Source: Candidatus Omnitrophota bacterium
GTDB lineage: Bacteria; Omnitrophota; Gorgyraeia; Gorgyraeales; Gorgyraeaceae
Reading direction: 5' to 3'
NCBI GenBank assembly: GCA_041648935.1
Contig: JBAZOA010000001.1
Coordinates: 2,433-66,432, forward strand
DNA length: 64,000 nucleotides
The notes under the pieces were generated by a model. It ran no database searches, had not been told where the DNA came from, and saw only the letters and a list, made by a program, of their open reading frames with translations. Positions within the stretch are counted from its first letter, which is position 1, and every line of letters starts with the position of its first letter. The position numbers were made by a program, and so were the translations under genes. Shown here in pieces: positions 1-64,000 of this stretch.

Positions 1-50
1 ATCAACTCTATTAACGTAAAACCTTTTTTACTGCCTGATACCTTTAACAT
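1..50 (-). CDS. pilA: Partial type IV pilin (PilA-like); N-terminus only, gene runs off the window start
   Basis: Reverse complement of 1..50 reads ATG TTA AAG GTA TCA GGC AGT AAA AAA GGT TTT ACG TTA ATA GAG TTG = MLKVSGSKKGFTLIEL, the canonical prepilin leader with G|FTLIEL cleavage/methylation motif. Strong SD AGGAGGG 8 nt upstream at 58..64 on the minus strand. Confidence 0.7.
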   Translation of the reverse strand, partial: MLKVSGSKKGFTLIEL

Positions 51-136
51 TTTAATTCCCTCCTTTTTATTTTTATGGCCAATTATCAACACGTAATATC
101 AAGTTTTTATACTCCTATCACCTCCTTAATTATGCC

Positions 137-1390
137 CTAACCCCTCATGGTCATCGCTATCTTGAATATAGGTACGTAAACAGAAAGCACCAAGGCCAGG
201 ATTATACCGCCAAAGACAATGATGACAAAAGGCTCGAATAAAGACGTAATGACCATTATGGAGCCTTCCACCTCATCCTCATACATGCTCGCGATCGTGT
301 CAAGCACCTGAGGAAGGCGGCCCGAGGTTTCTCCGACCCCGACCATCTGCACCAGTAAACGCGGAAAGTTCTCGTCCTTAGCCAGGCTCCCGGATATGTC
401 AGAGCCGTTTATTATGCGGTCCTTGACGTCCGCCATGGCCTTTTCAAGCGCCCTGTTGGAACACGCCCTTGAACTGATCTCTATAGCGAGGACTATGGGT
501 ACGCCCCCGCGTATCATTATCGCCAGCATCCTGCAAAACCTCGCCAGGGACGCCTTTCTTATTACCTCGCCTAAAAAAACCATGTTAAGCTTGAAACGAT
601 CTATCTTATCCCTGCCGATAACGGAACCGCTGTAGATTATAAAGATAACCGCCAAGCAGGCGATGCCCAGGGTTATCCAGAGTATATTATGGATCATAAA
701 GGCGTTGATCGCGAAAACAACCCGGGAAAACAGCGGCAGCTGCGCCCCGAATCCGGCAAACAAATCCTGGAAGCGGGGCATTATAAAAAGTGTGAGGATC
801 ACGACTACTATGGAGAAAAACGCCGCCACGAAAATAGGGTACGCGGTAATGCTCTGTATCTTCCTCTGCAGCTGCAGGTTCTTTTCCAGATACTGGCTCA
901 GATAATCGAGCACCATGGACATGCTGCCCGATTCCTCGCCGGCCCTCATCAAGGCGATGAATATGGGATTAAAGGCGCGCTTGTGCCTTGACAAGGCCTC
1001 GGAAAAGGCCTTGCCGTTTCTTATGTCGTTATTTACCTCCAGGAGCACTTTTTTAAAATACGGGTTCTCCGTGTCATGCGTGATGGATTGAAGCGCGTCA
1101 ATCAGGTTTATGCCGGAGGATATTGACACGGACAACTGGCGGCAGAAAATGGAAAATTCCCTGAGGCTGATCTTGGACGCGGCGGGAAAAGAAAAAAATT
1201 GTTTTTTGGTTTCAGCGGGCCTGCCTTTTTCCCTGTATTCTTCCTTGACGGACGAGGAATAAGAAATAGAGACTACGGTCAGATCCCGTTCTTTCAGCAG
1301 GCTGATGGCCTCGAAACGCGACCTGCATAAAATCGAGTCCTTTACCATGTTCCCGTTTTTATCTTTCGCTACGAAATTATATTCAAACAA
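137..1390 (-). CDS. pilC: Type IV pilus assembly platform protein PilC (GspF family inner-membrane protein)
   Basis: 417 aa with two T2SS-F-like repeats, 3 TM segments and a typical PilC N-terminus. Sits directly downstream of pilB. Confidence 0.85.
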   Translation of the reverse strand: MFEYNFVAKDKNGNMVKDSILCRSRFEAISLLKERDLTVVSISYSSSVKEEYREKGRPAETKKQFFSFPAASKISLREFSIFCRQLSVSISSGINLIDALQSITHDTENPYFKKVLLEVNNDIRNGKAFSEALSRHKRAFNPIFIALMRAGEESGSMSMVLDYLSQYLEKNLQLQRKIQSITAYPIFVAAFFSIVVVILTLFIMPRFQDLFAGFGAQLPLFSRVVFAINAFMIHNILWITLGIACLAVIFIIYSGSVIGRDKIDRFKLNMVFLGEVIRKASLARFCRMLAIMIRGGVPIVLAIEISSRACSNRALEKAMADVKDRIINGSDISGSLAKDENFPRLLVQMVGVGETSGRLPQVLDTIASMYEDEVEGSIMVITSLFEPFVIIVFGGIILALVLSVYVPIFKIAMTMRG

Positions 1391-1403
1391 ATCAGGTCCT
1401 TGA

Positions 1404-3137
1404 TTATGTATTCTCGGGCGGCGGGCAGACGCTTAAAACTTCCTCTATGGTGGTCACGCCGTCTTTTACTTTTCTAAAACCGCTGTCCAATAACGTCCCC
1501 ATGCCCATTTGGATTGCTTTTTTTCTCAAGGCGCCTTCCGCCCTGGCTTCAGATATCATCTCTTTGATAGTATCCGTGACCTCTAAAAACTCGAATATGC
1601 CGGTGCGGCCTTTGTAACCGGTATTGGAGCATTCCTTGCACCCCTTGCCTTTATAGTGCGTCCATTTATGTATATCCGGTTTAAACTGGCTTATCGCCTT
1701 GAGGCTGTTGTGCGGGGGAATAACCTCTTCCTTGCATTTATCGCATATGACCCTGACCAGTCTCTGAGATATCACCAGGTTCACCGTGGCGGCCACCAGA
1801 TAAGGCTCTATGCCTATGTCCTTTAACCTGTTAAACGCCGATGTCGCGTCGTTGGTGTGCAGCGTGCTCAAGACCAGGTGGCCGGTGAGCGCGGCGCGCA
1901 TGGATATCCTGGCTGTCTCCAAGTCCCTCATCTCTCCTATCATTATTATATCGGGGTCCTGCCTCAGTATAGAGCGCAGGGCGTTCGCGAAAGTAAGGTC
2001 GATGTCTGACTTGGTCTGCATCTGATTCACGCCTTCCACAAAATATTCTATGGGGTCTTCGACTGTCTGTATATTGAGTTCCGGGGTCTTGATAAAATTC
2101 AACGCGCTGTAAAGGGTGGTTGTCTTGCCGCTTCCAGTGGGCCCTGTCAAGAGTATGATACCGTGCGGTTCTTTAAGGATCCTCTGAAAACTCTTCAGGG
2201 TCTCTGTCTCAAGGCCGAGGTCGTTCATGTCAGCGAGCATGGCGCTGCGGTCCAGCACGCGCATGACTATCTTTTCCCCGCACGCCTCCGGCAAAGATGA
2301 AACGCGTATATCCAGGACGCTCTTATCCACCTTGAACTTGAACCTTCCGTCCTGCGGAAGCCGCCTCTCGGCTATATTCATCTTGGAGAGGATCTTTATG
2401 CGAGTTACAATGGCGGGATATAAGGCCTTGGGCGGCGGCGTCACATTCCTCAATTTTCCGTCCACCCGCAGCCTGACGCTGACCTCTTTTTCCCCTGGCT
2501 CAAAATGTATGTCGCTCGCCCCGTCTCTCACGGCCTGCAGCAATAACAGGTTCACGAACCTGACTACAGGGGCGTCGTTCGCGAGTATGCGCAGATGATC
2601 AGAGTCGACGCGCGTTTCCTCAATAACACCCTCTATGCCCTTGCCGTTCTCCAGCTCGACTATATCCTGGAGATTCCTCTCTATGTGGGCCTCTTCCGCG
2701 TAATACTTATTTATCGCGGCCACTATCTTGTCTTCGCTGTTAACCGCCTTCTGCACCTCTAAATTCGTGAGGGTGCGCACCGTATCCACGGCGTTGATGT
2801 CCAGCGGGTCCTTCATCACGATGGTTATTACATTATCGGCTTTTTTAAAAGGGACTATGCAGAACTTGCGGGCGATGGCCTCCGGTATGAGTCTTATCTC
2901 ATCCAGCTCGAGCTTGACGTCCTCCCCCAATTCCACGTACGGTATATTAAGCTGTTCGGACAGGGCCTGGGCTATATCGGCTGGCGAGGCGAAACCTTTC
3001 CGGGTTATTATCTCCCCCAGGAGGACCCGGGTATTCCCGTTTTTCTCTTCCACGGCCGCGCTGAGCTGCTTCTCATCTATCTTCTTGGACCTGAGGAGAA
3101 TGGCGCCTATTAAGTTATTCGCTGTGTTTTTAACCAT
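1404..3137 (-). CDS. pilB: Type IV pilus assembly ATPase PilB (GspE family)
   Basis: 577 aa with GSPII_E N-domain, Walker A GPTGSGKTTTLYSAL, GspE signature (GEMRDLETA...LTGHLVLSTLHTN) and a C-terminal tetracysteine (CDKC...CKEC). Confidence 0.9.
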   Translation of the reverse strand: MVKNTANNLIGAILLRSKKIDEKQLSAAVEEKNGNTRVLLGEIITRKGFASPADIAQALSEQLNIPYVELGEDVKLELDEIRLIPEAIARKFCIVPFKKADNVITIVMKDPLDINAVDTVRTLTNLEVQKAVNSEDKIVAAINKYYAEEAHIERNLQDIVELENGKGIEGVIEETRVDSDHLRILANDAPVVRFVNLLLLQAVRDGASDIHFEPGEKEVSVRLRVDGKLRNVTPPPKALYPAIVTRIKILSKMNIAERRLPQDGRFKFKVDKSVLDIRVSSLPEACGEKIVMRVLDRSAMLADMNDLGLETETLKSFQRILKEPHGIILLTGPTGSGKTTTLYSALNFIKTPELNIQTVEDPIEYFVEGVNQMQTKSDIDLTFANALRSILRQDPDIIMIGEMRDLETARISMRAALTGHLVLSTLHTNDATSAFNRLKDIGIEPYLVAATVNLVISQRLVRVICDKCKEEVIPPHNSLKAISQFKPDIHKWTHYKGKGCKECSNTGYKGRTGIFEFLEVTDTIKEMISEARAEGALRKKAIQMGMGTLLDSGFRKVKDGVTTIEEVLSVCPPPENT

Positions 3138-3203
3138 ATAATCAAGTTTAGGTTATGAGAAATCCTTAGGATATATAATAATATATAGGTTGTATTATAA
3201 TAT

Positions 3204-3232
3204 AACATGGAAATATTGTCAATATTATAATA
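3204..3232 (-). promoter_or_regulatory. Sigma-70-like promoter for the pilB-pilC operon (TTGACA-17 nt-TATAAT)
   Basis: Minus strand reads TTGACAatatttccatgttatatTATAAT, with -35 at 3232..3227 and -10 at 3209..3204. It lies in an AT-rich 165-nt intergenic region about 65 nt upstream of the pilB ATG. Confidence 0.5.
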
Positions 3233-3301
3233 TGACTGACAGGCAGGTTGATTTGACCATGAGGCAGGAAGTGATTTTATCCGAAAAAGGCCGCGCGGGG
3301 G

Positions 3302-4126
3302 CTATTTACGCGAATAAAGGCATATTTCTATCTGCGATGGGTCGCCGAGCACTATTTCCGGCGAACCCTTGTAATCTTTTACCGCGCCATAGACCCTTAT
3401 TGTCTTGCCCCTGAAATAAGAGTCCGGCGAACGCCTGGCCTTGTTTGGCAGTGAAAAAAGCATGTCCTTGAACATGACCACCTTAAACCCGCCCTTGAAC
3501 TTCAAGACCAGCATCTTGTCCGAGATATAGGTATCGACAACCTCCGCCTCTATGACCTTGACCTTGCCTATATTGTCTTTTGCCTCGCTCGCGGGGATGG
3601 CCTCGCCCACGTCAACCCACAATCCCTTTCCTGACGCCCTCGCCTCTCTCTGCGCCTCTAAAAACCTCTCGGCGTATTTTACGTTGGGCGGATACGTGTA
3701 TATCGTCGCGTAACCCTCCCTGATCATGTCCAAATTCACCATTTTATCATCCACGTACACGTACGCGAGAAGCCGGCCGTATCTGTCTTTTTTCTGGACG
3801 TCGAATTCCAGGCGCGCGCGGCGCCCCTCGACCAGTTTTTTATTAAACGCCTTCGCCTCTTCCGCGAAAGGCATGGGTTTATAGACCCACCCGCCGGACT
3901 TCCTCTCTCTTGTCTCGGGCGTATCCACGCCTATGTACCTCACGTTTTCCCCGCTTGAAAGACGGACCGTGTCGCCGTCTACGACATAATCAACGAGATG
4001 CGTCTTATCCTGAAAATCCGAGGATAAAAAATCCTGGTGCCTGAACGCCTTGTTTATGAAAAACAACATGGCCAGGACCAGCAGGGATATTATTCGGGCT
4101 GTCTTTTTGCGGTTTATCTTTTTCAA
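3302..4126 (-). CDS. Membrane-anchored thermonuclease (SNase/micrococcal nuclease-like) family protein
   Basis: N-terminal TM/signal segment followed by an SNase-like motif DGDTVRLSSGENVRYIGVDTPETRE, then an extra ~120-aa C-terminal domain. Confidence 0.7.
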   Translation of the reverse strand: MKKINRKKTARIISLLVLAMLFFINKAFRHQDFLSSDFQDKTHLVDYVVDGDTVRLSSGENVRYIGVDTPETRERKSGGWVYKPMPFAEEAKAFNKKLVEGRRARLEFDVQKKDRYGRLLAYVYVDDKMVNLDMIREGYATIYTYPPNVKYAERFLEAQREARASGKGLWVDVGEAIPASEAKDNIGKVKVIEAEVVDTYISDKMLVLKFKGGFKVVMFKDMLFSLPNKARRSPDSYFRGKTIRVYGAVKDYKGSPEIVLGDPSQIEICLYSRK

Positions 4127-4131
4127 ATATT

Positions 4132-6144
4132 TTAATCCAGCGTCAGCGGATTGTAATTATACTTGGCGAAAATGGTGTAGGCGGTCCCTGCCGTGGACCC
4201 TGTCCTGGCGCCGCGCGGGACCCTCCAGCCATGGCCGGTGTCGACGTCGTCCTGGGTCGCGTAAGGAAGACAGCCCTGGCCCTGGCCTATCCTGGAAGGG
4301 CTTATGATGACCATCTTCTCAAGCTCTGATATGTAAAAATCGGCTTTTTTACCGTAATATTCAGCCCTGTCAAATTCTTTCCGCGCGCGGTAATAATCGG
4401 CCATTATCCTGAAGGTCACGGCCATCTGACCAGTCCACTCGGTTGAGACAACCCCTCCCCTCGCCACGTGTTCGTATTTCCCGAAATCGAATCCCGTGAC
4501 CTTGACGTTCTCGCTGTCAGGCCTTGAATAATCCGTGGCGACCAGGCAATTTGTCTCGGCGAAATCGATTATCTGGTCAGGGTCCATGCCCTCATCCTTC
4601 AGGACCTTCGGCCCTATGGCGGCTATGGCCCAGGCAAACGTATCCGTGGCGATGGTGGCATCGCCCTTGCCCCTATTCATCCTGCCTTCTTTTTTATTAA
4701 AGGCGTTTTTCTTTATCCACGCGAGCGTCTTTTTCCGCGCGTCCAGATACTTCGCCTCTTCCGTGATCTTGTAAAGCATGCCGAAAAAGGCGTAGGCGTC
4801 CAGGTTGTGCTCCGTGCTGAACCACGCGTACCTGGGCCCTCCCTTTATCCCGTATTCCCTGTCCTGCCTCTGCAGATAGATCAGCCACTTGGCGATGTCC
4901 TCCGCCATGGCGAGATACGTCTCGTCTTTAAACTTGGCCGTGTACTGAAGTATCGCGATCCCCAGCCATATGTTAGGCCCGGCGTGGACGATGTATTCGC
5001 TGGGCTTGCCCGTATAGGCGTCATAGGCGTTCACGAACCCGTCATCGACCTTCTGGGCGCCATCCCTGTAAAAATCCAGGGCCGCCTTCGCGTTGCTCTG
5101 GTCGCCCATCAATGTAAAACACTGTATCGCGAGAGACTGGTCATAAGTAAACGCCCAGTCCTCCAGGTCCTTGTCCCCCTCGTAGCTGATCACCAGGCCC
5201 GTGCGCCTGTTCTGATGATTTTTTATCCACTTGTACATGCTGACAACGCTCTTGTCCTCGACCTTCCTGAATGACGCCAAAAGGGCCCTCAGGTTGTCCT
5301 CGACGGAGACCTTGTCGAACGAGATCCTCGAGACCCTGTTTTTCAGATATTCGTTTTCCCTGCTCAACCTGGTTATCCTCGCGTTAAACCTCGCCTTTTC
5401 CAGAAGAGACTGTTTTATCTTTGACTTTGCCTCGAACCCGTTTTCCCTAAGATACGCTATGAGACTGTCCTTCGCCATAAATTCGGAATTCAGCCTGTCA
5501 AGATCCGTCAGCTTGGCCTTGTACTGATCTATCTCGCTTTTATTATCGGAAATCGCGGCCTCTATTTCCTTGTTTTCCCTGTCAAACTGCTTTAGCTTTT
5601 TTTCCAAAGAGGCCTTTTTATCCGAAAGCCGCGCCAGCTCCTGCACTAATTTTTTATTGTCCACCCTTAACTTAAGGTCGCTGGCGGAAAAATACAGAAG
5701 CCCGGCGGCGATAACCAAAAACAGCGCGCCGAAAAATACGGGCGCGAAAACCGTTTTTCTGGCGTGGAGATATATGCGGTTCCTGTCTTTAGGATCTATA
5801 TCCACAAAGGAAAGCCCTATCAGGTATTTATTCGGGTAAGTCGCGCCTACCTTCTGGTGCCAGGCGATCTTCGCGACGGCCTTGGTCTCCATGCGGCTCA
5901 GGGGGATGTGCATCCTGACGTCCAGCCTCGCGCCCGGATCTTTCAGGAATTGTTCCAGGTCGTCCCTGAGGTCGTTCGCCTCCAGACAGATGCCGCCCTT
6001 GCCTATGTTCCTAGTGAAGCCCTGCTTCACGTCGCTTATGGAACCGGACGTCTCGGGATCTATGAATTGGAATTCCACCGGAAAGACCGCGTTGAGGCGG
6101 ATATAATTCCTGCGGTCGGATTGTTTTGGTTGGGACACTGCCAT
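4132..6144 (-). CDS. PilZ-domain membrane protein with coiled-coil and C-terminal alpha/alpha-repeat (glycoside-hydrolase-like) domain
   Basis: N-terminal PilZ motifs (RRNYIRL = RxxxR; DVKQGFTRNIGKGG = DxSxxG-like). One TM helix and a ~150-aa K/E-rich coiled coil. The C-terminal ~350 aa is rich in W/Y and aromatic/Gly repeats and is periplasmic-like. Confidence 0.55.
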   Translation of the reverse strand: MAVSQPKQSDRRNYIRLNAVFPVEFQFIDPETSGSISDVKQGFTRNIGKGGICLEANDLRDDLEQFLKDPGARLDVRMHIPLSRMETKAVAKIAWHQKVGATYPNKYLIGLSFVDIDPKDRNRIYLHARKTVFAPVFFGALFLVIAAGLLYFSASDLKLRVDNKKLVQELARLSDKKASLEKKLKQFDRENKEIEAAISDNKSEIDQYKAKLTDLDRLNSEFMAKDSLIAYLRENGFEAKSKIKQSLLEKARFNARITRLSRENEYLKNRVSRISFDKVSVEDNLRALLASFRKVEDKSVVSMYKWIKNHQNRRTGLVISYEGDKDLEDWAFTYDQSLAIQCFTLMGDQSNAKAALDFYRDGAQKVDDGFVNAYDAYTGKPSEYIVHAGPNIWLGIAILQYTAKFKDETYLAMAEDIAKWLIYLQRQDREYGIKGGPRYAWFSTEHNLDAYAFFGMLYKITEEAKYLDARKKTLAWIKKNAFNKKEGRMNRGKGDATIATDTFAWAIAAIGPKVLKDEGMDPDQIIDFAETNCLVATDYSRPDSENVKVTGFDFGKYEHVARGGVVSTEWTGQMAVTFRIMADYYRARKEFDRAEYYGKKADFYISELEKMVIISPSRIGQGQGCLPYATQDDVDTGHGWRVPRGARTGSTAGTAYTIFAKYNYNPLTLD

Positions 6145-6190
6145 ATCGATAAAATCTTATCAATAACCAACTATAAATGCAAGAAAAATC

Positions 6191-6231
6191 CCTTAGTTGA
6201 CACTCAAGCAATACTCCTTTTGTCAACTTGC
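6191..6231. repeat. E1 palindromic intergenic element, copy A (cttagttgaca-N18-tgtcaacttgc)
   Basis: Shares the AGTTGACA...AAAGGAGTATTGCT...TGTCAACT core with copies at 9595, 25297 and 56101. It reads in opposite orientation on the plus strand and lies 47 nt upstream of the PilZ-protein ATG. Confidence 0.8.
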
Positions 6232-6237
6232 GGGATA

Positions 6238-6645
6238 TTACGGGAGGCGGGGCTTCTTGATTTTCTTTTTAACCTGCCTTGGCTTGATAAAAAAATAGGA
6301 GCACAGAAAACCCAACAATATCACCGCGGAAAATAAAATGTGCGTCTCGCGCCTCATCGGGGAGGCCGCCGTGACAGGAGATGCGCGGTCCGGCGTGACT
6401 TCTTTCCCCGCCGGCGGAACGGGCGCCTCGCCGGAGAACCCATCGTCTTCATCGCCGGCGGCGCTCACGAACGGCCGCAATTTCCTCTTATTTTCCTCTC
6501 TCGCGGAATTTACCTCGTTTGACACGTTGATCTTTTCGATATCCGCAGAGGATTCCTCGGCAACCCATTCCCCGTCCCCCTCGTAAGGCCTCAGGGCGTA
6601 AAGAGAAGGAACGGCTGTCAAGATAATCAGGAAGACAGCCGACAT
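6238..6645 (-). CDS. Hypothetical secreted protein with C-terminal TM anchor and lysine-rich tail
   Basis: ORF with signal-peptide-like start MSAVFLIILTAVPSLYA; start moved to the internal Met to avoid overlap. Acidic, low-complexity middle region. C-terminal hydrophobic helix followed by KKKIKKPRLP. No recognisable domain. Confidence 0.3.
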   Translation of the reverse strand: MSAVFLIILTAVPSLYALRPYEGDGEWVAEESSADIEKINVSNEVNSAREENKRKLRPFVSAAGDEDDGFSGEAPVPPAGKEVTPDRASPVTAASPMRRETHILFSAVILLGFLCSYFFIKPRQVKKKIKKPRLP

Positions 6646-6650
6646 GGTCC

Positions 6651-8156
6651 TTATTCCCACCATCTGATGATCTCCACTTTTTTTGAAACAGGGAGGAAAA
6701 CGTCTATTATCCTGTTTTCGCCGGTCGTGTATCTTGAGTTTATCCGCTCATCGTAGTTGAATGTGAGCGTATTGGTATATATCATCGCCTCGTCTTTGGA
6801 TATCACGGCGCCGTTTATCACCGCGCCTCCGCCTAATTTGCCGGCGACCGCGTGATTTGTATAAAAAACCCCGTCTATCTTGCTTACCCTGTTAGTGGCC
6901 AAATCCCCGAACACGGAGACGCCCGCCGGACAATTCGCGAAGCTTGTTATCGGGACCTGGGTCTGCACGTTTGACCAGGTATAGTCATAGTCGCGCGCGC
7001 CGTCAGCGTCCAGGTCCTCATATTGCGCCTGAAATATCCCGTCGTCCTCATGCGCGTCGTTAGTGTCCGGTATGCCGTCTTCCCCCACGTCTTCGTCTCC
7101 CATCCGATATAGATAACTGCCGGCGGACCATGACCCGCCTGTCTTACCGGTATAATCGCCCAATATTATACTCTCTGTCGCGGCGAAACCCACCAGGTCG
7201 TCGTCTTTATGCGCCTCCACCCATCCGTCTGTCACGCTGGGATCATCCGAGGCCGGCCTTGGGCTCGAAGGGGCGTTTTTATAATTGACGTCGTTGGCGA
7301 CGTATATATTCCGGCCGGCGTAAAGAGTGCCCTGGCCCTTTATAGTGCCTTTTACCACGACATCGCCCCTTACCACCACCGGACCGTCTATCTCTATCGG
7401 ATCAGAGCTCGTGCCCACCAAAACGATATTCCCGCTCTCCCCGGAATCATCCCCGAACACGCCGTCTATCAAAGTAACCCCGTTTACCTTTATCGTGCCG
7501 CCTTCCGTCTTCGCCAGGTCCTCATAATAAGACGTATCATAGAGATTTGGCATTTCTAATTTCTCGGAATCAGGATGCTGATGGTCGGCGTCCCCGCCTG
7601 AACCGCGTATGCCGTCCCCGCCGTCGTCTATCTCAAAACCGGCGTATATATCGCCTGATACCCCGGGTCTGTCCCTGAAATCGAACCTTCCGTTCGAACG
7701 GACATCGCCCTTGGCGTCAATGCCGTTACCATAGAACCATCCCCAATTATTTATGAAATACGCGTAATCAAAGACCGCGGCGGGGGGATTTTTCTGCATG
7801 GTGGCGTTCAGCGTCTTCGCGGAAAAACCTACCTGGCTGAAACTGGCCACCTGATACACACCATTCCCCAGATCCGTCATTGTCACTGTTATGTCGTTAT
7901 CGTCAAGATAATTAAGCGCGGCGGAACCGCCTTTTAACCTGAAGGTCTCGCTTTCCACCACGCTGTCATTCTTTATCCTCCACACGGCCTTTTCCATGCC
8001 CGCTTCCGCTAAAAAGAACGCCTTCTCGGTATTCACCTGTCTCTCGGCGGCCTTCGCCTCGGTGGTGACCATGTAGACATATGAACTTCCACCTACCAAA
8101 AGCATGGTTAAAAAAGACATCGCCACGATTAACACGAACCCTTTTTTTCTCTTCAT
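6651..8156 (-). CDS. PilX-N-terminal-domain pilus assembly protein (minor pilin-like)
   Basis: N-terminus KKGFVLIVAMSFLTMLL...AFFLAEAGMEKAVW matches the PilX N-domain. The rest is a large beta-rich, Gly/Asp-rich body. Lies in the minor-pilin operon. Confidence 0.55.
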   Translation of the reverse strand: MKRKKGFVLIVAMSFLTMLLVGGSSYVYMVTTEAKAAERQVNTEKAFFLAEAGMEKAVWRIKNDSVVESETFRLKGGSAALNYLDDNDITVTMTDLGNGVYQVASFSQVGFSAKTLNATMQKNPPAAVFDYAYFINNWGWFYGNGIDAKGDVRSNGRFDFRDRPGVSGDIYAGFEIDDGGDGIRGSGGDADHQHPDSEKLEMPNLYDTSYYEDLAKTEGGTIKVNGVTLIDGVFGDDSGESGNIVLVGTSSDPIEIDGPVVVRGDVVVKGTIKGQGTLYAGRNIYVANDVNYKNAPSSPRPASDDPSVTDGWVEAHKDDDLVGFAATESIILGDYTGKTGGSWSAGSYLYRMGDEDVGEDGIPDTNDAHEDDGIFQAQYEDLDADGARDYDYTWSNVQTQVPITSFANCPAGVSVFGDLATNRVSKIDGVFYTNHAVAGKLGGGAVINGAVISKDEAMIYTNTLTFNYDERINSRYTTGENRIIDVFLPVSKKVEIIRWWE

Positions 8157-8157
8157 G

Positions 8158-8661
8158 TTAGGCGTTCCTCATGGTGACAGACGTCGACATGCTCGCCCAA
8201 TGCGCCCCGTAAAAGGCGTTATTATCAAAAACCTTAAAGGTTATAACCGCCAATCTTCCGGACAGCTGAAAAAACGGGATGCCCGGCTCAGCGTTCACGT
8301 TACGCAGGAGCGTCACCTGGTCCCCGCTGACAGACACATTCGGATCGTATATGATATCTGTCCCGGATACATAATATTCCCTCGTGATATCGTCTGAGGC
8401 GTCTTGAGGGGTCCTGTTCGGATCGGTAACGAACCTTACGCGGTTTCCGCTGTCCAGTATAGTGGCGCCTGTCGCCGAACGCATACTTCTGCAAATCTTA
8501 TCCAGGCTGACCCTGCCGAGCGACTGAAAGGTAATCTGGGAAAACCCGCCCCTCCACAATCGCTGAGTGGTGACATAGGTCCCGCCGATGATAGCGAACA
8601 CTATCAGGGCGATGCCTAAACTGACCAATAATTCCGCTATGCTGAAACCCTTGTTCCCCAC
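8158..8661 (-). CDS. Prepilin-type N-terminal cleavage/methylation domain protein (PilW-like minor pilin)
   Basis: MGNKGFSIAELLVSLGIALIVFAII has G|FSIAE with Glu at +5 and a hydrophobic helix. Confidence 0.6.
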   Translation of the reverse strand: MGNKGFSIAELLVSLGIALIVFAIIGGTYVTTQRLWRGGFSQITFQSLGRVSLDKICRSMRSATGATILDSGNRVRFVTDPNRTPQDASDDITREYYVSGTDIIYDPNVSVSGDQVTLLRNVNAEPGIPFFQLSGRLAVITFKVFDNNAFYGAHWASMSTSVTMRNA

Positions 8662-8668
8662 GCGCGCC

Positions 8669-9070
8669 TCACAGGTACGAGGTGATGGTCGACTCCAACA
8701 CCTCTGTTATCGGACCATAATAATCGTTCCAGGTAATATTAACCACTATCTTATAGCCCTCCGCGACAGCGTAAATATTCGTGACCATGGTGCCGTTTAT
8801 GTCGTCTGCCGCGGCCGCCGCGGTGCCGGTATCTATCTTGACTGTCTGCGTCAGGGGATAATCCGCCGGGACCATGTCCTCGTAAGACGTGTTTCTAAGG
8901 CCCTCTATCTCCGCCTGAGCGAGATTGGCCGCCATTACACGGTGCTTCGCCAGGGTCGACTGTATGGCGCCCACGGAATACAAGCGCATCATGCCAACCA
9001 ATAAAAAACTGACGATGAATATGCTTACCATCACCTCTACGAGCGTGACGCCTCTTTTATAACGCCTCAT
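8669..9070 (-). CDS. PilV-like minor pilin
   Basis: MRRYKRGVTLVEVMVSIFIV prepilin motif (G|VTLVE). AQAEIEGL is typical of PilV. Confidence 0.6.
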   Translation of the reverse strand: MRRYKRGVTLVEVMVSIFIVSFLLVGMMRLYSVGAIQSTLAKHRVMAANLAQAEIEGLRNTSYEDMVPADYPLTQTVKIDTGTAAAAADDINGTMVTNIYAVAEGYKIVVNITWNDYYGPITEVLESTITSYL

Positions 9071-9093
9071 ATATGTATTATACCTCTATTTAA

Positions 9094-9122
9094 AGTATAC
9101 CCCAAAAAACACCCCCTGTCCA
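9094..9122 (-). promoter_or_regulatory. Sigma-70-like promoter of the minor-pilin operon (TGGACA-17-TATACT)
   Basis: Minus strand reads TGGACAgggggtgttttttggggTATACT, followed by ttaaatagaGGtataatacatatATG (SD plus PilV-like start at 9070). Confidence 0.45.
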
Positions 9123-9176
9123 CCCTCTGTAAAAGGGCGAAAAGGGGGTCTCAAAAACCTGTAATTTTCGCTTATT

Positions 9177-9578
9177 CTATTCGCCGGAAACAACGTTCAG
9201 GAGGGATTCCTCCGCGAAGATCCGCGCCTTTGCCCTGACGGCTATCGCGATGCTGTCGCTGGGCCTGGAGTCCACTTCTATCACGCGGCCGTCCATCTCC
9301 ATGACCAGTTTGGCGAAATACGTGTTCTGCTCTAATTTCGTGATGACTACCTTCGTGATCTTGGCGCCCAATTGCCTGATGGCGTCATGCAATAAATCAT
9401 GGGTCATGGGCCTGGGGGGATTAATCCCGTTTATCTTCATCTTTATGGCCGTAACCTCCATTATGCCTATCACGATGGAAAGCATGCGGCTGCCGGCTTT
9501 TTCCTTCAGGACAATCACCTGCTCCCCCCTGTTTTCGTCTATCCGTATCTTTTTTAACTCCATCTCTATCATGGACAT
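9177..9578 (-). CDS. Bifunctional nuclease (DUF151/BFN) family protein
   Basis: 133 aa; the conserved core PRPMTHDLLHDAIRQLGAKITKVVI matches the BFN (DNase/RNase) family. Confidence 0.65.
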   Translation of the reverse strand: MSMIEMELKKIRIDENRGEQVIVLKEKAGSRMLSIVIGIMEVTAIKMKINGINPPRPMTHDLLHDAIRQLGAKITKVVITKLEQNTYFAKLVMEMDGRVIEVDSRPSDSIAIAVRAKARIFAEESLLNVVSGE

Positions 9579-9594
9579 GTCAAATCTCCTGCCC

Positions 9595-9634
9595 CTTAGT
9601 TGACAAAAGGAGTATTACTCATGTGTCAACTTAG
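9595..9634. repeat. E1 palindromic intergenic element, copy B (cttagttgaca-aaaggagtattactcatg-tgtcaacttag)
   Basis: 11-bp inverted arms with one T:T mismatch; 18-nt spacer contains AAAGGAG. Ends 2 nt before the stop of the 4Fe-4S gene and lies 16 nt upstream of the BFN nuclease ATG. Confidence 0.85.
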
Positions 9635-9636
9635 GA

Positions 9637-10236
9637 TTATGTGTTCAGGGTTATCTCTCTCCTGCATTTGGGACAAAGTATCTTGATCCTGTCCTGGCGG
9701 GTCAATTCTTTCGGCGCCTCGATATTCAGATACGCCAATCTCAGCTCTTTCAACGCGGATAGATACGCCGTGGGGCTTGAATACGCCAGGGCCCCTAATT
9801 TTTTCGCGACCCACACAAGGTGGTCTTTCGCCCCAACCACGCAATTACAACCCTCGCACAAAACAAGCTCTTTTTCAATCGATTCAACGGCGTCTTCCCT
9901 GTTAAATACGGCGAGGTCGAATTTATTCGATAATTTTATGCCTTCCTGCGTTATGCAGGCCGCCTGGCATTGTCCGCAGAATATACATCTGTCATAGCGC
10001 AGATCGAGCCTGCGGACAGGAGGATTTGAATCGATGGAATCCTTTACCTCTATGCACCCCGCGGGGCATACCTCGCTGCAGGCCTTGCAGCCGACGCATC
10101 CGTCCTTAAAATATTCCGGCTTGCCCCTGAAACGCTTGGCGGGCACGTGAGGCTTGGAAGGAAAACTTGTGGTATAGGGGCCTTTTATCAGCGCCCTGAC
10201 CGCCTCAGCCAGTTCTCTCAATTTCGGATATCTCAT
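9637..10236 (-). CDS. 4Fe-4S dicluster ferredoxin-type subunit of membrane-bound hydrogenase (NuoI/EchF/MbhN-like)
   Basis: CVGCKACSEVCPAGC and CIFCGQCQAAC motifs, plus extra Cys pairs (CEGCNC, CPKC). Start moved to MRYPKLREL, which overlaps the mrpG stop by ATGA. The long upstream ORF extension is low-complexity. Confidence 0.7.
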   Translation of the reverse strand: MRYPKLRELAEAVRALIKGPYTTSFPSKPHVPAKRFRGKPEYFKDGCVGCKACSEVCPAGCIEVKDSIDSNPPVRRLDLRYDRCIFCGQCQAACITQEGIKLSNKFDLAVFNREDAVESIEKELVLCEGCNCVVGAKDHLVWVAKKLGALAYSSPTAYLSALKELRLAYLNIEAPKELTRQDRIKILCPKCRREITLNT

Positions 10237-10526
10237 GACCGACCCTCTTTCAAACCTGACTTGCGGACCGCCCTGGCGAGCGCGTGGCTGGCCACCGGGG
10301 CGGTAAAAACTAAAAATAACGCCGTCACTATCGCCTTCACGCCCGCGGTGGAAAAACCTTTTAAAATAAAAGTGCCGAATAGAATAAGGCACGTCCCGAA
10401 TGTGACGCATTTGATCGCGGCCTGTATCCTGCTGTAAAAATCCGGGAAACGCGCGATACCGATACATCCTATGATATTAAAACCCAATCCAATGACGATA
10501 AAAGCCGTCCCTATCATCTCACTCAT
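10233..10526 (-). CDS. mrpG: Mrp/Mnh antiporter subunit G-like
   Basis: 97 aa, 3 TM helices, ARFPDFYSRIQAAIKCVTFG is the PhaG/MnhG signature. Confidence 0.75.
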   Translation of the reverse strand: MSEMIGTAFIVIGLGFNIIGCIGIARFPDFYSRIQAAIKCVTFGTCLILFGTFILKGFSTAGVKAIVTALFLVFTAPVASHALARAVRKSGLKEGRS

Positions 10527-10875
10527 CGAAACCTTTCCCTTCCAGATATTTCGCCAGGGCCAGCGCGCCTATGAAACTCTGAAGCGCCCACGCTATGGCG
10601 ATGTCCAGATACCAATCCCTTCCCGTGGGTATGCTGAGTATGGCGCAAAAACCCACTATCAGGATCCCCAGGGTCTCGATAGCCGCCGCCCTGTCGCCGG
10701 CGGCCGGGCCCGCTATGACCCTGAAGAGGCACATGGCGAAACTGAGCATGAGTATGAAAAAGCATCTCGCCAGAAAAGGCGACTGCCACGCCAATAAAGA
10801 CGGTATCGGATAGATCAGGACAAATAACATGATAACGCCGATAAACAAAAAACCTACCATCCAGCGCGCGTTCAT
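10519..10875 (-). CDS. mrpF: Mrp/Mnh antiporter subunit F-like
   Basis: 118 aa membrane protein with the GDRAAAIETLGILIV motif of MnhF/PhaF. Confidence 0.7.
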   Translation of the reverse strand: MNARWMVGFLFIGVIMLFVLIYPIPSLLAWQSPFLARCFFILMLSFAMCLFRVIAGPAAGDRAAAIETLGILIVGFCAILSIPTGRDWYLDIAIAWALQSFIGALALAKYLEGKGFDE

Positions 10876-11357
10876 TCGAATACCCTCTTTATTATGTTTT
10901 CTATTTTCCCGATCGCGGCGGCCGCGCCCCCCGACCCGATATCAAGACAATGCACGTGCATGACCCCGTTCTCGGCGTCCAGGTCCACAAAAAACACGCC
11001 CGGCATCAGAGTGATCGAATTCGCCAGAAAGGTGATCGCGGTGTCTGACCTTAGAACCGTCTTCACCCTGATCATGCCGGGATTAACGCGCGGCCGCGTG
11101 TCCAGCACCCTTAACGCCATGTCAACGTTCGCCTTCAGAAATTCCCAACTAAGCGCGGCCGCGTAAACCAAAAACCAGAAATATCTTTTTATCTGCCTGA
11201 AATTCTGAGGCCTTCTTATAAACAGATAGCTTGTCAGGCCCGTGACCACGGCGCTGACTATCACGCCGGCTATCACGTGCTGGGTATCGATGGGCCATGA
11301 TAAAAGCGCCCAGATCATGAAATAAATTATGAATAATATTATCTTGTTTAATATCAT
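10872..11357 (-). CDS. mrpE: Mrp/Mnh antiporter subunit E-like
   Basis: 161 aa; SITLMPGVFFVDLD matches the MnhE SITLTPGT motif. Confidence 0.75.
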   Translation of the reverse strand: MILNKIILFIIYFMIWALLSWPIDTQHVIAGVIVSAVVTGLTSYLFIRRPQNFRQIKRYFWFLVYAAALSWEFLKANVDMALRVLDTRPRVNPGMIRVKTVLRSDTAITFLANSITLMPGVFFVDLDAENGVMHVHCLDIGSGGAAAAIGKIENIIKRVFE

Positions 11358-12862
11358 CTCAATACCGCCTTCATCACTATGTTAGCGTAGCTGGTGCCTT
11401 TCAGTAAAACGCCTGAGGCGGTCTCGATAAAAAACCTGAAGGGGGGCAGAAGCATCAGGCCTCCCGCCGCGCACATGACCGCCAGACACACCATGGAAAT
11501 CTTCATCGTGAAAGACGCGTCTTTTACGCCCCTCATCCTGTCTTTTATCTCCCCCAGGAAAGCGAGCTTCCTCGCCTTCATCAGCGCGGACAAGGTGAAC
11601 ACGCTTCCTATTATCGCGCAGAGCGCGTAACCGAAATGCCCTGACTGGACACAGGCCGCGATTATGATAAGCTTGCTGAAAAATCCGCTGAAAGGGGGTA
11701 TGCCCGAGATTGACATGGACGCGATGAGATTCGTCTTTGAGGTAAGCGGCATCAGTTTATCCAATCCCCCCGCCTCTTTCAAGTCCCTCGTACCCGTCGA
11801 ATAATCCATCGCTCCCGCGTTCAAGAAAAGCAGGGACTTCATGACAGAGTGATTGAACAAATGGAAAAGCCCGCCGAACACCCCCAAAGGCGTGCCCAGG
11901 CTGATACCTAATATTATATATCCTATCTGGCTGATAGACGAATAAGCCAGCAGCCTCTTGAAATCCGACTGCCTCAAAGCGAGCATGCCGGCGATTATGA
12001 TAGAGATGACGCCGAAAAACATCAGGGCCTTTAAATATCCCTGGCCGGCGCCTATCACGTTAAATAAAATCCTGGTCAGGCTGTAAATCCCCAGGGTCTT
12101 TATCAAAACCCCGGAAAGCATCGCCGATATGGAGGCCGGGGCCGAGGAATGCGCGTCAGGGAGCCACGCGTGAAACGGGATCAGGGCCGCCTTTAAACTG
12201 AAACCTGCCAGAAACAGGACACCGGCAAACGGCACTACCCAGACGCTGTGCCTGTAACTCAGCACCCTGGCCATGTCCGCCATGTTCAAGGTTGACGTGA
12301 AACTGTAAAGGAGCGCTATGCCCATGAATATGAAACTCGACGCGACCGAACCCATGACGGCGTATTTAAAAGACGCCTCCAGCTCTTCCTCTCCCGTGCC
12401 GAAGGCCACCAGGGCGTAACTCGCCACTGAGGCCACCTCCAGGAACACGAAAAGATTGAACATGTCGCCTGTCATGGCCACGCCGTTCATGCCGCACACC
12501 ATCAGAGAAAATAGGATGAAAAATTTCGGCTTGTCCGTGTATTTTTCCATGTAACCGACAGAATACACGGCGACGAAAAACGCCACGAGATTAACTACCA
12601 CCAGCATCAGGCCGCTGAACCCGTCCAGCACCATGCATATGCCGAAAGGCGGGGCCCACCCGCCCAGCTTGTAAACCAATATCTTGTCCGGCGCGGACTC
12701 AAGCAGGATTCTCGCGTATACGGAAAGGCCAAGCATGAGTCCCGAGCTCACGACCGTCATCACTTCGGCGAACCGCCTCATGTATCTGCCGAACAGGGAA
12801 TTAAGGAACGCGGCGGCAAGGGGCACTATCACGAATAAAGGTATCATATTCAGGGCTTTCAT
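11354..12862 (-). CDS. mrpD: Mrp subunit D / NuoN-like proton-translocating membrane subunit (complex I subunit 2/4/5 family)
   Basis: 502 aa, ~14 TM helices, conserved antiporter-module motifs (HAWLPDAH). Confidence 0.8.
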   Translation of the reverse strand: MKALNMIPLFVIVPLAAAFLNSLFGRYMRRFAEVMTVVSSGLMLGLSVYARILLESAPDKILVYKLGGWAPPFGICMVLDGFSGLMLVVVNLVAFFVAVYSVGYMEKYTDKPKFFILFSLMVCGMNGVAMTGDMFNLFVFLEVASVASYALVAFGTGEEELEASFKYAVMGSVASSFIFMGIALLYSFTSTLNMADMARVLSYRHSVWVVPFAGVLFLAGFSLKAALIPFHAWLPDAHSSAPASISAMLSGVLIKTLGIYSLTRILFNVIGAGQGYLKALMFFGVISIIIAGMLALRQSDFKRLLAYSSISQIGYIILGISLGTPLGVFGGLFHLFNHSVMKSLLFLNAGAMDYSTGTRDLKEAGGLDKLMPLTSKTNLIASMSISGIPPFSGFFSKLIIIAACVQSGHFGYALCAIIGSVFTLSALMKARKLAFLGEIKDRMRGVKDASFTMKISMVCLAVMCAAGGLMLLPPFRFFIETASGVLLKGTSYANIVMKAVLR

Positions 12863-12865
12863 TTC

Positions 12866-13204
12866 TTATCCTTTAAGCCTCCGTATCTTGGTGATATCCA
12901 GGGTGCCGTATTTTTCGTACAGCCTGATGCTGATGGCGATCAAAAGCGCCATTACCGCGAGACCTATGACGATAGAAGTCATGACCAGCGCCTGCGGGAT
13001 TGGGTCAACCATATTGACTATGCCCTGATCATGGGCGTCTATGGGCGCCCTTCCGCGGAACTTGTATCCCAACAATACAAAAAACAAGTTGACCGAATAA
13101 CTCATTATCGCGATGCCCATGATTATCTTGACGATATTGCGCTTGCGCAAGACACCGTAAAGGCCGATAGAAAACAATATAAAGCATAAAAAATAAAGGG
13201 TCAT
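12866..13204 (-). CDS. mrpC: Mrp subunit C / NuoK-like
   Basis: 112 aa, 3 TM helices, typical NuoK/MnhC pattern. Confidence 0.8.
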   Translation of the reverse strand: MTLYFLCFILFSIGLYGVLRKRNIVKIIMGIAIMSYSVNLFFVLLGYKFRGRAPIDAHDQGIVNMVDPIPQALVMTSIVIGLAVMALLIAISIRLYEKYGTLDITKIRRLKG

Positions 13205-13205
13205 G

Positions 13206-13652
13206 TTATTTCCTCGACCTTTCCAAAATCACCAGGGCTAGAAAAATGGCGAACAGGCCGACGCCCACCTTCAGCCCTATGGATATATTGCTCAGGGGTA
13301 TGGTGCCGGCGCTGAACAGGTTGAACGCCTCGCCCTTTGTCATCACGTTCATGAAAAACGTGCCCCCGAAAAACCCCAGGAGCGCCACCGCCAGAAACAT
13401 GACCGCGCCCACGGTCTCCAGTTTAGAGGCGACATTCTCCGAGATCCTCGATAACCTTGTTTCCTTGCCAAAGGCGATCAATAGATTAACAAACGCGAGC
13501 GCTATGATCACCCCTCCCGCGAAACCGCCTCCCGGGGCAAGATGCCCGTGCAGGATGATGTGCAGCCCGAAGATCAGGATGATGCCGGCTGTCAGGCGGC
13601 TCGCCGTCTTCACCACCAAAGACATATCTTCCCTTGAATAGTTACCCGTCAT
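13206..13652 (-). CDS. mrpB: Mrp subunit B (MnhB domain) protein
   Basis: GHLAPGGGFAGGVI is the MnhB signature. Confidence 0.7.
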   Translation of the reverse strand: MTGNYSREDMSLVVKTASRLTAGIILIFGLHIILHGHLAPGGGFAGGVIIALAFVNLLIAFGKETRLSRISENVASKLETVGAVMFLAVALLGFFGGTFFMNVMTKGEAFNLFSAGTIPLSNISIGLKVGVGLFAIFLALVILERSRK

Positions 13653-14179
13653 GCCGCGTCTCCATGATTCTTCTTGCCTGGTTTTCGCAAAACCGCCATT
13701 ATGCCTATTATGGCGGTGAATAAGACCGCGACCTCTCCCAGCGTGTCATACGCCCGGAAGTCCAGCACTGTCGCGCTCACCAGATTAACGGCTCCCGTTT
13801 TATTGACCCCTTCCTCTATGTATTTCCTGACGACCTCCATCAGGGGATTGCCGAAAGACGGCAATTCTCTCAGGGCCAGCCAGCTGAACGAAAGAAATAC
13901 GCAAAGGAAGATAACCGTCGTGAAAGTATTGAAGACCCAGCGGCCCTCTACCACCAGGGGCAGGTCCTTTCTTATGGTCGCCCTGATCAATATTATCAGG
14001 CATAATAATTCCACCACGAGCTGGGTTATGGCCAGATCTGGCGCCTTCAGCATCAAAAAAGCGAGACAAAGGGCGAACCCCACGGCGCCGAGAGAGATGA
14101 CGCTCGAAAACAGGTCTTTCACCTCCATCGCCGTTATCGCGGCGAATATCATGAATAATAAAAGTATGTGCAGTTCCAT
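13649..14179 (-). CDS. MrpA C-terminal-like (DUF4040/MbhD-like) membrane subunit
   Basis: LKAPDLAITQLVVE motif of DUF4040; 176 aa, 5 TM helices; lies between mrpA and mrpB. Confidence 0.55.
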   Translation of the reverse strand: MELHILLLFMIFAAITAMEVKDLFSSVISLGAVGFALCLAFLMLKAPDLAITQLVVELLCLIILIRATIRKDLPLVVEGRWVFNTFTTVIFLCVFLSFSWLALRELPSFGNPLMEVVRKYIEEGVNKTGAVNLVSATVLDFRAYDTLGEVAVLFTAIIGIMAVLRKPGKKNHGDAA

Positions 14180-14180
14180 G

Positions 14181-15959
14181 TCATTTCACCAAAAATAAAA
14201 ACAGCCCCATCATGCCCAATAACGCCCACACCAGATAAGTCGGCAAGACCCCGTTATGCAGATATTGGAAAAATCTCCCGAAACCAAGCGTGATATTTTT
14301 TCCCTGTTCATAGATATCGAAAAATCCGGTTTCCGCCTTTTTATAGATACCCCGCAGCATGCCGTGTTCTTTCACGGTGTTATAAAATTCCGTCCCGGAA
14401 AGCCTCATCTCATCCGATATCTCCTCTCCCCCTATGTAAGGAGGACTTTCCCTGACGCCTTTGAAATTCCCCATAAAACATATCAATACCCCCGCCCCCA
14501 GGCCCGTCAACAAAAACAAGGCGGCTTTTATGGACGGCCAAGCGCCTATGAATGCCAAACCGCCCGGCAACACCGGGATTATCAGATACCTTAACGGGAC
14601 GATATAAGCGAACACGCCGAACACAATGCATAAAACCGCCAGAATCACGACTGGAAGCCACATCTGCCACGGCACCTCACGAGCCAAACCGTGTTTTCTC
14701 GGGCCTAAAAAGACGCCGTTTATCAATTTTACGGACGCCGCCACCGCCAATCCGCTCCCAAACATCGCCGCTACCAGACAAAATATCCATAACACGCCGC
14801 CCTCGCTCCCTTTTTCCACCAGGGCCTGATAGATCATCCACTTTGAGAAGAATCCGTTGAAAGGAGGTATGCCGGACATGGCGAAAAACGCCGTGAGCGC
14901 CGTCATAAACGACAACGGCATCATCTTCGCGAACCCGCCCAGACGGTCCAGGTCGGAATCATTGGCCCTGTACTCGACGTTTCCACAGGACAAGAACAGG
15001 CACGATTTATAGATAGCGTGGTTGACCATGTGGAACAGCCCGCCCGCCAGGCCGATCACGCTGCCCGTACCTATCCCGAGCACTATATACCCTACCTGGC
15101 TTATCGCGCAAAAACTCAGAAGTTTCTTGAAATCATTCTGGACCAGGGCCGCCATGGCCCCGGCCATTATAGTTATCACCCCTATTATCATCAACAGCGC
15201 GCGGGAAAAATTATCAAGTACGAACACGTTCATGACCAATCTCGCCAATAAATATATCCCCAGCAGTTTATCAAGGGAAGCGGGGAGAAACGCTGTCACC
15301 GTAATCGGCGCCTCTTTGGCCGTATCGGGTATCCATGAATGAAAAGGCATGGCCCCGGCTTTGGCGAACGCTCCAATCGCGATGAATAGGAACGCCCAGA
15401 AAGAAAGCGGGTTATCTATCTCCACCCTTATGCCGCTTAAGCTCAAAGAACCCGTGATGCGCCATAATAGGGCGAAACCCAGTATCATGAAACCGTCTGA
15501 ACCGGCCACTATTATCAGGGTCTTCTTGCTTATAGCCGCTGAGCGCGCGCCCGAGACATTGATGAGAGTATAAAGCAAAAGGCCTAAAAACCCCCAGGCG
15601 GCGATCAGTAAAATAACATTATTCGAGACCGAGGCCAATAAAGAAATCCCTATGGTCCATATCACGCAGGCGTAATAAGACGATACGTCTTTATACGACG
15701 ACATGGACCGCGTTGAATACAGGGTGACGAGCGCCCCGAAAAAGCCTATGCCCAGCGCTATGAATCTGGAGAGGGAATCCACGTATAAGAAATCAGCTTC
15801 TATGGGCGCCTTCAAGAAGATCCTGATTGACGCCGCCAATAGGTACAGAGAGGTAACCAAGCTAAAGCCCTCTGTCATCTTCCTGAAGGTCTTTGGAAGG
15901 ACGAGGATAAACAGCCCCGCGATTATCGAAACCAGTATTGGCTGTAACAATACGCCCAT
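14181..15959 (-). CDS. mrpA: Mrp subunit A / NuoL-like proton-translocating membrane subunit
   Basis: 592 aa polytopic protein of the complex I subunit 5 family (HSWIPD motif). Ends 1 nt before the hydrogenase large-subunit stop. Confidence 0.8.
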   Translation of the reverse strand: MGVLLQPILVSIIAGLFILVLPKTFRKMTEGFSLVTSLYLLAASIRIFLKAPIEADFLYVDSLSRFIALGIGFFGALVTLYSTRSMSSYKDVSSYYACVIWTIGISLLASVSNNVILLIAAWGFLGLLLYTLINVSGARSAAISKKTLIIVAGSDGFMILGFALLWRITGSLSLSGIRVEIDNPLSFWAFLFIAIGAFAKAGAMPFHSWIPDTAKEAPITVTAFLPASLDKLLGIYLLARLVMNVFVLDNFSRALLMIIGVITIMAGAMAALVQNDFKKLLSFCAISQVGYIVLGIGTGSVIGLAGGLFHMVNHAIYKSCLFLSCGNVEYRANDSDLDRLGGFAKMMPLSFMTALTAFFAMSGIPPFNGFFSKWMIYQALVEKGSEGGVLWIFCLVAAMFGSGLAVAASVKLINGVFLGPRKHGLAREVPWQMWLPVVILAVLCIVFGVFAYIVPLRYLIIPVLPGGLAFIGAWPSIKAALFLLTGLGAGVLICFMGNFKGVRESPPYIGGEEISDEMRLSGTEFYNTVKEHGMLRGIYKKAETGFFDIYEQGKNITLGFGRFFQYLHNGVLPTYLVWALLGMMGLFLFLVK

Positions 15960-15960
15960 T

Positions 15961-17136
15961 CTATGTCTTTCTCATCCTCTCTGTCTTTTCCTGCGAAAGC
16001 CTGACCAGGTCCTGTCCGGTCATGACCTTTTTACCCGTCCCGCGATCGACCACGGTGACGCGCTCGGTGCAGCAATAACATGGATCGACGGCCGCCAGGA
16101 TTATGGTGGCGTCCGATATGGTCTGGCCCACCACGGCCTTTTTATTGGACGCGATGTTCATGAAGCTCGGCGCCCGTATCTTGTGCCTTGAGGGCGTGTT
16201 TGTCCCGTCTGACATTATGTAATGCGCCACTTCGCCTCTCGGCGCCTCGTGCCTGCCTATGCCCTCGCCCACAGGCATGTCTTTTATGGCCGCGTCTATC
16301 GGGCCGTCCGGCATCTTATCGAGACATTGCGTTATTATGCTCACCGATTCATAAAGTTCCAATACCCTGACAACGGTCTTACTGAACACGTCGCCTTTTT
16401 CCTGCGTCACCACGTTCCACTTCACCTTATCATAGGCCGCGTAGGGATCGTCTTTTCTCACGTCGATCGCGACGCCTGAGGCCCTCGCCGTGGGACCCAC
16501 GACGCAATATGTCTTCACGTCGTCTTTCGTGAGCACCCCGACGCCCTCGGTCCTGGCGCGTATCACGGGGTCGTCCATTATGGCCCCCTTGAACATGTCA
16601 AACTTGGAAAGCAGGCCCTGGAGCGTCTTTTTTATCCACGGGAAATCTTCTTTGGACATGTCCCTTCTGACCCCGCCCGGCTTCATCATGGCGTAATTCT
16701 GCCTGTTACCCGCCACGCATTCGAATATATCCAGCACGGATTCCCTGTATTTCCACGCCCACATCCAAACCGTATTATACCCCAGAAAATGCCCCGCCAG
16801 CCCGAGCCAAAGGAGATGACTGTGTATCCTCTCGAGCTCTCCTATCACGGTCCTTATGTAAAGCGCCCTTTCAGGCGGGTCCTTGGCCAGGAGGTCGTCA
16901 ATGGCGTTCACGTAAGCGAATGGATGCGAGGTCGAGCATATCCCGCAGATCCTTTCCACTAAAAACGTCGCCTGGTCATAACTCTTTGATTCGGATATCT
17001 TCTCGATCAGGCGGTGGTTATAACCGATATCTATGTCTATGTCGACCACTGTCTCGCCTTCGACGTGCAACTTGAAAAATTCAGGCTCTTCCTGCAGCGG
17101 ATGGTACGGTCCTATGGGTATGATCTTGCGCGCCAT
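15961..17136 (-). CDS. Group 4 [NiFe]-hydrogenase large (catalytic) subunit (NuoD/EchE/MbhL-like)
   Basis: N-terminal NiFe motif RICGICSTSH (RxCGxCxxxH) and C-terminal DPCYCCTER (DPCxxC). Confidence 0.85.
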   Translation of the reverse strand: MARKIIPIGPYHPLQEEPEFFKLHVEGETVVDIDIDIGYNHRLIEKISESKSYDQATFLVERICGICSTSHPFAYVNAIDDLLAKDPPERALYIRTVIGELERIHSHLLWLGLAGHFLGYNTVWMWAWKYRESVLDIFECVAGNRQNYAMMKPGGVRRDMSKEDFPWIKKTLQGLLSKFDMFKGAIMDDPVIRARTEGVGVLTKDDVKTYCVVGPTARASGVAIDVRKDDPYAAYDKVKWNVVTQEKGDVFSKTVVRVLELYESVSIITQCLDKMPDGPIDAAIKDMPVGEGIGRHEAPRGEVAHYIMSDGTNTPSRHKIRAPSFMNIASNKKAVVGQTISDATIILAAVDPCYCCTERVTVVDRGTGKKVMTGQDLVRLSQEKTERMRKT

Positions 17137-17571
17137 TTATCGATCTCTCCTTAAAGGATAATTGCCTTTCGGCCAGTCCTCTTTTAAAAGCAGGTGCCTC
17201 AGGTTCGGATGGCCCTTAAAATTAACTCCGAGCATCTCGTGTATCTCCATCTCTATCCACTCCGCGCCTTTCATGACGCCTGTCAACGTTTCCGTCTCGG
17301 GCTCCGGCTTAGCCAAAATAACCCGGAGAGAGACAATAAGCCCTGTCTCGTCTATCGAAAAGTGATAGAGTATCTCTATCGCCTTTCTGGTGTCCACTCC
17401 TGACGCGGTAATGAATCTGGCGCCCGCGTCATTATAAAGATACTTGACCAGCGGGACCAGCGCTGGATTGGAAACGGTAAAATAAATCCTGTTCTTCGAC
17501 CTGTCCTGGAAATCCAGGATGTCTTTTCCCGCGCGCACCTTTATGTTCTCTATTATCTCCTGTCTTTTCAT
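17137..17571 (-). CDS. NuoC/EchD/MbhK-like hydrogenase subunit (30 kDa subunit family)
   Basis: 144 aa NuoC-family fold, immediately upstream of the large subunit. Confidence 0.7.
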   Translation of the reverse strand: MKRQEIIENIKVRAGKDILDFQDRSKNRIYFTVSNPALVPLVKYLYNDAGARFITASGVDTRKAIEILYHFSIDETGLIVSLRVILAKPEPETETLTGVMKGAEWIEMEIHEMLGVNFKGHPNLRHLLLKEDWPKGNYPLRRDR

Positions 17572-17595
17572 TTTAACACCCTTGTCATTGCGAAC

Positions 17596-17635
17596 AGCAA
17601 CAGTAGAGGAGGTTTAAACCTCCTCTACTGTTGCT
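17596..17635. repeat. E2 perfect palindrome, copy 1 (AGCAACAGTAGAGGAGG-TTTAAA-CCTCCTCTACTGTTGCT)
   Basis: 40-bp perfect palindrome. Overlaps the NuoB-like stop codon by 2 nt and lies 24 nt upstream of the NuoC-like ATG. Related to the copy at 20289. Confidence 0.9.
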
Positions 17636-18062
17636 ACTTTTTGCTTGTCAATTTTTCTATGAGTTTCGTGATGCCCGCTATCATGGCCTCCGGCTTAGGC
17701 GGGCAGCCCGGTATGTAGACATCAACCGGCAGGACAGAATCGACCGGATCCGGGCAATTCGGCCCGTTTCTGAAAATACCCTGTCCGCACGCGCACGTGC
17801 CTATGGCGATAACGACGCACGGCTTCGGGGCCTGCGCGTAAATCTTTTTTATCAACGGCAGCGCCTTCAGGTTTAAAGAACCCGTCACCAATATGGCGTC
17901 CGCGTGCCTTATGCTTCCGACCAGCGTGATGCCGAACCTCTCCGCGTCGAACCTCGGGGTCAGCATATCCAATATCTCTATGTCGCAGTTATTACAGCTT
18001 CCCGTCGACATGTGATAAACCCAGATCGACTTGGTCAATGCCTTTAGCCTGAATCCCATCAT
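17634..18062 (-). CDS. [NiFe]-hydrogenase small subunit (NuoB/EchC/MbhJ-like)
   Basis: Fe-S ligand motifs (GSCNNC, GTCA) and the GCPPKPEAMIAGI signature. Confidence 0.85.
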   Translation of the reverse strand: MMGFRLKALTKSIWVYHMSTGSCNNCDIEILDMLTPRFDAERFGITLVGSIRHADAILVTGSLNLKALPLIKKIYAQAPKPCVVIAIGTCACGQGIFRNGPNCPDPVDSVLPVDVYIPGCPPKPEAMIAGITKLIEKLTSKK

Positions 18063-18964
18063 AACCCCGCTATCGCCAATAAAACCGCCAAGGTCGCGAG
18101 CATGGTCATCTTCCCCCAGAAAAACCTCATTGCCTGGTCTATCTTCACCCTTGGGTTAGTGTTTTTTATGAGAATCGCCGCGACCACCAGTATCAGATAT
18201 TTCCACAGGCCGAAACCGCCCAAAAACAAAGTAACCAACAATACGGGCAGGGCCACCATCATCATGGCCCTCGTGAGCTTGAATATAGCCAATAAGATCC
18301 CTGAATATTCTATAAAAACCCCTCCCATTATCTCTGTCTCCGCCTCAGCCATGTCAAAAGGCACGAGCCCGAGCTTTGCCTGGACGCAGAATACGGCTAC
18401 TAAAACAGCCAGGATCCCTGAGGCGCTGAACACGAACGGTCCGTTCGCGGCCTGGTACGCGGCTATCTGGCCAAGACGAAGCAGGCCCCCTGTCTTTATT
18501 ATCGGCACGCTGAGCGAAAGGATAAAGGGAAGTTCGTACGCCAGCATTAGTTTTATCTCTCTTGACGCGCCGAGCGACGCCAGGGGATTCGCGCTCGCCG
18601 AAGCCCCCAACATCACCGCCAAAGACGGCAATGTCAAAAGATACACTATGACTATCAGGTCCCCGGTGAAACCGATCGAGCTGAAATCCATGTTCGCGAG
18701 CCAGATAAAAGTGGATGACAACATTACGGCGCTGAGGCCCAAAAGCGGCGAAAGGAAAAATAACGGCCTTGAAGCGCCCTGAGGCACTGTTATCTCCTTC
18801 ATGCTCAATTTTACCAAATCCAAGAAAGACTGGTACCACGGCGGCCCAACCCTCCATTGCACCCTGGCGCTCACCTTGCGGTCCACCCACGTAACCAAAA
18901 GACCGAAGATGGCCGTGAATAAAAAGCCCGGGAATATTAAAAAATTGAATAAATATCTTATCAT
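18059..18964 (-). CDS. NuoH/EchB/MbhM-like integral membrane hydrogenase subunit
   Basis: 8 TM helices. Start moved to MIRYLFNFLIFPGF, which overlaps the upstream stop by ATGA. The 57-codon Arg-rich upstream extension is rejected. Confidence 0.75.
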   Translation of the reverse strand: MIRYLFNFLIFPGFLFTAIFGLLVTWVDRKVSARVQWRVGPPWYQSFLDLVKLSMKEITVPQGASRPLFFLSPLLGLSAVMLSSTFIWLANMDFSSIGFTGDLIVIVYLLTLPSLAVMLGASASANPLASLGASREIKLMLAYELPFILSLSVPIIKTGGLLRLGQIAAYQAANGPFVFSASGILAVLVAVFCVQAKLGLVPFDMAEAETEIMGGVFIEYSGILLAIFKLTRAMMMVALPVLLVTLFLGGFGLWKYLILVVAAILIKNTNPRVKIDQAMRFFWGKMTMLATLAVLLAIAGL

Positions 18965-19443
18965 GGGTGATACTTTTTCCACGGCATGGCGTGGACCGCT
19001 ATGTGCTTTCCTATCAGATATATATCGTCTTTCTCGGATTCTTCCACATCCATGAACTTCACCGCGTCTTCCACGGAACACGTCTTCACGCAGACAGGAT
19101 CCTCGCTTCCGCTCCTGTCGATGCAGGCGTCGCACTGAGCCACGATATAAGGCACCGTATCAATGGCTATTGTCCCGAAAGGACACGCCATGGAGCAGGA
19201 TTTACAGGACACACAGCGCATGGTATAGCGCTTCACTACCCCGTCCGCCTGTTTTTCCAGAGCCTCCTTTGGACACGAATTGACGCAGGGCGCCTCTTCG
19301 CATTTCCTGCATATGTATAAAAATTCTCCCATCTCCCTCAGGCGCGTAATGCCTGAATTCCCGGGATGATAATAATAACTGCACTCCGCTTTTATGGGCT
19401 CACACTTGTTCAATTTTTCCAAATCGATAAAAAGGCGTTTCAT
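18961..19443 (-). CDS. 4Fe-4S ferredoxin-type electron-transfer subunit (HycB/CooF-like)
   Basis: CRKCEEAPCVNSCP, CVSCKSCSMACPFG, CDACIDRS...CVKTC give four Cys clusters. Confidence 0.7.
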   Translation of the reverse strand: MKRLFIDLEKLNKCEPIKAECSYYYHPGNSGITRLREMGEFLYICRKCEEAPCVNSCPKEALEKQADGVVKRYTMRCVSCKSCSMACPFGTIAIDTVPYIVAQCDACIDRSGSEDPVCVKTCSVEDAVKFMDVEESEKDDIYLIGKHIAVHAMPWKKYHP

Positions 19444-19444
19444 G

Positions 19445-20272
19445 TCAATCCCATATCTCGTGAATGTGGCTTATCCTGTCGTACCTGAATACCGGGCCGT
19501 CCTTGCACGCGTAAAAATTCCCCAGGCGGCAATGGCCACATTTTCCCATACCGCAGCTCATGTTCTTTTCCATCGACAGATAAACCTGGTCCTGCCTGTA
19601 TCCCACGTCCATAAGCTTGAACGTGGCGAACTTCATCATTATGGGCGGCCCGCACACTATCGCCACGCTGTTTTTTAAATCCAGATCCAGCTTGTCCAGC
19701 GTGGTCGTGACCAGGCCGACATTGCCTTTCCAGCTATCATCTTTTCTATCCACTGTTATCCTGAATTTGATCTTCTTTTTGTCCAGGCACTGCCACTTAT
19801 CCAGCATGCAGTCCTTGTATATGATATCTGACGGCGTCCTGGAACCGCAGCAGAACAGGACGCTCTTGTACCTGTCTATGTCGTGCGCCAACGCCAGAAA
19901 AAGCGCCCTCAGAGGCGCGAGCCCGACCCCGCCGCCCACAAGCAGGACGTCCTTGCCCTCGAATTCGGATAACGGATACTCGTTGCCAAAAGGCCCCCTG
20001 AGCCCGACCGCGTCTCCTTTTTTCAGGCCGTGTATCATGCCGGTGATCCTGCCCGCTTTCATTATCGTGACTTCCAGCCTGCTCTTTTCATAAGGGGAGG
20101 ATGAAGGGGTAAAAGGCGCCTCTCCCACGCCGGGCACTGTCATTTCTATGAACTGCCCCGCCTTGAAACCCATCGGCCTCTCAGGCCTCAGACAGAATGT
20201 CTTTATGGTGGGGCTTTCGTCTATTATATCAATTACTTCTGTCTTTACGGGTAAATACGGATTATCTATCAT
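19445..20272 (-). CDS. FAD/NAD(P)-binding oxidoreductase with C-terminal 2Fe-2S (sulfhydrogenase gamma HydG / AsrB-like)
   Basis: FNR-like fold (GQFIEMTVPG, LLVGGGVGLAPL, CGPP) plus C-terminal CGMGKCGHC. Confidence 0.7.
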   Translation of the reverse strand: MIDNPYLPVKTEVIDIIDESPTIKTFCLRPERPMGFKAGQFIEMTVPGVGEAPFTPSSSPYEKSRLEVTIMKAGRITGMIHGLKKGDAVGLRGPFGNEYPLSEFEGKDVLLVGGGVGLAPLRALFLALAHDIDRYKSVLFCCGSRTPSDIIYKDCMLDKWQCLDKKKIKFRITVDRKDDSWKGNVGLVTTTLDKLDLDLKNSVAIVCGPPIMMKFATFKLMDVGYRQDQVYLSMEKNMSCGMGKCGHCRLGNFYACKDGPVFRYDRISHIHEIWD

Positions 20273-20288
20273 CACTTAATCAATCCCT

Positions 20289-20330
20289 CAGCAGCAGTAG
20301 GGGAGGTTTAAACCTCCCCTACTGCTGCTG
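20289..20330. repeat. E2 perfect palindrome, copy 2 (CAGCAGCAGTAGGGGAGG-TTTAAA-CCTCCCCTACTGCTGCTG)
   Basis: 42-bp perfect palindrome, 3 nt after the HydB-like stop and 13-16 nt upstream of the HydG-like start. Differs from copy 1 at positions that are changed symmetrically in both arms. Confidence 0.9.
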
Positions 20331-20333
20331 CTA

Positions 20334-21362
20334 TTACTCAAGCGCTAATTTACTGAGGACTTCCCTTATGTCTATCTTCCCGGGACACGCCTCCACACAC
20401 CTGCCGCAGCCGGTGCACCCGAACCTGGCGATATTATCGGGGAAAAAATTGAATTTCTTGTCAAATCTATTTCTCAGGCGCTGCGCGAGGAGCTTGCGGG
20501 GATTCGCGCCTCCGGCGACCCTCGCGAAAGACATCAAGAGACAGGAATCCCATTGCCTCAACCGCTCAAAACCCTCTTCGCCGTTCTGGTCCTTCAGCAC
20601 GAAACAATGGCAGGCCGGACATATGAAATTGCACGCGCCGCATTCAACACACGTCTTCGCCGTCTCTTCCCACAATTTCGACTCGAATTTTTTCCTGAAT
20701 AAACCCTGCACGGCATCGCTCGGCGGGATATTGCTCTTCTCCACGTGCCTCGAAAGCCTGTCTTTCAGCTGTCTCCTGTTGGATTCTCTTTTTTCGGAAT
20801 AGGGCGCGGCGCTCTGGAATAATTTAAAATATTCCCTTATTATCTTTTCTCCCTTATTGGAACCGGCCTCCGCCACATAACCGCTTTCTATCTCGGAGAT
20901 ATTTATGTCAAAATTATCCGTTGGGTAAGGCATTATGCCTATGGCGAGACAAAAACACGTCTGGCCATGGGTAGTGCAATCGGATGATATGATCAGGCCT
21001 TCTTCTCTCCTGGAGACGTAAAAGGGATCCTTGAACGGTTCCTGCGAATATACATAGTCCATGACCTTGAAGGAAGCGAGATCGCATGCCTTGGCGCCTA
21101 TTATGGCGATGGGCCTTTCAGTCCTGTCGCTGTTCTTTTCCGAAAAATAACCCGCCACCTTTGACCGCGCCGGAAAATAAAAACTCTTCAGGGGTTCGAC
21201 GGCCCTGATCTCCCCCAGCACGGCGCCTTCAAGCCCTTCCTCCCCCATTTTCTTATAAAACCGCTCTTCACCTGACTTGACCGGGACATAAACCCTGTAC
21301 GTCTTGGCCAAAGACATGGCCAATCTGTCCAGGTTCGGCCTATTAATAAAGTATAAATCCAT
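20334..21362 (-). CDS. Fe-S oxidoreductase subunit (sulfhydrogenase beta HydB / AsrA-like)
   Basis: CVECGACNFICPACHC and CTGCGRCVEACP 4Fe-4S motifs plus an N-terminal Cys cluster; pairs with the adjacent HydG-like gene. Confidence 0.65.
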   Translation of the reverse strand: MDLYFINRPNLDRLAMSLAKTYRVYVPVKSGEERFYKKMGEEGLEGAVLGEIRAVEPLKSFYFPARSKVAGYFSEKNSDRTERPIAIIGAKACDLASFKVMDYVYSQEPFKDPFYVSRREEGLIISSDCTTHGQTCFCLAIGIMPYPTDNFDINISEIESGYVAEAGSNKGEKIIREYFKLFQSAAPYSEKRESNRRQLKDRLSRHVEKSNIPPSDAVQGLFRKKFESKLWEETAKTCVECGACNFICPACHCFVLKDQNGEEGFERLRQWDSCLLMSFARVAGGANPRKLLAQRLRNRFDKKFNFFPDNIARFGCTGCGRCVEACPGKIDIREVLSKLALE

Positions 21363-21431
21363 TGGGTTGATCCTTAGAAGACTTCGTGAAATTTATCACA
21401 ATCTTTTGAAAAAAAAATAAATTACCTATAT

Positions 21432-21460
21432 TTTATAATACAAAGACGCTCTCCTGTCAA
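21432..21460 (-). promoter_or_regulatory. Sigma-70-like promoter upstream of the hydB-like/hydrogenase/mrp operon (TTGACA-17-TATAAA)
   Basis: Minus strand reads TTGACAggagagcgtctttgtatTATAAA, 70 nt upstream of the HydB-like ATG, in a 115-nt AT-rich intergenic region. Confidence 0.45.
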
Positions 21461-21477
21461 TATAAATTTTACCGGCG

Positions 21478-21885
21478 TTAGAAATGCAGCTCCATGGCGC
21501 GAGGCGGACAAGCCTTGATGCACAATTCACAAGCAATGCACTTGTCTTCATAAAACAGGACCTTGCGGGTCACGGGATCCGTTACCAGCGCGGCTGTGGG
21601 GCATATCGGCACGCACGCGCCGCAGTGGGTACATTTCGCCTCGTTTCTCTTGATGTCCTTTGAAAGCGGCTGGACCGTCACGCCGAGAGACCTAGCGTGT
21701 TTTACTGCCTTTTCAAGGTTCGCCTCGTCGCCGGTGAACTCAAGCACCAGGAGCCCTTCCTCTCTGGGCGTCACGTAGGCCTTTAATATATTGAATTCCA
21801 GGTCAAAATCCTTTACCATCCTGTACACTATGGGCTGATCCACAAGCCTGTGGGGAAATTTTAAAACAATTCGCCTTGAAACCAT
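21478..21885 (-). CDS. NIL-domain 4Fe-4S ferredoxin
   Basis: N-terminal NIL-like domain. C-terminal CTHCGACVPICP and CIACELCIKACP. Confidence 0.55.
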   Translation of the reverse strand: MVSRRIVLKFPHRLVDQPIVYRMVKDFDLEFNILKAYVTPREEGLLVLEFTGDEANLEKAVKHARSLGVTVQPLSKDIKRNEAKCTHCGACVPICPTAALVTDPVTRKVLFYEDKCIACELCIKACPPRAMELHF

Positions 21886-21902
21886 ATTGGACCTCCTTCC
21901 GG

Positions 21903-22634
21903 CTACGCCAACTCTATATTGCCAGCGCTCCCGAAATCACTGCCGATTATCGCCAACGCGCCCTCGACACCTTTAATAGAAACGGCGAATTCTAAAGCCG
22001 CCTTTATGTCTTTTTTATCTTTTATCCTGTTGCAGACGGCGGTCGCCATCGCGTCCGCCAGAGATGTCGACTTGGATATTATAACACAGGCATCGGCTTT
22101 TCCAAAGCTCAAAGAATGACCCACTGTACCGCTGGACGCGCATACCCCCAAAGGTGTCTCCGCGGCTTTTATCTTTATAAAAAGTTTATTGCTCAATGGG
22201 GAATCGCCCGCGAATATCGCTACGATCCTCTCCTTCAGAGATTTTATGAATATGTCCCCGCCGTTTTCTATGATAACCTGTCTGGAACGCGCCAATAGCT
22301 CCCCGCCGACAAATTCAGCGATCGCCCCGGCCACCGCGGCCATTGGTCCGACCCCGGCCAAACCCGACGCCCTGATCATCTCTCTTATGATTTCCGGGGC
22401 GGATAGGTCCTGGCCGACAGGCCCCAGGCTCGCCTGGAATTCAGGTCTTTTTTTTATATACCCCTCTATCTCTCTCCTGTATTTCTTGACGGCGTCCTCC
22501 GCGGCGCGGCTCAGATCCTTTTCAGCGAAAATGAAAAGGTCAGTCTCTTTAACGACAACCTCCTGTCCAGTGAGGTCGCCGGAACCGGACCATTTTCTGT
22601 AAAACCGCTCCTGGAAATCCTTGCGCTTGGCCAT
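21903..22634 (-). CDS. UPF0280/ApbE-superfamily-like protein
   Basis: Gly/Ala-rich core (GLAGVGPMAAVAGAIAEFVGGELL) reminiscent of the UPF0280 family. Start moved to MAKRKDF; the Arg-rich extension is rejected. Confidence 0.35.
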   Translation of the reverse strand: MAKRKDFQERFYRKWSGSGDLTGQEVVVKETDLFIFAEKDLSRAAEDAVKKYRREIEGYIKKRPEFQASLGPVGQDLSAPEIIREMIRASGLAGVGPMAAVAGAIAEFVGGELLARSRQVIIENGGDIFIKSLKERIVAIFAGDSPLSNKLFIKIKAAETPLGVCASSGTVGHSLSFGKADACVIISKSTSLADAMATAVCNRIKDKKDIKAALEFAVSIKGVEGALAIIGSDFGSAGNIELA

Positions 22635-22639
22635 GCCGC

Positions 22640-22984
22640 TTAATCCACCTCTATTGACTCGACGCTGATGCCTGCGCCCCCAATGACTTCCACCGCGGCT
22701 GACTTGCACTCGGGACACCCCTTAACGAACTTACCGGCCAGAAATTCATTGCCGCAATTCTTGCATCTGAACCCCGGCTTGACCTTTTTAAATTTCAATA
22801 TCGCCTTTTCCAAAGACGTCCCAACGGCCCGCTCTTTAAAATGAAACTCAAAATGATCAGCGCTTATCTGCTCCAATTCCCCCAGGAGTATATTAATCCT
22901 AAGGACCCTCGAATAAGGGCCAATCTCCTTGAGCTTTGAATTTACTATGAAAATTATGTTGTCCACAACCCCTGTCTCGTGCAT
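22640..22984 (-). CDS. hypA: Hydrogenase nickel-incorporation protein HypA
   Basis: Starts MHE; two CxxC pairs (CKNCG...CPEC); 114 aa. Confidence 0.8.
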   Translation of the reverse strand: MHETGVVDNIIFIVNSKLKEIGPYSRVLRINILLGELEQISADHFEFHFKERAVGTSLEKAILKFKKVKPGFRCKNCGNEFLAGKFVKGCPECKSAAVEVIGGAGISVESIEVD

Positions 22985-22994
22985 ATGCTCTCCT

Positions 22995-23993
22995 CTAACA
23001 AATCCTCGGCAGCTGCTCCCCTGTCAGCATGTCCAGGATCCTGGCGCCGCCAATCCTTGTTTTCATGTAAACCCCGCCGCCCTTGTCTCCGGTAACCTCT
23101 CCTATTATCCCGCAGGACCTGCCGAGAGGATGTTTTTTCATCTTGTTCAGCACCCCCATCGCCGACTCAGGGGAGACAATCGCCACAACCTTTCCCTCAT
23201 TGGCCATGTAAAGAGGGTCAAACCCCAATATCTCGCACAGGGCCCTTACCGAGCTTCTCACCGGGATAGACGCCTCTTCTATGAAAATATCGCGTCCCAG
23301 CGCCGCGCTTATCTCATTCAAGGTGGTTGCCAGGCCTCCCCGCGTGGGGTCTCTCATGAATTTTATACCCCGGCACATCACGCTCGACACAAGCCCGTTC
23401 AGGGGAGCGCAGTCACTGAAGATCCTCGCCCTGAATTTAAGGTCCTCCCTGGCCAATAATATCGACGCCGCGTGATCCCCCGCAGTCCCGCTCAAGATTA
23501 TCTTGTCGCCGGGCCGAATCCTGTCCATGGATAAATCAGCGTTTTTATATACCTCTCCCACGCCTGAGGTATTTATAAAAATCTTGTCCGCGCCGCCCTT
23601 TTCGACAACCTTGAAATCGCCCGTGACCACATCCACCCCCGCCTGCTCGCAGGCGGACTTTATTGACACGGTTATCTTCCTGAGTTCGTCATATCCGAAC
23701 CCCTCCTCCACGATCATGGCGCACGACAAATACCTCGGCCTGGCGCCGCTGACGCACAGGTCATTGACAGTGCCGCTGACCGCCAATCTGCCTATATCCC
23801 CCCCCGGGAAAAATATCGGCCTGACCACGAATGAATCCGTCGTGTACGCCAATTTTTTCCCTGCCATGTCTATAAAAGCGGAATCGCCCAGTTTATCAAG
23901 GGAGGGATTTCCAAAATTCTTTAAAAACAACTCCCTGATCAATTCATGCGTCAATCTTCCGCCGCTGCCGTGAGATAAGGTTATTTTTTTCAT
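22995..23993 (-). CDS. hypE: Hydrogenase maturation protein HypE
   Basis: MKKITLSHGSGG N-terminus, AIR-synthase-related fold, C-terminal PRIC. Start overlaps the hypD stop (ATGA). Confidence 0.85.
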   Translation of the reverse strand: MKKITLSHGSGGRLTHELIRELFLKNFGNPSLDKLGDSAFIDMAGKKLAYTTDSFVVRPIFFPGGDIGRLAVSGTVNDLCVSGARPRYLSCAMIVEEGFGYDELRKITVSIKSACEQAGVDVVTGDFKVVEKGGADKIFINTSGVGEVYKNADLSMDRIRPGDKIILSGTAGDHAASILLAREDLKFRARIFSDCAPLNGLVSSVMCRGIKFMRDPTRGGLATTLNEISAALGRDIFIEEASIPVRSSVRALCEILGFDPLYMANEGKVVAIVSPESAMGVLNKMKKHPLGRSCGIIGEVTGDKGGGVYMKTRIGGARILDMLTGEQLPRIC

Positions 23994-25075
23994 TTTCTGT
24001 ACCTGTAATACGCGGCGCACGCGCCTTCGCCTGAAACCATGCACGCGCCTCTTGGATTTTCCGGAGTACAGCTTTTCCCGAATAGCCTGCAGTCGCGCGG
24101 CGTCTTGATGCCCTTCAAAACCTCGCCGCATACGCATCCCTTGTCGGGCCTTGTAATCACGCGGGGAAGACGAAATACCTTCCCGGCGTCAAGATCGGAA
24201 TAGGCCTTATTTACGCTCAATCCGCTTTTAGGTATGATCCCCATGCCGCGCCACTCTGAATCGCCCTCCGAAAAGACCCTGGACATTAACGCCAGGGCCT
24301 TCCTGTTTCCGGACCGCCTCACGACCCTTGCGTACTGATTTTCGACCTCCGAGCGGCCTGACTTCAGCTGCTTTACCAGCATAAGGATAGACTGCAATAT
24401 GTCCAATGGCTCAAATCCGCTTATCACGCAGGGTATCTTGTATTTTTTGGAGATCCCGGCATAAGGCCCCGTGCCTATGACGGCGCTCACGTGCGCGGGG
24501 CATAAAAACCCCTGTATATTTATCCTTTTGTCCCTGGCCAGTAAATCCATGGCCGGCGGCATGACCTTGTGGCCGGAATAAACGAAAAAATTCCGTATCT
24601 TTCTCTTTCGCGCCAATTCCATGCTCGCCGCGACCGTCGGGACCGTTGTCTCAAATCCTATGCCGAGAAACACTATTTTTTTATCCGGGTTTTTCGCCGC
24701 GAAATCCATCGCGTCCAGTACGGAATAAACGACCCTAACCTTACCCTTCCCTCTTTCCTGGGCGAGGGTCGAATCGGAACCCGGCACCTTGAGCATGTCC
24801 CCGAAACTGGCCACTGTAACGTCTTTGATGCCCGCGAGGCCTATCGCCCTGTCTATGTAATCTTTGGGCGTGACGCATACCGGGCATCCCGGACCCGAGA
24901 TAAGATTTATATCCCGCGGCAGCATCCTCCGTATGCCGAATCTCTCCACCGCCATGGTATGTGTCCCGCACACCTCCATGAAATTCACGCCGCCCAGACC
25001 CCTGGCGTGAGAGGATATAGCCCCGGCTATGTCCCGCGCGATCTTAAAATTTCTGAATTCATCTACGTATTTCAC
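23990..25075 (-). CDS. hypD: Hydrogenase maturation protein HypD
   Basis: CGTHT, GPGCPVCV, CPVC-type motifs. Confidence 0.85.
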   Translation of the reverse strand: MKYVDEFRNFKIARDIAGAISSHARGLGGVNFMEVCGTHTMAVERFGIRRMLPRDINLISGPGCPVCVTPKDYIDRAIGLAGIKDVTVASFGDMLKVPGSDSTLAQERGKGKVRVVYSVLDAMDFAAKNPDKKIVFLGIGFETTVPTVAASMELARKRKIRNFFVYSGHKVMPPAMDLLARDKRINIQGFLCPAHVSAVIGTGPYAGISKKYKIPCVISGFEPLDILQSILMLVKQLKSGRSEVENQYARVVRRSGNRKALALMSRVFSEGDSEWRGMGIIPKSGLSVNKAYSDLDAGKVFRLPRVITRPDKGCVCGEVLKGIKTPRDCRLFGKSCTPENPRGACMVSGEGACAAYYRYRK

Positions 25076-25281
25076 TTGATCTCTCTCAATAACCGCAATG
25101 TCTCTTTCGCCTTTCCAGGATCTATCCTCTCTATCGCGAAACCGGCGTGTACTATGACGTAATCCCCTGTCTTGGGCCTTGTCAGGAAACCTATGTTAAT
25201 CCTGCGCCGCACAGACTCCACGGACACGATAGCGCTGTCGCCCTCTATCTTTAAAATCTTCATCGGGATACCGAGACACAT
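25072..25281 (-). CDS. hypC: Hydrogenase maturation chaperone HypC
   Basis: MCLGIP N-terminus; 69 aa. Confidence 0.8.
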   Translation of the reverse strand: MCLGIPMKILKIEGDSAIVSVESVRRRINIGFLTRPKTGDYVIVHAGFAIERIDPGKAKETLRLLREIK

Positions 25282-25296
25282 CTTACCTTTCCTTCG

Positions 25297-25337
25297 CTAA
25301 GTTGACAAAAGGAGTATTGCTTGTTGTGTCAACTTAG
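25297..25337. repeat. E1 palindromic intergenic element, copy C (ctaagttgaca-N19-tgtcaacttag; perfect 11-bp arms)
   Basis: Contains the hypF-like TGA stop in its arm and ends 15 nt upstream of the hypC ATG. Confidence 0.85.
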
Positions 25338-26489
25338 ACCGGCTATTATTGCCTGACCCAGAGGTATGCCGCCGTCATGCGTCGGGATATTTTTATGTAA
25401 ATACGCCTTAAAACCGCTTTTCCCTAAAATGGACCCAACGCGGCCGCTCAGGTATCTGTTCTGGAACACGCCTCCGCTCAGGCATACCCTTGATATTCTA
25501 TATCTTTTCCTCAATAAAACGCAAACATCTTTTATCATCCCGCATACCGCGTCGTGGAATTTTAAAGAAATGACGCCGGGCGGGATTTTCTTATCTAAAT
25601 CCCTGATTATACCCTTAATCACTGGCCCGGGCTCTATGATAAAAATATCCTTATCTTTAATTATATCAAACTTATACCTTGTGACCTTGTGACCTTGTGA
25701 CCTTGTGACCAATATCTCTTTCTCTAATTTAACTGCCGCCTCCCCCTCGTATTTCGCGAAGCCGCATATCCCGATCAACGCCGAGACAGCGTAGAAAAGA
25801 CGGCCCGCGCTCGAAGTCAACGGGCTGTTTATGTTTTTCGCTATCATCTGAATCGCGATATTCGTATTTTCCCTGTTTATTTTCAACCTGCTCATGTCTT
25901 TATCGTGAACGCCATGCAGATAACTCAGCGCCATGCGCCAGGGCTCCCTGACGCACGCCTCTCCCCCGGGCATGGGCATGTATCTCAAATGTCCGGCGCG
26001 CGCGAACCCCCTGAAGCCGCCGATAAAAAATTCCCCGCCCCAGATATTTCCGTCAGGGCCGAATCCTGTCCCGTCAAACGCGACACCTATTATTTCGCCC
26101 TTGACATTATTATCAGCCATGCAGCTCGCCACGTGCGCCTCGTGATGCTGTATTTTTTTTATCCTTAACCCTTCGTCCCGCGCCAGCTCATCCGCGTATT
26201 TAGCGGAAATATATTCCGGATGCAGATCGCATGCTATTATTTTCGGCTTTACGCGGAATTTCTTACGCGCCGCTCTAATATGCCGCTCGAAAGACCTGAA
26301 ATTACCCAGCTCGGACAAATCTCCCCCCGCTTCCGAGAGATACGCGACATTCCCATCGGCAAGGCAAAAGGCGCTCTTTGACTGGGCGCCAAGCGCGAGG
26401 ACGCTGTTCTTTAAACGATAAGGTAAAATAATTTTGATATAATCCATAAAAATAACTTTGTCTCCGGCCGACAGGCCTGAGAAAAGCAT
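25329..26489 (-). CDS. hypF: HypF-like carbamoyltransferase, C-terminal Kae1/YgjD-like domain only (lacks acylphosphatase, Zn-finger and YrdC domains)
   Basis: Aligns with only the C-terminal ~380 aa of HypF (LALGAQSKSAFCLADGNVAYLSEAGGDL...). Start uncertain (Met at 26489 or 26447), and no SD before either. Confidence 0.55.
   Translation of the reverse strand: MLFSGLSAGDKVIFMDYIKIILPYRLKNSVLALGAQSKSAFCLADGNVAYLSEAGGDLSELGNFRSFERHIRAARKKFRVKPKIIACDLHPEYISAKYADELARDEGLRIKKIQHHEAHVASCMADNNVKGEIIGVAFDGTGFGPDGNIWGGEFFIGGFRGFARAGHLRYMPMPGGEACVREPWRMALSYLHGVHDKDMSRLKINRENTNIAIQMIAKNINSPLTSSAGRLFYAVSALIGICGFAKYEGEAAVKLEKEILVTRSQGHKVTRYKFDIIKDKDIFIIEPGPVIKGIIRDLDKKIPPGVISLKFHDAVCGMIKDVCVLLRKRYRISRVCLSGGVFQNRYLSGRVGSILGKSGFKAYLHKNIPTHDGGIPLGQAIIAGLS
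25681..25710. repeat. Tandem octamer repeat (gtgacctt) x3.75 inside the hypF-like coding sequence
   Basis: gtgaccttgtgaccttgtgaccttgtgacc encodes VTRSQGHKVTR on the minus strand. Confidence 0.9.
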
Positions 26490-26511
26490 TGTTTGTTCGA
26501 GCGGGCACGGT

Positions 26512-26536
26512 GTCCCGGCGCTGAAAGTGCCGGGAC
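26512..26536 (-). other. GC-rich hairpin (GTCCCGGC-N9-GCCGGGAC) in the leader of the hypF-like gene
   Basis: Perfect 8-bp GC stem 22 nt upstream of the candidate hypF start, within an unusually GC-rich 137-nt intergenic segment. Confidence 0.4.
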
Positions 26537-26555
26537 GAGCGAGAAGAAACACTGA

Positions 26556-26570
26556 GCGAGGCCGCCTCGC
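26556..26570 (-). terminator. Candidate terminator hairpin (GCGAGGC-C-GCCTCGC) for the metE-like gene
   Basis: GC hairpin followed on the minus strand by UCAGUGUUUCUUCUC, about 57 nt after the metE-like stop. Confidence 0.3.
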
Positions 26571-26626
26571 TGGGGCGGCCGAGCGTCTTTTCGAAGGCCT
26601 GCCGGCCGGAGACATAAATTATCTTA

Positions 26627-27658
26627 TTAAAATTTTTCTCTAGCTAATTTTGCTACCTTGCCCAATTTACTGATAATGTCTTCCGCGAGCGCTTCAGAAA
26701 GGGTACCCATGCCACAACTCGGGGTAAGCATTGAATTGGATATTATCAAATCTCTGGGGATTGATTTCGCGGCCAGCCTCTCCATCCCTTCGGACAATCT
26801 CTTAAAAAGCGACGCCGGCGTCTCTTTCAAAGCGGCCTCCGAGGTAGGCACTATGCCCCACGCCAGATATCCGCCCCTCTTCAAAAATCCCGCGATATCC
26901 CCGGAACACAGCAATAACCCCTCCAGGTATGAATACGCGTCAAAATTTATTATATCGACCTTCGTGTCCGTGAGTATCGACCAATCCGTGTTGCCGCAGC
27001 AATGAATCCCCGCGAAGGCCCCTCCCGCGTGTATCTTATCTATGACCGCGTCCAGCATTAATACTATCTCCCGCTTTTCCACATTAAAAAAACTTGAGCC
27101 GAAACTCACCAGATACGGCTCATCTATGAAAATTATGACATCTCTCTCCGAGGTCTTTAATCTATCTATCTGCCAGCGCGCCTTTATGCCCAGGAGCTTG
27201 ATAAACGCGTCTTTCAGCGTGTCATCATAAATAATCGATTTTCCGTTTTCATCAACCACGCCCAGCCCGAAACTCACCGGTCCCGTGACCTGGCCTTTTA
27301 CGTATTTTTTATCACAGGTCTCCATGCCGTCCAGAAACGCGTAAAGGCCGGCCGCGAAATCATCCGTCATCCCCAGGCCGCCGTAATCCCCGGAAAGATA
27401 CGCCTCGTATATGGCGCTCAACCCCTCGCTCAGGTCGCCGGAACTATCCACATGCATCTTTTTGTTTTTTTCGTCAATGACGACCGAAGGCAATCCCTGG
27501 GCATACTGCGAATACATGCCTTCCTTGAAAGACATCTTCGGCAGCTGCGGCCAGAATGGGATGTCAAAGTTATCGCGCACGATCCTGACGGCCTTTTCGG
27601 CGTCCAGGTGCGGCAAACTGCCTATCCCTATCGTCAGAAATTTACCGTCTATCCTCAT
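26627..27658 (-). CDS. Cobalamin-independent methionine synthase (MetE) catalytic-domain-like / UroD-superfamily methyltransferase
   Basis: LTIGIGSLPH N-terminus resembles the MetE C-domain. IHCCGNTDW has His/Cys Zn-ligand-type residues. 343 aa. Confidence 0.45.
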   Translation of the reverse strand: MRIDGKFLTIGIGSLPHLDAEKAVRIVRDNFDIPFWPQLPKMSFKEGMYSQYAQGLPSVVIDEKNKKMHVDSSGDLSEGLSAIYEAYLSGDYGGLGMTDDFAAGLYAFLDGMETCDKKYVKGQVTGPVSFGLGVVDENGKSIIYDDTLKDAFIKLLGIKARWQIDRLKTSERDVIIFIDEPYLVSFGSSFFNVEKREIVLMLDAVIDKIHAGGAFAGIHCCGNTDWSILTDTKVDIINFDAYSYLEGLLLCSGDIAGFLKRGGYLAWGIVPTSEAALKETPASLFKRLSEGMERLAAKSIPRDLIISNSMLTPSCGMGTLSEALAEDIISKLGKVAKLAREKF

Positions 27659-28653
27659 CGCGGCGCCCGGCAGGAATTACGCTCTATCAATTCTGTGTCC
27701 AATATTATCTTCTTGTTGGCCTTTATCTTCTTGAATATTACCTGATTCAGGGTCTCCACGCTGATAACCGCCATCTCGTGCAAAGGCTGCCTTATGGTGG
27801 TAAGAGGCACGGGAGAATAACTCAGGGCAAACTGGTTATCGTCAAAACCTATCACGGAAATGTCCCTGGGGACGCTTACGCCGTTTTCAAGACAGGTCTC
27901 TATCGCGCCGACCGCCATCTCGTCGCTGGCCGCGAATATGGCCGTGGGCGGGTTTTTTAACCTCAGGAGTTCCTTCACCGCCTTCTTGGCGGACCCCCTG
28001 CCGAAATCGCCGTATTTTATGTAGTCATCCCTCTTTGTCACGTTGCGTTTCTCAAGGGTCTTCAGATAACCGTTTAAACGGTCTATCGCCACCTGGGATT
28101 TCAGCTCTCCCGTGACAGTGGCTATCCTGGAATGGCCGAGTTTTATCAGATACTCTGTCGCCTTCACCGCCGCCTTGAAATTATCTATGGATACGCAGGA
28201 CACGGGCAGGTCTCTCGTAAAATAATTCATGATAACGCACGGGAGCCCGGCCTCCAGGACATTGTCTACCTGGTCCTCATTGCCTATGATATCGGAAAAG
28301 ATGACGCCTTCCACGGAAGACATGTTTAAAAAACTTTCGCCGTTACTGATGTGCACCAGGAGGTCCATCTTAAGGCGCTCCACGGCCAGGCCGACGCCCT
28401 GGATTATCTGAAGCGCGTAAAACGAGTGGAATATATCCTCGTACCGGGGAATGACCAGTCCTATGGTATTATTGTGTTTTGTCGCCAGCCGCTGCGCGCT
28501 TATGTTAGGCCTGAATTTAAGCTCTCCTATGGCCTTCTCTACCTTCTCCTTATTATATCTTTTCACGGAACCCTGCTTATTTACCACCCTGGAAACCGTG
28601 GCTATTGACACGCCGGCCAATCTCGCCACGTCTTTTATGTTGACCTTGCTCAT
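27655..28653 (-). CDS. LacI-family transcriptional regulator
   Basis: N-terminal HTH IKDVARLAGVSIATVSRVVN plus a periplasmic-binding-protein-like sugar-binding domain. Confidence 0.8.
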   Translation of the reverse strand: MSKVNIKDVARLAGVSIATVSRVVNKQGSVKRYNKEKVEKAIGELKFRPNISAQRLATKHNNTIGLVIPRYEDIFHSFYALQIIQGVGLAVERLKMDLLVHISNGESFLNMSSVEGVIFSDIIGNEDQVDNVLEAGLPCVIMNYFTRDLPVSCVSIDNFKAAVKATEYLIKLGHSRIATVTGELKSQVAIDRLNGYLKTLEKRNVTKRDDYIKYGDFGRGSAKKAVKELLRLKNPPTAIFAASDEMAVGAIETCLENGVSVPRDISVIGFDDNQFALSYSPVPLTTIRQPLHEMAVISVETLNQVIFKKIKANKKIILDTELIERNSCRAPR

Positions 28654-30161
28654 TTTAACGTCTCCCCGGCCTTGCCCAGTATGCTCGCCGTTACGAATAT
28701 CAATAGGTTTTTTCTTTCCACGCTGTCTGAATTCTTCCTGAAAAGCCCTCCCAAAAGCGGCATGTCCCCCAGCACGGGGACCTTTGTCTTCGTATTAGTC
28801 CTTGATTCTTTTATTAGCCCCCCCAGCACCACGGTGTCTCCGTTGCGCACCGCCACGTTCGTGGCGAGGTCCCTTGTCGTGAATTTCGGCAGTTTGACCT
28901 CCCCGCTGTACTCAAAAGCGTTTTCCTCGTATTCGCTCACTTCGGGATTCAGGGTCAGGGCTATGATCTCCTTGTCTTTGCCCACGCTCGGCGTCACGTT
29001 CAGGAGTATCCCTACGTCCCTCGTCTCAAAACCCTGGGGGACATTGACAAACCTGGTCTCTTTTATGCTGACCCCGCTGACTACCACCGTATCCAGGAAG
29101 TCGCCGTCGTTATTCAAGTCCTCTTTTGTGAGGGTCGGTTCATACCTCGTGGGATACACGTATTCGTCCGCTATCTTTATGGTCGCTGTCTGGTTATTCA
29201 GGGTAGTTACCCGCGGCGCGGAAAGGGTCTTCGACTTTGTCTTTTTCTCAAGGGCATGCAAGACCGCTGAAAACTGCGGCCTCGTAAGCAGTCCCTGATA
29301 ACTCAGATTAAGGCCTTCCGTGGGCGCGCCCGTAAACGCTGAAAACATGGAACCGCTGTTCGCGCCTACCTGATTCACGGCCGAACCGGAATCTTTATAT
29401 ATCACCCATGGGGTATCAAGGGACAGGTTAACGCCCAGCTCGCTTAAATCCGTCACGTTTATCTCGACGAATTTCGCCTCGATCAGGATCTGCACCGCGT
29501 CTATGTCCAGATTATAAAGGATATCCTCGACTACCTTTAAATTCGACGGGGTATTCGTGACTATCAAGGCGCCCGTGCGCTCGTCCAGATTTATCTTTGA
29601 ATCGCTCGGCCATGCCACCGCGTTTTCGAGCACGTCTTTTATGGTGCTTGTCTTCGATATCCCGGCCGCGCCCCCGAATCCGCCTTTTATGCCGCTGGTA
29701 TTGCCGCTGAATTCGGTATACATGGCAAGCCCCTGATCAAGAAAATACATCCTTGTCTCAGGCGTTTCCTTGTCCATGTTGTCAAAACTATCCACCCATA
29801 TCGCGTTCTTGTCCACCCTGTAGGCGAGCCCCTGGTTCCTGAAGATATACTTCAACAGGCTTTCCAGCGGCATGTCCTTCACCTTTATGCTGACTTTTTT
29901 CTCCGACAGCTTAATCCCGTTCCCGGGTATTATGTTCACGCCCGTGGCGTCTGATAAAAAATCTATCACGTAATCGAGGCCCACGTCCCTGAAATCAACC
30001 GTGACAGGCATGCGGATCTTATTCCTGATCTCCGGGACCGACACTATGGCGTGCCCTTCGCCGCCGTCGCGGCCTTTATCCATCGGCCTGGATTCATAGG
30101 CATAAAGCCCCTCGCAGGATATTAAAAATAAACACAGGTATATGACCAGATTTTTCTTCAT
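28650..30161 (-). CDS. pilQ: Secretin (PilQ/GspD family), lipoprotein-type signal
   Basis: Lipobox FLISC; secretin N-domains; C-terminal secretin domain TKVPVLGDMPLLGGLFRKNSDSVERKNLLIFVTASIL. Confidence 0.8.
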   Translation of the reverse strand: MKKNLVIYLCLFLISCEGLYAYESRPMDKGRDGGEGHAIVSVPEIRNKIRMPVTVDFRDVGLDYVIDFLSDATGVNIIPGNGIKLSEKKVSIKVKDMPLESLLKYIFRNQGLAYRVDKNAIWVDSFDNMDKETPETRMYFLDQGLAMYTEFSGNTSGIKGGFGGAAGISKTSTIKDVLENAVAWPSDSKINLDERTGALIVTNTPSNLKVVEDILYNLDIDAVQILIEAKFVEINVTDLSELGVNLSLDTPWVIYKDSGSAVNQVGANSGSMFSAFTGAPTEGLNLSYQGLLTRPQFSAVLHALEKKTKSKTLSAPRVTTLNNQTATIKIADEYVYPTRYEPTLTKEDLNNDGDFLDTVVVSGVSIKETRFVNVPQGFETRDVGILLNVTPSVGKDKEIIALTLNPEVSEYEENAFEYSGEVKLPKFTTRDLATNVAVRNGDTVVLGGLIKESRTNTKTKVPVLGDMPLLGGLFRKNSDSVERKNLLIFVTASILGKAGETLK

Positions 30162-30175
30162 GTTGCGCGCCCGCC

Positions 30176-32662
30176 TTACTGTTCGATGGCCGCCGGCCTG
30201 CCGCCCAAGACGCTCGCCATCCTGTCTTCGTCTCTATTCATGACGCTGGCCGTGACAAATATCAAGAGATTCCTGCGTTCCGTGGAATCCGTGCTCTTCC
30301 TGAATAATCCCCCGACAAAAGGCATGTCCCCCAACAAAGGCACCTTTGTCTTCACTGTCGTGTTCGTCTCTTTTATGAGGCCGCCCATCACCACTGTCTC
30401 GCCGTCCTTTATTATCACGCTGGTGCTGAGATTGCGCGTGGTGAACTGCGGTATGGTCACGCTCCCCGAGTACGACTGCGTGCCTGAGGCCTCGCTTACC
30501 TCCGGCGTCAGCGCGAGCGTTATGTTCTTGCCGTCCACCCCGACGCTGGGCTTCACGTGCAGCATTATGCCGACGTTACGTGTGACAAAGTCCTGGGGTA
30601 TGTTCGCCCACTCTGTCTCGCCGGCGTCGTCAAAGTCACCGTCGCCGTTTATGTCATACTGCACCAGGCTGACCTCATACCTGGTCGGATATATATATTC
30701 GTCTATCACCTCTATCGTGGCCGCCTGGTTATTCATGGTGGTGACGCTCGGGGCGGACAACGTCTTCACGTTCTGCCGTTCCTGCAGTGCGTGGAGCGCG
30801 GCCTGGAACTGCGGATGGCTGAGTATGCCCTGGTACGTCAGGTTAAATCCCTCGTCCGACCGGCTGAAATCCGAAAAACCAACACCGCTGCCTGACGCGA
30901 CGCCATGCAGGGCCTGCCTGGAATTGCTCACCTTCGCGCCCCAGTCGCTGTTCAATATCCATTCAAAACCTAATTCATCCGTGTCAGTGACCTTTACCTC
31001 CAAAAACTTCGCCTCTATGAGCACCTGCACCGGCGTGATGTCCAGGTTATAAAGCAGATTTTCCACTATCTCCAGATTTGATGGGATATTGCTGACTATC
31101 AGGGCGCCTGTCCTGTCGTCAAGCGTCAATTTGGATTCCTTCGGCCATTCCACCGCGTTCTGAAGCACGTCTTTCACCGTCTTGACCTCGGCGGAAATCG
31201 ATGAGGACGAGGAGGAACCTTCCAGATCCCCGCCCTTCGCCTGTGTGATGAATTCCGCGAACCTGCCCACGCCCTCGTTCAAAAAATACACCCTTGTCTC
31301 GACCTTTTCGTTGTCAAGCTCCTCTTTTGTCGCTATCCAGACAGCGTCCTCCTCTATCCTGTAGACAAGGTCCAGCGATTTCAATATATACATCAACGCC
31401 TCTTCCAGGGGCATGTTCTTTATCTTCATGGTCACCTTGCTCTCCGATATGTCTATCTGGGTCGAAGGCACTATGTTCACGCCCGTGGCGTCCGAAAGAA
31501 AGGCCAGGACATAATCAAGCCCCACGTCCTTGAAATCCACGCTGATCGGTATCTTGAGCCGCTTGCGTATCTCAGGCACCTTCACGAGCGGCGTTATCTT
31601 CTTCTTTCTCTCAAGGGCCCCTGTTTTTTCCTCGGGCAGGATGTGTTCCCTGGCCACGTCCAGGAGCATCCTCTCCTCTGTCAGCTCTCTCGCCTTTTTC
31701 AGGGCGTCCTCTTCCGTCTTTATCCGCTGCGTCTCAATATAATGCAGGGTCTCCTTGAATTTTTCGTTCTCCGGCAATTCCGATATGGCCCTGTTCGCGG
31801 TCTCTATCGCCTGGTCAAAATCCTTGCCCTTGATGTCCTTTATTATGGAGTCCATGTAATCGGTGACCTTGGCTATCTTTTCATGCGCTTCCCGCGCCTT
31901 TAACCTCTGTTCAAAGACCCTTTTAAGGGCGATCTTTTCCACCTCTTTTCTCTGGCGCTCCGCCTCCCGTATCCTCTTTTGCCTCTCCATCTCCAGCTTC
32001 GCGAGCCTCGCGCCTTCCATCCTCGCCAAGAGCAGTCTTTCCTCGTCTTTCTTTATCCGCTTCCGCATGTCGTTTATGAGAGATTCCGCCTGAGGGACCA
32101 ACTCGTTCACCGGATCTATCTCTTTGATCTTTTTCAATACCACTATGGCCAGGGGATAATTCCTCTGCTTGTAATATTCCATGCCCTGTTTATATGCCAG
32201 TTGTATCTTCTGCTGCTGGAATAACCTCTGTTTCCTCCTGGCCTCTTCCCAGGCGATCCTCCTCATCTCTTCCAGATTCACTATCCTTTCCTCTTCCTGC
32301 CTGGCCATCTTCTCCGCCTCCGAGACAACATCCTGCTTCATCTTTTCCAGTTTTTTGTACTGCAGTACCAGCATCTCCGACATCCTGGCCTTGGATTTAT
32401 CGATGTAGATCTCGGCGAAAGGCGTGAAATACGGCTCGCCCTGCTTTTCCTCCACCTCTATGAGCCTTTCGAACAGCGCGATCGCCTCCTTGTATTTCCC
32501 ATTCTCGAATAAGGACATCGCCTCCTCAAAATATTTCCGCAGATCGACCTTTGAAAGCACGGCGGTCCTGACATAAGAGGGATCCAGGGACGCGGCGCCG
32601 GGGCCGCACCACAGGCCGATACTGAACAATACTATTAAAATGCCGCTCAAGATCTTTCTCAT
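30176..32662 (-). CDS. Secretin paralogue with ~330-aa N-terminal TPR/coiled-coil extension
   Basis: C-terminal half parallels the adjacent secretin (TKVPLLGDMPFVGGLFRKSTDSTERRNLLIFVTASVM). The N-terminus has a signal peptide, TPR-like repeats and a long K/E/R-rich coiled coil. Confidence 0.8.
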   Translation of the reverse strand: MRKILSGILIVLFSIGLWCGPGAASLDPSYVRTAVLSKVDLRKYFEEAMSLFENGKYKEAIALFERLIEVEEKQGEPYFTPFAEIYIDKSKARMSEMLVLQYKKLEKMKQDVVSEAEKMARQEEERIVNLEEMRRIAWEEARRKQRLFQQQKIQLAYKQGMEYYKQRNYPLAIVVLKKIKEIDPVNELVPQAESLINDMRKRIKKDEERLLLARMEGARLAKLEMERQKRIREAERQRKEVEKIALKRVFEQRLKAREAHEKIAKVTDYMDSIIKDIKGKDFDQAIETANRAISELPENEKFKETLHYIETQRIKTEEDALKKARELTEERMLLDVAREHILPEEKTGALERKKKITPLVKVPEIRKRLKIPISVDFKDVGLDYVLAFLSDATGVNIVPSTQIDISESKVTMKIKNMPLEEALMYILKSLDLVYRIEEDAVWIATKEELDNEKVETRVYFLNEGVGRFAEFITQAKGGDLEGSSSSSSISAEVKTVKDVLQNAVEWPKESKLTLDDRTGALIVSNIPSNLEIVENLLYNLDITPVQVLIEAKFLEVKVTDTDELGFEWILNSDWGAKVSNSRQALHGVASGSGVGFSDFSRSDEGFNLTYQGILSHPQFQAALHALQERQNVKTLSAPSVTTMNNQAATIEVIDEYIYPTRYEVSLVQYDINGDGDFDDAGETEWANIPQDFVTRNVGIMLHVKPSVGVDGKNITLALTPEVSEASGTQSYSGSVTIPQFTTRNLSTSVIIKDGETVVMGGLIKETNTTVKTKVPLLGDMPFVGGLFRKSTDSTERRNLLIFVTASVMNRDEDRMASVLGGRPAAIEQ

Positions 32663-33216
32663 TCAGGGCCTTTCTCCGAAAGCTCTTCCTCTTTTTCCTT
32701 CCTGACCGTACCCAGCACGAGCTCTTCCCCGTCATCTTTCTTCAGGCGCACCTCTCTATCCCCCACGCTCGACACTATGTAATCGGCCACCTTGTCGCCC
32801 TCCTGGACCGAATAACTCTTCCCCGTACCCTCGTCTTCTATGATGACCATGACCTTGGAGCCGAGGGTGATCCTGCCCTTGTAAACCAGCACGGGTTTCC
32901 TGGGCGCCTCTTCCTCAAGAGGTATTATCTCCGGTTTTTTCGCGGCGGTATCTTCTGTCACCAATTTTCCGAAAATATTTCTCCTCAAAAGCGGCTCGCC
33001 GCCGTCAAGGGAATCCTCCGACTTCAGTACGGCCGTATCCCAGATATCCTTAAAGGCCTTCTTCCTGGCCTTGGCCTTTTCAGTGGCGCTCTGCATGTCC
33101 TTCATAAACTCATCCGCCTCTGTCTTTTTCTTCTCCTGGGAATTAAGGCCCACCGCCAGGCTGATCGCCAGACCTATCACCAGTAACCAGAATATGACCT
33201 TCTCTTTTGTGATCAT
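32659..33216 (-). CDS. PilP-like pilus assembly protein (tentative)
   Basis: N-terminal TM/lipoprotein-like segment, then a charged linker and a C-terminal beta-domain (VLVYKGRITLGSKVMVIIEDEGTGKSYSVQEGD). Position between pilO-like and the secretin. Confidence 0.4.
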   Translation of the reverse strand: MITKEKVIFWLLVIGLAISLAVGLNSQEKKKTEADEFMKDMQSATEKAKARKKAFKDIWDTAVLKSEDSLDGGEPLLRRNIFGKLVTEDTAAKKPEIIPLEEEAPRKPVLVYKGRITLGSKVMVIIEDEGTGKSYSVQEGDKVADYIVSSVGDREVRLKKDDGEELVLGTVRKEKEEELSEKGPE

Positions 33217-33971
33217 TTTTTTGGCCTCGCCACCATGAACGTGCTCGCCACGAAACTCACTTCCAGGTCTTCGGATTCTTTGCTGTTTTTCACGTGCAGT
33301 TCCTTCACCGAGACAACGGGGCTCCCGTTCCTCAATATCGTCAAAAGGCCTGCCAGGGTTTCGTGATCTGTCTTGATCGAAACCTGAACAGGCAATTCAG
33401 TATAAAATAACCCCTTGCCCGAGGGCACGGCGTAATCGATGGACTTGAGCGGTTTCAGGGCGTATATCTCTATATTTCCGCTTTTCAAGAGCGTGCCCAG
33501 GATCAGCTCTATTGTCTCCAGCTGTCTAAGAAGCGCCTCTACCATGCTGTCTTTGGGGAGCCCATCCCCGAAGCCCAGGTTCTCCGGGACCTTCACGCCT
33601 TTTTCGGCCGCGGACGGCTCAAACTCCTTCATCGTGCCGTGCAGCCTCTCTATGAAATACAGGCCCGCCTCCGCGCCGGATTCCAAGATCCTTGTTTTTT
33701 TCGGGTCCACGAAATCCATAAGCTCTGAAAACTTATTCTCGAGCGCCGAGTTTTCCTTCTCCATCCTGTCAAAACTCTCCTTGGACGGCAGGGATCCCGT
33801 GCGTGTCACGTACCTCTTTATCTCCAGGGTCTTGCGGTCCAGCTCCTCATCCATCATGCTCTTCCCTTCCTTCAGAAACGGATTTATTAAAAATACGTAC
33901 AGGCCCAGCATCGCGCCAAGCGCTATCAGACCCTGCTTCAAGAAAGTTTTTTCCCTGCCTGCCTTCAACAT
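33213..33971 (-). CDS. PilO-like pilus assembly protein (tentative)
   Basis: Single N-terminal TM, coiled coil and C-terminal alpha/beta domain; located after the pilM-N fusion. Confidence 0.45.
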   Translation of the reverse strand: MLKAGREKTFLKQGLIALGAMLGLYVFLINPFLKEGKSMMDEELDRKTLEIKRYVTRTGSLPSKESFDRMEKENSALENKFSELMDFVDPKKTRILESGAEAGLYFIERLHGTMKEFEPSAAEKGVKVPENLGFGDGLPKDSMVEALLRQLETIELILGTLLKSGNIEIYALKPLKSIDYAVPSGKGLFYTELPVQVSIKTDHETLAGLLTILRNGSPVVSVKELHVKNSKESEDLEVSFVASTFMVARPKK

Positions 33972-33972
33972 G

Positions 33973-35496
33973 TTACTCCCCGCTGGCGTTGATGTCCATG
34001 GTTATGCTGAACTTCACGACCTCCTCGGCCGTATCCTTGTCTTTTTCCACGGAAGACGATATGGGCTTCACGTCCCTGAAAGTGGGGGACGCCTTGAGCG
34101 CCGTGACAAAATTATTGACCGCCTGGTACGAAAACGCCTTGCCGTTCAGGTCCAGACGCCCCAACCCGCTTTTTTCCATGGAGACCACGCCTGAAAAATC
34201 AGTGAGCCAGACATCATCCGGGATTATGCCTGAAATGATGCCGAAGACGTCCAGCCACATGGCCCGGGAAAAAGCCACCTGGTAAATCGCGCCGATCTTC
34301 TCCTTCAGCGCCTCTTCGCTTTCCTGTATTTCTTTTATCTTCGGCTCATAGGTCCTGTAGACCTCCATCATCTCGTCTATCTTTTCCAGCTTGGCCTTCT
34401 TCAGAAAATAATCCTGCCTCATGAAAATAGATACGCTGGCCAATAAAAGCGCCAGGGCGGCGGCGGAAAGACCCGTGTAAACGCGTTTCTGCGCGGCCCT
34501 GGACCTTTCGCTGATCGTCTCTTTCAAAAAATTAACCTCTATCTTTAAAGGCTCCATGTCTCTCAGCGCGAGGCCCACCGCCACGCCGAACTGATTCTTG
34601 ATACCCTTTGCCTGCGCGGCCTGGAACATCTCCTTGGCTATGCGTAATTTTCTAAAGGGGTCCAGGAGACGCGGTTTTACCCCGAGCCGCTCCGCGAACA
34701 CGGCCTCCATGTCCTCAAACAAACTCCCCCCGCCGGTTATTATCAGGTCGTCTAATTTCTTCTTGCCGGACGGGTCCTCGCCCTGCTGCATGAAATAATA
34801 TTCCAACGAGCGCTCTATCTCGGAAATAATCTCCTCCGCGCCCTGGCCGCGCGATTCCCGCATCCTGTCAGCCGCTATGGGAAAACTCCGTATCCACACA
34901 TTTCCCTTGTTATATACTATAAAGTTCGTTGACTTTGAGCCCATGTCGACTATGGCCCCCAGCTTGGAATCATCGTAATCCTCATTAAAGGCCATGCAAT
35001 TATACACGCTCAGGGTGGAGACATCTATTAAAGAAGTCGATAATTTCGCTGACTTCAACGCGGATATCGTATCCTCGATGATATTCTTTTTTATGGCGAT
35101 AATCACCGCCTTCTGTGCCGCGCCCTTGTCCTTATCCAGCACGGCCCAATCCCAATTTACCTCGTTCAGGGGGAAAGGTATCTGGTTCTGGGCCTCGAAC
35201 TTCATTGTCTGCCTCAGCTTATCTTCCTTTACGCTTAACAGCTTGACAAACCTTATGAATACGGATTGGCCGCTCGCGCAGACGTTGACGCTGGACGGTT
35301 TTATCTTGTTTTCGGAAAACAACTGGGATATAAGCTGGGATATGGCCTTGTTCCTGTCCAAGCCGGGGTCATCAGGGATCTCTTTTATGCCGAATTTGGT
35401 CAGCATGACGCCCTTGCCCGCCCTTTTCAATTCCACGAGCTTTATGTACCGGCTGCCTATGTCCAACCCTATTGAACTCGACTTGTGTTTAGCCAT
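33973..35496 (-). CDS. pilMN: PilM-PilN fusion protein
   Basis: N-terminal actin-like PilM (SSIGLDIGSRYIKLVELKR). An internal TM (VYTGLSAAALALLLASVSIFM) is followed by PilN-like coiled-coil and periplasmic regions. 507 aa. Confidence 0.7.
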   Translation of the reverse strand: MAKHKSSSIGLDIGSRYIKLVELKRAGKGVMLTKFGIKEIPDDPGLDRNKAISQLISQLFSENKIKPSSVNVCASGQSVFIRFVKLLSVKEDKLRQTMKFEAQNQIPFPLNEVNWDWAVLDKDKGAAQKAVIIAIKKNIIEDTISALKSAKLSTSLIDVSTLSVYNCMAFNEDYDDSKLGAIVDMGSKSTNFIVYNKGNVWIRSFPIAADRMRESRGQGAEEIISEIERSLEYYFMQQGEDPSGKKKLDDLIITGGGSLFEDMEAVFAERLGVKPRLLDPFRKLRIAKEMFQAAQAKGIKNQFGVAVGLALRDMEPLKIEVNFLKETISERSRAAQKRVYTGLSAAALALLLASVSIFMRQDYFLKKAKLEKIDEMMEVYRTYEPKIKEIQESEEALKEKIGAIYQVAFSRAMWLDVFGIISGIIPDDVWLTDFSGVVSMEKSGLGRLDLNGKAFSYQAVNNFVTALKASPTFRDVKPISSSVEKDKDTAEEVVKFSITMDINASGE

Positions 35497-35685
35497 CTAC
35501 CTTGCCCTTCCCATTATGGCCCTTAGTTTTCTGACGTCGTCCTCCGTGTACTCCCTCCAGCCGTTCAGGGCATTTCTCCCCGGCTCCGGAAACAATTTTT
35601 TATTCTCATAACGAACAAGGGTCTGTTTTGATATACCCAGAAGCCTGGCTGTTTCCGTGACAGAATAGTATTTTTTCTCTTTCAT
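35497..35685 (-). CDS. Small MerR/excisionase-type HTH DNA-binding protein
   Basis: YSVTETARLLGISKQTLVRYE HTH. Start set at MKEKKYY, which has a GAGG SD 9 nt upstream; the longer ORF extension is rejected. Confidence 0.5.
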   Translation of the reverse strand: MKEKKYYSVTETARLLGISKQTLVRYENKKLFPEPGRNALNGWREYTEDDVRKLRAIMGRAR

Positions 35686-35861
35686 ATATAAAACCTCGCT
35701 TTTTAACATCACGCCTATCCGCCCCCCCAGACAAATTAGGCCGAATCTCTTCGGCCTTACCTTGAATGCGCCCCATCTTATGACCCTGATACGGGTTGAT
35801 ATGGAGTGATACAACTATATACTATCAAATAGTGTTTGTCAAGGGCAGGGGGTAAAAATAC

Positions 35862-37664
35862 TTATTCTTCTTTCCAGAACTTGAAGGGCTTTTTGGCGGG
35901 CGCTTCCGGCTTCGGTACGCCTTTTTCGTTTATAGTCCATGCCCTTTCCGCGGGCACGGGATCCATCTCGTCCAGATCGATGACGCCGTTATTGTTCACG
36001 TCTTTCGCGGCCTGAACCTTAAAATAATGGTTGCCATCGGCTAAATCCTTCCTGCCCGCGGACGAATCGCGGGACGACCACTCAGACCATTCCTCATTAT
36101 CAAATTGCCATCTGAACAAACATCCGTCCACGGTGCCCTTAAAGGTAAACAAGGCGTCCCTGGATCTGGTCAGCAGGCTTGGCCCGCTTGTTATCAGGGT
36201 GTCAGGCGCTATTATTATGAGCTCTATGGTATCGCTTACTATCTCTGACTCGTTCCCGGCCGAATCCCTGAATTTCGCGTATACCTTGCGCGTGCCGGTT
36301 ATAGGGGTAAGCACCCAGTTCTCTTTCTTTGTCTGATAAGGCTCCCATGCCTCGGTGTCGAAAACGCCGTCATTTGAAATGGCCATGTACTCCACGTTCG
36401 AGGTGGAGTCGGAGGCGGAGATCGCCAGGTTCACGTAAACCGAATTAGTGGTCGCGTCCTGATTATTTATAATAAGATATCCTGAAGGACCCTTCGTGTC
36501 TACAACGAAACTCCACACCACCGGAGAGGTCTCGTTGCCAACGACATCGCTCACCTGTATGGATACCACGTTATCCCCTTCGCTCAGGGGGGTGGAAGGT
36601 ATGTATATCACGCTCTTCGAGTTTTCGTCATAAGTGGCGTTTACGCTTCCTTTATTTATGGTCATGTTTATGGACTCCGGATCCACGCCGCTGTGATCAT
36701 CCGTAACGCTTATGGAAATAGTCGACCTGTCATTGGATATCATGGCGCTGTTGGTCGGAGAATAACCGCCTATGACAGGACTTGCCCTGTCTATCCATAT
36801 CTCAAAAGAGGCGGTATCGCCCCAATTCCCGGCTGAATTCTGCGCCTTGAGATTAAACACCCTGACTCCGTCGGAAAGCAGGCTCGAGGGCGTCTGATAA
36901 GACACGGATTGCGTGTCCGCCTCATCGTCAGGCACGTCGCCCCAGGCATAGCTGTATCCGATAATCCTGACCCCGGTGACGGGATATTCCCAATACATGT
37001 AAGGGTCGGCGCAGCCCTGCCATAATTTCGCGGGTATGTCCTGGCCCGCGGGGGCTGTCTTGGCCCAGATTATGGGCACGTCCGCCGCTCCTGTAGAAAG
37101 CCTGAATCCGCTCGTGGCCGTCTTCCACCCGGAATAATCATAACCGTCGCTTACCCTCACGCGCCACCTGTAATCCACGCTTTGCTCTGTGGTGGAAAGC
37201 ACGGGGGTAGTGTAGTCATTGCCGCCGGACGCCACGAGGCCTGAATCCACGCTGAGCGTGACAAAATTATCCTTTGATACCTGGACCTGGTAATAACGCT
37301 GTCTGTGGCCGTCTTTATCCGAATAGGCCCAGCTCAAGGTAGGCGTGCTGTCAACGGTTATGAGGCCGTCGTTGAAACTCGTTACGCTGACATCCGGGAT
37401 CATGTTGCTTGAAGCCAGCATGCCTCCGTATATCTTATAGGCCTTTCCTATGGCGACGCTGGTCCCCAAAGGACTGCCGACGCTATTCTGGCTGTTATAA
37501 CTGCTGGAGGCCCCTGCCGCGCCGCCGTTGTCCGCGACCGCGGAGTGAAGCTTATAGCTCTTGCTGGAAGATATGGCCGCGCGCGCGGCGCCCGTGAAAA
37601 TAAAAAAGGCCGCCATCAAAATAATAGCGACCCTTATAATAAATCTATGACATATGTTATTCAT
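35862..37664 (-). CDS. Secreted protein with multiple beta-sandwich (Ig/FN3-like) domains
   Basis: Signal peptide, Ser/Thr/Gly-rich composition, and repeated ~90-aa segments rich in beta-strand motifs. Confidence 0.4.
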   Translation of the reverse strand: MNNICHRFIIRVAIILMAAFFIFTGAARAAISSSKSYKLHSAVADNGGAAGASSSYNSQNSVGSPLGTSVAIGKAYKIYGGMLASSNMIPDVSVTSFNDGLITVDSTPTLSWAYSDKDGHRQRYYQVQVSKDNFVTLSVDSGLVASGGNDYTTPVLSTTEQSVDYRWRVRVSDGYDYSGWKTATSGFRLSTGAADVPIIWAKTAPAGQDIPAKLWQGCADPYMYWEYPVTGVRIIGYSYAWGDVPDDEADTQSVSYQTPSSLLSDGVRVFNLKAQNSAGNWGDTASFEIWIDRASPVIGGYSPTNSAMISNDRSTISISVTDDHSGVDPESINMTINKGSVNATYDENSKSVIYIPSTPLSEGDNVVSIQVSDVVGNETSPVVWSFVVDTKGPSGYLIINNQDATTNSVYVNLAISASDSTSNVEYMAISNDGVFDTEAWEPYQTKKENWVLTPITGTRKVYAKFRDSAGNESEIVSDTIELIIIAPDTLITSGPSLLTRSRDALFTFKGTVDGCLFRWQFDNEEWSEWSSRDSSAGRKDLADGNHYFKVQAAKDVNNNGVIDLDEMDPVPAERAWTINEKGVPKPEAPAKKPFKFWKEE

Positions 37665-37675
37665 ATATTAGCTTG

Positions 37676-37704
37676 ATTATAATAAATCAAAAAAATATAA
37701 TCAA
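37676..37704 (-). promoter_or_regulatory. Candidate promoter (TTGATT-17-TATAAT) for the 600-aa secreted protein gene
   Basis: Minus strand reads TTGATTatatttttttgatttatTATAAT, ending about 12 nt before the ATG; this would give a near-leaderless transcript. Confidence 0.3.
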
Positions 37705-37761
37705 GAGAAATATTACTTTCTTTGACCGCCAGGCCTAAAGAAACAATTTAATTTAAAAACG

Positions 37762-40700
37762 TTATCTCTCGAAGACCGCCCAGATCTTCTTCTCTGCCAG
37801 GACCTTTCCGTTTTCCAGCACCTGCGCGGTGACAATAATCCTGTAAAGATTGGAATGCACCGTGACAAGATTCGATATCCGCTTGAATCTGTTCTTTTTA
37901 TCCGCGTCGCTTGAGCCGAGCGTGTCCGCGTAAAGCAGGTCTCCTATGCCCAGCTTCAATCCGCCCTTATTACCGAATACCCTGTTATTTACAATGCTAT
38001 TCGCCGTGGCGTCGTCTATGCCGGGCAGGACAGCCAGGATACGGTTGGACGCGGTGTTGACATTCACCCTCCCGTCAAAGGTATTTACGGGATCCAGCCT
38101 TATGAAATCAAAATGCGCGGCGCCTGTCTTTGAGCGATTTTTTATCTTTAACTCCAAGATGCCCGTCCCTATCTCTACGTCCCCGAAAACTATCCCATTA
38201 TCCGGGCCCGGGCTTAACGCCGGGGTCCATTGACTCCAGGTCCCGTCAGCCAGGCGCGCTGAAACGCTGATCTCTTCCTCTTCCTGGCCGAATATCCTCA
38301 GTTTATAATAACCGTCTTCCGCCTCCCATTTCCAGGTTCCTATGGAATCCGGCGAACCGCTTTCGAAATGGTCTGTCAGGGGCGCGGCCCTCTGCACGAT
38401 CTTCCATCCGCTTTCAGATTCAGGGACCATATGTCCTTCCGCCTCAAGCCGTATCCCGAATACCGTCAGCCTGTCCGCTATCTTCGCCACGTCTTCCGTC
38501 GTAATGGTTGACCAGTCATCCAGGCCTATCGGCACGAACCCGGCCTCTCCCACTGAGGAAAAATTCCTGTTCTTCACGTTCACTTCCGTGTCGTAATGCT
38601 CTATTATCTCCTCTCCTATCCTCTCTTTCATGCCCTCGTTATTGTTCGGCAGGCCGGGCGTCCCGCCTTTATCCGCTGCCGAGACATGCCAGTTATCAGG
38701 CGCCCCGTTATTGTTCGAATCGATCACGTGGCTCGGATCTGATTTTTCCAGGCTCTTGCTGTTCGTGACGCGGCCGGAAAAATATTCCTCCTTGTCAACA
38801 ACGTGGCCCATCGGGTCTTTTAAAATAATTATATTCCCGCCCACGGCGTCGGTGTTTGATAATAGGTCCGACTGCGGCGTTATGGTCCTTAAAAAATGCA
38901 GGGCCGCTGACCTCTGCCTGCCCCAGATGGAAACAAAAGATAATCCGTTGCCGCTTATCCCGGACTGAGAATCGTCTTTATCCACGGCGAGCGCCAGGTG
39001 TTCGTGCGGCCCTATGGTTGTCCCCAAAGGGATGGTGGCCGGCCATCCTTCCTTGCCGGGACCCTCCAGACTCCAGCCGCTCAGGTTTACCTCGCGCGGC
39101 GTCAGATTTATAAGCTCCACGTATTCCCCGTCCGGCTCCTGGCTCAATTCCACTGATTTAAAATAAGTCTCCCCGGCCGGGAGATTATTCTGCACGCTGA
39201 CCGTGAGTTTTCCGCCCGAGACGGTCAAGACCTTGCCTCCGCCGAACAAATCCCCGTCCTTCAGATTCTTAGAGTAAGATCCGTTGATCTCGGCGTCTCC
39301 TATGTCGCGTCCGGACGCGCCGCCAAAAAACCTGACATAATATTTCCCGGCGGGTATGTCTTTCCATGTCCACGTCCCTTCGCCCTGTTTTCCGCCGTTC
39401 GGCTTATCATTCCGATAAAAACCATTCTGCCATGCCCAATCACCTCCCGGCTCCTGTCCGCTGAAGGCCTCCCTGGCGATGACCGGTTTTACCATTATCT
39501 CGTTTATCCTTATGCCTTCACAGCCGCGTATCTCGACTGAGCTAAAACCCTGCTGGCCTAAGCGCGGATACAGTTCCAGGTAAGAAAAATAACACGTCTT
39601 ATCCGAATTATTCGTGATCATGAGGTTAAGGATCCTGTCCGCGAAAGACACTGCCCCCATCCTCAATATCTCCCCGTGCGCGACCGAACCCTGAGTCATG
39701 TTGTTTATCGTAATGTCCCCGACCAATTCGTCTTTCACGCCGAATACGCCCACGTAATATTCGCCTTCCGGCACATTCAGCCAGGTCAGTATGAGGTCCT
39801 GGCCTTCCCTGATATCGCTCTCGTAACGCCCGCCGCGCCATATCCAATCCCCGATGGGCCCTTTATTTATCGCGGAAAGCCTGTTATACAGCTTTGTCAC
39901 GACGCTCTGGCTGAAATCTTCGTCACAGGCGTCTATCATGTTCACCGCCTTCTGAAAAGGATCCCTGACGCCGGCATCCTCCAGCGATACCAGCAGAGAA
40001 TTCGCGTCCATGAAATTTATATTATTCCTAAGGCGGCCTTCGACATCCACGTTCCTGTCGGTCGAATAAGTTGTCAGATAAGCGCACAAATCCCTGACCG
40101 TCTCCCTGGGGATAGACCTGATCTTGCTTATCTCGAAAGGGGTCTCGAACGCCCTGTCGTCCCCGGCCGGGGATTTAGGGGAAAATTCGAGCGGCTCGTC
40201 GACGCCTTCGCCGGATTCGTCTATGACCCCGTCCGCGTTATTGTCTATGCCGTCGTAATCCAATATCCTCTGGTTCTGGTTATCATCAACGCCCGCGGCG
40301 CCGGGCTGGCCGTCCGGACCGTATCTGAAATCGGCCACGTCCTCATATATGTCTTCTGAATTGTCCAGCTTGAATGAATCGAAAAATTTCTTGAGGTCCA
40401 GCTCGAAAGGCGCCCAGCCCTCCGTGACCTTTAAAGGCGAGAGATTCTGCTTGTCCGCGATATTGATGTTCAGCAGGCCGGCTTCGTCCTTTACCAGCAC
40501 GGCGTAGCGGCCTATCGTGTCCCCGCCGTCGTCCCGGACGTTTATCCATTTTGAATCAGCCTCGCCGTCGGAATCATTGTCTACCTCATCTCCGACGAAG
40601 ACAGCGCGCCAATTATCCTCAAAACTATCTATGTCCCGCTCATCTTCCTCCAGGATGACCTGGGCGTGAGTGATGCCCGTCTCCGCCAGCTGAGACGCCC

Positions 40701-40845
40701 TGACCGCCTCCAAATAATTAACGGCCGCTTTCAGCTCCAGCCGCATGGTAAACGCGAACGCCACCGCCATTATGCCCGCGACCGCCAACACGCTTATTAC
40801 CAGTATTAAAGCAACTCCTCTATCCTCTTTTATCATTCTCATCAT
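37762..40845 (-). CDS. GspK/PilX-like minor pseudopilin, giant variant with lamin-tail domain and C-terminal ComEA-like helix-hairpin-helix
   Basis: N-terminus RGVALILVISVLAVAGIMAVAFAF...LEAVRASQLAETG matches GspK. LTD motif EYVELINLTPREVNLSGWSL. C-terminal HhH VNVNTASNRILAVLPGIDDATANSIVNNR. The track start is TTG; an ATG about 9 codons in, preceded by GGGTGG, is preferred. Confidence 0.55.
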   Translation of the reverse strand: MMRMIKEDRGVALILVISVLAVAGIMAVAFAFTMRLELKAAVNYLEAVRASQLAETGITHAQVILEEDERDIDSFEDNWRAVFVGDEVDNDSDGEADSKWINVRDDGGDTIGRYAVLVKDEAGLLNINIADKQNLSPLKVTEGWAPFELDLKKFFDSFKLDNSEDIYEDVADFRYGPDGQPGAAGVDDNQNQRILDYDGIDNNADGVIDESGEGVDEPLEFSPKSPAGDDRAFETPFEISKIRSIPRETVRDLCAYLTTYSTDRNVDVEGRLRNNINFMDANSLLVSLEDAGVRDPFQKAVNMIDACDEDFSQSVVTKLYNRLSAINKGPIGDWIWRGGRYESDIREGQDLILTWLNVPEGEYYVGVFGVKDELVGDITINNMTQGSVAHGEILRMGAVSFADRILNLMITNNSDKTCYFSYLELYPRLGQQGFSSVEIRGCEGIRINEIMVKPVIAREAFSGQEPGGDWAWQNGFYRNDKPNGGKQGEGTWTWKDIPAGKYYVRFFGGASGRDIGDAEINGSYSKNLKDGDLFGGGKVLTVSGGKLTVSVQNNLPAGETYFKSVELSQEPDGEYVELINLTPREVNLSGWSLEGPGKEGWPATIPLGTTIGPHEHLALAVDKDDSQSGISGNGLSFVSIWGRQRSAALHFLRTITPQSDLLSNTDAVGGNIIILKDPMGHVVDKEEYFSGRVTNSKSLEKSDPSHVIDSNNNGAPDNWHVSAADKGGTPGLPNNNEGMKERIGEEIIEHYDTEVNVKNRNFSSVGEAGFVPIGLDDWSTITTEDVAKIADRLTVFGIRLEAEGHMVPESESGWKIVQRAAPLTDHFESGSPDSIGTWKWEAEDGYYKLRIFGQEEEEISVSARLADGTWSQWTPALSPGPDNGIVFGDVEIGTGILELKIKNRSKTGAAHFDFIRLDPVNTFDGRVNVNTASNRILAVLPGIDDATANSIVNNRVFGNKGGLKLGIGDLLYADTLGSSDADKKNRFKRISNLVTVHSNLYRIIVTAQVLENGKVLAEKKIWAVFER

Positions 40846-40870
40846 TATACAAACCACCCGTTGAATTTGC

Positions 40871-40911
40871 AAATAAAAACCCCGTCCACCAAAAAACTTC
40901 GGTGGACGGGG
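40871..40911 (-). terminator. Rho-independent terminator (bidirectional-type hairpin)
   Basis: CCCCGTCCACC-aaaaaacttc-GGTGGACGGGG is a perfect 11-bp GC-rich stem followed by UUUUUAUUU on the minus strand, 30 nt downstream of the stop of the 40941..41615 gene. Confidence 0.75.
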
Positions 40912-40940
40912 TCATGTCACGAACCAACAAATCTAAATAA

Positions 40941-41615
40941 TTATTTACCCTTTAGCTGGTCAACCATCTGCTGGATTAACTTTCCGGCGATGTCCTTTGA
41001 ACCAATGCCTACCGCTATGGCAACGGCCAACCCTATGGAACCCAGCAATATGTTAATCGTGGTTGTCAATACGGTGGCGGCTATATTAAGCTGTTCCAGG
41101 GTCATCACCACAGAGAAAATCACTATGACTATCTGGGACAACTGGCCTAAAAACTTCGCCTGCGTGATCCCCGCGTTGGTGCTGGCCGTGCGCACTATAG
41201 TCCCTATGACGCTGGCGAAGAATATGCCCAGGGCCAATATGAATATGGCCGCGATCACGTTCGGGATATAGAGTATGACCTTGTCCAACAACGACGCGAC
41301 AACCGTCATCCCAAGGGCATTCAAGGCAGCCATAAACACCAATAACATTATTAACCAATAGATGATTCCGCCTATTAATTCAGCCAGGCTGTTTTTTATG
41401 CCTCCCCGTCTCAATACGTCGGCAAGCCCCGATTTTTCGCTGGCGACGTCGAACTGTATCAGCTTTAACAGCTTTACAACGACGCTCTTCAGCACGGCCG
41501 CTATTATCCAGCCGACTATCAATATCACAAGGATACCTATCAAGGTCGGCAAAAATGTAGCTGCCCTCACCAGCATAGCCTTTACCGGCTCTATCACAAT
41601 AACATTCCAATCCAT
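40941..41615 (-). CDS. Integral membrane protein with repeated conserved TM-helix motifs (MscS-N-terminal-like)
   Basis: 224 aa with 5-6 TM helices and repeated LxxLxxALxILxxG-type segments. Confidence 0.35.
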   Translation of the reverse strand: MDWNVIVIEPVKAMLVRAATFLPTLIGILVILIVGWIIAAVLKSVVVKLLKLIQFDVASEKSGLADVLRRGGIKNSLAELIGGIIYWLIMLLVFMAALNALGMTVVASLLDKVILYIPNVIAAIFILALGIFFASVIGTIVRTASTNAGITQAKFLGQLSQIVIVIFSVVMTLEQLNIAATVLTTTINILLGSIGLAVAIAVGIGSKDIAGKLIQQMVDQLKGK

Positions 41616-41640
41616 ATACTACCCCCTTTCTAAACGAGAA

Positions 41641-41669
41641 AGTATACCCTATGATTATAAAATCGTCAA
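41641..41669 (-). promoter_or_regulatory. Sigma-70-like promoter (TTGACG-17-TATACT)
   Basis: Minus strand reads TTGACGattttataatcatagggTATACT, followed by ttctcgtttagaaAGGGGGtagtATG. Confidence 0.5.
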
Positions 41670-41704
41670 GGGCAACAACCTTACATTCCCGCAATACCGC
41701 TTTG

Positions 41705-42463
41705 TCAAGTTGTTTTGGCCTTGCCCTGTTTTGCCACGGATTCCATGGCTGACTTTACCTTTTCAGGGTCTCCGAGGTAATAATGTCTGATGGGTTTCAG
41801 ATCTTTGGTAAGCTCATAAACGAGCGGGATGCCCGTAGGTATGTTTAACCTGACTATCTCTTCATCTGACATGCTATCCAAATACTTCACTAGTGCCCTT
41901 AAGCTATTGCCGTGCGCGGCTATTATAACCCTCTTGCCTGACCTTACATCCGGCGCTATCACATCCTCCCAATAAGGTACGAACCTGGCCACAGTATCCT
42001 TCAGGCATTCTGTGAGAGGGATGTCTTTTTTATCCAGATCCTTATATCTCGGATCGTTTCCCGGGTAACGCGGGTCGTCTTTCGCGAGGGCCTTTGGCGG
42101 GATGTCGTAACTGCGTCTCCATATTAAAACCTGCTCCTCCCCGAATTTCGCGGCCATCTCTGACTTATTAAGACCCTGCAGCGCTCCGTAATGCCTCTCA
42201 TTCAAGCGCCAGGAATTATATACGGGTATCCACATGAGATCCATCTCGTCCAACGCGATCCACAACGTCCTTATCGCCCTTTTCAGGACAGAGGTATGGG
42301 CGGCGTCAAACACGAACCCTTCTTTCTTTAAAACCCTGCCCGCCTCGCGCGCCTCTTCAACGCCCTTGTCGGACAGATCCACATCAGTCCAGCCGGTGAA
42401 TTTGTTTTCCTTGTTCCAGACGCTTTCCCCGTGCCGCAGAAGAACTACTTTGATATCAGTCAT
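41705..42463 (-). CDS. gpmA: 2,3-bisphosphoglycerate-dependent phosphoglycerate mutase
   Basis: [10 protein letters not shown] catalytic His motif and RAIRTLW; 252 aa, full length. Confidence 0.9.
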
Positions 42464-42532
42464 TATGCAATCTCCGTGTTTTTAATAAATATAATGATAC
42501 ACTAACGCCTTTTAAAAATCAAAGAAAATATG

Positions 42533-45500
42533 CTACAGGCAGGCTCCGGAAGCCCGGAGCGGATAGAATAAACCCATGAATTCTGTTGTCTCTTGCATGG
42601 CTGATCTTGTCCCGTCCCACAGCCCTCGCGTAAGTTCGTCCTGCCGGACGCCGTCGCTGTAAAATCTTTTTACAATCCCGGATTCCAGCGGATCGCGGCT
42701 ATCCTTATTTATAACCACGACATCCTCATCGCCCAGTTGATTCGCCAGTCTCCGTAAATCGCGCTGACCGTAACCCAGCGTGAACGCGTCTATGACAAAC
42801 CCATCCTCTGTCTCTACCCAATACTGGCCATTATACATGACATGCGCCTTTATCCCGCGCTCCTTGAAAAGCCTTTCTACAATAATTTCCGCGTGCCTCT
42901 TGCACGCGCCGGCGGTACCCTTTAAAAACTCATGCACATCACGCGCCAGGCCATTATACAAAAGCTTTTTCTCATCCAAACTGACTCCGGATATATCAAT
43001 ATCCCCCCAATCCCAAGAAGTCACTCTCGCCCCGTCTTTTTCTAAAGTCAAACACACAACCCTGACCGGATAGTTAATAAACGGCCTGTTTGCCATCGCG
43101 AAAGTGAAGTTAGATTCCGACCCAACCTCATCCCAAAGAATGACTTTTTTACGCGGCCTGTTCAACAATGTTTCCAGATGCATGTCAAAGAAATGACCTA
43201 AATACATGTCATATGACATCTCATTATTAAGGATATGCTCCTTATCTTTATATAACAACTTCAGATAAAGATCATTGTTACGCGAAACAGTGTCATCCCC
43301 ATCCCTGATCCTGCGAAAACCGCCGGCAAAAAGCTGGTCTATTATAACTAAAATCTCTTCCGGATTAAACATGCCCGCATTATATCTATATTTTTCATCA
43401 ACCTTTACGCCGGGATTCATGATGGTTTTCGCGAGAGTACTTTTTCCCCTCACGCCGGCCTCAGAATCAAGCAAGAACAGCACGGGCTTCTCTGATTCGG
43501 ATATATGGCGGCCCGCGTAGTCAAGGGCCTGCTGTGTATCGGAAAATCTGGCTTGTTTTTTCATTTCCTCTATTTTTTGAACCGCATCCCCAAGATACTC
43601 TAACCCAAAAATAAACCCTCTATCAAGAATAAAACGATCCAGAAACTTGCCAAGCATACTATCCATCATACTATTAAAAATAAATTTCTCTCTTCCTAAG
43701 GTATCCCACTCAGGAACAGCCTCGCCGCATCTCTTAATTATATCTCTATATTCATCCTCTGTTATTTGTATCGCGGCGGCGCGCTTTCCCGAACCCGGAA
43801 ACATGAACACCGTATCTCTCGCGAAAAATTTTGAGCGCAGGTCCGGCATTTTATCGGAATATGTCTTCACGAATAACAGCGCCGGCAGATGATTCAATTC
43901 CTGATCGCTCAATTTCCCCCAATCTCTGCCCATCTGCTTGGCCGCGTAAGAAACAACATCTCTAAGCGCCGTATCCAGCATTTCCCTGAAATCAGCGACA
44001 TCAAGTTTTCTGGCGTTTCTGTTTATAATATAAGCGGTCCCGTGAAAATCTGTGGTCAGGGCCCTGTTCAGCTGCGAGCGGGGCAGTCCATGAATACCTA
44101 TATTGGGCAGAGAATCTATAATCTGTCTTGCCACTGTATCGTCCCGCCATATTTCTAACATATTATTGGACGCCAGTGTCCCGCCGGCCGCGGCTAATCC
44201 GGCGTAAGCCTGATTCTTTTTAAATTCAGCGCTCCTTAAAAACATCAGATACGCCTTTACCTTCCCGAGGCTCCTTTTCTGGCCTGTCATCGACCTTACT
44301 ACGCCTGTATACCTGGCCGCCGCGGCATAGTGATAAAAATAAGGAGGATAGTAAGACGAGTTGAAAATCCCGCTATATCGATCCTCAAATTCAGGCCCTG
44401 TGATTTTTTGAAACTTATCCACAACCCACGAATCTGAATGCTGTTTCATCTTAGAGACATCCGGTATCGCCTTCTCGTCTTTATTGCTGTCAAGTATCCC
44501 GTCTACCGCGGTCCTTATGGCCTTCGCGGCAAGCAATATGTTCACCGCGTCTATGCCCGCCACCCCGATTAATAACCCCTTATTGACTGTTATATATCCC
44601 TGCCGGATGCCGTATTCCTCAGAGTATGAGACAAGATTAAGATCGATAAATTCCTGGAACGCCGCCCTGTCTTTTTCGCCGGTAATCATTGAAAACAAAA
44701 GCTCCTTATTGTCGTATAACAAAGTCAAGACATCGTCTTTCGCGATGAAATCCGCCCTCACGTTGGCCATGCCTGTCGTATTTCTAAAATCAAACATGCC
44801 CATCAATTCCGAGAGATACTCTTTTACAGCCCTTTTTATGGAATTCTGATTATCAGAATCCAGTTTTTCCTCGTACGCCACCCCGGCCAGAAACTCCGGT
44901 TCAAGACCATACTGCCCCGCGGCGAACCTTATCGCCTTTGCGCGCGAAGGGGTTAGAAAACCTTTTACTATTTTCATATCTTCTTTGGATAAAAGGCTTT
45001 TCTTTGTCGCTCTGGAGGCGCGGAAATATCTCAGCTGGGCGGCAAAGGCCCTTTCCTCAACATATCTTTCTTTGTGAAGGGGGCTGAGCAAATCCTCCCG
45101 CTCCGCCTTTTCGCGGGAAGAAGGCTCTCCGAGTTCCAGCGCCAATCTCCCTGCGCCCAAAAGCAATAAGAGACCGCCTCCCCTCTTCACCCCCCTGCTA
45201 AGGAACTCCCTTCTTGATATGTTTTTATTGGAGGCTAAAGTTACCGGGCCTTTATCTATTACTAATGGCGTGATCGCCAGAGGCAGCGTTCCGCCCTCAT
45301 TAGATTTAACCTGTTCTAACTGCGACAACAGAGGATCCAATAAATCAAAGGACAGATTTTTCACGTTGGCGGGCAGATCAAACTGCTTGGAGTCCCCGGA
45401 ATTAACAAATGACAGGGCAACCCCTCCTTTTATCTGCGGCATGACTATGCCCGTGACCTTTTTAATCCTGGTTAATGTTTCCTGCACCATCTTAGAGTCT

Positions 45501-48500
45501 TTTATGTCAGAAAAGAATTTTTCTACCGTCTCGGTATGATTCGCGGCATGCGGATGCAAATTCACCAAAGAATGCCCCTGCAGAAGGTCGTCGTCGATTG
45601 TGATCAAAGAGGCTTTATTGAAAATGTCAAGCCCGAGACCCTTGCTGAAAACATCATCCACGTAAGCCAATGAAACGAGTTTTCCGACCTGCCAATTGCC
45701 GGTTATCGGCACAATCCTTTCTATTGTCCTTCCGTCTCCGGACCACCTGCCCTTATTGACGCGCACATAAGTCATCAATTTATAATGCGGGTCGTCAATC
45801 ATGACACCCTTGACGATAAAATCAAAATCAGACCTTTTTATCCCCAGCCTGGTAAAATCTTCCGTATTTTCTATGTATCTCTTGGCCTTTCTTATCCCTT
45901 TCAAAACGTCTTTTCTGTTTATCTCCCCTGGTATCTGAACAAGCGCGGCGCCATGACTGACTATGCCCGCTATGACATTGTCATTGCCGCGCAAGACCTC
46001 CAATAGTTTCTTTAAATTTTTTATCTTTGGCTGTCTGCGCAAATCCCACAGTGTCTCATCTATATCGAACATGACTATGACAGGCTCTTTGATATCTTGC
46101 AGCGTATCGGAGATAGCCTTTAACCTGTTATTATCATCATCTTCTGAAACATTTATCAAAACAGGATAATCTCTTATCCTGCGGGTCATGTCCGCGAAAG
46201 AAGGTTCTACAAAATAATTGACCGCCATTTCCTGTTTGCCTGTCAAATGGTCTCTGGCCAAGGCGACATTTATGATCTCAAGACCTTCCTCAACGTATGG
46301 CGCCAATAAATCCTCTTTCAATATACGGAACACCTTATAACTATTAATCCCGTCGTATAACACAATTTCGTTGGAATCCAGACTGACAGAAAGTTCTTCC
46401 AGGATATTATCCAGCTGCCCCTTGGACACGTTTCTCAGCCTGTATCCTATCTGATGCTTATCTTCGTCTACCCGGCCTATTTTTTTAGCTCCAAGCTCTC
46501 TCTGAAGCCGGATCGTAAAAATAGTCTTGCCTGACATTTGATTGCCGTTAATTAAAATGAGTTTCTTTTTCCCCGGATTTTCCATTACCATGGCTTTGAT
46601 TTTCTTGACTCCCTCATCCAAAGAAAAGCTCCCCGCTTTCTTTTCCATGATACTGGCGTCCAGCCTGCCTTTTAGTATCCCGGCGTTGGAGGCCATGCCG
46701 CCGCTTCCATTCGCGCCATCAAATCTGTCTCTGAAGCTATCTTTGGATTCCGCTGAATTCGCCAGGGGCGCCCTTAATTTCCCGTTCACCTCGCTTATCA
46801 GCTCTTCTATGGGCTTTCGCTTGCCGGACAATAAATATTTATAATTCTCCTCGTCTATCTCCGTGCTGGAATACGGCGTTATGACTACGTATGAATATCC
46901 GTTTTCCTTTAATAACCTTGTTATCCCCTCCGTATGGAACCCCCCTGATATCAGGGCGGCAGTCTTGACTTTGCGTTTTTCTATCTCGCTCGCCGCGTTA
47001 TCGAATAAAACATTGTCCCTTTTGCGCGCGATCTCATAGAAACGCTCAAGCTGAGAAAAATGTCCATCTATCAAGGCGGGATCATAATCCGCCGCCGTCC
47101 GTATATTATATTTGGGCAGGTTTTCCTTTAAGAACCTCTCAAAAAATCCTATCTTGAAATCATCCTTATTTTTAAGATAATAAGTTAATTCCTCGTTTGA
47201 GAGTCTGAGGTTAAAAAATGAATCCAGGATCTTTATGTGCCTCAGGGCCTTCGAGAGAAATCTCTGGTCTGAATTTTCAGACAAGCTGTCTTTTATTTGG
47301 GAGGCCAGATCTTCTATCTCATTAAAGAGCTTTACCGCGTCAAGGGAATTGGCCTTTCTCAGATAAGCCAAAAACCGCCTGACATCCTGAAAATCGCTTA
47401 ATTCGTCCGTTAAATGCCTTTGGGCCAATTCATCCAGATAACCATAAAAAGAATATGGCGAGATCTTTTGGTCCTTGAATAAGGACGCCTTGGCAAGCAA
47501 GGTCTCTGTCTCGCTTTTATTATCCTTCTCTGTCAGGACAGCCTGAAGTCTCGCCAGCAAATCCTGAGAGTCGTTTTTAATTTTTTCCTGGTCTATTGTT
47601 TTTTCAAAATCAAGCGATTCTTTCAGTATCGCTATATTTTTAAAGCCGCTTATATCCATATCCCCGACCAGGGCGAGAAGATAATTCAAATATTCATTCG
47701 TTCCCAGCTTGGCGCGTTCATATTCTTTTTCCTTCGCGTCTATTTTCAGGAGTTCGGAGGAATACATCTTTGGCTTCAACTCTTCCAGCGCCGATTTGAC
47801 CTGGTCAATCACAAACTGGCTATCCGCGGAATATTCCATTATCTTGTTAAACTCCGCGATATTTTCGAAATAAAGCCCCTTATCCTCGATACCCCATATC
47901 GGAAGCTCGGGATATTTTGTTATGGACAGATATTCCTCTCCGGTGAGTTCCCCTGATTCCACAAAGAGCCTGGCTGTCTTTTCACGGACCTCTGGGTCAG
48001 GAAAACCAGCCACGGAACTCGTATCAACCTCGCCCTCGGCCCCCTCTGAACACACGAGGCCCAGATCATAATCTTTTATCAAAATCTCCAAAATACCGGC
48101 CAGGTTAAAACTCGCTTCCGGGTTAGTGTGCAGGTCCTGGATATGGACCACTAACGGCTTTCTCGCCTTTTGGTCCGCGCCTTGGGCCTCATACACCTCA
48201 ATTACCTTTCCTGTCGTTTCCGGTATATATATGCTAGATATATCTTTGAAAGAAGATAACTTTACGCTATGAGATATATCTTTATCGTAAACGCTGGATT
48301 TGGAGGCATGGGCCTTGCCCGACAGGATATCCGTCTTTTTCTGAATCTCCGATTCTCTTTGCTCCTGTATCTTTTTGTAATCAGGTCTTTTGCCCTTGAA
48401 TATACTCCTGTCGCTTGGCTCAGGATAGACCGCGCCAGTGGCCAAAAATACCTGGACCAACAATAAAGATATTATTTTTATTGATATTCTTTTTTGAGGG

Positions 48501-48649
48501 TTCAGCATGGTTAAAAAAATCCCGGGCACGTCCCTTATTAGTATGTGGTCTCTGCCATGGGAGAGAGGCCATATTAAGAGGCGATGCCCGAGAAATATCC
48601 TTTTTAACAAAAAGGCCAGGTCTCCTTCTACCTGGCTATTGAGACCCAT
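42533..48649 (-). CDS. Giant multidomain protein (2038 aa) with two P-loop kinase-like motifs, a HAD-like motif and an internal TM segment
   Basis: Uninterrupted 6.1 kb ORF. Motifs include a signal-like MLNPQKRISIKIISLLLVQVFLATGAV, LILINGNQMSGKT and VLFLLDSEAGVRGKSTLAKTI (AAA_33/zeta-toxin-like P-loops), VIVMFDIDETLWD (HAD motif I), and an internal SRREFLSRG-GGGLLLLLGAG TM segment. Confidence 0.5.
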   Translation of the reverse strand: MGLNSQVEGDLAFLLKRIFLGHRLLIWPLSHGRDHILIRDVPGIFLTMLNPQKRISIKIISLLLVQVFLATGAVYPEPSDRSIFKGKRPDYKKIQEQRESEIQKKTDILSGKAHASKSSVYDKDISHSVKLSSFKDISSIYIPETTGKVIEVYEAQGADQKARKPLVVHIQDLHTNPEASFNLAGILEILIKDYDLGLVCSEGAEGEVDTSSVAGFPDPEVREKTARLFVESGELTGEEYLSITKYPELPIWGIEDKGLYFENIAEFNKIMEYSADSQFVIDQVKSALEELKPKMYSSELLKIDAKEKEYERAKLGTNEYLNYLLALVGDMDISGFKNIAILKESLDFEKTIDQEKIKNDSQDLLARLQAVLTEKDNKSETETLLAKASLFKDQKISPYSFYGYLDELAQRHLTDELSDFQDVRRFLAYLRKANSLDAVKLFNEIEDLASQIKDSLSENSDQRFLSKALRHIKILDSFFNLRLSNEELTYYLKNKDDFKIGFFERFLKENLPKYNIRTAADYDPALIDGHFSQLERFYEIARKRDNVLFDNAASEIEKRKVKTAALISGGFHTEGITRLLKENGYSYVVITPYSSTEIDEENYKYLLSGKRKPIEELISEVNGKLRAPLANSAESKDSFRDRFDGANGSGGMASNAGILKGRLDASIMEKKAGSFSLDEGVKKIKAMVMENPGKKKLILINGNQMSGKTIFTIRLQRELGAKKIGRVDEDKHQIGYRLRNVSKGQLDNILEELSVSLDSNEIVLYDGINSYKVFRILKEDLLAPYVEEGLEIINVALARDHLTGKQEMAVNYFVEPSFADMTRRIRDYPVLINVSEDDDNNRLKAISDTLQDIKEPVIVMFDIDETLWDLRRQPKIKNLKKLLEVLRGNDNVIAGIVSHGAALVQIPGEINRKDVLKGIRKAKRYIENTEDFTRLGIKRSDFDFIVKGVMIDDPHYKLMTYVRVNKGRWSGDGRTIERIVPITGNWQVGKLVSLAYVDDVFSKGLGLDIFNKASLITIDDDLLQGHSLVNLHPHAANHTETVEKFFSDIKDSKMVQETLTRIKKVTGIVMPQIKGGVALSFVNSGDSKQFDLPANVKNLSFDLLDPLLSQLEQVKSNEGGTLPLAITPLVIDKGPVTLASNKNISRREFLSRGVKRGGGLLLLLGAGRLALELGEPSSREKAEREDLLSPLHKERYVEERAFAAQLRYFRASRATKKSLLSKEDMKIVKGFLTPSRAKAIRFAAGQYGLEPEFLAGVAYEEKLDSDNQNSIKRAVKEYLSELMGMFDFRNTTGMANVRADFIAKDDVLTLLYDNKELLFSMITGEKDRAAFQEFIDLNLVSYSEEYGIRQGYITVNKGLLIGVAGIDAVNILLAAKAIRTAVDGILDSNKDEKAIPDVSKMKQHSDSWVVDKFQKITGPEFEDRYSGIFNSSYYPPYFYHYAAAARYTGVVRSMTGQKRSLGKVKAYLMFLRSAEFKKNQAYAGLAAAGGTLASNNMLEIWRDDTVARQIIDSLPNIGIHGLPRSQLNRALTTDFHGTAYIINRNARKLDVADFREMLDTALRDVVSYAAKQMGRDWGKLSDQELNHLPALLFVKTYSDKMPDLRSKFFARDTVFMFPGSGKRAAAIQITEDEYRDIIKRCGEAVPEWDTLGREKFIFNSMMDSMLGKFLDRFILDRGFIFGLEYLGDAVQKIEEMKKQARFSDTQQALDYAGRHISESEKPVLFLLDSEAGVRGKSTLAKTIMNPGVKVDEKYRYNAGMFNPEEILVIIDQLFAGGFRRIRDGDDTVSRNNDLYLKLLYKDKEHILNNEMSYDMYLGHFFDMHLETLLNRPRKKVILWDEVGSESNFTFAMANRPFINYPVRVVCLTLEKDGARVTSWDWGDIDISGVSLDEKKLLYNGLARDVHEFLKGTAGACKRHAEIIVERLFKERGIKAHVMYNGQYWVETEDGFVIDAFTLGYGQRDLRRLANQLGDEDVVVINKDSRDPLESGIVKRFYSDGVRQDELTRGLWDGTRSAMQETTEFMGLFYPLRASGACL

Positions 48650-48697
48650 GGCTACTTAAAATCAAATTTTGATTAACTCTTTTATAAACTCTATCAT

Positions 48698-48725
48698 AAG
48701 TATACCACAAAACTTAATTTTGTCA
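48698..48725 (-). promoter_or_regulatory. Sigma-70-like promoter (TTGACA-16-TATACT) for the giant gene
   Basis: Minus strand reads TTGACAaaattaagttttgtggTATACT, about 45 nt upstream of the annotated start. Confidence 0.45.
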
Positions 48726-48751
48726 AGGTCTCCTCCAATCTTTGTTGCGTG

Positions 48752-49303
48752 TCAAGTTGTTGGCAGGGTTATGGTCTTTTGGGATTGATAACGGCCTTTG
48801 CGGTCAGCGTAGGTGACCTGACATTGCTCATTCGATTGAAAAAATACCACTTGAGCCATGCCCTCATTGGCGTAAAGCTTTACAGCGGAAGGAGATGTAT
48901 TGCTTATCTCCATTGTGATATATCCATCCCAGGAAGGTTCCAGGGGCGTGACATTCACGACCACGCCTATCCTGGCATAAGTGCTCTTACCCGAGCAGAG
49001 CGCCAGGACATCGCTGGGAATTTTAAAGTACTCGAACGATCTCGCTAAAACAAATGAGTTTGGGGGAATGACGCAGATGGGGCCCTTAAAATCCTCAAAT
49101 AAATCGGATCTCGCGTTCTTGGGATCCAGGATATCGCCGGAAGAACCCTTGTATATCTTGAATTCATCGGCTATGCGTATGTCATAACCGTAACTCGAAA
49201 GGCCGAAAGAGATATTCCCTTTTTTTATTTGATCGGGTTCGAACGGCTTTATCATTTCATATTCCAAGGCCATTCTTTTGATCCAGGCATCGGGTTTCAG
49301 CAT
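48752..49303 (-). CDS. dcd: dCTP deaminase
   Basis: 183 aa with the Dcd fold ([27 protein letters not shown]). Confidence 0.9.
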
Positions 49304-51591
49304 TTAGAATATCCGCACGAACGACAGACCACGCAGCCCTCCTCGTGCCTCAGGGCGGCTCCGCAATCAGGACAAACCCCGACCACGTTACCCAGCTTAT
49401 CCTCTATCATTGTGTGAGGGGAATGATGCTCCAGCTCTTCTTCTTTATGATGCATCTTGCCGTTGCCGAGCCTCAATTCAAGGACCCTGGCGATGGCGTC
49501 GGAACAGGAGAAGATCCTCCCCGTCTTTTCCCAAGAGGGGGACGGGCAGCGTATGCCTCTTAACTGCTCCACGATCTTGCTGTTCTCGACCCCTGAACGA
49601 AGCGCCAATGACACCAGACGGCCTATCGCCTCCAGCTGACTGGCGGCGCAGCCTCCGGCCTTGCCCATCTGGATAAAGACCTCGAAAGGCAGATTATTAT
49701 CGTCCACGTTTATGGTGATATAAAGGTTCCCGCATCCTGTCGCGACCTTTGTCGTGGTGCCCTTGGTGACTATCGGCCTGGGTCTCGGGGCGACGCCTTT
49801 TTTATCCTTTGTCTCAGCGTTGGCGCCGGATGGGTTTTGTTTCTTGCTGTCGATATTCAACACTTGCTCCTCCCTGCTTTTATCTCTATATATGGTCACT
49901 CCCTTGCATCCCAATTTAAAGGCCAGCATGTAAACCTCTCTCACCTCTTCCTTTGTCGCGTCGTGCGGAAAATTCACGGTCTTGGAAACCGCGTTATCCG
50001 TGTATTTCTGAAACGCCGCCTGCATCCTTATATGCCATAAAGGGGCAATGTCGTGGGATGTGACAAAGATCTTCCTGTATCTCTCCGGCACCTCGGAAAT
50101 CTCTCTCACGGAACCTTTTTCCGCGACGGTCTCCATAAGCTCCCTTGAATAAAACCCCTCTTTCTTCGCTATCTCCTCGAATAACGGGTTGGCCTCCACG
50201 AGCTTATCGTTATCCATCACATTCCTGTAATAGGACAGGGCGAATATGGGCTCTATGCCGCTCGACGTATTTGATATGATCGAGATGGTCCCCGTGGGCG
50301 CTATCGTGGTCAAGGTAGCGTTCCTGATCTTTTCCGCGCCGTCTTTACCGAACACGCTTTGGCTGAAAGACGAGAACTCGCCTTTCATGCCGGCCAGCTC
50401 GATTGATTTTTTTCTCGCCTCCTCATTTATAAAACCCATCAATCTCTCGGCCAGCTTCACGGCCTCTTCGCTGTTATACGACATGTCCAATTTTATCAGC
50501 ATGTCGGCCCAGCCCATGATGCCCAGGCCTATCTTTCTATTCTTCTTTGTCATCTCCTCTATCTGATCCAGCGGAAACCTGTTCATGTCAATGACGTTAT
50601 CCAGAAAATGCACCCCCAGACGCGTCAGGCGTTTTAATTTTTCCCAATCGACTTCCTTGCCGCCGTTTTCGGACACGACCTTGGAAAGATTTATCGAACC
50701 GAGATTACAGCTCTCAAAAGGCAACAGCGGCTGCTCTCCGCATGGATTGGTGCTTTCTATGTTCCCCAGCGAAGGCGTGGGATTGTCCTTGTTTATCCTG
50801 TCGATAAACACTATGCCCGGCTCCCCGTTCTTCCAGGCCATGTCCACGATCAGGTCAAACACCTCTTTTGCCCTGAGCCTCCTGACCTCCTTGTGATCGT
50901 GCGGGTCTATCAAGGAATACTCCGAATCCTCTATCACCTTGTTCATAAAATCTTCGGTGATGGCGATGGAGATATTAAAATTGGTTATCTCCTTGTCGCT
51001 CTCCTTGCATTTGATGAATTCCAGGATATCCGGATGGTCCACTCTCAGGATGCCCATGTTCGCGCCCCTGCGGGTACCTCCCTGTTTCACGGCCTGCGTG
51101 GCTGAATTAAACACCTTCATGAAAGACACCGGACCGCTGGAAACGCCTCCTGTCGAGCGCACGACGCTGTTTTTCGGTCTAAGGCGGGAAAAATTGAAAC
51201 CCGTGCCGCCGCCTGATTTATGGATCATGGCGGTATTCTTTATCGCCTCGAAAATCGATTCCATCGAATCTTCCACCGGAAGGACAAAACACGCGGACAG
51301 CTGACCCAGGTCCTTGCCGGCGTTCATCAGGGTAGGGCTGTTAGGCATGAACTCAAAATTAGATATCGCGTCATAAAACTCGTTCTCGACCTCTTTTATT
51401 TCCTTGTCGGTGGCGCCGTATAATCCGTCAGCGGACGCTATGTATCTCGCGACCCTCCTGCACATCTCCTCCGGCGTTTCTATCACCTTTCCCTGCTCAT
51501 CCTTAGTAAGATAACGTTTTTCAAGTACCTTCAAACAATTTTCCGTGATGTCTAATTTTTTCGCGCTGTTCACTCCTGCCCGCATCTTCAC
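49297..51591 (-). CDS. nrdJ: Class II (adenosylcobalamin-dependent) ribonucleotide reductase with C-terminal zinc ribbon
   Basis: NPCGEQPL active-site motif, B12-RNR architecture, 764 aa, C-terminal CPDCG...CVVCRSCG. Confidence 0.85.
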
Positions 51592-51626
51592 CCCCTTAAA
51601 TTTTTTAAAATTTTAATACAAAAACA

Positions 51627-51654
51627 AGTATATCACTTGAAAAATCAGTGTCAA
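51627..51654 (-). promoter_or_regulatory. Sigma-70-like promoter (TTGACA-16-TATACT) for nrdJ-dcd
   Basis: Minus strand reads TTGACActgatttttcaagtgaTATACT, about 35 nt upstream of the AAGGGGGTG SD and ATG. Confidence 0.5.
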
Positions 51655-51717
51655 GTTAAAAATACAACCTATTGATATTTTTTCAGCTAAATCGTCTATA
51701 TATAGTGGTTCGACAGG

Positions 51718-52473
51718 TTAAATTATTTCCACGCCGGCCTTGGGAAGCCAGCCCCTCAGGTCTTTTGAAAGATCTATCTCATACCAGCCCTGGCTTTCTT
51801 TTACCACGCGGACCTCGGTGCCTTCGTGCAGCGTAAACTGTAAAAGATAATCGTCTTTTGGGCCGCTTCTGACGTCTATTTTTTCGGATACGATGACCGC
51901 CTTCATGGCGGCATTCTCTCCCTGTATCTTCGCGGCCAGAAAAACTAAAAAGACAAGTGACATGAAACCGGTTACCCAAACATTATAAAAAATTATCCGC
52001 CTTTTGGAAACAAAAAAGATAAAAAATATTAAAAGCAGCGCCGTGGCCAGATAAAAAACAAAACATGCCGCGGTCAGTTCTTCTATGCTCATCCTGTCGT
52101 ACAAAAAAAACGCGGCGTTTAAAATAAAGCCCCTGTCCGAGATGTTTATCTTGTCTACGGCCATCTCCCGCGCGAGTTTCAGATTCAGGCGCGCGTCCCT
52201 GTCTCTGGGCGCCAGGCGAAGCGCCCTTTCGTAATTCGCGATTGCCATGCCGATCTTTTTTGATTTAAAGAAACTGTTGCCGAGATTGTAAAATACCTCG
52301 GGTGAGACCCTGTCCATCCTGACAAGCGTCTCGTAAAGCGATATCGCCTTGGCGTAATCGCCATTCTCGTAACTAAGATTCGCCTCGGCGTAAATCTCTT
52401 CCGGCGCCTGGGCGGAAGACGCGCCGGCCAAACCAAAAAACATGACGATTAGAAATAACAGCGCCTTTCTCAT
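51718..52473 (-). CDS. batE: BatE-like TPR plus SH3b membrane protein
   Basis: Signal peptide, TPR repeats, TM segments and a C-terminal SH3b motif (VRSGPKDDYLLQFTLHEGTEVRVVKESQGWYEI...GWLP). Confidence 0.65.
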   Translation of the reverse strand: MRKALLFLIVMFFGLAGASSAQAPEEIYAEANLSYENGDYAKAISLYETLVRMDRVSPEVFYNLGNSFFKSKKIGMAIANYERALRLAPRDRDARLNLKLAREMAVDKINISDRGFILNAAFFLYDRMSIEELTAACFVFYLATALLLIFFIFFVSKRRIIFYNVWVTGFMSLVFLVFLAAKIQGENAAMKAVIVSEKIDVRSGPKDDYLLQFTLHEGTEVRVVKESQGWYEIDLSKDLRGWLPKAGVEII

Positions 52474-54293
52474 GATCTTATTCTCTCCAATCCCATTACC
52501 GCGTATTCCGCCTCACGTAACGTCCTGGTCATGTCTTCTTTGGTAAATTTTACCGAAGCGAATCTCGCCATGTCGCAGACATCGAACAGGTCTTTTACTT
52601 TATCTATCACCGCTTTATCCACGCCCCTCTTTATCAATTTTTCCTCGAGGGCGTCTTTCGTGATAGACGCGTGCGGGATGTTCAATTTGTCGCCTATGTA
52701 CTCGATCACGGCTTTATATATCTCGGCGTAAAAATCCTTCACGAGCTCCTTCCGCAGGAGGTTTTCCGCGCGTTTCAATCTTTTTGACGCCGCGCCGCGC
52801 GCGCGTATCGAACGCGCGTATCCCATGTCAGTCCTTACGCGCGCCCTATGCAGTTCATACGCGTAAAGCGACGCTAAAATAAGGATAAGCGCGAGATTCA
52901 AAGACAAGAATATCTTATTTCTATACAAGAATGCCCCCTTGGGCCTGAACCTCGGGGGCGAAGTTTTTATATAGGCGATGTCTTTCTTCAGTATCTCCAC
53001 CTCTTCCTTCGTAAACCCGGGCAACCGGGTCTCAACGCGTTCCTCCGTTGACTTTGTCGCGGTTATCGTTATCGGGGAAAGCCGCTTGTTGACATATTCT
53101 TTTGATTCGACATCGAAATAATTGTACTCCAGCGGCCCTATCGTGAAAGTACCCGGCCTTTTCGGTATGATCACCTTCTCAAAGATCTTCTCTCCCTGCA
53201 CCGTGTAATTTGATTTGGAAATATTCTCGGAACTTGCCGAATCGTATATCTTCGCGTCCGCGATCTCCGGTATCGCGGGCGCGGATATCGTCTTTATATT
53301 CCCCTTCCCGCTGATCTTCATCCTCAACGTAACCGGCTGATTCTCCTCAACCGCGGTCTTATCCACGTTTACGGATACCTCGAGCTTGCCGACATCGCCT
53401 TTAAAATTAACGGGTTTATTTTCTTCGGGCAGCGGTATTATCTCCACGGTTATGGGATCCGTTGTAAGCACTATGGGCTTACCCCTCCTGAACATGCTGA
53501 AAGGATCGTTGTCAAATATACCGAACGGGCTTCTTGAAAACATCCTTTCCAGGTCCTCAACGCTTGCCTCCAGCCGCGCGGGGCCTATCGTAAATTCTCC
53601 ATGGGAGGTGCCGAACAGGGCTGTCTTGATCTCCGTCACGAGATATCTTCTGCCGTTTATGACCTTATAATATTTTTTCTGGGGAGGCATGTCCTCTGTC
53701 CAGAACCCCGTGGTGGAAGGCGCGCTATACACCGGATTCTCAAACAGGTCCACTGATTGATAAAAAGCGAAGGTCAGGGTTATCTGCTCATTCACGTACG
53801 CCCTGAGTTTATCCACGTATGTCTCTATGAAAAGTTCCTTGCCTTGCTGTCTGGCGTCAATCCCATGATCCGGCTCTTGAGGCTCCTGCGCCGGGAGCGG
53901 CGTGGACTGAGAACCGCCTTTTGGCAGCACCTTTATTATTATGGGGTCCGATGAATATGTCCGGCCTTTATAGTCTATGGTAAAAGGACCCAGCGCGAAA
54001 TCCCCTGTTTCGTTCGGGACCAGCATGTAGGTAAAAGATACGGAGCTTGAAACCTGCCCGTTAATTATAGAAATATTCTGAGACCTGCCGCTTGAATAAG
54101 AAGTAAAGCCTTTCAAATCCGGAATGGAAGGCTGCGGGATGTTAGAGACATTGCCGGTGACTGTTATGACCAGGGCCACCTGCTCGTCCAGGAAAATCTC
54201 ATTTTTATCCGCCTCAGCGGTAATAAAAATATCCTCGGCGTAAGATACGCTGGATATAAAAAATAATAAAATTATAAATATGAATTTTTTCAT
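52470..54293 (-). CDS. batD: BatD-like oxygen-tolerance family protein
   Basis: 607 aa with signal peptide, large periplasmic beta-rich region and C-terminal TM; position within the bat operon. Confidence 0.6.
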   Translation of the reverse strand: MKKFIFIILLFFISSVSYAEDIFITAEADKNEIFLDEQVALVITVTGNVSNIPQPSIPDLKGFTSYSSGRSQNISIINGQVSSSVSFTYMLVPNETGDFALGPFTIDYKGRTYSSDPIIIKVLPKGGSQSTPLPAQEPQEPDHGIDARQQGKELFIETYVDKLRAYVNEQITLTFAFYQSVDLFENPVYSAPSTTGFWTEDMPPQKKYYKVINGRRYLVTEIKTALFGTSHGEFTIGPARLEASVEDLERMFSRSPFGIFDNDPFSMFRRGKPIVLTTDPITVEIIPLPEENKPVNFKGDVGKLEVSVNVDKTAVEENQPVTLRMKISGKGNIKTISAPAIPEIADAKIYDSASSENISKSNYTVQGEKIFEKVIIPKRPGTFTIGPLEYNYFDVESKEYVNKRLSPITITATKSTEERVETRLPGFTKEEVEILKKDIAYIKTSPPRFRPKGAFLYRNKIFLSLNLALILILASLYAYELHRARVRTDMGYARSIRARGAASKRLKRAENLLRKELVKDFYAEIYKAVIEYIGDKLNIPHASITKDALEEKLIKRGVDKAVIDKVKDLFDVCDMARFASVKFTKEDMTRTLREAEYAVMGLERIRS

Positions 54294-54338
54294 CGCGCTA
54301 CTTGTGACTTTGTGTCCTTGTGTCTTGGTGACCTTTTA

Positions 54339-55082
54339 TCACCAATCCTTCTCCACCCTGTATCCCCCATCCCCCTGTCTCTCCCTGAGCTCTTTCTGCA
54401 AATCTCTCTCATCATCTTTCATGGCGTCCAAAAGCCTCATCGCGTCCTCTTTTGACATCTCGCCTTTTTTATCCTCCTGGCCAGCGGCCTCCTCATCCTC
54501 TTTTTGTTCTCCCGCTTTCTTATCTTCCTCGGCCCGCGCCTCTTTATTTTTTTCCTTTTCTTCGGCCTGTTCTCGCTCTTCCCCCGCGCCTTCTTCCTCT
54601 TCCGATTCCAGCGCCTGCCGCTGGTCCTGTCCTTCTTTTTCCAAATTCTCCTTTATCTTTTTCCTCACAAATTCTATGTTGTATTTAGCGTCCTCGTCAT
54701 CGGGATTTATATCCAGGCATTTCTTGTAGGCGTCTATGGCCTCGGGCAGCTTGCCCATCCTGTAATAGTTATTTCCAATATTATAATACGCCTTGGCCTG
54801 AAGCGCAGTATCTTTTGTGTCCAGCGTCTTCTCGTACTCATTAAGGGCATCCTCGTGTTTCTTCTGCTCGTAAAGCCCGTTCCCTATATTATAATGCAGT
54901 TCCTTTTTATCCGGGCTCTCGATCTGGGCATCGCGCCATTTTGAAAGGGCCTCGTCAACCTTGCCTTCCTTGTATAATTTATTCCCCTGATTGTTCTTTG
55001 CCGCGAGAGAATCCCAAAATCCCCACCCCGGCACAGAGACATAAAATAAAACCATTAGAAATATCCTGACGGCCAGATTCAT
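54339..55082 (-). CDS. batC: BatC-like TPR protein with acidic C-terminal tail
   Basis: TPR repeats followed by an E/K-rich tail. Start set at MNLAVRIF, overlapping the batB stop by ATGA. Confidence 0.6.
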   Translation of the reverse strand: MNLAVRIFLMVLFYVSVPGWGFWDSLAAKNNQGNKLYKEGKVDEALSKWRDAQIESPDKKELHYNIGNGLYEQKKHEDALNEYEKTLDTKDTALQAKAYYNIGNNYYRMGKLPEAIDAYKKCLDINPDDEDAKYNIEFVRKKIKENLEKEGQDQRQALESEEEEGAGEEREQAEEKEKNKEARAEEDKKAGEQKEDEEAAGQEDKKGEMSKEDAMRLLDAMKDDERDLQKELRERQGDGGYRVEKDW

Positions 55083-56080
55083 TTTTTTCTCCTGTCGCCG
55101 ATCGCGAATTCCGCGCATAATAGTATAAACGCTATCCCGAGAAAATACTGAAACCTGTCCTCAAACTGAGCGAACAGCCTGTTGGATAACTCTTTCTTCT
55201 CCATCCCGCTGATCTCATCGTAAATCCTGTCCAGCTCAAATTCGCCGGCCGTGGCGTGATAATACTTCCCATCTGTCAACAGGGCGATCTTCTGCAGCGC
55301 CGTCTCGTCCAATCTTGTCATGACTATATCGCCGTTTTTGTCTTTCTTGTATCCCGTGACCTTGCCGGCCCCATCTATTACAGGTATGGGCTCTCCCTTG
55401 GAGGTGCCTATGCCTATGGCATAGATTATTACTCCCTCTTTCTTTGCCTCCTGGGCCGCGGCCACAGGATCTGTCTCATGGTCTTCCCCATCCGTCAAAA
55501 GCACCAGGACCTTGTGTTTTCTCTCTTTCTTGATAAACGATTTGGCCGCCAGGCGTATCGCGTCGCCCACGGCTGTCCCCGGCCTGGGCATCATGCCAGG
55601 CTCTATTATGCTTAAAAACATCTTCACGGCGTTATAATCCAGTGTCAGCGGACACTGGACAAAACTGTCTCCTGAAAAAGTCAATATCCCGATCCTGTCG
55701 CCTTTTAATCTGTCTATTAAAGACGCTACCTCCAGCTTGGCCTTTTCCAATCTGTTGGGTTTTATATCCTGGGCGAGCATGCTTGACGACGTGTCTATGG
55801 CCACCATCATGTCCACGCCGTAACGCTTTGTCATGGTTAGCCGCGTGCCTATCTGCGGTCTTGCCAGCGCCAGGATCAATAAACTGACCGCGATAACAAT
55901 CAGGATCCTCCCGGCCCTTTCCTTGGCCGCGCTCTTGAAAAAAGACAGTCGCTCCATCAGCCTGGGATCCCCGAACGCCTCCATCCTCTTTCTCTTATTC
56001 ATTGACACGAATATGAAAAATACCGCCAAAAGAGGTACTAATATCAAAAGATTCAAATATACCGGCGCGCCCCAATGCAT
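55079..56080 (-). CDS. batB: BatB-like von Willebrand factor A domain membrane protein
   Basis: N-terminal TMs and vWA MIDAS DxSxS (AIDTSSSM). Confidence 0.8.
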   Translation of the reverse strand: MHWGAPVYLNLLILVPLLAVFFIFVSMNKRKRMEAFGDPRLMERLSFFKSAAKERAGRILIVIAVSLLILALARPQIGTRLTMTKRYGVDMMVAIDTSSSMLAQDIKPNRLEKAKLEVASLIDRLKGDRIGILTFSGDSFVQCPLTLDYNAVKMFLSIIEPGMMPRPGTAVGDAIRLAAKSFIKKERKHKVLVLLTDGEDHETDPVAAAQEAKKEGVIIYAIGIGTSKGEPIPVIDGAGKVTGYKKDKNGDIVMTRLDETALQKIALLTDGKYYHATAGEFELDRIYDEISGMEKKELSNRLFAQFEDRFQYFLGIAFILLCAEFAIGDRRKK

Positions 56081-56100
56081 AAATCCACATCCCCGCTTCG

Positions 56101-56140
56101 CTAAGTTGACAAAAGGAGTATTACTCGAGTGTCAACTAAG
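56101..56140. repeat. E1 palindromic intergenic element, copy D (ctaagttgaca-aaaggagtattactcgag-tgtcaactaag)
   Basis: Contains the batA TAG stop in its right arm and lies 20 nt upstream of the batB ATG. Confidence 0.85.
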
Positions 56141-57125
56141 GAATTTTAAGAAACAGCGTGTTCGCCAATATTATCTCCGAAAACAGGATCAAAAATCCCG
56201 GCAGCAGGAAATAACCGGCCAATTCAGTGTAATTCGCGTATTCCTTGGTCTCTATCTTTGTCTTTTCCAGCTGTCCTATGGTTTTATATATCTCTTTCAG
56301 CCCGTCTTTGTCCTTTGCCCTGAAATACAACCCGCCTGTCTGGTCCGCGATCTTCCGCAGAAGCGCCTCGTCTATCTCGGTATCCATGCGCACGTATCTC
56401 TTGCCGAATATGGGGTCTTCCAGGGGATACAGCGCGCCGCCCGGCTGGCCGGCGCCTATGGTATAAATCTTTATCCCCAGCGCCTTTGCCGCGTTCGCGG
56501 CCGTGAGAGGGTCTATCTTGCCCGCGTTATTAACCCCGTCCGTCAATAATATCATGATCTTGCTCTTAGCCGTTGAATCGCGCAGGCGATTGGCGCCCAT
56601 GGCTATGGCCGTGCCTATCGCCGTGCCGTCCTCTATCATGCCTATCTGTATCTTTTCCAGGAGATCCACCAGGACGCCGTAATCGAGCGTGAGCGGGCAC
56701 TGGGTAAAACTGAATCTTGAAAATACCACCAGACCGATCCTGTCGTGTTTTCTGGACTTGATGAAATCCTCCATGACCTCTTTCGCCGCGCCCAGCCTGT
56801 TCTGCGGCTTGAAATCCTCGGCCTTCATGCTGCCTGAGATATCAAGTGTCAGCATTATATCTATGCCTTCGGTGAGGATCTCCTCCTCCTTTTGTCCGGC
56901 CTGCGGACGCGCCAGCGCGAGTATGAGAATAAACAGCGCCGCCATGCGCAATATCATGGGCGCGCGGCGGTATTTCGCGCGGAAACCCGGCCGGACATCC
57001 CTGGCCATGGAAATATCAGAGAATATGATCCCTGTCTCTCTCGCCTTGCGGCGACGGAAATAATCCCAGACCAGCAAAGGGATCATGCCCAATAATATTA
57101 AAAATATGGGATTAGCGAATCGCAA
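56136..57125 (-). CDS. batA: BatA-like vWA domain membrane protein
   Basis: vWA MIDAS LDISGSM and N-terminal TMs. Confidence 0.8.
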   Translation of the reverse strand: MRFANPIFLILLGMIPLLVWDYFRRRKARETGIIFSDISMARDVRPGFRAKYRRAPMILRMAALFILILALARPQAGQKEEEILTEGIDIMLTLDISGSMKAEDFKPQNRLGAAKEVMEDFIKSRKHDRIGLVVFSRFSFTQCPLTLDYGVLVDLLEKIQIGMIEDGTAIGTAIAMGANRLRDSTAKSKIMILLTDGVNNAGKIDPLTAANAAKALGIKIYTIGAGQPGGALYPLEDPIFGKRYVRMDTEIDEALLRKIADQTGGLYFRAKDKDGLKEIYKTIGQLEKTKIETKEYANYTELAGYFLLPGFLILFSEIILANTLFLKIP

Positions 57126-57597
57126 CGATCTCCTCCGCCCGCCTGTATATCTCTTCCGTCTCTGCCCGCGCGGGTATGTACTTCGCGAATTTCACCATGT
57201 CGCAATCCTCAAGAAAATCATTTATCTTGTCGATATGGCCGCGCTCGAACCTCTTCGAACGCATCTCCTGATAAAGCTCCCAGGTCGTCCTGTCCAGGGC
57301 GGATACCCTGAACCTGCCTTCTATGAATTTCCGTATGATATCCGAAAGCCGTATATAATATTCCTTTACCATGCCTTTTTCCGCCAGCTTCTCTTCCAGG
57401 AGGGCCGCCAGCTCTTCCATCGCTATCTCCTCGGGCGGCCTTGGCGGCAAAACCGGCTCATTCTTTTTGGCCATCTTCTTTCTGAAATAGAAAAATGCCG
57501 TCACGGCCGCTATAAATAAAATAAAAATAATAAATACCCACATCAAAAACCAGTCGCTTATCTCCACCGGGCCTTTTAACGGTCTTATGTCATCCAT
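57112..57597 (-). CDS. DUF4381-like membrane protein of the bat operon
   Basis: Single TM helix followed by a charged helical domain; occupies the conserved position between DUF58 and batA. Confidence 0.45.
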   Translation of the reverse strand: MDDIRPLKGPVEISDWFLMWVFIIFILFIAAVTAFFYFRKKMAKKNEPVLPPRPPEEIAMEELAALLEEKLAEKGMVKEYYIRLSDIIRKFIEGRFRVSALDRTTWELYQEMRSKRFERGHIDKINDFLEDCDMVKFAKYIPARAETEEIYRRAEEIVAIR

Positions 57598-57817
57598 TAC
57601 CTATCCCCACTATTTTTTTATTGCTTGTCTCGCCTGAAATAATTTTAATTTGATTTCTTGGCACGCCGAACTCTTCTGAAAGAAGCTCAATAACTTTTTC
57701 GTTTGCCCTGCCTTTCTCAGGCGGGGCCGAAACCTTGATCCTGTAATTATTTTCGCCCAGCTTTTGTATTTCTTCTTTTTTGGCGCGCGTGATTACCTTG
57801 ATTTCTATCTTCTTCAT
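57590..57817 (-). CDS. DUF167 (YggU) family protein
   Basis: SAPPEKGRANEKVIELL and ISGETSNKKIV match the DUF167 motifs. Confidence 0.55.
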   Translation of the reverse strand: MKKIEIKVITRAKKEEIQKLGENNYRIKVSAPPEKGRANEKVIELLSEEFGVPRNQIKIISGETSNKKIVGIGNG

Positions 57818-57823
57818 GCCTTT

Positions 57824-58702
57824 TTACCTGTGTCTCCTGGCGCGGGTCTTGAAAAAGCGTATCAGGGGCCCTGTGTAAGACCTGTCCGTGGATATCTCCA
57901 CGAGGTCCACCGCCATTGATCGAAGCGCCCTGTCGCGGCCCTCCGTGAAACGCGCCCTTCTTTTTCCAAATTCCTTTTTTAAAAAATCATCTCCCGTGTC
58001 TAAGAATAAAATCTCGCCTGTCTCCCCGTCCTCAAGCCCCACGAGCCCCGCGTCAGGCAGGTTCGATTCCCTGGGATCGGATATCGAGATAGCGGCGATA
58101 TCGTGCCGCTTGTTCAGTATCCTCAGGAGCCGCTCGTAACCGGAATCCATGAAATCCGATATCAGGAAGACCACCGCCTTCTTTTTCAACACCTTGCCCA
58201 GATACTCCAGCGCCGTCCTCACGCTCGTCTTTTTCGAAGAGGGCCTGAAATACAGAAGCTCCCTTATTACCCTCAGCACGTGAAGCCTGCCTTTTTTCGG
58301 GGGGATGTACTTTTCCACGCGGTCGGTGAAAAGCAGGAGCCCTACCTTGTCGTTGTTCTTTATGGCGCTGAACGCGATTATGGCGGCCAGCTCCGCCGCT
58401 ATCTCCGATTTCATCTTATTCCTGGTACCGAAATAACCGGAACCGCTCATGTCAGCCATCAATATTACCGTGAGCTCTCTCTCTTCGATGAATTTCTTGA
58501 CGTAAGGATGGCCGGCCCTGGCGGTGACATTCCAGTCGATGGAACGGATGTCGTCCCCGGGCACGTACTCGCGGACCTCATGGAATTCCATGCCCCTGCC
58601 CTTAAAGATAGACTCGTACTCTCCGGCAAAGACATCGTTCACGAGCCTGCCGGCGCGTATCTCGATCTGCCTGACTTTTTTAAGTATGTCCTTTGGGATC
58701 AT
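57824..58702 (-). CDS. DUF58 domain protein (vWA-like, MoxR partner)
   Basis: FKGRGMEFHEVREYVPGDDIRSIDW is the DUF58 signature. Confidence 0.8.
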   Translation of the reverse strand: MIPKDILKKVRQIEIRAGRLVNDVFAGEYESIFKGRGMEFHEVREYVPGDDIRSIDWNVTARAGHPYVKKFIEERELTVILMADMSGSGYFGTRNKMKSEIAAELAAIIAFSAIKNNDKVGLLLFTDRVEKYIPPKKGRLHVLRVIRELLYFRPSSKKTSVRTALEYLGKVLKKKAVVFLISDFMDSGYERLLRILNKRHDIAAISISDPRESNLPDAGLVGLEDGETGEILFLDTGDDFLKKEFGKRRARFTEGRDRALRSMAVDLVEISTDRSYTGPLIRFFKTRARRHR

Positions 58703-59709
58703 TACGGAACTTCTATTTCGTCAAATACCTTTTTTACAATGTCCTCGCTTGTCATCTCCTCGGCCTCCGCCTCGTAAGTAACAATCACGCGATGCCGCAA
58801 TACGTCCATGCCTATCGCCTTTATGTCCTCGGGGGTCACGTAACCCCTGCCCCGGACAAAGGCGTGCGCCTTGCTGGCTATATTAAGGTATATGGAAGCC
58901 CTTGGAGACGCCCCGTAAGCGATAAAATTCTTGATATCCAAATTGTATTCCTCGGGAGTCCTGGTGGCGTATATCAAATTCACTATGTAATCCTTTATCT
59001 TATCATCCATGTAGATCTCACCCACGACCTTCCTCGCCTTCATTATGTCTTCCGGGGAAATCACGGGCCTCACCTCAGCGGGCTCGTGGCCGGCCATGCG
59101 CTCCATGATCTCCTTTTCCTCTTTCTTGTCGGGATATCCTATCTTTATCTTGAGCATGAACCTATCAACCTGCGCCTCGGGCAAAGGATACGTGCCTTCC
59201 TGCTCTATGGGATTCTGGGTCGCCAATACCAAAAACGGCTCCGCCAGCGGATACGTGTTGTCCCCTATGGTAACCTGGCGTTCCTGCATCGCCTCTAAAA
59301 GCGCGCTCTGCACCTTCGCGGGGGCCCTGTTGATCTCATCGGCCAATATCAAATTTGAGAATATCGGGCCTTTTTTCGTGGTAAATACGCAGTCTTTTGG
59401 ATTGTAAACAAGGGTGCCCACCAGGTCAGCGGGCAGCAGATCGGGCGTGAACTGTATCCTTTGAAATTTTGTCTGGACGCATCTTGAAAGCGTCTTCACG
59501 GCGAGCGTCTTCGCCAGGCCGGGCACGCCTTCTATCAATATGTGCCCGTTCGCCAGCAGCGCTATCAAGAGCCTGTCGACAAGATAACGCTGGCCGACTA
59601 TAACCTTTCCCAATTCCTGAGAGATCTGCTGGATGAATAAGCTCGCATCCTTGACCTTTTCGTTTATCTCCCTTATGTCCTGTCCGTATTTTGGATTGAA
59701 ATCAGTCAT
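58702..59709 (-). CDS. moxR: MoxR-family AAA+ ATPase
   Basis: GHILIEGVPGLAKT Walker A, sensor motifs, 335 aa. Confidence 0.9.
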   Translation of the reverse strand: MTDFNPKYGQDIREINEKVKDASLFIQQISQELGKVIVGQRYLVDRLLIALLANGHILIEGVPGLAKTLAVKTLSRCVQTKFQRIQFTPDLLPADLVGTLVYNPKDCVFTTKKGPIFSNLILADEINRAPAKVQSALLEAMQERQVTIGDNTYPLAEPFLVLATQNPIEQEGTYPLPEAQVDRFMLKIKIGYPDKKEEKEIMERMAGHEPAEVRPVISPEDIMKARKVVGEIYMDDKIKDYIVNLIYATRTPEEYNLDIKNFIAYGASPRASIYLNIASKAHAFVRGRGYVTPEDIKAIGMDVLRHRVIVTYEAEAEEMTSEDIVKKVFDEIEVP

Positions 59710-59788
59710 ACGCGCCTCCGAATTTTGTGAAACAAAATTCGTCCCGAGCGACCAGCTTTTTACAGCGCTGTCGCGAGGGACCTTTAGT

Positions 59789-60661
59789 TTATATTGTTGT
59801 TATATTCTCCAGCCTCCTTACTCTTTCCTTTATAGGGGGATGCGTGCTGAAAAGCGCGGCCATCCCTCCCCCGCTCAGGGGGTTCACTATGAATAAATGC
59901 GCGGTGGCCTGATTCGCCGCCATGGGATAGGCCTTGGCCCCTCTTTCTAATTTTAAGAGCGCGTCCCTGAGGCCCATCGGCCCGCCCGCTATCAACGCGC
60001 CTCTTTTATCGGCGGCGTATTCCCTTGAGCGGGATATGGCGAGCTGTATGAGCATGGCCGCTATGGGCGCGACTATCATCATGATCAGCAGCCCTATCGC
60101 GTTATTATCCCTGTCCCTGCCTCTTCCTCCCATGCCGCCGAATATCGCCGCCCATCTCGCCATGTTCGCGATCATCGTGATGGCCCCGGCTATGGTAGCC
60201 GCTATCGTCATGATAAGCGTATCCCTGTTTTTTATGTGCGACAGCTCATGGGCTATCACTCCTTTTAATTCCTCGCGGCTCAAAAGACTCAATATGCCCT
60301 GGGTCACGCAAACGGCCGAGTGTTTCGGGTCCCTGCCTGTCGCGAACGCGTTGGGCGACGACTGGGGCGCGATGTATATTTTCGGCATCGGGAGCTTCGC
60401 CGCGGCCGTCAGCCCTTTTACCATATCGTACAGTTCCGGGGACTCGCCGGGATTCACCTCTTTCGCGCCGTACATCATGAGCACTATCCTGTCGCTGAAC
60501 CAATACGCGCCCACGTTCATGACAAGGGCGAACATAAACGCGTATATCGCCCCGTACCGGCCTCCGAAATACCCGCCCGCGAATACCAGGATCGCTGTGA
60601 GACCCGCCAATAATATCGTTGTCTTGAGATAATTCATCGAATGCCTCCGGGTTGGACCCAA
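59789..60661 (-). CDS. htpX: Zinc metalloprotease HtpX (M48 family)
   Basis: [10 protein letters not shown] HExxH motif, 4 TM segments, 290 aa. Confidence 0.85.
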
Positions 60662-60667
60662 ATGAAG

Positions 60668-60691
60668 AAAGCCCTCTAACCGCAGGGCTTT
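60668..60691 (-). terminator. Candidate Rho-independent terminator (AAAGCCCT-ctaaccgc-AGGGCTTT)
   Basis: 8-bp stem followed by UCUUCAUUU on the minus strand, 30 nt downstream of the stop of the small membrane-protein gene. Confidence 0.5.
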
Positions 60692-60720
60692 TCCTCAAGC
60701 ATCACGCGTACTTATCGTGG

Positions 60721-60939
60721 TTACTTTTTATCCGGTGTCTTTGCCTCTTCTTTCTTGGTCTGCATGGAATCTTTTATCTCGCTGATGCCCGCGAAAAGAG
60801 CCGCCAGTCCTCCGAGTCCCAGTATCGGCGGGACAGAACCCTTTAAAAGCGCCACAAACTCAAACCTCCACGCCAGGATCCCCCATATACCAAGAATAAT
60901 GCTTATTAAGCCGCCAAGCACTGTTATGTATTTACCCAT
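60721..60939 (-). CDS. Small two-TM membrane protein (hypothetical)
   Basis: 72 aa with two hydrophobic helices and a Lys-rich C-terminus. Confidence 0.3.
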   Translation of the reverse strand: MGKYITVLGGLISIILGIWGILAWRFEFVALLKGSVPPILGLGGLAALFAGISEIKDSMQTKKEEAKTPDKK

Positions 60940-61016
60940 TTTGATCCCCCTCCTTTTTTCTGTTCAGATATTTATATACCATTTTAAACAAAATTTGTCA
61001 ATACCAAAAAATAACT

Positions 61017-61628
61017 TTACATATGCTTGCCGAGCTCAGCCCAGGTCTTGGGCCCGACCACGCCGTCGGCCACCAGCCCTTTAGCCGCCTGAAAATCCTT
61101 TATGGCCTGCCTGGTCTTCTGCCCCATCTTGCCGTCTATCGGCCCGGGATCGAAACCAGCGTTCTTCAGGGCGGTCTGTATGTCCTTTGTGGTCGGCGTG
61201 AAAGGCTTGGCGTCCGAATAGGTGTCGAGCGCGTCCTTTATGCCCGGGGCCTTTGCCTTCAGCGGCGTCGATGTCTTTGACGCGGCGGCGCGGCTTCTCT
61301 TCGGCTCAAGCGCCTCCCTGGCCCTCCTCAATTCCTCCAGCTGGGTCAGCGTCATGTCATCTATGTAACCCGTACTCCTTATGCCAAGCGATTCCTGGAA
61401 CGCCTTTATGGCGTCACGGGTCTCCTTGCCCATGTCACCGTCAGTATTCCCGGTCTCGTATCCCTCGTTTTTCAATATCACCTGTATCTCTTCTACCTTG
61501 GGATTCACGATATCCGTACTGCCTATCAGGCCCTCTTCCTCTTTTTGATACTGCACTGATTTCGGCACGATATTGCACCCATAGCATAATAACACCGCCA
61601 AAAGAATAACGCCCATTAACCTCTTCAT
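61017..61628 (-). CDS. Lipoprotein with two peptidoglycan-binding (PG_binding_1-like) domains
   Basis: Lipobox LLCYGC; repeated GxxDGxxGxxTRxAIKxFQ motifs appear twice. Confidence 0.6.
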   Translation of the reverse strand: MKRLMGVILLAVLLCYGCNIVPKSVQYQKEEEGLIGSTDIVNPKVEEIQVILKNEGYETGNTDGDMGKETRDAIKAFQESLGIRSTGYIDDMTLTQLEELRRAREALEPKRSRAAASKTSTPLKAKAPGIKDALDTYSDAKPFTPTTKDIQTALKNAGFDPGPIDGKMGQKTRQAIKDFQAAKGLVADGVVGPKTWAELGKHM

Positions 61629-61703
61629 GACCCTTCCTCCTTTTTGCTGTATTATAACAAAAAAGGGATGTAAAGAAAAGAACTTTAATGATAGAATTAT
61701 ACC

Positions 61704-62924
61704 ATGAAATTCGGACAGATCGTGCCTGAAAAAATATGCCTGGCCTGCGACGTGTGCTGCAGGTTCATAGATAAAGACAGCCCGCTGAGGCCCTTTTTCT
61801 TCCCGAAAGAAATAACGGCCGGGATAAGGCCGCGCCTGGATAAGTCAGGACGGATTTCCCTGAAAAAACACCCGGACATACATACCTGTCCTTTTTTTAA
61901 TTTAAAAAACAATAAATGCGCCATCTACGCCAAGAGACCCCTTGACTGCCGGCTCTACCCGTTCACCGTGATGTTCGGCGTGAACAAAGAAAAGATCATC
62001 CTGGGACTGGACACCAAATGCCCCTTTGCCGCCGACTCAAAAAATCAGGCCGCGCTTAAAAAATATTCCTCCTGGCTCGTGAGCGCGCTTGAAACTGAAA
62101 AGGCCGCGGGACTCATCGCGTCAAATCCCTTATTTATAGGCGGCTTCCAGGATGATGTCGTAAAAATCGCCTGTCTTGACAGGATCGCGAAGATCCTTAT
62201 ACATGACCCCGCGAAAAACGGATTCAGGCCGCTCGCCCTGAAAGACAGGCGGGCCCTTGGCCATTTCAGAGAACCGTTTGTGAATCTGTACATATGGAAA
62301 GACCTGAATCCTGTCTGGTGGAAAAAAGAAGGCGGAAAGATAAAACTCCTCCTGGAAACTGAATCAGGATACATTGATTATTCCTCCATAAAAAAATTTC
62401 CCGATTACATCTACTTAAGAAAAGACCTGGCTGAACTGAAAGGCAAGAGATACAGGCACAAGAGGGCGAGCTGTAATCACTTCGCGAAAAATTACAAATT
62501 CCGGTATCTGCCGTACAGGGAAAACATGAAAAACGAGTGCCTCAGGCTTTTTTCCAGATGGGCCGCTGAAAGAAAGAAAAAATTCAATGACCCGTATTAC
62601 CGCTGTCTTTTAAAAGACAGCTCCTCGGCCCACAGGACCGCCATGGAAAATCACAAGGCCCTGGGCCTTGTCGGCAGGGTCATAAAAATAAAAGGCGGGA
62701 TTCGCGGCTATGCCTTTGGGTTCAAGCTGAAAAAGGACACCTTCTGCGTCTTATTGGAAGTAACTGATCTGAAATTCAACGGCATATCGGAATTTATTTT
62801 CAGGGAATTCTGCAAGGAAATGTCCGGCTACAGATACATCAACACCATGGACGACTCCGGGCTTGAAAACCTGCGCGCCTCAAAGCTCTCTTATCACCCC
62901 ATAAATCATCCCCAGCAGATGTGA
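61704..62924 (+). CDS. YkgJ-type CxxCxxCC Fe-S/zinc-chelating domain fused to a DUF2156 (phosphatidylglycerol lysyltransferase C-terminal, GNAT-like) domain
   Basis: N-terminus CLACDVCC...C...C (UPF0153/YkgJ pattern). C-terminal ~280 aa resembles DUF2156. Confidence 0.45.
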   Translation: MKFGQIVPEKICLACDVCCRFIDKDSPLRPFFFPKEITAGIRPRLDKSGRISLKKHPDIHTCPFFNLKNNKCAIYAKRPLDCRLYPFTVMFGVNKEKIILGLDTKCPFAADSKNQAALKKYSSWLVSALETEKAAGLIASNPLFIGGFQDDVVKIACLDRIAKILIHDPAKNGFRPLALKDRRALGHFREPFVNLYIWKDLNPVWWKKEGGKIKLLLETESGYIDYSSIKKFPDYIYLRKDLAELKGKRYRHKRASCNHFAKNYKFRYLPYRENMKNECLRLFSRWAAERKKKFNDPYYRCLLKDSSSAHRTAMENHKALGLVGRVIKIKGGIRGYAFGFKLKKDTFCVLLEVTDLKFNGISEFIFREFCKEMSGYRYINTMDDSGLENLRASKLSYHPINHPQQM

Positions 62925-64000
62925 TCAAAATCGCAGTAATCGCATTTCTTCCTGTCGCGTTCCGGAAGTTTCTCGAAACGAAGCTCCTGTATGCCTCTCC
63001 AGGTATTCTTTATTACGCTGACGATCTCATCTACCATCTCGTCCGTGAGGGCTACCTTGAACTCCGTGGGTTCGCCCTTTTTTATGCCGTACCTGATGAG
63101 ATTTTCCCTGGCGGGCTCCACGAACGCCAGGACCCCGTGGGTGACTATGAGATCCTTGTCCTGCCGCGTCGTGTCCCTTTCATATAAAAGCTTATAACAC
63201 ACAAGCTGTCTGAAATAACCATCGCAATTCTCGTCCTCCAGGCTCCTGACATCGAATATGCCCCTGGCGTGCTTGTTGGGCTGGCCTGTCTTGTAATCCA
63301 CCACCCTGACTGATTTTTGTTTTGCGTCCTCGGTCTCCAGTTTATCGTATTTTCCGGTAAATATTATCCCGTCTATATTGATGGGCATGCGGTTTTCAAG
63401 GCCCAGCGGCTTTATCGGCCTTGAGGCGAGCCTTTCATAATATCTCCTGATACCCTCAAATTGGTCCCTGCACCTCAGCTCAACGCCCTTTTCAGGGCCC
63501 TGGAATTTCAGCGCGTCCGAAAACTTCTCCTTGAAAAACTGAAAATCAGGGAACCTGCCCTTTCTCATGTACTCCAGGAATAAATGCTCCAGGCCGCTAT
63601 GCACCGCGTTTCCGAATATCAGGCTCTGTTTTTTTCCAGACGGAAGCATGAGGACATTATCATAGAGAAACTTCCTCCCGCACTCCAGGTAATTATTCAG
63701 GCTCGTGGGATTGAGCCTGATATCCGCCACCAGATCCCTCAGGACCTCCTCGGTGCCTATGAACGGGTCTTCGAGCCTGGTCTTTTCCAGGGATTTGACG
63801 AGCGTCTCTTCCTCGCCCAGCCCGGATCCCATGGCGGCGGGGCCCATCCTGCTTAAAAAAGAACTGGAAACGGAGTTTTCTTCCGGGCTCGATGTAAAGA
63901 TAATATTGCTCTTCGCCCTTGAGACAGCCACGTAGAAAAGCCTTGCCTCGTCAAAATGATGGAGCTCTTTTATCCTCTCTTTGTTATCCACCCTTTCCAT
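62906..64000 (-). CDS. Partial (C-terminal 364 aa) UvrD-family helicase / PD-(D/E)xK nuclease (AddA/AddB-like); N-terminus beyond window
   Basis: LFYVAVSRAK is the UvrD C-terminal motif, and the C-terminal CDYCDFDHIC Cys cluster is typical of the AddB/Cas4-type nuclease Fe-S domain. The ORF is open to the window edge. Confidence 0.5.
   Translation of the reverse strand: MERVDNKERIKELHHFDEARLFYVAVSRAKSNIIFTSSPEENSVSSSFLSRMGPAAMGSGLGEEETLVKSLEKTRLEDPFIGTEEVLRDLVADIRLNPTSLNNYLECGRKFLYDNVLMLPSGKKQSLIFGNAVHSGLEHLFLEYMRKGRFPDFQFFKEKFSDALKFQGPEKGVELRCRDQFEGIRRYYERLASRPIKPLGLENRMPINIDGIIFTGKYDKLETEDAKQKSVRVVDYKTGQPNKHARGIFDVRSLEDENCDGYFRQLVCYKLLYERDTTRQDKDLIVTHGVLAFVEPARENLIRYGIKKGEPTEFKVALTDEMVDEIVSVIKNTWRGIQELRFEKLPERDRKKCDYCDFDHICWG

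Follow-up and report, generated by a model that had tools for sequence, protein, structure and literature searches.

Small 'selfish' hairpin repeats, or REP-like elements, have long been known in other bacteria. The REP and BIME sequences of Enterobacteria and Pseudomonas are imperfect palindromes of 20-40 bp whose sequence is lineage-specific and whose transcripts form hairpins. They are dispersed in the order of a hundred or more copies, lie outside genes and mostly just 3' of ORFs, also within operons, and may point either way, with some copies paired as inverted doublets. REPINs are mobilised by RAYT tyrosine transposases, and the REPs and BIMEs of E. coli are bound by IHF, gyrase and Pol I. 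Other small repeats include MITEs, such as the Correia element of Neisseria, the pneumococcal RUP and the cyanobacterial Nezha, which are non-autonomous, carry terminal inverted repeats and are dispersed in intergenic DNA, where they are co-transcribed with their neighbours. Mycobacterial interspersed repetitive units (MIRU sequences) reside between the cistrons of operons, where they overlap stop and start codons of the genes on either side. The Omnitrophota, an uncultured phylum within the PVC group, have very compact genomes, and the literature searched yielded no account of interspersed repeats in them.

Here we describe E1, a non-coding, non-autonomous DNA hairpin of 40-41 bp, which we consider with a probability of approximately 80% to be a REP-like family of lineage-specific, interspersed palindromic repeats. 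E1 is a new example of these selfish hairpins, not a new kind of regulator.

Four E1 copies in a 64-kb window

The window, by which we mean the whole stretch of 64,000 nucleotides that was analysed, belongs to a Candidatus Omnitrophota MAG and contains four copies of E1, each located at a junction between two genes.

6192-6231, minus strand: copy A; AAAGGAG on the minus strand, the sense strand for both neighbouring genes; subtype TTGCTTGAG; between an unknown 141-aa gene (stop 6238-6240) and a PilZ-domain gene (start 6144)
9595-9634, plus strand: copy B, the focal copy; AAAGGAG on the plus strand, CUCCUUU in the mRNA; subtype TTACTCATG; between a 4Fe-4S protein gene (TAA stop 9637-9639) and a BFN nuclease gene (start 9578)
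25297-25337, plus strand: copy C, of the 41-nt class; subtype TTGCTTGTTG; between HypF_C and HypC (start 25281)
56101-56140, plus strand: copy D; subtype TTACTCGAG; between BatA and BatB (start 56080)

An earlier note on this DNA had listed these four copies, and all of them were recovered. The note also described minus-strand genes on both sides of every copy, with annotations to which Pfam agrees, and a reversal of copy A relative to the other three, which is evident from the position of AAAGGAG on the plus strand in three copies and on the minus strand in copy A. When the window was searched with the 20-nt core TTGACAAAAGGAGTATTRCT, allowing up to three mismatches, exactly four matches were obtained and these are the four copies. 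The arms-only pattern AGTTGACA-N14-24-TGTCAACT returned the same four sites and no others. Neither pattern gave any match in 100 dinucleotide-preserving shuffles of the window (4 observed versus 0 expected), and an nhmmer profile built from approximately 100 copies detected no further or degenerate copies there. No Rfam family reached its gathering score over the 64-kb window.

Copy A, whose outer arm is degenerate (GCAAG...CTAAG), is located 6 nt from the upstream stop, and the downstream start lies 46 nt beyond the element. Copy B begins 2 nt past the stop of the 4Fe-4S gene and is followed after 16 nt by the start of the BFN nuclease gene. The arm of copy C ends the HypF_C gene with CTA AGT TGA (Leu-Ser-stop), wherein the stop at 25329-25331 is the TGA within TTGACA of the element, and the hypC start lies 15 nt further on. 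Similarly, the TAG stop of batA (56136-56138) resides within the outer arm CTTAG of copy D, with the batB start 20 nt beyond the element. Pilin-like genes (N_methyl, PilX_N) adjoin copies A and B.

Size and anatomy of the family

Copies of E1 were counted in the window, in contigs of the JGI metagenome Ga0265297 and in the Omnitrophota MAG STD1_71. These sources hold 104 non-redundant copies with intact arms, including approximately 100 on about 65 contigs of Ga0265297, which represent one metagenome population, and a single copy in STD1_71. E1 is found at approximately one gene junction per 8-16 kb, and extrapolation from the window and the metagenome contigs, rather than from a complete genome, suggests a whole-genome total of roughly 150-300 copies. 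Two genomes that have little nucleotide similarity share an identical consensus. A loop-anchored pattern run over genome contigs gave 15 matches, 14 of which were due to chance and one of which was true. A scan of viral contigs yielded no E1, only the unrelated recurrent sequence gcgagcaagcggcgaTTGACAAAAGGAGTAAAGCACAATGTCAA, and there was no E1 match in plasmid and phage collections. Contigs of short-read assemblies start or stop inside E1 copies (two cases).

The element is 40-41 nt in length and has the form CTAAGTTGACA-AAAGGAGTATTRCTYGNG-TGTCAACTTAG, wherein CTAAGTTGACA and TGTCAACTTAG constitute an 11-bp outer inverted repeat. The core of 18-19 nt is a decayed palindrome, AAAGGAGTA-T-TACTCCTTT, and a few copies are perfect 41-nt palindromes. 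Both ends read C-T-W-A-G and pair with each other, and there is no unpaired, one-sided GTAG or CGTC tag. Outside the element, a flank logo of 82 oriented copies has an information content of at most 0.14 bit. Most copies are singletons, with four doublets among approximately 100 copies. These doublets are arranged head to head at unrelated loci and have in common the rare core variant CCAG/CTAG, which suggests that a doublet was copied as a unit, as in REPINs.

Placement relative to genes

Nearly all copies (102 of 104) are intergenic, and the genes around them are ordinary housekeeping genes, for example those of the hyp, bat and mrp operons. In the contigs examined, the median spacer between co-directional genes is approximately 2 nt. 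The number of copies per junction type tracks the number of junctions (82, 7 and 6 observed versus 81, 7 and 7 expected), and divergent regions are depleted in E1 relative to their length. Among 81 co-directional cases, the upstream stop lies within -10 to +15 nt of E1 in 65 (80%), and the arm itself contains this stop, as TGA, TAA or TAG, in 39 (48%). Given that the arms hold TAA, TGA and TAG, a gene interrupted by the element is closed at once. The distance to the next start is variable, with a median of 14 nt and a maximum of 485 nt. Where the intergenic region is roomy (n=33), E1 is found in the stop-proximal third in 19 cases, in the middle third in 5 and in the start-proximal third in 9. 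Canonical TTGACA-N17-TATAAT promoters often occur downstream of E1.

This distribution answers the question of copy number and stop-codon enrichment that had been raised when only the four window copies were known: about 100 copies exist, and they lie almost exclusively between genes and mostly at stops. The 80% share is far above that of E. coli REPs found within 15 nt of a stop, which is given as 11% (446 of 4,072) or approximately 52% (260 of 496) (PMC12306157).

Empty and occupied sites

The batA|batB junction is available in both states. In three relatives whose BatB proteins are 77-78% identical to that of the window, E1 is absent and the junction reads CCTTAG-GAGTTTTTGT-ATG, with a spacer of 10 nt, whereas in the window it reads CCTTAG, then TTGACA...CAACTTAG, then 20 nt and ATG. 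A closer relative (BatB 88% identical) carries E1 at the same site. Its copy differs from copy D at 2 of approximately 30 visible positions, both of which are variable within the family, and the adjoining 20-nt spacer differs between the two genomes at 5 of 20 positions. The window HypF_C protein has the C terminus -AG-LS*, of which LS* derives from the E1 arm, and its homologues end -AG(x)*. The stop of the 4Fe-4S gene that precedes copy B is conserved. As judged from these comparisons, E1 has been inserted at sites that close relatives keep without it, and the evidence for active transposition consists of one empty/occupied junction (batA|batB) plus dispersal.

No orthologous insertion sites common to the window and the Ga0265297 loci were found. 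The site upstream of the BFN nuclease gene was rejected as a clean empty site, given that in relatives either HycI occupies this place or the contig stops. No signal of direct repeats is seen in the flanks of E1, and the W position at one end is not correlated with that at the other; at the empty batA|batB site, a TTAG/CTTAG duplication would look identical to the end of E1 itself. Insertion into pre-existing hairpins, with the palindrome extending into the flanks, was discarded because there is no complementarity past +/-3.

Hairpin structure and a sister family

E1 is predicted to fold on both strands into an outer helix of 11 bp and an inner one of 4 bp, with free energies between -13 and -17.5 kcal/mol (z about -5 to -6). 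The perfect-palindrome form is predicted to reach -27 kcal/mol, and the z values of all these folds run from -5 to -10. A sister family with GTAAG/CTTAC ends was identified in a related genome, where five copies occur in 21 kb, all at -3 to +8 nt from a stop. In its arms, TTGACA/TGTCAA is replaced by TTTACA/TGTAAA, which is a compensatory change of a G-C pair to T-A. Inner-helix pair 15-27 is G.G in most E1 copies and C-G in the sister family. At the outermost pair, the 5' C has become G in most sister copies, with the matching 3' C in just 2 of 5. The covariation score was above those of all 500 shuffles. Within E1 itself, a double compensated change (AAAATGAGTA/TACTCATTTT) is seen in one of the perfect palindromes, and two polymorphic core positions vary just as U-A/U.G and G-C/G.U.

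On this comparative evidence, the pairing of E1 is maintained by compensatory changes in the sister family, which is the arm covariation that the earlier note had proposed to look for. That note had also held that few copies, random or coding placement, or arms that do not covary would point to a chance or degenerate repeat. The copy number, the placement and the covariation observed are all those of a real element.

One sister-family copy lies in frame and adds 20 N-terminal codons to a TPR protein. The same clade has further palindromic families, one of which is tagged GTAG...CTAC; the window itself contains such a family, different from E1, at 17596-17635 and 20289-20330.

Comparison with described repeat systems

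E1 resembles REP and BIME sequences in the characteristics described at the outset: its length and imperfect palindromic form, lineage-specific sequence, predicted transcript hairpins, dispersal and copy number as counted in the window and the sampled contigs, extragenic location just 3' of ORFs and within operons, and its two orientations, with occasional inverted doublets. REP termini can also supply the stop codon of a flanking ORF (PMC3733652), as E1 does. Unlike REPs and BIMEs, E1 has no one-sided unpaired GTAG tag, its ends being paired as CTAAG/CTTAG, and its core is longer (18-19 nt), conserved and able to form a second helix. E1 also differs from these elements and from REPINs in being found mostly as singletons, with no RAYT detected in the approximately 0.96 Mb sampled around copies. 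The inverted doublet that serves as the mobile unit of the REPIN-RAYT system is not matched by four doublets among about 100 copies.

CGTC-tagged REPs and the Rickettsia palindromic elements are like E1 in having no known dedicated transposase (Di Nocera et al. 2013, PMC3733652). Some copies of these families are intragenic and in frame (PMC3733652), to which the sister-family copy in the TPR protein gene is comparable, whereas E1 copies themselves are essentially never inside ORFs. The CGTC families further differ from E1 in their tag, in stems of 8-9 bp and in loops of 4-5 nt (PMC3733652). E1 shares with MITEs the attributes listed above, with co-transcription being predicted, but it is 40 bp rather than about 100-400 bp long, has no demonstrable target-site duplication, and no parent IS with matching ends was found in the sampled DNA. 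MIRU sequences, unlike E1, form no palindromic hairpins; they consist of units of 40-100 bp repeated directly in tandem and encode small coupling ORFs. An integron attC site was also rejected: by inspection, TGTCAAC/GTTGACA misfits RYYYAAC/GTTRRRY, and the flanks are housekeeping operons rather than cassettes.

We also searched for a mobilising enzyme. In approximately 0.96 Mb around E1 copies, phmmer detected no IS200/RAYT-like ORF with approximate YafM and IS200 query sequences, and no HUH...Y motif was found in this DNA. Pfam revealed no transposase among ten genes bracketed by two E1 copies. In the sampled loci there was no larger parent element or IS with E1 ends, in that no solitary arms bracket a longer segment.

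Proposed origin and rival explanations

The earlier note listed a REP- or MITE-like mobile palindrome at gene ends among its candidate roles, and this proposal is well supported by approximately 100 dispersed intergenic copies abutting stops and by the empty and occupied site, with further backing from the compensatory changes of the sister family and from contigs that break inside copies. We propose that the family has spread, or is still spreading, through gene junctions in an Omnitrophota clade. It lands at, or a few bases from, the 3' end of an ORF, and it occurs in either orientation. A trans-acting enzyme would recognise the hairpin, probably as single-stranded DNA, and make copies of it. 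This enzyme may be RAYT/IS200-like, or it may be a transposase that recognises terminal inverted repeats (TIRs), and its cleavage site would adjoin the terminal C-T-W-A-G. Selection would then purge insertions everywhere but at cistron boundaries, because E1 closes nearly every frame on both strands. When transcribed within operons, E1 would, whichever way it points, form a stable two-helix stem-loop right at the stop codon. Such a stem-loop would be expected, from what E. coli REPs do, to serve as a barrier to 3'-to-5' exonucleases and to modulate upstream translation termination and coupling.

It is possible, but in our view unlikely, that E1 is mainly a host cis-regulatory RNA, wherein selection favours a hairpin at cistron boundaries that stabilises upstream stretches of mRNA, directs processing or adjusts translational coupling, and repetitiveness is secondary. 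The predicted stability on either strand, the location right at stop codons inside operons and the polymorphic core positions that keep pairing are all consistent with such a role, as are the fewer changes in the batA|batB copy of the 88% relative than in its adjoining spacer (2 of about 30 versus 5 of 20). The identical consensus in two divergent genomes could equally be explained by selection for a host function. Moreover, PMC12306157, with reference to Liang et al., reports that upstream translation in E. coli is lowered by REPs lying no more than 15 nt from a stop codon. However, three close relatives with otherwise the same operon have a batA|batB junction without E1, and thus the hairpin is dispensable there. 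The U.G and G.U variants (A.C on the other strand) are not enriched in the mRNA-pairing orientation (Fisher p=0.36), and the orientation of the element is approximately 50:50. Related genomes carry unrelated palindromes at positions comparable to those of E1, which is the behaviour of selfish repeats. A more specific form of this idea, in which CUCCUUU in the loop of an mRNA hairpin masks downstream ribosome-binding sites, holds in part. The hairpin is plausible, as it is predicted to fold on both strands, but the anti-SD masking is not upheld. Among 82 co-directional copies, 36 are in the SD sense, 34 in the anti-SD sense, 9 have neither exact motif and 3, which are perfect palindromes, have both, and this near-equal division argues against masking. 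Loop orientation is also unrelated to how E1 is packed against the next gene (tight versus loose, not significant). A domesticated, portable 'cistron-boundary module', which would combine stops, an insulating stem-loop, a re-initiation relay and a conserved trans-acting protein that recognises the hairpin, is improbable. Were it true, the arms would close almost all frames on both strands and the stem-loop at the stop would insulate cistrons. One orientation would provide a strong SD (AAAGGAG), 10-11 nt and a three-codon mini-ORF (GTG/TTG TCA ACT TAG) that ends at the ribosome-binding site of the next gene, thereby creating a translational re-initiation relay, and the conserved hairpin-recognising protein would keep the sequence identical across divergent Omnitrophota.

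Readings in which E1 acts as a DNA signal fare worse. It is a decidedly remote prospect that E1 serves as an operator at which a dimeric protein, be it a global regulator or one that structures the nucleoid or chromosome, reads TTGACA-N18-TGTCAA, even though the inverted half-sites are perfectly conserved, the spacer is conserved, a small near-perfect-palindrome subfamily lies in the 5' leader conserved across a family of paralogous secreted proteins, and the proteins that bind E. coli REPs and BIMEs offer a precedent. The operator for a dimeric global regulator suggested earlier is not supported: most copies lie at operon-internal stop codons rather than upstream of promoters, and E1, which has been inserted as compared with close relatives, disrupts or lengthens ORF ends and supplies stops to about half of the upstream genes. 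In addition, promoter-containing divergent regions are depleted relative to their length, the half-site spacing of approximately 24-26 bp is not an integral multiple of 10.5 or 21, and between families the arms covary as a stem with no fixed recognition sequence. It is very improbable that E1 is a transcription signal, either a promoter with TTGACA as its -35 element or a factor-independent terminator. TTGACA is the -35 consensus of the organism, many TTGACA-N17-TATAAT promoters occur in the loci, and a strong hairpin is predicted at gene ends, yet neither strand has a -10 element 16-18 nt away: 17 nt past TTGACA stands GTGTCA or TTTGTC, in line with the original remark that the copies are not simple sigma-70 promoters. 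On the 3' side, CTTAG gives way to variable sequence and the stem is not followed by a T-run. A promoter and terminator scan flags neither copy A nor copy B, and E1 lies within tightly packed operons. The window copies are preceded by TAATAT, CATAAT, TAATAG or TAAAAT, which was the basis for considering that E1 starts at a transcription start site below a -10 box. This idea was rejected, since the 82 oriented copies exhibit no upstream signal beyond C-T-A, the mild upstream A/T richness is due to stop codons, and real promoters are located downstream of E1. Scarcely any probability attaches to E1 being an inverted pair of DNA uptake signals, like the Neisseria DUS or Haemophilus USS in terminators. 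The window does contain type IV pilus genes, with the pilin-like genes beside copies A and B, and inverted repeats at gene ends are the expected layout, but E1 occurs just about once per 8-16 kb, conservation extends over 40 nt, including an asymmetric core, rather than over a 9-12-mer, and single arms or copies within genes are almost never found. The sister-family arm differs by a compensated pair, which indicates a structure rather than a fixed word.

Implications

As a REP-like repeat family, E1 shows how a selfish hairpin can persist where intergenic DNA is almost absent, by bringing its own stops and occupying cistron boundaries. Such repeats break short-read assemblies, and they move the ends and starts of ORFs, so that the annotation of C termini and start codons is affected. 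The copies are usable as ready-made strain or lineage markers. Together, E1 and its sister family constitute a small natural experiment on which enzyme recognises hairpins that are without a GTAG tag.

E1 copies in the window and their gene context

E1 is a real and highly non-random feature: a REP/MITE-like palindrome that has landed at cistron boundaries and carries stop codons of its own. All four window sites take the form C-T-W-A-G-TTGACA, then AAAGGAGTATTRCTY(N2-4)G, then TGTCAA-C-T-W-A-G, for a total of 40-41 nt. ORF lists and Pfam place every flanking gene on the minus strand, as follows.

Copy A, 6192-6231, AAAGGAG strand on minus (flipped): upstream, an unknown 141-aa gene whose stop is 6 nt away; downstream, the PilZ protein, start after 46 nt
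Copy B, 9595-9634, AAAGGAG strand on plus: upstream, a 4Fe-4S protein, stop 2 nt away; downstream, the BFN nuclease, start after 16 nt
Copy C, 25297-25337, AAAGGAG strand on plus: upstream, HypF_C, stop within the arm; downstream, HypC, start after 15 nt
Copy D, 56101-56140, AAAGGAG strand on plus: upstream, BatA, stop within the arm; downstream, BatB, start after 20 nt

A 20-nt core pattern (at most three mismatches) and a separate arms-only pattern each matched exactly these four sites in the window and nothing in 100 dinucleotide-preserving shuffles. Together with direct reading of the sequence, these searches bear out in every detail the four copies, one of them flipped, described in the earlier note, and its account of their gene context also holds. 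Rfam gave no match anywhere in the window. A protein encoded in the window also lies on the ENA contig ERZ27247363:k141_2608681 (157.7 kb), and NCBI assigns proteins identical to its BatB and BFN to a Candidatus Omnitrophota MAG. HypF is encoded here by two separate ORFs (25329-26615 and 26627-27658); because the C-terminal part exists as a stand-alone protein of ~370-400 aa in every Omnitrophota homologue, we regard the split as a clade feature and not a pseudogene.

Boundaries and folding

Boundaries were drawn from an alignment of 80 distinct sequences and a flank logo. The element ends at C-T-A/T-A-G, beyond which the flanks are unrelated among copies and show no complementarity. Its core of 18-19 nt is a palindrome that has decayed. 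Perfect 41-nt palindromes (...AAAGGAGTA-T-TACTCCTTT...) are represented by a few copies, the doubly compensated variant AAAATGAGTA/TACTCATTT by one, and the common forms depart from the perfect form by a one-base deletion plus two or three mismatches adjoining the 3' arm. As RNA, either strand forms an outer helix of 11 bp and an inner one of 4 bp, separated by an internal loop, with a folding energy of -13 to -17.5 kcal/mol (-27 kcal/mol for the perfect form) and z-scores of -5 to -10.

Insertion at orthologous junctions

The batA|batB junction documents an insertion. Three relatives (BatB 77-78% identical) in perfect synteny with the window over 20 kb read ...CCT TAG GAGTTTTTGT ATG..., with a 10-nt spacer and no E1; the window reads ...CCT TAG TTGACA...TGTCAACTTAG, followed by 20 nt and then ATG. 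A closer relative from a different sample (BatB 88% identical) has E1 at this junction. Its contig begins inside the element, and its copy differs from that of the window only at the usual variable positions of the family. At copy C, the window HypF_C ends ...GQAIIAG-LS*, with the last two codons and the stop supplied by the E1 arm (CTA AGT TGA); in about 30 homologues, ...GQAVLAG is the terminus or is followed by at most a few residues. At copy B, the stop of the 4Fe-4S gene is at its conserved position and E1 begins 2 nt beyond. This copy occupies the junction that matches the HycI region of L121, a syntenic relative (mrp genes, 4Fe-4S, HycI, BFN): compared with L121 2511-3001, window 9578-9640 lacks both the HycI protease gene and the BFN promoter, which may reflect a deletion or rearrangement associated with E1.

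Spread across genomes and metagenomes

A loop-anchored pattern run against one genome per GTDB species gave 15 matches, 14 by chance and one a true E1 copy in the Omnitrophota MAG STD1_71. A scan of JGI metagenomes returned 89 stretches, and ~100 true copies lie on ~65 contigs of a single metagenome, Ga0265297; none was found on viral contigs, plasmids or phages. The non-redundant set comprises 104 copies with intact arms. Given that nucleotide similarity between the window and the E1-carrying contigs is almost nil, and that they have no insertion site in common, at least two different organisms carry E1, and do so with the same consensus and the same subtypes.

The search pattern also matched by chance an unrelated sequence, gcgagcaagcggcgaTTGACAAAAGGAGTAAAGCACAATGTCAAtccacctcaacaagc, which is found almost without variation on numerous metagenome and viral contigs (loci L022, L024, L028, L036, L039, L057, L065, L080, L086, L087, L099, L102, L107 and L109-L112) and probably represents a conserved promoter and RBS region of phages.

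Placement and orientation relative to genes

On a crude ORF map, 102 of the 104 copies lie between genes and not inside coding sequence. The enrichment at stop codons proposed as a check is evident: among 81 co-directional copies, 65 have the upstream stop within -10 to +15 nt of the E1 5' end, a closeness that in part follows from merely being intergenic, since these genomes are very compact (co-directional spacers without E1 have a median of 2 nt). The upstream stop falls inside the arm in 39 of the 81, as the TGA of TTGACA (18 times), the TAA of CTAAG (14) or the TAG of CTTAG (4). In 33 roomy intergenic regions, E1 sits in the stop-proximal third 19 times, the middle third 5 times and the start-proximal third 9 times. 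A fixed offset from start codons is not seen, as the distance to the next start varies among the 81 co-directional copies (median 14 nt, up to 485 nt), and canonical TTGACA-N17-TATAAT promoters lie downstream of the element where room exists.

Sorted by junction type, there are 82 copies at co-directional, 7 at convergent and 6 at divergent junctions, where junction numbers predict 81, 7 and 7; for their length, divergent regions are strongly depleted in copies. Both genes of a convergent pair can terminate in the two arms, and four of the six 'divergent' copies are truly in promoter regions. The association with stop codons is strong, not absolute.

Orientation is neutral. The core of co-directional copies reads AAAGGAG in the mRNA 36 times and CUCCUUU 34 times, with no relation to how tightly the element is packed between two genes. 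Polymorphism at two core positions takes the form T-A/T.G and G-C/G.T, which would give wobble pairs on the AAAGGAG strand only; these variants are not enriched in copies whose AAAGGAG strand is transcribed (p=0.36).

Leaders

Perfect and near-perfect E1 palindromes cluster in a conserved ~45-nt leader (TTTnTGTCTAnnGATAGGAAGGACTTTTTAAAGCnnTTTAGCGTA-E1), where the element is start-proximal, not stop-proximal. The leader precedes a paralogous secreted-protein family that starts MRKI(N/H)KI... followed by a hydrophobic stretch, at these loci:

L037, ~4930-5060
L046, ~1900-2030
L051, ~1300-1420
L073, ~480-690
L075, ~8200-8360

A separate ~200-nt 5' leader (window 48495-48745, minus strand; counterpart L058 1178-1368) runs from a canonical promoter (TTGACA-N17-TATACT) to the likely start (MLNPQKRISIKI...) of a giant secreted protein, whose ORF as listed (42533-48649) extends too far 5'. 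Over ~130 nt this leader matches the contig of another organism at 100% identity, against 65-84% elsewhere. Its fold is a long hairpin with a U7 tract after it (terminator-like; z = -2.6), and it has no Rfam match at E<=1. We consider it a candidate for an undescribed cis-regulatory leader RNA.

A sister family and other palindromes of the clade

A profile search across all fetched DNA picked up a sister family in the relative L113 (GTAAGTTTACAAAACGAGTATTGCTTGAAGTGTAAACTTAC, with compensated arms GTAAGTTTACA...TGTAAACTTAC). Its five copies in 21 kb each lie -3 to +8 nt from an annotated stop. These and the other palindromes encountered are:

L113, 3617-3657, 11019-11060, 11868-11908, 17500-17540 and 18204-18244: sister family, all at gene ends
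L115, 2134-2175 and 5547-5588: 42-nt family TTCGCTCCGCTACTCCAAAA..TTTTGGAATAGCGGAGCGAA, unrelated to E1
L117, 4993-5049, 6053-6109, 11076-11131 and 11151-11204: 56-nt family CCCCGTTCCAAATCT...AGATTTGGAACGGGG, unrelated to E1
Window, 17596-17635 (40 nt) and 20289-20330 (42 nt, CAGCAGCAGTAGGGGAGGTTTAAACCTCCCCTACTGCTGCTG): perfect palindromes tagged GTAG...CTAC

Pairing is maintained between the two families. A G-C arm pair of E1 is T-A in the sister family, which also has C-G at inner-helix pair 15-27, a G.G in most E1 copies; at the outermost pair the 5' C is G in most sister copies, with the matching 3' change in two of five only. Paired cells make up 83% of the joint alignment; shifting the partner by 1-3 columns lowers this to 29-50%. 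The arms covary, with a score above all 500 shuffles that rests on few events, because most arm pairs are invariant through the way the copies were collected.

At the junctions that hold sister copies, the window and two other relatives have no insertion. The copy at 11019-11060 lies on the batB-stop/TPR-start overlap (ATGA in relatives) and, as annotated, lengthens the TPR protein by 20 in-frame codons at its N-terminus, which recalls the in-frame insertions of Rickettsia palindromic elements. The other two relatives carry their unrelated families at comparable places, and each genome of this clade seems to have its own palindrome set. The two GTAG...CTAC copies in the window differ by compensated changes and have relatives in L115 (about 11800) and L117 (7219-7260). 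This family looks like a canonical GTAG-type REP, which suggests that a RAYT may exist in this clade.

Alternative identities

The earlier note offered three readings, of which a small REP/MITE-like palindrome targeting gene ends is the right one, given the insertion and placement described here. An operator for a dimeric regulator is not supported: E1 lies inside operons, alters the ends of ORFs and is missing where close relatives share the operon. The proposed mRNA hairpin is plausible in so far as both strands fold, and consequences at the mRNA level would be expected by analogy; a strand-specific role for the loop, such as masking of ribosome-binding sites by its CUCCUUU, loses its basis with the balanced orientation, the absent link to packing and the lack of wobble enrichment. 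The doubt expressed about a simple sigma-70 promoter was sound, as no -10 element lies at 16-18 nt on either strand and a promoter/terminator scan that covered copies A and B did not flag E1. It is not an intrinsic terminator, having no T-run, and the flank logo rejects a mark of transcription start downstream of a -10 box.

Searches for a mobilising enzyme covered DNA within about 5 kb of E1 copies. They revealed no homologue of IS200 or the E. coli RAYT (phmmer), no HUH...Y motif and no solitary arms bracketing a larger unit. Pfam found no transposase among ten genes bracketed by two E1 copies (pilin-like, acylphosphatase, RluD-like, response regulator, heptosyltransferase, GuaA, DapB, CinA, TopA). 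No target-site duplication is evident. Departure from CTTAG is more frequent at the end adjoining the variable core than at the other (26% vs 11%, p=0.025), and at the batA site the former end is the host's own CTTAG; with one clean site available, these two observations hint that E1 may insert beside a host C-T-W-A-G. Four head-to-head doublets at unrelated loci have a rare CCAG/CTAG core variant in common and look like one doublet copied as a unit.

Comparison with REPs

REPs are the closest known kind: imperfect palindromes of 20-40 bp in high copy number, extragenic, mostly downstream of ORFs, oriented either way and at times arranged as inverted dimers. The stop codon of the flanking ORF is often supplied by a REP terminus, and REP stems include G.T pairs (Di Nocera et al. 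2013, PMC3733652). E. coli REPs within 15 nt of a stop are reported to reduce translation of the upstream gene, and make up 11% (446/4,072) or about 52% (260/496) of REPs depending on the catalogue (PMC12306157). Unlike REPs, E1 has no unpaired GTAG or CGTC tag on one side, contains a second helix within a long conserved core, is mainly a singleton, places 80% of its copies within 15 nt of a stop and has no RAYT detected within ~5 kb of its copies. Weighing these likenesses and five differences, we judge that E1 works like a REP, and by the same analogy it would transpose as a single-strand hairpin; we file it as a new family in the broad class of small palindromic interspersed repeats, outside the GTAG/CGTC superfamilies. 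No account of such repeats in Omnitrophota turned up in a text search. E1 is not a new kind of system; what is new is the family, which comes from an unstudied phylum and keeps to gene boundaries with unusual strictness.

Follow-up and report, generated by a model that had tools for sequence, protein, structure and literature searches.

The window, a 64-kb stretch of DNA from a Candidatus Omnitrophota MAG, carries 16 tightly packed genes on the minus strand, as assigned with Pfam and NCBIfam (Table 1). Neighbouring genes mostly overlap or abut, and the widest gaps are 58 nt (hunA-hunB) and 62 nt (hunE-hunF). The mechanical ORFs of hunD and hunP are overlong; their starts were corrected to 18964 (MIRYLF) and 10236 (MRYPKL), respectively. 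The cluster is the one described in the original prediction: all 16 minus-strand genes lie where it had placed them, and its labels agree with what Pfam and NCBIfam assign.

Table 1. The hun operon and features upstream of it, in window coordinates.
Feature	Position	Strand	Product or description	Evidence
hyp maturation genes	22640..26615	-		Pfam HypA, AIRS/AIRS_C, HypD, HypF_C; hypC read from sequence
hypF, C-terminal part	25329..26615	-
hypC	25072..25281	-
hypD	23990..25075	-
hypE	22995..24137	-		mechanical ORF
hypA	22640..22984	-
NIL-ferredoxin gene	21478..21885	-	NIL-domain 2x[4Fe-4S] ferredoxin; directly upstream of hunA	PF09383 + Fer4
promoter-like site	21432..21460	-	TTGACA (21460-21455), 17 nt, TATAAA (21437-21432)	sequence inspection
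Rex-operator-like palindrome	21384..21401	-	TTGTGATAAATTTCACGA; 39 nt upstream of hunA ATG
hun operon	9637..21362	-	16 genes
hunA	20334..21362	-	342 aa, Fe-S subunit, sulfhydrogenase beta (ShyB/HydB)/AsrA-like	Fer4_22 E 1.9e-29
hunB	19445..20275	-	276 aa, FAD/NAD(P)-binding [2Fe-2S] flavoprotein, sulfhydrogenase gamma (HydG)/AsrB-like	FAD_binding_6, NAD_binding_1, DHODB_Fe-S_bind
hunC	18961..19443	-	160 aa, HycB/DmsB-type poly-[4Fe-4S] ferredoxin	Fer4_11 E 2.3e-12
hunD	18059..18964	-	301 aa, NuoH/HycD/MbhM-like membrane anchor	PF00146 (NADHdh) E 8e-61
hunE	17634..18062	-	142 aa, NuoB-like hydrogenase small subunit	PF01058 E 1.3e-28
hunF	17137..17571	-	144 aa, NuoC-like subunit	PF00329 E 3.4e-25
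hunG	15961..17136	-	391 aa, [NiFe] large subunit (NuoD-like)	PF00346 + PF00374
hunH	14181..15959	-	592 aa, MrpA/NuoL-like antiporter subunit	PF00361 E 1.6e-55; NuoL and MrpA matches full-length
hunI	13649..14179	-	176 aa, MbhD + MbhE domains (MrpA C-terminal part)	PF13244, PF20501
hunJ	13206..13652	-	148 aa, MrpB/MnhB-like	PF04039 E 3e-25
hunK	12866..13204	-	112 aa, MrpC/NuoK-like	PF00420 E 3.8e-28
hunL	11354..12862	-	502 aa, MrpD-like antiporter subunit	PF00361 E 1e-68
hunM	10872..11357	-	161 aa, MrpE/MnhE-like	PF01899 E 1.3e-33
hunN	10519..10875	-	118 aa, MrpF-like	PF04066 E 2e-16
hunO	10233..10526	-	97 aa, MrpG-like	PF03334 E 5e-23
hunP	9637..10236	-	199 aa, HycF/NuoI-type 2x[4Fe-4S] subunit with C-terminal Cys quartet

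The gene content and order equal those of HunA-P, with the CGIC...CYCC signature also in place. Thus, the cluster is the hun operon, and its product is the 16-subunit Hun complex, a [NiFe] hydrogenase of HydDB group 4g. Its large subunit is 100% identical to a protein of an NCBI Omnitrophota MAG. The operon is not new: genome studies of 2019-2021 had already described it. Matheus Carnevali et al. (2019) noted the same cluster in Saganbacteria and called it "enigmatic". Glass et al. (2021; bioRxiv 10.1101/536078/Environ Microbiol) named hunA-P, drew the operon for Omnitrophica, described the HunG signature, and reported Atribacteria, Omnitrophica and others as carriers. The Omnitrophota enzyme is classed in the literature as group 4g and Mrp-linked. 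The novelty implied by the original prediction is thus lost; its remark that no characterised complex has this exact combination still holds within the literature searched, where no biochemical data for any Hun complex were found. The electron donor was left open or taken as ferredoxin in the 2019 and 2021 studies. The copy in the window shows no structural difference from the published complex, sharing the 16 genes, their order, the AsrAB-like HunAB without AsrC, and the Mrp module. Unlike the operons of close relatives, it lacks hycI, which there follows hunP.

HunG contains the NiFe ligand motifs RICGICSTSH and DPCYCCTER with all four cysteines intact, as had been predicted. All 82 of 82 orthologues keep these cysteines, and 81 keep DPCYCCTER. 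The genes hypA, hypC, hypD, hypE and hypF adjoin the operon in the same order as in a related locus (L001), and hycI is adjacent to hun in relatives. Together, the invariant cysteines and the neighbouring maturation genes mark HunG, at the level of sequence, as a true group 4 [NiFe] hydrogenase large subunit. HunG scored 287 bits against MbhL, 269 against HycE, and 176 against MbsL.

The scores also bear on sulfur or sulfite chemistry, in which the complex would act as a sulfane reductase like Mbs or, via HunAB, as a sulfite reductase like Asr. Pyrococcus furiosus sulfhydrogenase I (SHI) reduces S0 in vitro, and HunA and HunB score 135 and 221 bits with the AsrA and AsrB models, but both values are under the cut-offs (323 and 289 bits). 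A nearby asrC, named in the original prediction as evidence that would weaken its proposal, did not turn up in the long ORFs of the 64-kb window. MbsL is a far weaker match than MbhL or HycE, and the invariant NiFe cysteines beside hyp genes argue against the Mbs-like version, which the original prediction had offered as its second option. Sulfur chemistry is thus disfavoured and highly improbable.

Matching stretches were numerous (~600) among species-representative genomes. The 80 fetched loci span Omnitrophota, Elusimicrobiota/Endomicrobia, Planctomycetota, Clostridia, Nitrospirota, Auribacterota and other MAGs; in one relative (L030), hun is accompanied by a separate operon of 3b type. The search for the same gene order in relatives, which the original prediction had proposed, showed that A-B-C-D-E-F-G is kept in every locus extending far enough upstream. 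Median intergenic gaps are 14-31 nt, and the median identity of HunB (57%) matches that of the core subunits HunD (55%) and HunP (50%). This universal order, the short gaps and the conservation of HunB point to HunABC as an integral component of the enzyme.

In the membrane arm, HunD, a NuoH-like anchor, is combined with HunH-O, a complete MrpA-G set with two antiporter-like subunits. HunG, HunE and HunF, with the HycF-like HunP and the HycB-like HunC, form a hydrogenase and connector arm of the formate hydrogenlyase (FHL) type. HunG/E/F/D/P/C correspond to HycE(G)/HycD/HycF/HycB of E. coli FHL-1 (FdhF-HycBCDEFG, group 4a, 7z0s). HunC matches HycB-type proteins in PDB, including 7z0s_B (E 1.3e-9), and 12 of its 14 conserved cysteines are invariant in orthologues (Cys14 92%, Cys122 97%). 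The best PDB match of HunP is HycF (7z0s_F, E 3e-20). HunP Cys127/130/188/191, invariant in orthologues, align with HycF Cys117/120/155/158, the C-terminal quartet that contacts HycB; HycF's C-terminal extension touches HycB in FHL. Whereas FHL-1 has a single HycC, Hun has the full Mrp set. Hun also lacks FdhF, and the flavo-iron-sulfur pair HunA/HunB would sit at the tip, where FHL has formate dehydrogenase. A complete Mrp antiporter and a HycB/CooF-type connector are likewise found, in line with the HydDB description, in the group 4b formate- and CO-respiring hydrogenases of Thermococcus onnurineus. Mrp-linked group 4b enzymes have two antiporter-like subunits, as Hun does, but the input in T. 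onnurineus is formate dehydrogenase or CO dehydrogenase instead of a flavoprotein pair.

These likenesses allow an FHL-like reading, in which a molybdopterin formate dehydrogenase whose gene lies elsewhere would bind to HunA/HunC, and HunB would be a side branch. Some hun clusters are accompanied by molybdopterin genes (Matheus Carnevali et al., 2019; Glass et al., 2021), and in three loci (L017, L018 and L021) the region just upstream of hun contains an FdhA-like molybdopterin gene and another HunA-like gene, together with mobA and fdhD. However, the FdhA-like gene was detected in only these 3 of the 80 loci, and the long ORFs of the 64-kb window showed neither a formate dehydrogenase/molybdopterin oxidoreductase nor a CO dehydrogenase. 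This reading is improbable; the original prediction had seen the AsrAB/HydBG-type module as the only candidate partner in the operon.

Both subunits of that module have homologues in a soluble enzyme, SHI. HunA scored 181, 156 and 135 bits with the NCBIfam models ShyB, HydB and AsrA, all under the curated cut-offs. Its residues 22-332 match the beta subunit of SHI (9nez_B, E 8e-42), and 15 of its cysteines are invariant in orthologues. HunB matches SHI gamma along its entire length (9nez_C, E 3e-59), followed by NfnS and PyrK as the next-best solved structures. In ~70 orthologues, its motifs GEAPFTPSS, GGGVGLAP and CGPP show at least 80-95% conservation, and its four 2Fe-2S cysteines are invariant. 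SHI (group 3b, 9nez/9nf0) is an NADPH-dependent enzyme with beta/gamma as its diaphorase. This NADPH/FAD/Fe-S module is homologous to HunA/HunB over the full length, although HunA/B remain under the NCBIfam equivalog cut-offs, and the catalytic subunits of Hun are group 4 and membrane-bound, whereas those of SHI are a cytoplasmic alpha/delta pair.

It is somewhat likely (probability about 0.55) that Hun is a membrane-bound, ion-translocating hydrogenase driven by NADH or NADPH via HunAB. For the NAD(P)H-linked, ion-translocating hydrogenase of the original prediction, the anatomy is confirmed, and the coupling to NAD(P)H is plausible from the SHI beta/gamma homology, the conserved motifs and the Rex link described below. 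NAD(P)H would reduce the FAD of HunB, and electrons would move from there along the [2Fe-2S] cluster of HunB, the clusters of HunA, those of HunC and the two of HunP to the proximal cluster of HunE, with 2H+ reduced to H2 at the [NiFe] site of HunG. H+ or Na+ movement through HunD and the Mrp module would be coupled to turnover. Respiratory complex I (NuoA-N) has a homologous Q-module and membrane subunits and shares the logic of coupling pyridine nucleotide oxidation to ion translocation. In Hun, the NADH input would be a PyrK/HydG-type FAD protein, not NuoEFG (FMN), and the acceptor would be H+ at the NiFe site, not quinone. H2 formation from NADH is endergonic at standard conditions and uphill except at very low H2; thus, an NADH-driven pumping enzyme is infeasible. 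From standard potentials, the ion gradient would most likely drive H2 release from NADH via the ion module. Pumping in the H2-evolving direction would be expected only with NADPH at low H2, and pumping may also occur in reverse, from H2 to NAD(P)+.

Against NAD(P)H as donor, the sole published model has ferredoxin donating to HunABC (Glass et al., 2021), HydDB labels group 4g "ferredoxin-coupled (putative)", and Williams et al. read the Omnitrophota enzyme likewise. Hun would then be Mbh-like: reduced ferredoxin would deliver electrons to HunABC or HunP, with HunAB as an Fe-S relay only, and H+/Na+ would be pumped during H2 evolution, for which the step from ferredoxin to H2 is exergonic enough by established thermodynamics. 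The best structural-database match of HunG is the ferredoxin-dependent MbhL of P. furiosus (group 4d, 6cfw), and Mbh shares Mrp-derived membrane subunits (MbhA-I) with Hun. However, Mbh has one antiporter-like subunit, a short MbhN and direct ferredoxin docking, and dispenses with HycB-like and flavoprotein subunits. A relay-only role leaves unexplained why every locus strictly retains a HunB whose FAD and NAD(P) motifs are conserved. The solved structures closest to HunB (SHI gamma, NfnS and PyrK) belong to families using pyridine nucleotides at the flavin. The NIL-domain ferredoxin encoded next to hunA is a possible redox partner or donor for Hun, but its gene is held at that position only in the closest relatives. 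Ferredoxin as donor is possible though doubtful; judged from sequence, the NAD(P)H idea appears at least as well supported as the published model.

The hyp genes, an ApbE-like ORF and the NIL-ferredoxin gene lie directly upstream of hun on the same strand. The promoter-like region of the original prediction has both boxes; an A at position 6 of the -10 box made a consensus scanner miss it. That it is a single promoter is not supported, as no terminator-like site was found between the upstream genes and hunA. The palindrome TTGTGATAAATTTCACGA has two mismatches to the Rex consensus TTGTGAANNNNTTCACAA (PMC6391272) and is the sole such match across the 64 kb. Among 66 related loci, 21 have a Rex-like box 20-95 nt upstream of hunA, and a 22nd has one at 218 nt; 0.009 are expected per region, and the observed frequency is ~130-fold over background. 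The account of hun by Glass et al. (2021) mentions neither the Rex link nor the HycF-type Cys quartet. A rex gene is immediately upstream of hunA in 11 loci; none was found within the 64-kb window. In Caldicellulosiruptor, Rex also controls a ferredoxin-dependent NiFe hydrogenase, which is compatible with a ferredoxin donor for Hun; thus, Rex control is not diagnostic of the donor.

The direction of turnover is a further question. In an energy-conserving uptake enzyme, H2 would be oxidised at HunG and NAD(P)+ reduced at HunB, the ~75-95 mV drop would pump ions, and the NAD(P)H would serve hydrogenotrophic or acetogenic members. By standard potentials, reduction of NAD(P)+ with H2 is exergonic when H2 is moderate. 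The physiological direction of SHI is uptake, and the homology of SHI with HunAB and the HunB motifs apply here as they do for NAD(P)H oxidation. Ca. Gorgyraea, an Omnitrophota genus with the group 4g enzyme, also has the Wood-Ljungdahl pathway (PMC8542988). However, the literature describes Omnitrophota carrying this enzyme as fermenters in need of reductant disposal, and release of Rex at high NADH suits an NADH consumer, not a producer, making uptake unlikely. Rex is an NADH-sensing repressor. It would repress the hun operon and be released when NADH/NAD+ rises, which would fit a role of the NAD(P)H-driven Hun complex as a sink for reducing equivalents.

The 16 hun genes of the window are co-directional, and their assignment with Pfam and NCBIfam models is listed in the table. 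Gene coordinates, model assignments and the HunG motifs RICGICSTSH and DPCYCCTER, both present in the window copy, bear out the original prediction of a co-directional hydrogenase cluster with intact NiFe motifs. Most of the genes overlap by 4-8 nt or abut, and larger gaps are seen only between genes 1 and 2 (58 nt) and between genes 5 and 6 (62 nt). Two mechanically called ORFs of the operon were cut back to their true starts at 18964 and 10236. The predicted promoter was also seen by direct reading of the sequence, as TTGACA and TATAAA separated by 17 nt; it was missed by a consensus promoter scanner. The Rfam scan of the whole window returned no matches. The genes 5' of hunA on the same strand are those for a NIL-domain ferredoxin, an ApbE-like ORF, hypA, hypE, hypD, hypC and the C-terminal part of hypF.

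Coordinates of the hun operon and surrounding features in the window, followed by loci from related genomes
Feature	Position	Strand	Description
hun operon	9637-21362	minus	16 genes, hunA to hunP
hunA (1st gene)		minus	Fer4_22; sulfhydrogenase beta models best (ShyB 181 bits, HydB 156), AsrA 135
hunB (2nd)		minus	FAD_binding_6, NAD_binding_1, DHODB_Fe-S_bind; hydrogenase gamma, AsrB and HydG models match
hunC (3rd)		minus	Fer4_11 ferredoxin, 160 aa
hunD-G (4th-7th)		minus	NuoH-, NuoB-, NuoC- and NuoD-like subunits
hunH (8th)		minus	MrpA/NuoL-like, 592 aa
hunI-O (9th-15th)		minus	MbhD+MbhE, MnhB, MrpC/NuoK, MrpD, MrpE, MrpF, MrpG
hunP (16th)		minus	NuoI/HycF-like ferredoxin
Inverted repeat	17596-17635		hunE-hunF gap
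Rex-like box	21384-21401		Between -10 box and hunA start
Promoter-like site	21460-21432		TTGACA, 17 nt, TATAAA
NIL-domain ferredoxin	21478-21885	minus	2x[4Fe-4S]
ApbE-like ORF	21903-22718	minus	No match in the Pfam copy searched
hypF region	25329-27658		428-aa ORF with C-terminal HypF domains only; 343-aa ORF before it, no Pfam match
Type IV pilus/type II secretion genes	137-8156 and 28650-35496		T2SS E and F, PilZ protein, PilX-like and pilin-like ORFs, two secretins, PilM-PilN fusion
Secreted-nuclease-like gene	3302-4126		SNase
Bifunctional-nuclease gene	9177-9578
Region 3' of hunP	9578-9637		Compared with hycI position of relatives
1036-aa ORF	37762-40872		Lamin-tail domain only
2038-aa ORF	42533-48649		No Pfam match at 1e-5
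Bat/MoxR-type "aerotolerance" cluster	51718-59709		MoxR AAA ATPase, DUF58, two VWA/BatA-like, TPR proteins, BatD
L001, hycI	17579-18040		HycI-type maturation endopeptidase
L017, 5' of hunA	573-5720		FdhA-like molybdopterin oxidoreductase, second HunA-like Fe-S protein, mobA, fdhD, rex
L030, 5' of hun	410-4958		Group 3b-type operon: HydB-like, HydG-like, small subunit, large subunit, HycI-like protease

The gap between hunE and hunF is occupied by a perfect 18-bp inverted repeat, AGCAACAGTAGAGGAGGT TTAA ACCTCCTCTACTGTTGCT, which includes GGAGG within one arm and occurs once in the window. As the gap is only ~17 nt in relatives, the repeat is regarded as a lineage-specific insertion within the operon. 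It may act in mRNA stability or processing, or in the control of translation.

HunG is predicted to be a true group 4 [NiFe] hydrogenase, not a member of the Mbx/Mbs/Ehr proteins, based on its four ligating cysteines and the maturation genes. The Ni/Fe-ligating Cys64, Cys67, Cys353 and Cys356 (L1 CxxC and L2 CxxC) are invariant among orthologues; CYCC is found in 82 of 82 orthologues and DPCYCCTER in 81 of 82. The maturation genes hypA, hypC, hypD, hypE and hypF adjoin the operon. Against PDB, HunG scored 287 bits with MbhL (6cfw_L), 269 bits with HycE (7z0s_E) and 176 bits with MbsL (6u8y_L). The intact NiFe cysteines and the score for MbsL against that for MbhL argue against an Mbs/Mbx-type sulfane reductase. 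The original interpretation is partly supported: it holds for a group 4 hydrogenase with a flavoprotein pair and without the usual partners in the window, but not for its Mbs-like sulfur-reducing alternative.

The operon did not fit the other known families either. Mbh (group 4d), which is ferredoxin-coupled and Mrp-linked, has 14 subunits (MbhA-N) without further electron-input subunits, whereas the window operon adds HunA, HunB, HunC and a second antiporter-like subunit, and HunP is a ferredoxin subunit of the HycF type, not the MbhN type. For formate hydrogenlyase (FHL) and groups 4a-4b, no molybdopterin formate dehydrogenase or CO dehydrogenase is present in the operon or among the long ORFs of the window. 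For the group 3b sulfhydrogenases (HydBGDA/ShyBCDA), HunA reached 181 and 156 bits where the cut-offs are 690 and 750, HunB 197 and 181 bits where they are 650 and 600, and HunG only 34-42 bits against the HydA/ShyA models. For the sulfite reductase AsrABC, HunA scored 135 bits (cut-off 323) and HunB 221 bits (cut-off 289). An asrC near the HydBG-like pair, named in the original prediction as a sign against NAD(P)H coupling, was not found among the long ORFs of the 64-kb window. Neither asrC nor a formate or CO dehydrogenase gene turned up among the long minus-strand ORFs and the one non-shadow plus-strand ORF, and the long ORFs likewise include no molybdopterin enzyme and no NIR_SIR/siroheme protein.

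The 16-gene order, the CGIC...CYCC signature of HunG and the AsrAB-like pair without AsrC are all found in the window, and the operon agrees on these points with the 16-subunit "Hun" complex (genes hunA-P) defined by Glass et al. 2021 (bioRxiv 10.1101/536078). They described Hun in Atribacteria, Omnitrophica, Elusimicrobia, Bacteroidetes, a Firmicutes MAG and cultured Kosmotoga, with HunG in HydDB group 4g, HunAB like AsrAB, and AsrC missing. The ODP site number of that study recurs in the isolate name (1244-F3-H4-B3) of the MAG behind related locus L017. Matheus Carnevali et al. 2019 termed the combination "enigmatic" for a Saganbacteria group 4 hydrogenase accompanied by Mrp, cooF, asrA and asrB, whose nearest relatives were in Omnitrophica and Zixibacteria. 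Williams et al. 2021 (PMC8542988) reported a "Group 4g, Mrp-linked" hydrogenase in Omnitrophota, read as a ferredoxin-driven Mbh, and Hun as the sole hydrogenase of some Omnitrophota. The window operon thus belongs to a family that already has a name and is recorded for Omnitrophota but is uncharacterised. No biochemical or structural follow-up on Hun, and nothing usable on the Kosmotoga NiFe hydrogenase, was found in the literature searched. What the present analysis adds is the homology to the solved sulfhydrogenase I beta and gamma subunits, the HycF-type connector, the strict cross-phylum synteny and the Rex link.

The scan of one genome per species (185,579 species-representative genomes) gave at least 599 pattern matches, and 595 of the 599 were confirmed as relatives. 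HunG homologues number in the hundreds at 64-85% identity, from Omnitrophota and other phyla, and the best protein-search matches were all Hun orthologues. All 16 window proteins were mapped onto the best 80 of the at least 599 matching loci, which come from MAGs labelled Omnitrophota, Endomicrobia/Elusimicrobiota, Planctomycetota, Clostridia, Nitrospirota, Chlamydiota, Auribacterota and others. Among these 80, the order A-B-C-D-E-F-G, the conservation of which had been proposed as a check, is kept at every locus extending far enough upstream, and all absences are contig ends. The gene order of the close relative L001 is identical to that of the window. Median intergenic gaps are 14-31 nt, and HunB shows a median identity of 57%, on par with the core subunits. 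Four loci (L063, L066, L071 and L081) keep HunA-H and HunP with the small Mrp subunits HunI-O gone, and L078 also lacks the antiporter-like HunH. Since these five keep HunA-G and HunP without HunI-O, the HunABC module is not tied to the Mrp module. In L025, 3.8 kb of extra sequence separate hunB from hunC. The molybdopterin gene of the literature was considered for this insertion and rejected; the inserted DNA contains one pilin-like ORF plus two others that match no Pfam family.

The structural matches extend to the subunits around HunG. HunC matched HycB-type ferredoxins, 7z0s_B among them, and has 14 conserved cysteines (12 invariant, Cys14 92%, Cys122 97%). HunP matched HycF (7z0s_F, E 3e-20); its 8 + 4 cysteines are invariant across orthologues, and Cys127, Cys130, Cys188 and Cys191 align with Cys117, Cys120, Cys155 and Cys158 of HycF. 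In the FHL structure, this HycF quartet holds a metal in a C-terminal extension touching HycB. The matches of HunG, HunA, HunB, HunC and HunP to solved structures point to a three-part architecture, in which the peripheral arm is FHL-like, the membrane arm like that of an Mrp-linked enzyme, and the tip like the diaphorase half of group 3b. Three Clostridia loci (L017, L018 and L021) carry an FdhA-like gene set 5' of hunA and may represent a formate-linked variant; the FdhA-like gene was found upstream of hun in only 3 of the 80 related loci.

HunA matched the beta subunit of sulfhydrogenase I (SHI) over its full length (9nez_B, E 8e-42), and 15 cysteines are invariant across orthologues. HunB matched the gamma subunit (9nez_C, E 3e-59), followed by NfnS and PyrK. 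Its three Pfam domains provide the FNR/PyrK-type features: a FAD-binding barrel, the GGxGxxP motif and a C-terminal Cys4 [2Fe-2S] site. The four [2Fe-2S] cysteines are invariant, and GEAPFTPSS, GGGVGLAP and CGPP are conserved (72 sequences). By domain and motif criteria, HunB is a putative FNR/PyrK-type NAD(P)H:flavin Fe-S reductase, with NAD(P)H binding predicted. HunA and HunB appear to form a clade of their own, below the equivalog cut-offs of AsrA/B, HydB/G and ShyB/C. In L030, a Planctomycetales MAG, two paralogous beta/gamma pairs are adjacent. Because its complete 3b-type operon lies directly 5' of hun, HunAB are considered to be paralogous to the 3b module rather than borrowed.

SHI gamma, NfnS and PyrK use pyridine nucleotide at the flavin. 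Since HunB, with its FAD and nucleotide motifs intact, is retained at all loci, and its closest structures use pyridine nucleotides, NAD(P)(H) is most likely its redox partner. In its G-S-R-T stretch, HunB is similar to the NADPH-specific SHI gamma and also to the NADH-binding NfnS, so that either nucleotide may be the partner. The published model proposes ferredoxin instead as the donor to Hun (Glass et al. 2021, bioRxiv 10.1101/536078), and an additional entry of ferredoxin at HunC or HunP could occur. Thermococcus onnurineus Fdh3 was dropped as an analogy, its NAD(P) subunit being modelled on NfnI and not on a HydBG pair. The NIL-domain ferredoxin and ApbE-like genes between hypA and hunA are conserved as a pair in the closest relatives only, and the ApbE-like ORF matches PF27030 in L001. 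This ferredoxin may be a dedicated one, or may be unrelated to hun.

Rex is a sensor of NADH/NAD+, so its association with hun would link expression of the operon to the pyridine-nucleotide pool. A rex gene (CoA_binding and Put_DNA-bind_N) lies directly 5' of hunA in 11 loci (L017, L018, L021 and eight others); none was found in the 64-kb window. Boxes with at most 2 mismatches to the Rex operator consensus TTGTGAANNNNTTCACAA (PMC6391272) were found 20-95 nt 5' of hunA in 21 of 66 loci, and L039 is a 22nd locus, with its box at 218 nt. The expectation is 0.009 per region, and these 22 are among 31 matches in 1.35 Mb overall. The window box has 2 mismatches and is the sole such match in 64 kb; boxes with 0 or 1 mismatch occur in relatives. 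A ferredoxin-dependent NiFe hydrogenase is likewise under Rex repression (PMC6391272), and the link is therefore not proof of NADH as the substrate. The Rex association of hun is a new observation, as Glass et al. 2021 (bioRxiv 10.1101/536078) do not mention Rex. It would favour a reductant-disposing, H2-evolving role for Hun.

The potential of NADH is ~-320 mV (standard) or ~-280 mV in cells, and that of H2 is -414 mV at 1 bar or ~-300 mV at 10 Pa. From standard potentials, electron transfer from NADH to H2 would be at best neutral and otherwise uphill. With NADH as the driver, the enzyme could not pump and would have to draw on an ion gradient, like Ech and complex I in their reverse modes. 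NADPH is at ~-370 mV in cells, and with NADPH at low H2, or in the reverse direction from H2 to NAD(P)+, roughly one ion could be moved per H2. On the NAD(P)H reading, Hun would spend ion-motive force, or gain it at very low H2, when releasing H2 from NAD(P)H. We give a probability of about 0.5 to the reading that Hun is a reversible, ion-gradient-coupled NAD(P)H:H+ oxidoreductase under Rex control, comparable to a complex I in which protons replace quinone and NuoEFG is exchanged for a FAD module of the sulfhydrogenase type.

Several neighbouring features were observed besides the operon. Wherever the locus of a close relative continues beyond hunP, a hycI gene comes next, as it also does in many distant relatives (L001 and about 30 other loci); a search with the L001 protein showed no hycI anywhere in the 64-kb window. 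Despite this, HunG retains a 32-aa C-terminal extension past DPCYCCTER. The split arrangement of hypF is shared with L001. Type IV pilus/type II secretion genes lie on both sides of the hydrogenase region. The 2038-aa and 1036-aa ORFs probably encode giant surface proteins.

Hun is widespread, mostly in uncultured anaerobes dominating sediments and aquifers (for example Omnitrophota, Atribacteria and Elusimicrobiota). Since it is reportedly the sole hydrogenase of some Omnitrophota, its electron donor decides the redox balance and energy conservation of such organisms. The donor can be studied directly, since the hun operon occurs in Kosmotoga strains that are in culture (Glass et al. 2021, bioRxiv 10.1101/536078). 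If the donor is ferredoxin, Hun would be an elaborate Mbh, chiefly of evolutionary interest. An NAD(P)H donor would make Hun the first membrane-bound [NiFe] hydrogenase joining the pyridine-nucleotide pool directly to H2 and an ion gradient, and an independent evolutionary answer to the task of NuoEFG in complex I. An NAD(P)H:H+ oxidoreductase would give fermenters and syntrophs of at least seven phyla a way to release H2 from NAD(P)H, as a chemiosmotic alternative to flavin-based electron-confurcating hydrogenases.

Follow-up and report, generated by a model that had tools for sequence, protein, structure and literature searches.

Hydrogenase operon and its two palindromes

The window, i.e. 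the whole 64-kb stretch of DNA analysed here, carries a group-4, membrane-bound (Mbh-type) [NiFe] hydrogenase operon that harbors two palindromes, designated copy 1 and copy 2. All genes near the palindromes are encoded on the minus strand and belong to this one cluster. In the direction of transcription, the cluster proceeds from the Hyp maturation genes and a NIL/ferredoxin gene to the HydB/AsrA-like Fer4_22 gene, copy 2 and the HydG/AsrB-like FAD/NAD gene, continues through ferredoxin, NuoH-like and NuoB-like small subunit genes to copy 1, and goes on to the genes for the NuoC-like protein, the NuoD-like [NiFe] large subunit and Mrp/Mbh antiporter-type subunits. The features at the two palindrome-bearing junctions are, in the order of transcription:

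20334-21362, minus strand: HydB/AsrA-like iron-sulfur protein (Fer4_22), cistron upstream of copy 2; stop codon TAA at 20336-20334, then TAG
20289-20330, no strand assigned: copy 2, perfect 42-nt palindrome and probable REP element, transcribed within the minus-strand operon
20297-20322, no strand assigned: core of copy 2, GTAG-GGGAGG-TTTAAA-CCTCCC-CTAC; majority subfamily, 82 sites in the fetched loci
19445-20275, minus strand: HydG/AsrB-like FAD/NAD-binding protein, cistron downstream of copy 2; probable start codon ATG at 20272
17634-18062, minus strand: NuoB-like hydrogenase small subunit, cistron upstream of copy 1; stop codon TAG at 17636-17634
17596-17635, no strand assigned: copy 1, perfect 40-nt palindrome and probable REP element, first bases overlapping the TAG stop codon of the NuoB-like gene
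17603-17628, no strand assigned: core of copy 1, GTAG-AGGAGG-TTTAAA-CCTCCT-CTAC; minority subfamily, 6 sites
17137-17571, minus strand: NuoC-like 30-kDa subunit, cistron downstream of copy 1; Shine-Dalgarno-like AAGGGUG located 3' of the hairpin

Copy 2 reads CAGCAGCAGTAGGGGAGG-TTTAAA-CCTCCCCTACTGCTGCTG and copy 1 reads AGCAACAGTAGAGGAGG-TTTAAA-CCTCCTCTACTGTTGCT. A first-pass annotation, made from the letters of this DNA, had described both as perfect palindromes that differ by mirrored A/G substitutions, and both statements were confirmed. The copies are palindromic over 42 nt and 40 nt, respectively, and differ at two A/G positions per arm (CAACAG vs. CAGCAG; GTAGA vs. GTAGG), each of which is matched in the opposite arm. 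When the 64 kb were searched for the arms with up to three mismatches, only the positions of copies 1 and 2 were recovered (chance expectation 0.03; four arm matches were attained in none of 100 shuffles), and no other long palindrome exists in the window. On the mRNA strand, a perfect stem of 19 bp is predicted for each copy, with free energies of the folded regions of -48.8 kcal/mol for copy 2 and -36.9 kcal/mol for copy 1 (z-scores -9.1 and -7.3). The predicted fold of copy 2 extends further, so that the stop region of the HydB-like gene pairs with the start region of the HydG-like gene. An Rfam scan of the whole window yielded no family match at gathering score, and a tRNA/tmRNA scan of the window found none.

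Copy 2 follows the TAA-TAG of the HydB-like gene, while copy 1 begins inside the TAG stop codon of the NuoB-like gene. Towards the next gene, 24 nt separate copy 1 from the ATG of the NuoC-like gene at 17571, and 13 nt or 16 nt separate copy 2 from the HydG-like start, depending on whether GTG 20275 or ATG 20272 is used. The gene coordinates thereby bear out the distances given earlier, i.e. 13-24 nt to a start codon and no more than 3 nt to the preceding stop. For the HydG-like protein, ATG 20272 (MIDNP...) is the probable start instead of GTG 20275 as given in the ORF list: its orthologues begin with ATGATAGAC, and an independent gene call comprises 275 aa. Shine-Dalgarno-like purine runs are present 3' of both hairpins. 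From the HydB-like gene onwards, the palindrome-bearing junctions measure about 60 nt, whereas the remaining junctions overlap or abut.

Both copies are internal to a metagenomic contig of 157,694 bp (ENA ERZ27247363, contig k141_2608681). The same sequences are present in an independent Logan assembly (L002), whose contigs break within each of the palindromes, the expected behavior of k-mer assemblers where a repeat is self-complementary. Since the same sequences were thus recovered from an independent sample, an assembly artefact was ruled out. The copies are separated by 2.7 kb with conserved genes in between. A CRISPR array, with direct repeats at regular intervals and unique spacers, was also ruled out on these grounds. 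The same applies to a REPIN doublet, i.e. two inverted REPs plus spacer within about 130 bp, as the window copies are single and 2.7 kb apart, and to IS200/IS605 ends, as the window palindromes lack distinct left and right ends.

Two further elements in the window deserve mention. The gap 5' of the HydB-like gene (21363-21477, minus strand) contains a promoter-like TTGACA-N17-TATTAT followed by TGTGATAAATTTCAC at 21386-21400, which fits the CRP/FNR-type consensus TGTGA-N6-TCACA at its first 15 positions out of 16 and represents a candidate regulator site for the hydrogenase operon, judged by its sequence. Similar motifs occur in the orthologous gaps of loci L058 (1358-1656) and L060 (1144-1351). 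Besides, a second dispersed intergenic element of about 41 nt was noticed, CTAAGTTGACA-AAAGGAGTATT(A/G)CT...-TGTCAACTTAG, consisting of 11-nt inverted arms around a conserved 19-nt spacer:

6192-6232, 9595-9634, 25297-25337 and 56101-56140: the four copies of the second element, in short gaps beside minus-strand genes

Chance would account for 0.46 arm matches. It may represent an operator or a further family of small repeats.

Pairing, not stem sequence, is conserved across a dispersed family

One representative genome per species, covering 185,579 species, was scanned with a pattern constraining one arm and the loop only (CARCAGTAGRGGAGGTTTAAA). This yielded 53 loci in 10 MAGs, all but one of which are labelled Candidatus Omnitrophota. 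All fetched sequence (577 kb) was then re-scanned with the half-site GTAG-N6-TTTAAA, leaving the second arm free, which returned about 185 distinct sites. Although unconstrained by the search, the second arm proved to be perfectly complementary in 158 of 184 scorable sites and carried one mismatch in 7; the rest are mostly truncated or decayed. An abundance of uncompensated copies, which according to the first-pass annotation would speak against structural selection, was not seen. The core of the family is GTAG-N6-TTTAAA-N6-CTAC. Its six stem positions take 20 different sequences, almost all of them mirrored, with GGGAGG (82 sites), GGTGGG (27), GGGACG (15), CTGACG (11) and AGGAGG (6) among the hexamers, next to others. 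Invariant are only the GTAG tags and the TTTAAA center, while the letters of the stem vary and pairing is kept. Among 109 distinct sequences, GTAG shows no or almost no variation, and the same holds for its partner CTAC, which the search left unconstrained; GTAG itself was required on at least one arm.

Within the same 109 sequences, 20-36 two-sided changes, 0-1 one-sided changes and at most three unpaired cases were counted for each of the five stem pairs that vary most, and the observed covariation score was reached by none of 500 shuffles. Thus, pairing rather than stem sequence is conserved across the family. The proposal of selection on base pairing therefore stands insofar as pairing is maintained family-wide, but not as covariation between two local sites. 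The variants seen in the window, GTAGAGGAGG and GTAGGGGAGG with their AACAG and AGCAG flanks, are subfamilies present in many Omnitrophota genomes, and each of them is also found beside RAYT transposase genes (see below), which contradicts the idea of sister sites that co-evolved in place.

The family is essentially extragenic: only 4 of the about 185 sites lie inside ORFs, though 87% of the sequence is coding. Of the others, 112 have co-directional genes as neighbors, 23 convergent and 12 divergent ones. Measured as medians, the upstream stop is 47 nt and the downstream start 63 nt away; since the preference for the upstream stop is this weak, location at stop codons was dropped as a rule for the family. 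Copy density differs between genomes, with at least 89 distinct sites in the 232 kb fetched from MAG JAUYBI01, 21 sites in JAHIKK01, and a low density of three copies in about 73 kb on the contig of the window. The third copy on this contig resides in an unrelated gap about 50 kb away (18351-18376 of L089) and is part of a 54-nt perfect palindrome that includes RAYT-type TTATCCACA/TGTGGATAA flanks. REP doublets exist elsewhere, e.g. at L053:2700 and L053:2774.

Various arrangements of copies and related repeats were recorded along the way. A sister REP family, GTAGGGTGGGTTTAAACCCACCCTAC, comprises 27 sites that are often in tandem with the GGGAGG family via a conserved linker (L023, L029, L046, e.g. 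at about 7520-7610, L014, L051, L052 and others). Candidatus Tantalella remota possesses diverged units with the loops TTAAAA and TTTTAA, which form tandem-like arrays with a spacing of about 55 nt (L041 1150-1330, 2300-2460 and 3650-3760). In other MAGs, many copies are fused to a promoter-like conserved flank, TTGATAAAAGTCCGCAGGGTTTATTATAATGTC, or to TTGAAAGTCAGCAAGGTTTGTTACACTGTC on the other side, e.g. L013:5006, L025:7783, L030:3017 and L051:3623. This flank is enriched (21 of 366 sides compared to a background of 0.03%), but a promoter role found no support, as according to crude ORF calls the next gene matches its direction in 8 cases and opposes it in 10.

In another subfamily, the copies occupy the loop of a longer hairpin that surrounds them, GGGGACGGTTCTATTTTT...AAAAATAGAACCGTCCCC, this outer hairpin being a repeat in its own right (L024:1271, L040:3640, L015:5160, L009:5279 and others). 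Further copies are enclosed by outer palindromes that are specific to one locus and precede T-runs, e.g. L050:4337. Both arrangements suggest insertion into pre-existing hairpin loops.

RAYT transposase genes and orthologous operon junctions

Locus L005 encodes a 163-aa protein (ORF 6292-6792) with a HUH motif (HLHLV) and a tyrosine motif (YMHNNP). It scored 117 bits against the NCBIfam model NF047646 'REP-associated tyrosine transposase' (cut-off 80), but only 20 bits against the IS200 model (cut-off 55), and it matches Pfam Y1_Tnp. Its sole PDB match is 4ER8, E. coli TnpA-REP (E 7.5e-10). An E. coli RAYT sequence used as phmmer query hit this ORF, and an IS608 TnpA sequence hit none of the ORFs of the loci. 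Family palindromes directly flank the L005 RAYT gene on both sides, namely GTAGGGGACGTTTAAACGTCCCCTAC-ATTGTGGATAAC at its upstream and GTTATCCACAG-AGTAGCTGACGTTTAAACGTTAGCTACT at its downstream side.

Scanning metagenomes with the L005 protein revealed 26 homologous RAYT loci. Of these, 23 have a GTAG...CTAC palindrome upstream, whose stem is at least 13 bp long and which lies about 6-120 nt from the gene, mostly no more than 45 nt; 22 of these 23 palindromes have a TTTAAA center, and 12 RAYT loci feature a downstream palindrome as well. A RAYT gene flanked by repeats is the defining REP/RAYT arrangement (PMC2817692, PMC3733652). Both cores of the window are represented at such genes: that of copy 1 directly upstream of the gene in L081 (GTAGAGGAGGTTTAAACCTCCTCTAC), and that of copy 2 in L064, L065, L067, L070, L078 and L083 (GTAGGGGAGGTTTAAACCTCCCCTAC). 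With the L005 protein as query, no RAYT was found in the 64-kb window or in the other fetched loci, nor was one present in the 8.9 kb of the contig past the window, where the third REP is located. Mobilisation by a RAYT in the window's own genome is thus putative.

REPs adjacent to RAYT genes have TGTGGATAA/TTATCCACA as inverted borders (L005 5974-5986, 6288-6300 and 6793-6803), as does the third copy on the window's contig (L089 18341-18386). This 9-mer coincides with the DnaA-box consensus.

Orthologous hydrogenase operons were available for comparison in L056, L058 and L060, whose NuoB-like proteins are 80-88% identical to that of the window. At the NuoB>NuoC junction, which holds copy 1 in the window, L060 has TAA-TAG-GTAGGGCAGGTTTAAACCTGCCCTAC plus about 45 nt, L058 a 4-nt gene overlap, and L056 a 13-nt gap with the motif TGTGCCAAAAA that also occurs at the end of the L060 gap. 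By its sequence, the L056 gap is a clean empty site. At the HydB>HydG junction, which holds copy 2 in the window, the genes overlap in L060; L058 has a 57-nt gap devoid of a palindrome, and in L056 the gap of 181 nt accommodates other repeats. Further family members occupy other junctions of the orthologous operons, so that intercistronic junctions of the Mbh-type operon were colonised repeatedly (window, L056, L058, L060). Thus, the insertions are polymorphic between lineages, and the finding that the same junctions are empty or filled agrees with both copies having inserted immediately 3' of stop codons. In E. coli, intercistronic REPs within 15 nt of a stop codon reportedly act on the mRNA (Liang et al. 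2015).

Some junctions of these operons contain repeats in other configurations. In L060 (about 7160-7207), the NuoD-like gene runs into a REP copy and terminates at the TAA of the TTTAAA loop, yielding a protein of 407 aa compared to 391 aa in the window. In L056, the orthologous operon closest to that of the window, several junctions (1060-1242, 4798-4951 and 6132-6307) carry a different, classical single-tag GTAG REP (GTAGCTGCAAAGCTTGCTTTGC / GCAGAGCAAGCTCTGCRGCTAC), and a palindrome of the GCGGATAGCGTATAGCG type is found at the same Fer4>NuoH junction in L056 (2744-2876) and L060 (3809-3889).

Identity of the palindromes, alternatives and known systems

We consider it very probable that both palindromes are REP elements of the GTAG-tagged superfamily, i.e. 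short non-autonomous mobile hairpins, an identity that escaped the first-pass annotation. The covariation between copies 1 and 2 is genuine, but it reflects hairpin maintenance across the family rather than local co-evolution: the 'compensatory' differences arise because the copies belong to two subfamilies with alternative complementary stems. By analogy with the structure and biochemistry of E. coli TnpA-REP (PDB 4ER8), the RAYT would recognise and cleave a folded single-stranded DNA hairpin plus the GTAG tetranucleotide, and as for TnpA-REP and other REP systems in the literature, it would be responsible for spreading the copies. If a copy is mobilisable only with an intact hairpin, subfamilies with complementary stems would emerge, and the copies in the window would have inherited their different stems at insertion instead of acquiring them in place.

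The strongest competitor is a cis-regulatory RNA hairpin specific for this operon, which would set the expression of hydrogenase modules as an intercistronic stabiliser, RNase III site or translational uncoupler, with copies that evolved in place by compensatory mutation. Both copies indeed occupy junctions of one operon, with a stop codon directly before and a Shine-Dalgarno-like sequence 3' of each; the hairpins are predicted to be very stable, that of copy 2 even joining the HydB stop to the HydG start region; and the NuoB>NuoC junction of L060 also holds a family member. In addition, E. coli REPs can stabilise upstream mRNA (Newbury 1987, as cited in PMC7509114). However, the same cores recur at about 185 unrelated intergenic sites and beside transposase genes, the junctions are empty or contain unrelated repeats in the closest orthologous operons, and both sequence variants pre-exist elsewhere as subfamilies. 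We therefore regard this explanation as unlikely. Likewise, the specific role in the expression of the flanking genes that had been suggested for the palindromes is unsupported, and these junctions are empty in orthologous operons.

REP elements may nevertheless exert a secondary, exapted effect on the operon. When transcribed, the copies would give rise to perfect RNA hairpins of 19-21 bp between the cistrons. By analogy to other REPs, such hairpins could block 3' exonucleases and protect the upstream mRNA, or they could be targets of double-strand RNases. Translational coupling, as seen where the other junctions of the operon overlap, could likewise be lost through the hairpins, and since they begin 0-3 nt past the stop codon, impeded termination or uncoupled translation may result. 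Whether the hairpins have a measurable effect on expression of the hydrogenase operon is, going by these analogies, close to a coin toss, while a selected, co-opted role in the operon appears improbable. A joint reading would combine a distinct, symmetric double-tagged REP class of Omnitrophota with copies at hydrogenase junctions that were maybe co-opted. Here, the RAYT would encounter the same GTAG-hairpin substrate on either DNA strand, and the co-opted hairpins would set the stoichiometry of the hydrogenase modules as determinants of RNA processing or stability. We view this combination as rather doubtful.

Quasi-palindrome correction is an established mutational process, and it offers a very different account, in which hairpin- or cruciform-templated repair or template switching, and not selection for pairing, keeps neutral palindromes perfect. 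In line with it, some copies possess long, perfectly palindromic flanks found at a single locus, e.g. L050:4337 and L028:3103. Yet the dispersal to about 185 sites, the invariant GTAG tags and the association with transposases remain unexplained in this way, and the existence of decayed and half copies indicates that correction is not universal. As the full explanation, templated repair is very unlikely, but part of the mirrored changes could stem from it.

We also weighed intrinsic (Rho-independent) or bidirectional terminators. Both copies form strong GC-containing hairpins and copy 1 resembles a terminator on the plus strand, but the plus-strand T-run in question is the complement of the coding end of the NuoB-like gene, and full termination in mid-operon would deprive an obligate multi-subunit operon of its downstream subunits. 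Neither hairpin has a T-run behind it on the sense (minus) strand. For lack of this U-tract an intrinsic terminator was rejected, and terminator function at large is highly improbable. Finally, a DNA operator whose symmetry is selected for binding of a dimeric transcription factor or nucleoid protein, the 'dimer-site symmetry' considered initially, might be read from the perfect two-fold symmetry and the invariant GTAG and GTTTAAAC parts, but can be dismissed almost entirely: six stem positions that take 20 sequences while keeping complementarity, with only GTAG and TTTAAA invariant, are the signature of a folded strand rather than of base-specific contacts, the sites lie within the operon and not at promoters, and the family is tied to a single-strand HUH transposase.

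Assignment of the palindromes to REP elements turns an apparent signal of regulatory covariation into a concrete identity, namely a REP/RAYT mobile-hairpin system, and extends this system to Omnitrophota, a phylum of uncultured, mostly ultra-small bacteria. For annotation, REPs account for odd 60-nt gaps in otherwise overlapping operons, for contig breaks inside palindromes and for C-terminal extensions of genes that read into a REP. The symmetric double-tagged form supplies a natural series of compensated stem variants for testing how a RAYT reads its hairpin, and the recurrent insertions in an essential multi-subunit operon allow to test how REPs influence polycistronic expression. A literature search for REPs in Omnitrophota returned no report. 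The REP kind itself is already known, here in a phylum new to it and in a symmetric double-tagged form.

Comparison with known systems places the family as follows. With IS200/IS605 elements and palindrome-associated miniatures it shares a transposase family, HUH/Y1, that acts on subterminal DNA hairpins; it differs in that neither a transposase nor TnpB lies between the window copies and in that the L005 RAYT scores far above the cut-off of the RAYT model but below that for IS200. Intercistronic REP/BIME elements of E. coli are similar in their location inside an operon right after a stop codon and in the hairpin predicted in the transcript, whereas the stems predicted in the window are longer, perfect and long enough for a double-strand RNase. 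REPIN-RAYT systems (Bertels and Rainey 2011, PMC3116915; bioRxiv 10.1101/2021.07.10.451892) likewise comprise non-autonomous extragenic repeats that are tied to a RAYT and maintain their hairpin. However, a REPIN consists of two REPs plus spacer, about 100 bp in total, in contrast to the single compact palindromes of the window, and the RAYTs associated with REPINs belong to Groups 2 and 3, mainly from Gammaproteobacteria (PMC3116915; bioRxiv 10.1101/2021.07.10.451892).

The closest match is provided by the GTAG REPs, which form subfamilies with complementary stems, reside mostly between co-directional ORFs and supply TAG stop codons through their tags (PMC3733652), and whose RAYT genes are flanked by REPs in so-called REPtrons (Nunvar et al. 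2010, PMC2817692; Di Nocera et al. 2013, PMC3733652). Members of the PVC group listed in these reports are Planctomycetes and Verrucomicrobia, with Omnitrophota unlisted (PMC3733652, PMC2817692). The Omnitrophota family agrees with GTAG REPs in the tag, size, extragenic location, complementary stem subfamilies, TAG stop codons and RAYT association, and its sister family GTAGGGTGGG...CCCACC resembles the Haemophilus REP GTAGGGTGGGCTTyAGCCCACC (PMC2817692). In classical GTAG REPs, the tag is unpaired and present at one end only, and published stems measure 6-13 bp. In Omnitrophota, by contrast, stems of at least 13 bp are at the top of this range, the tag is paired at both ends (GTAG...CTAC), and the whole unit including TTTAAA is palindromic.
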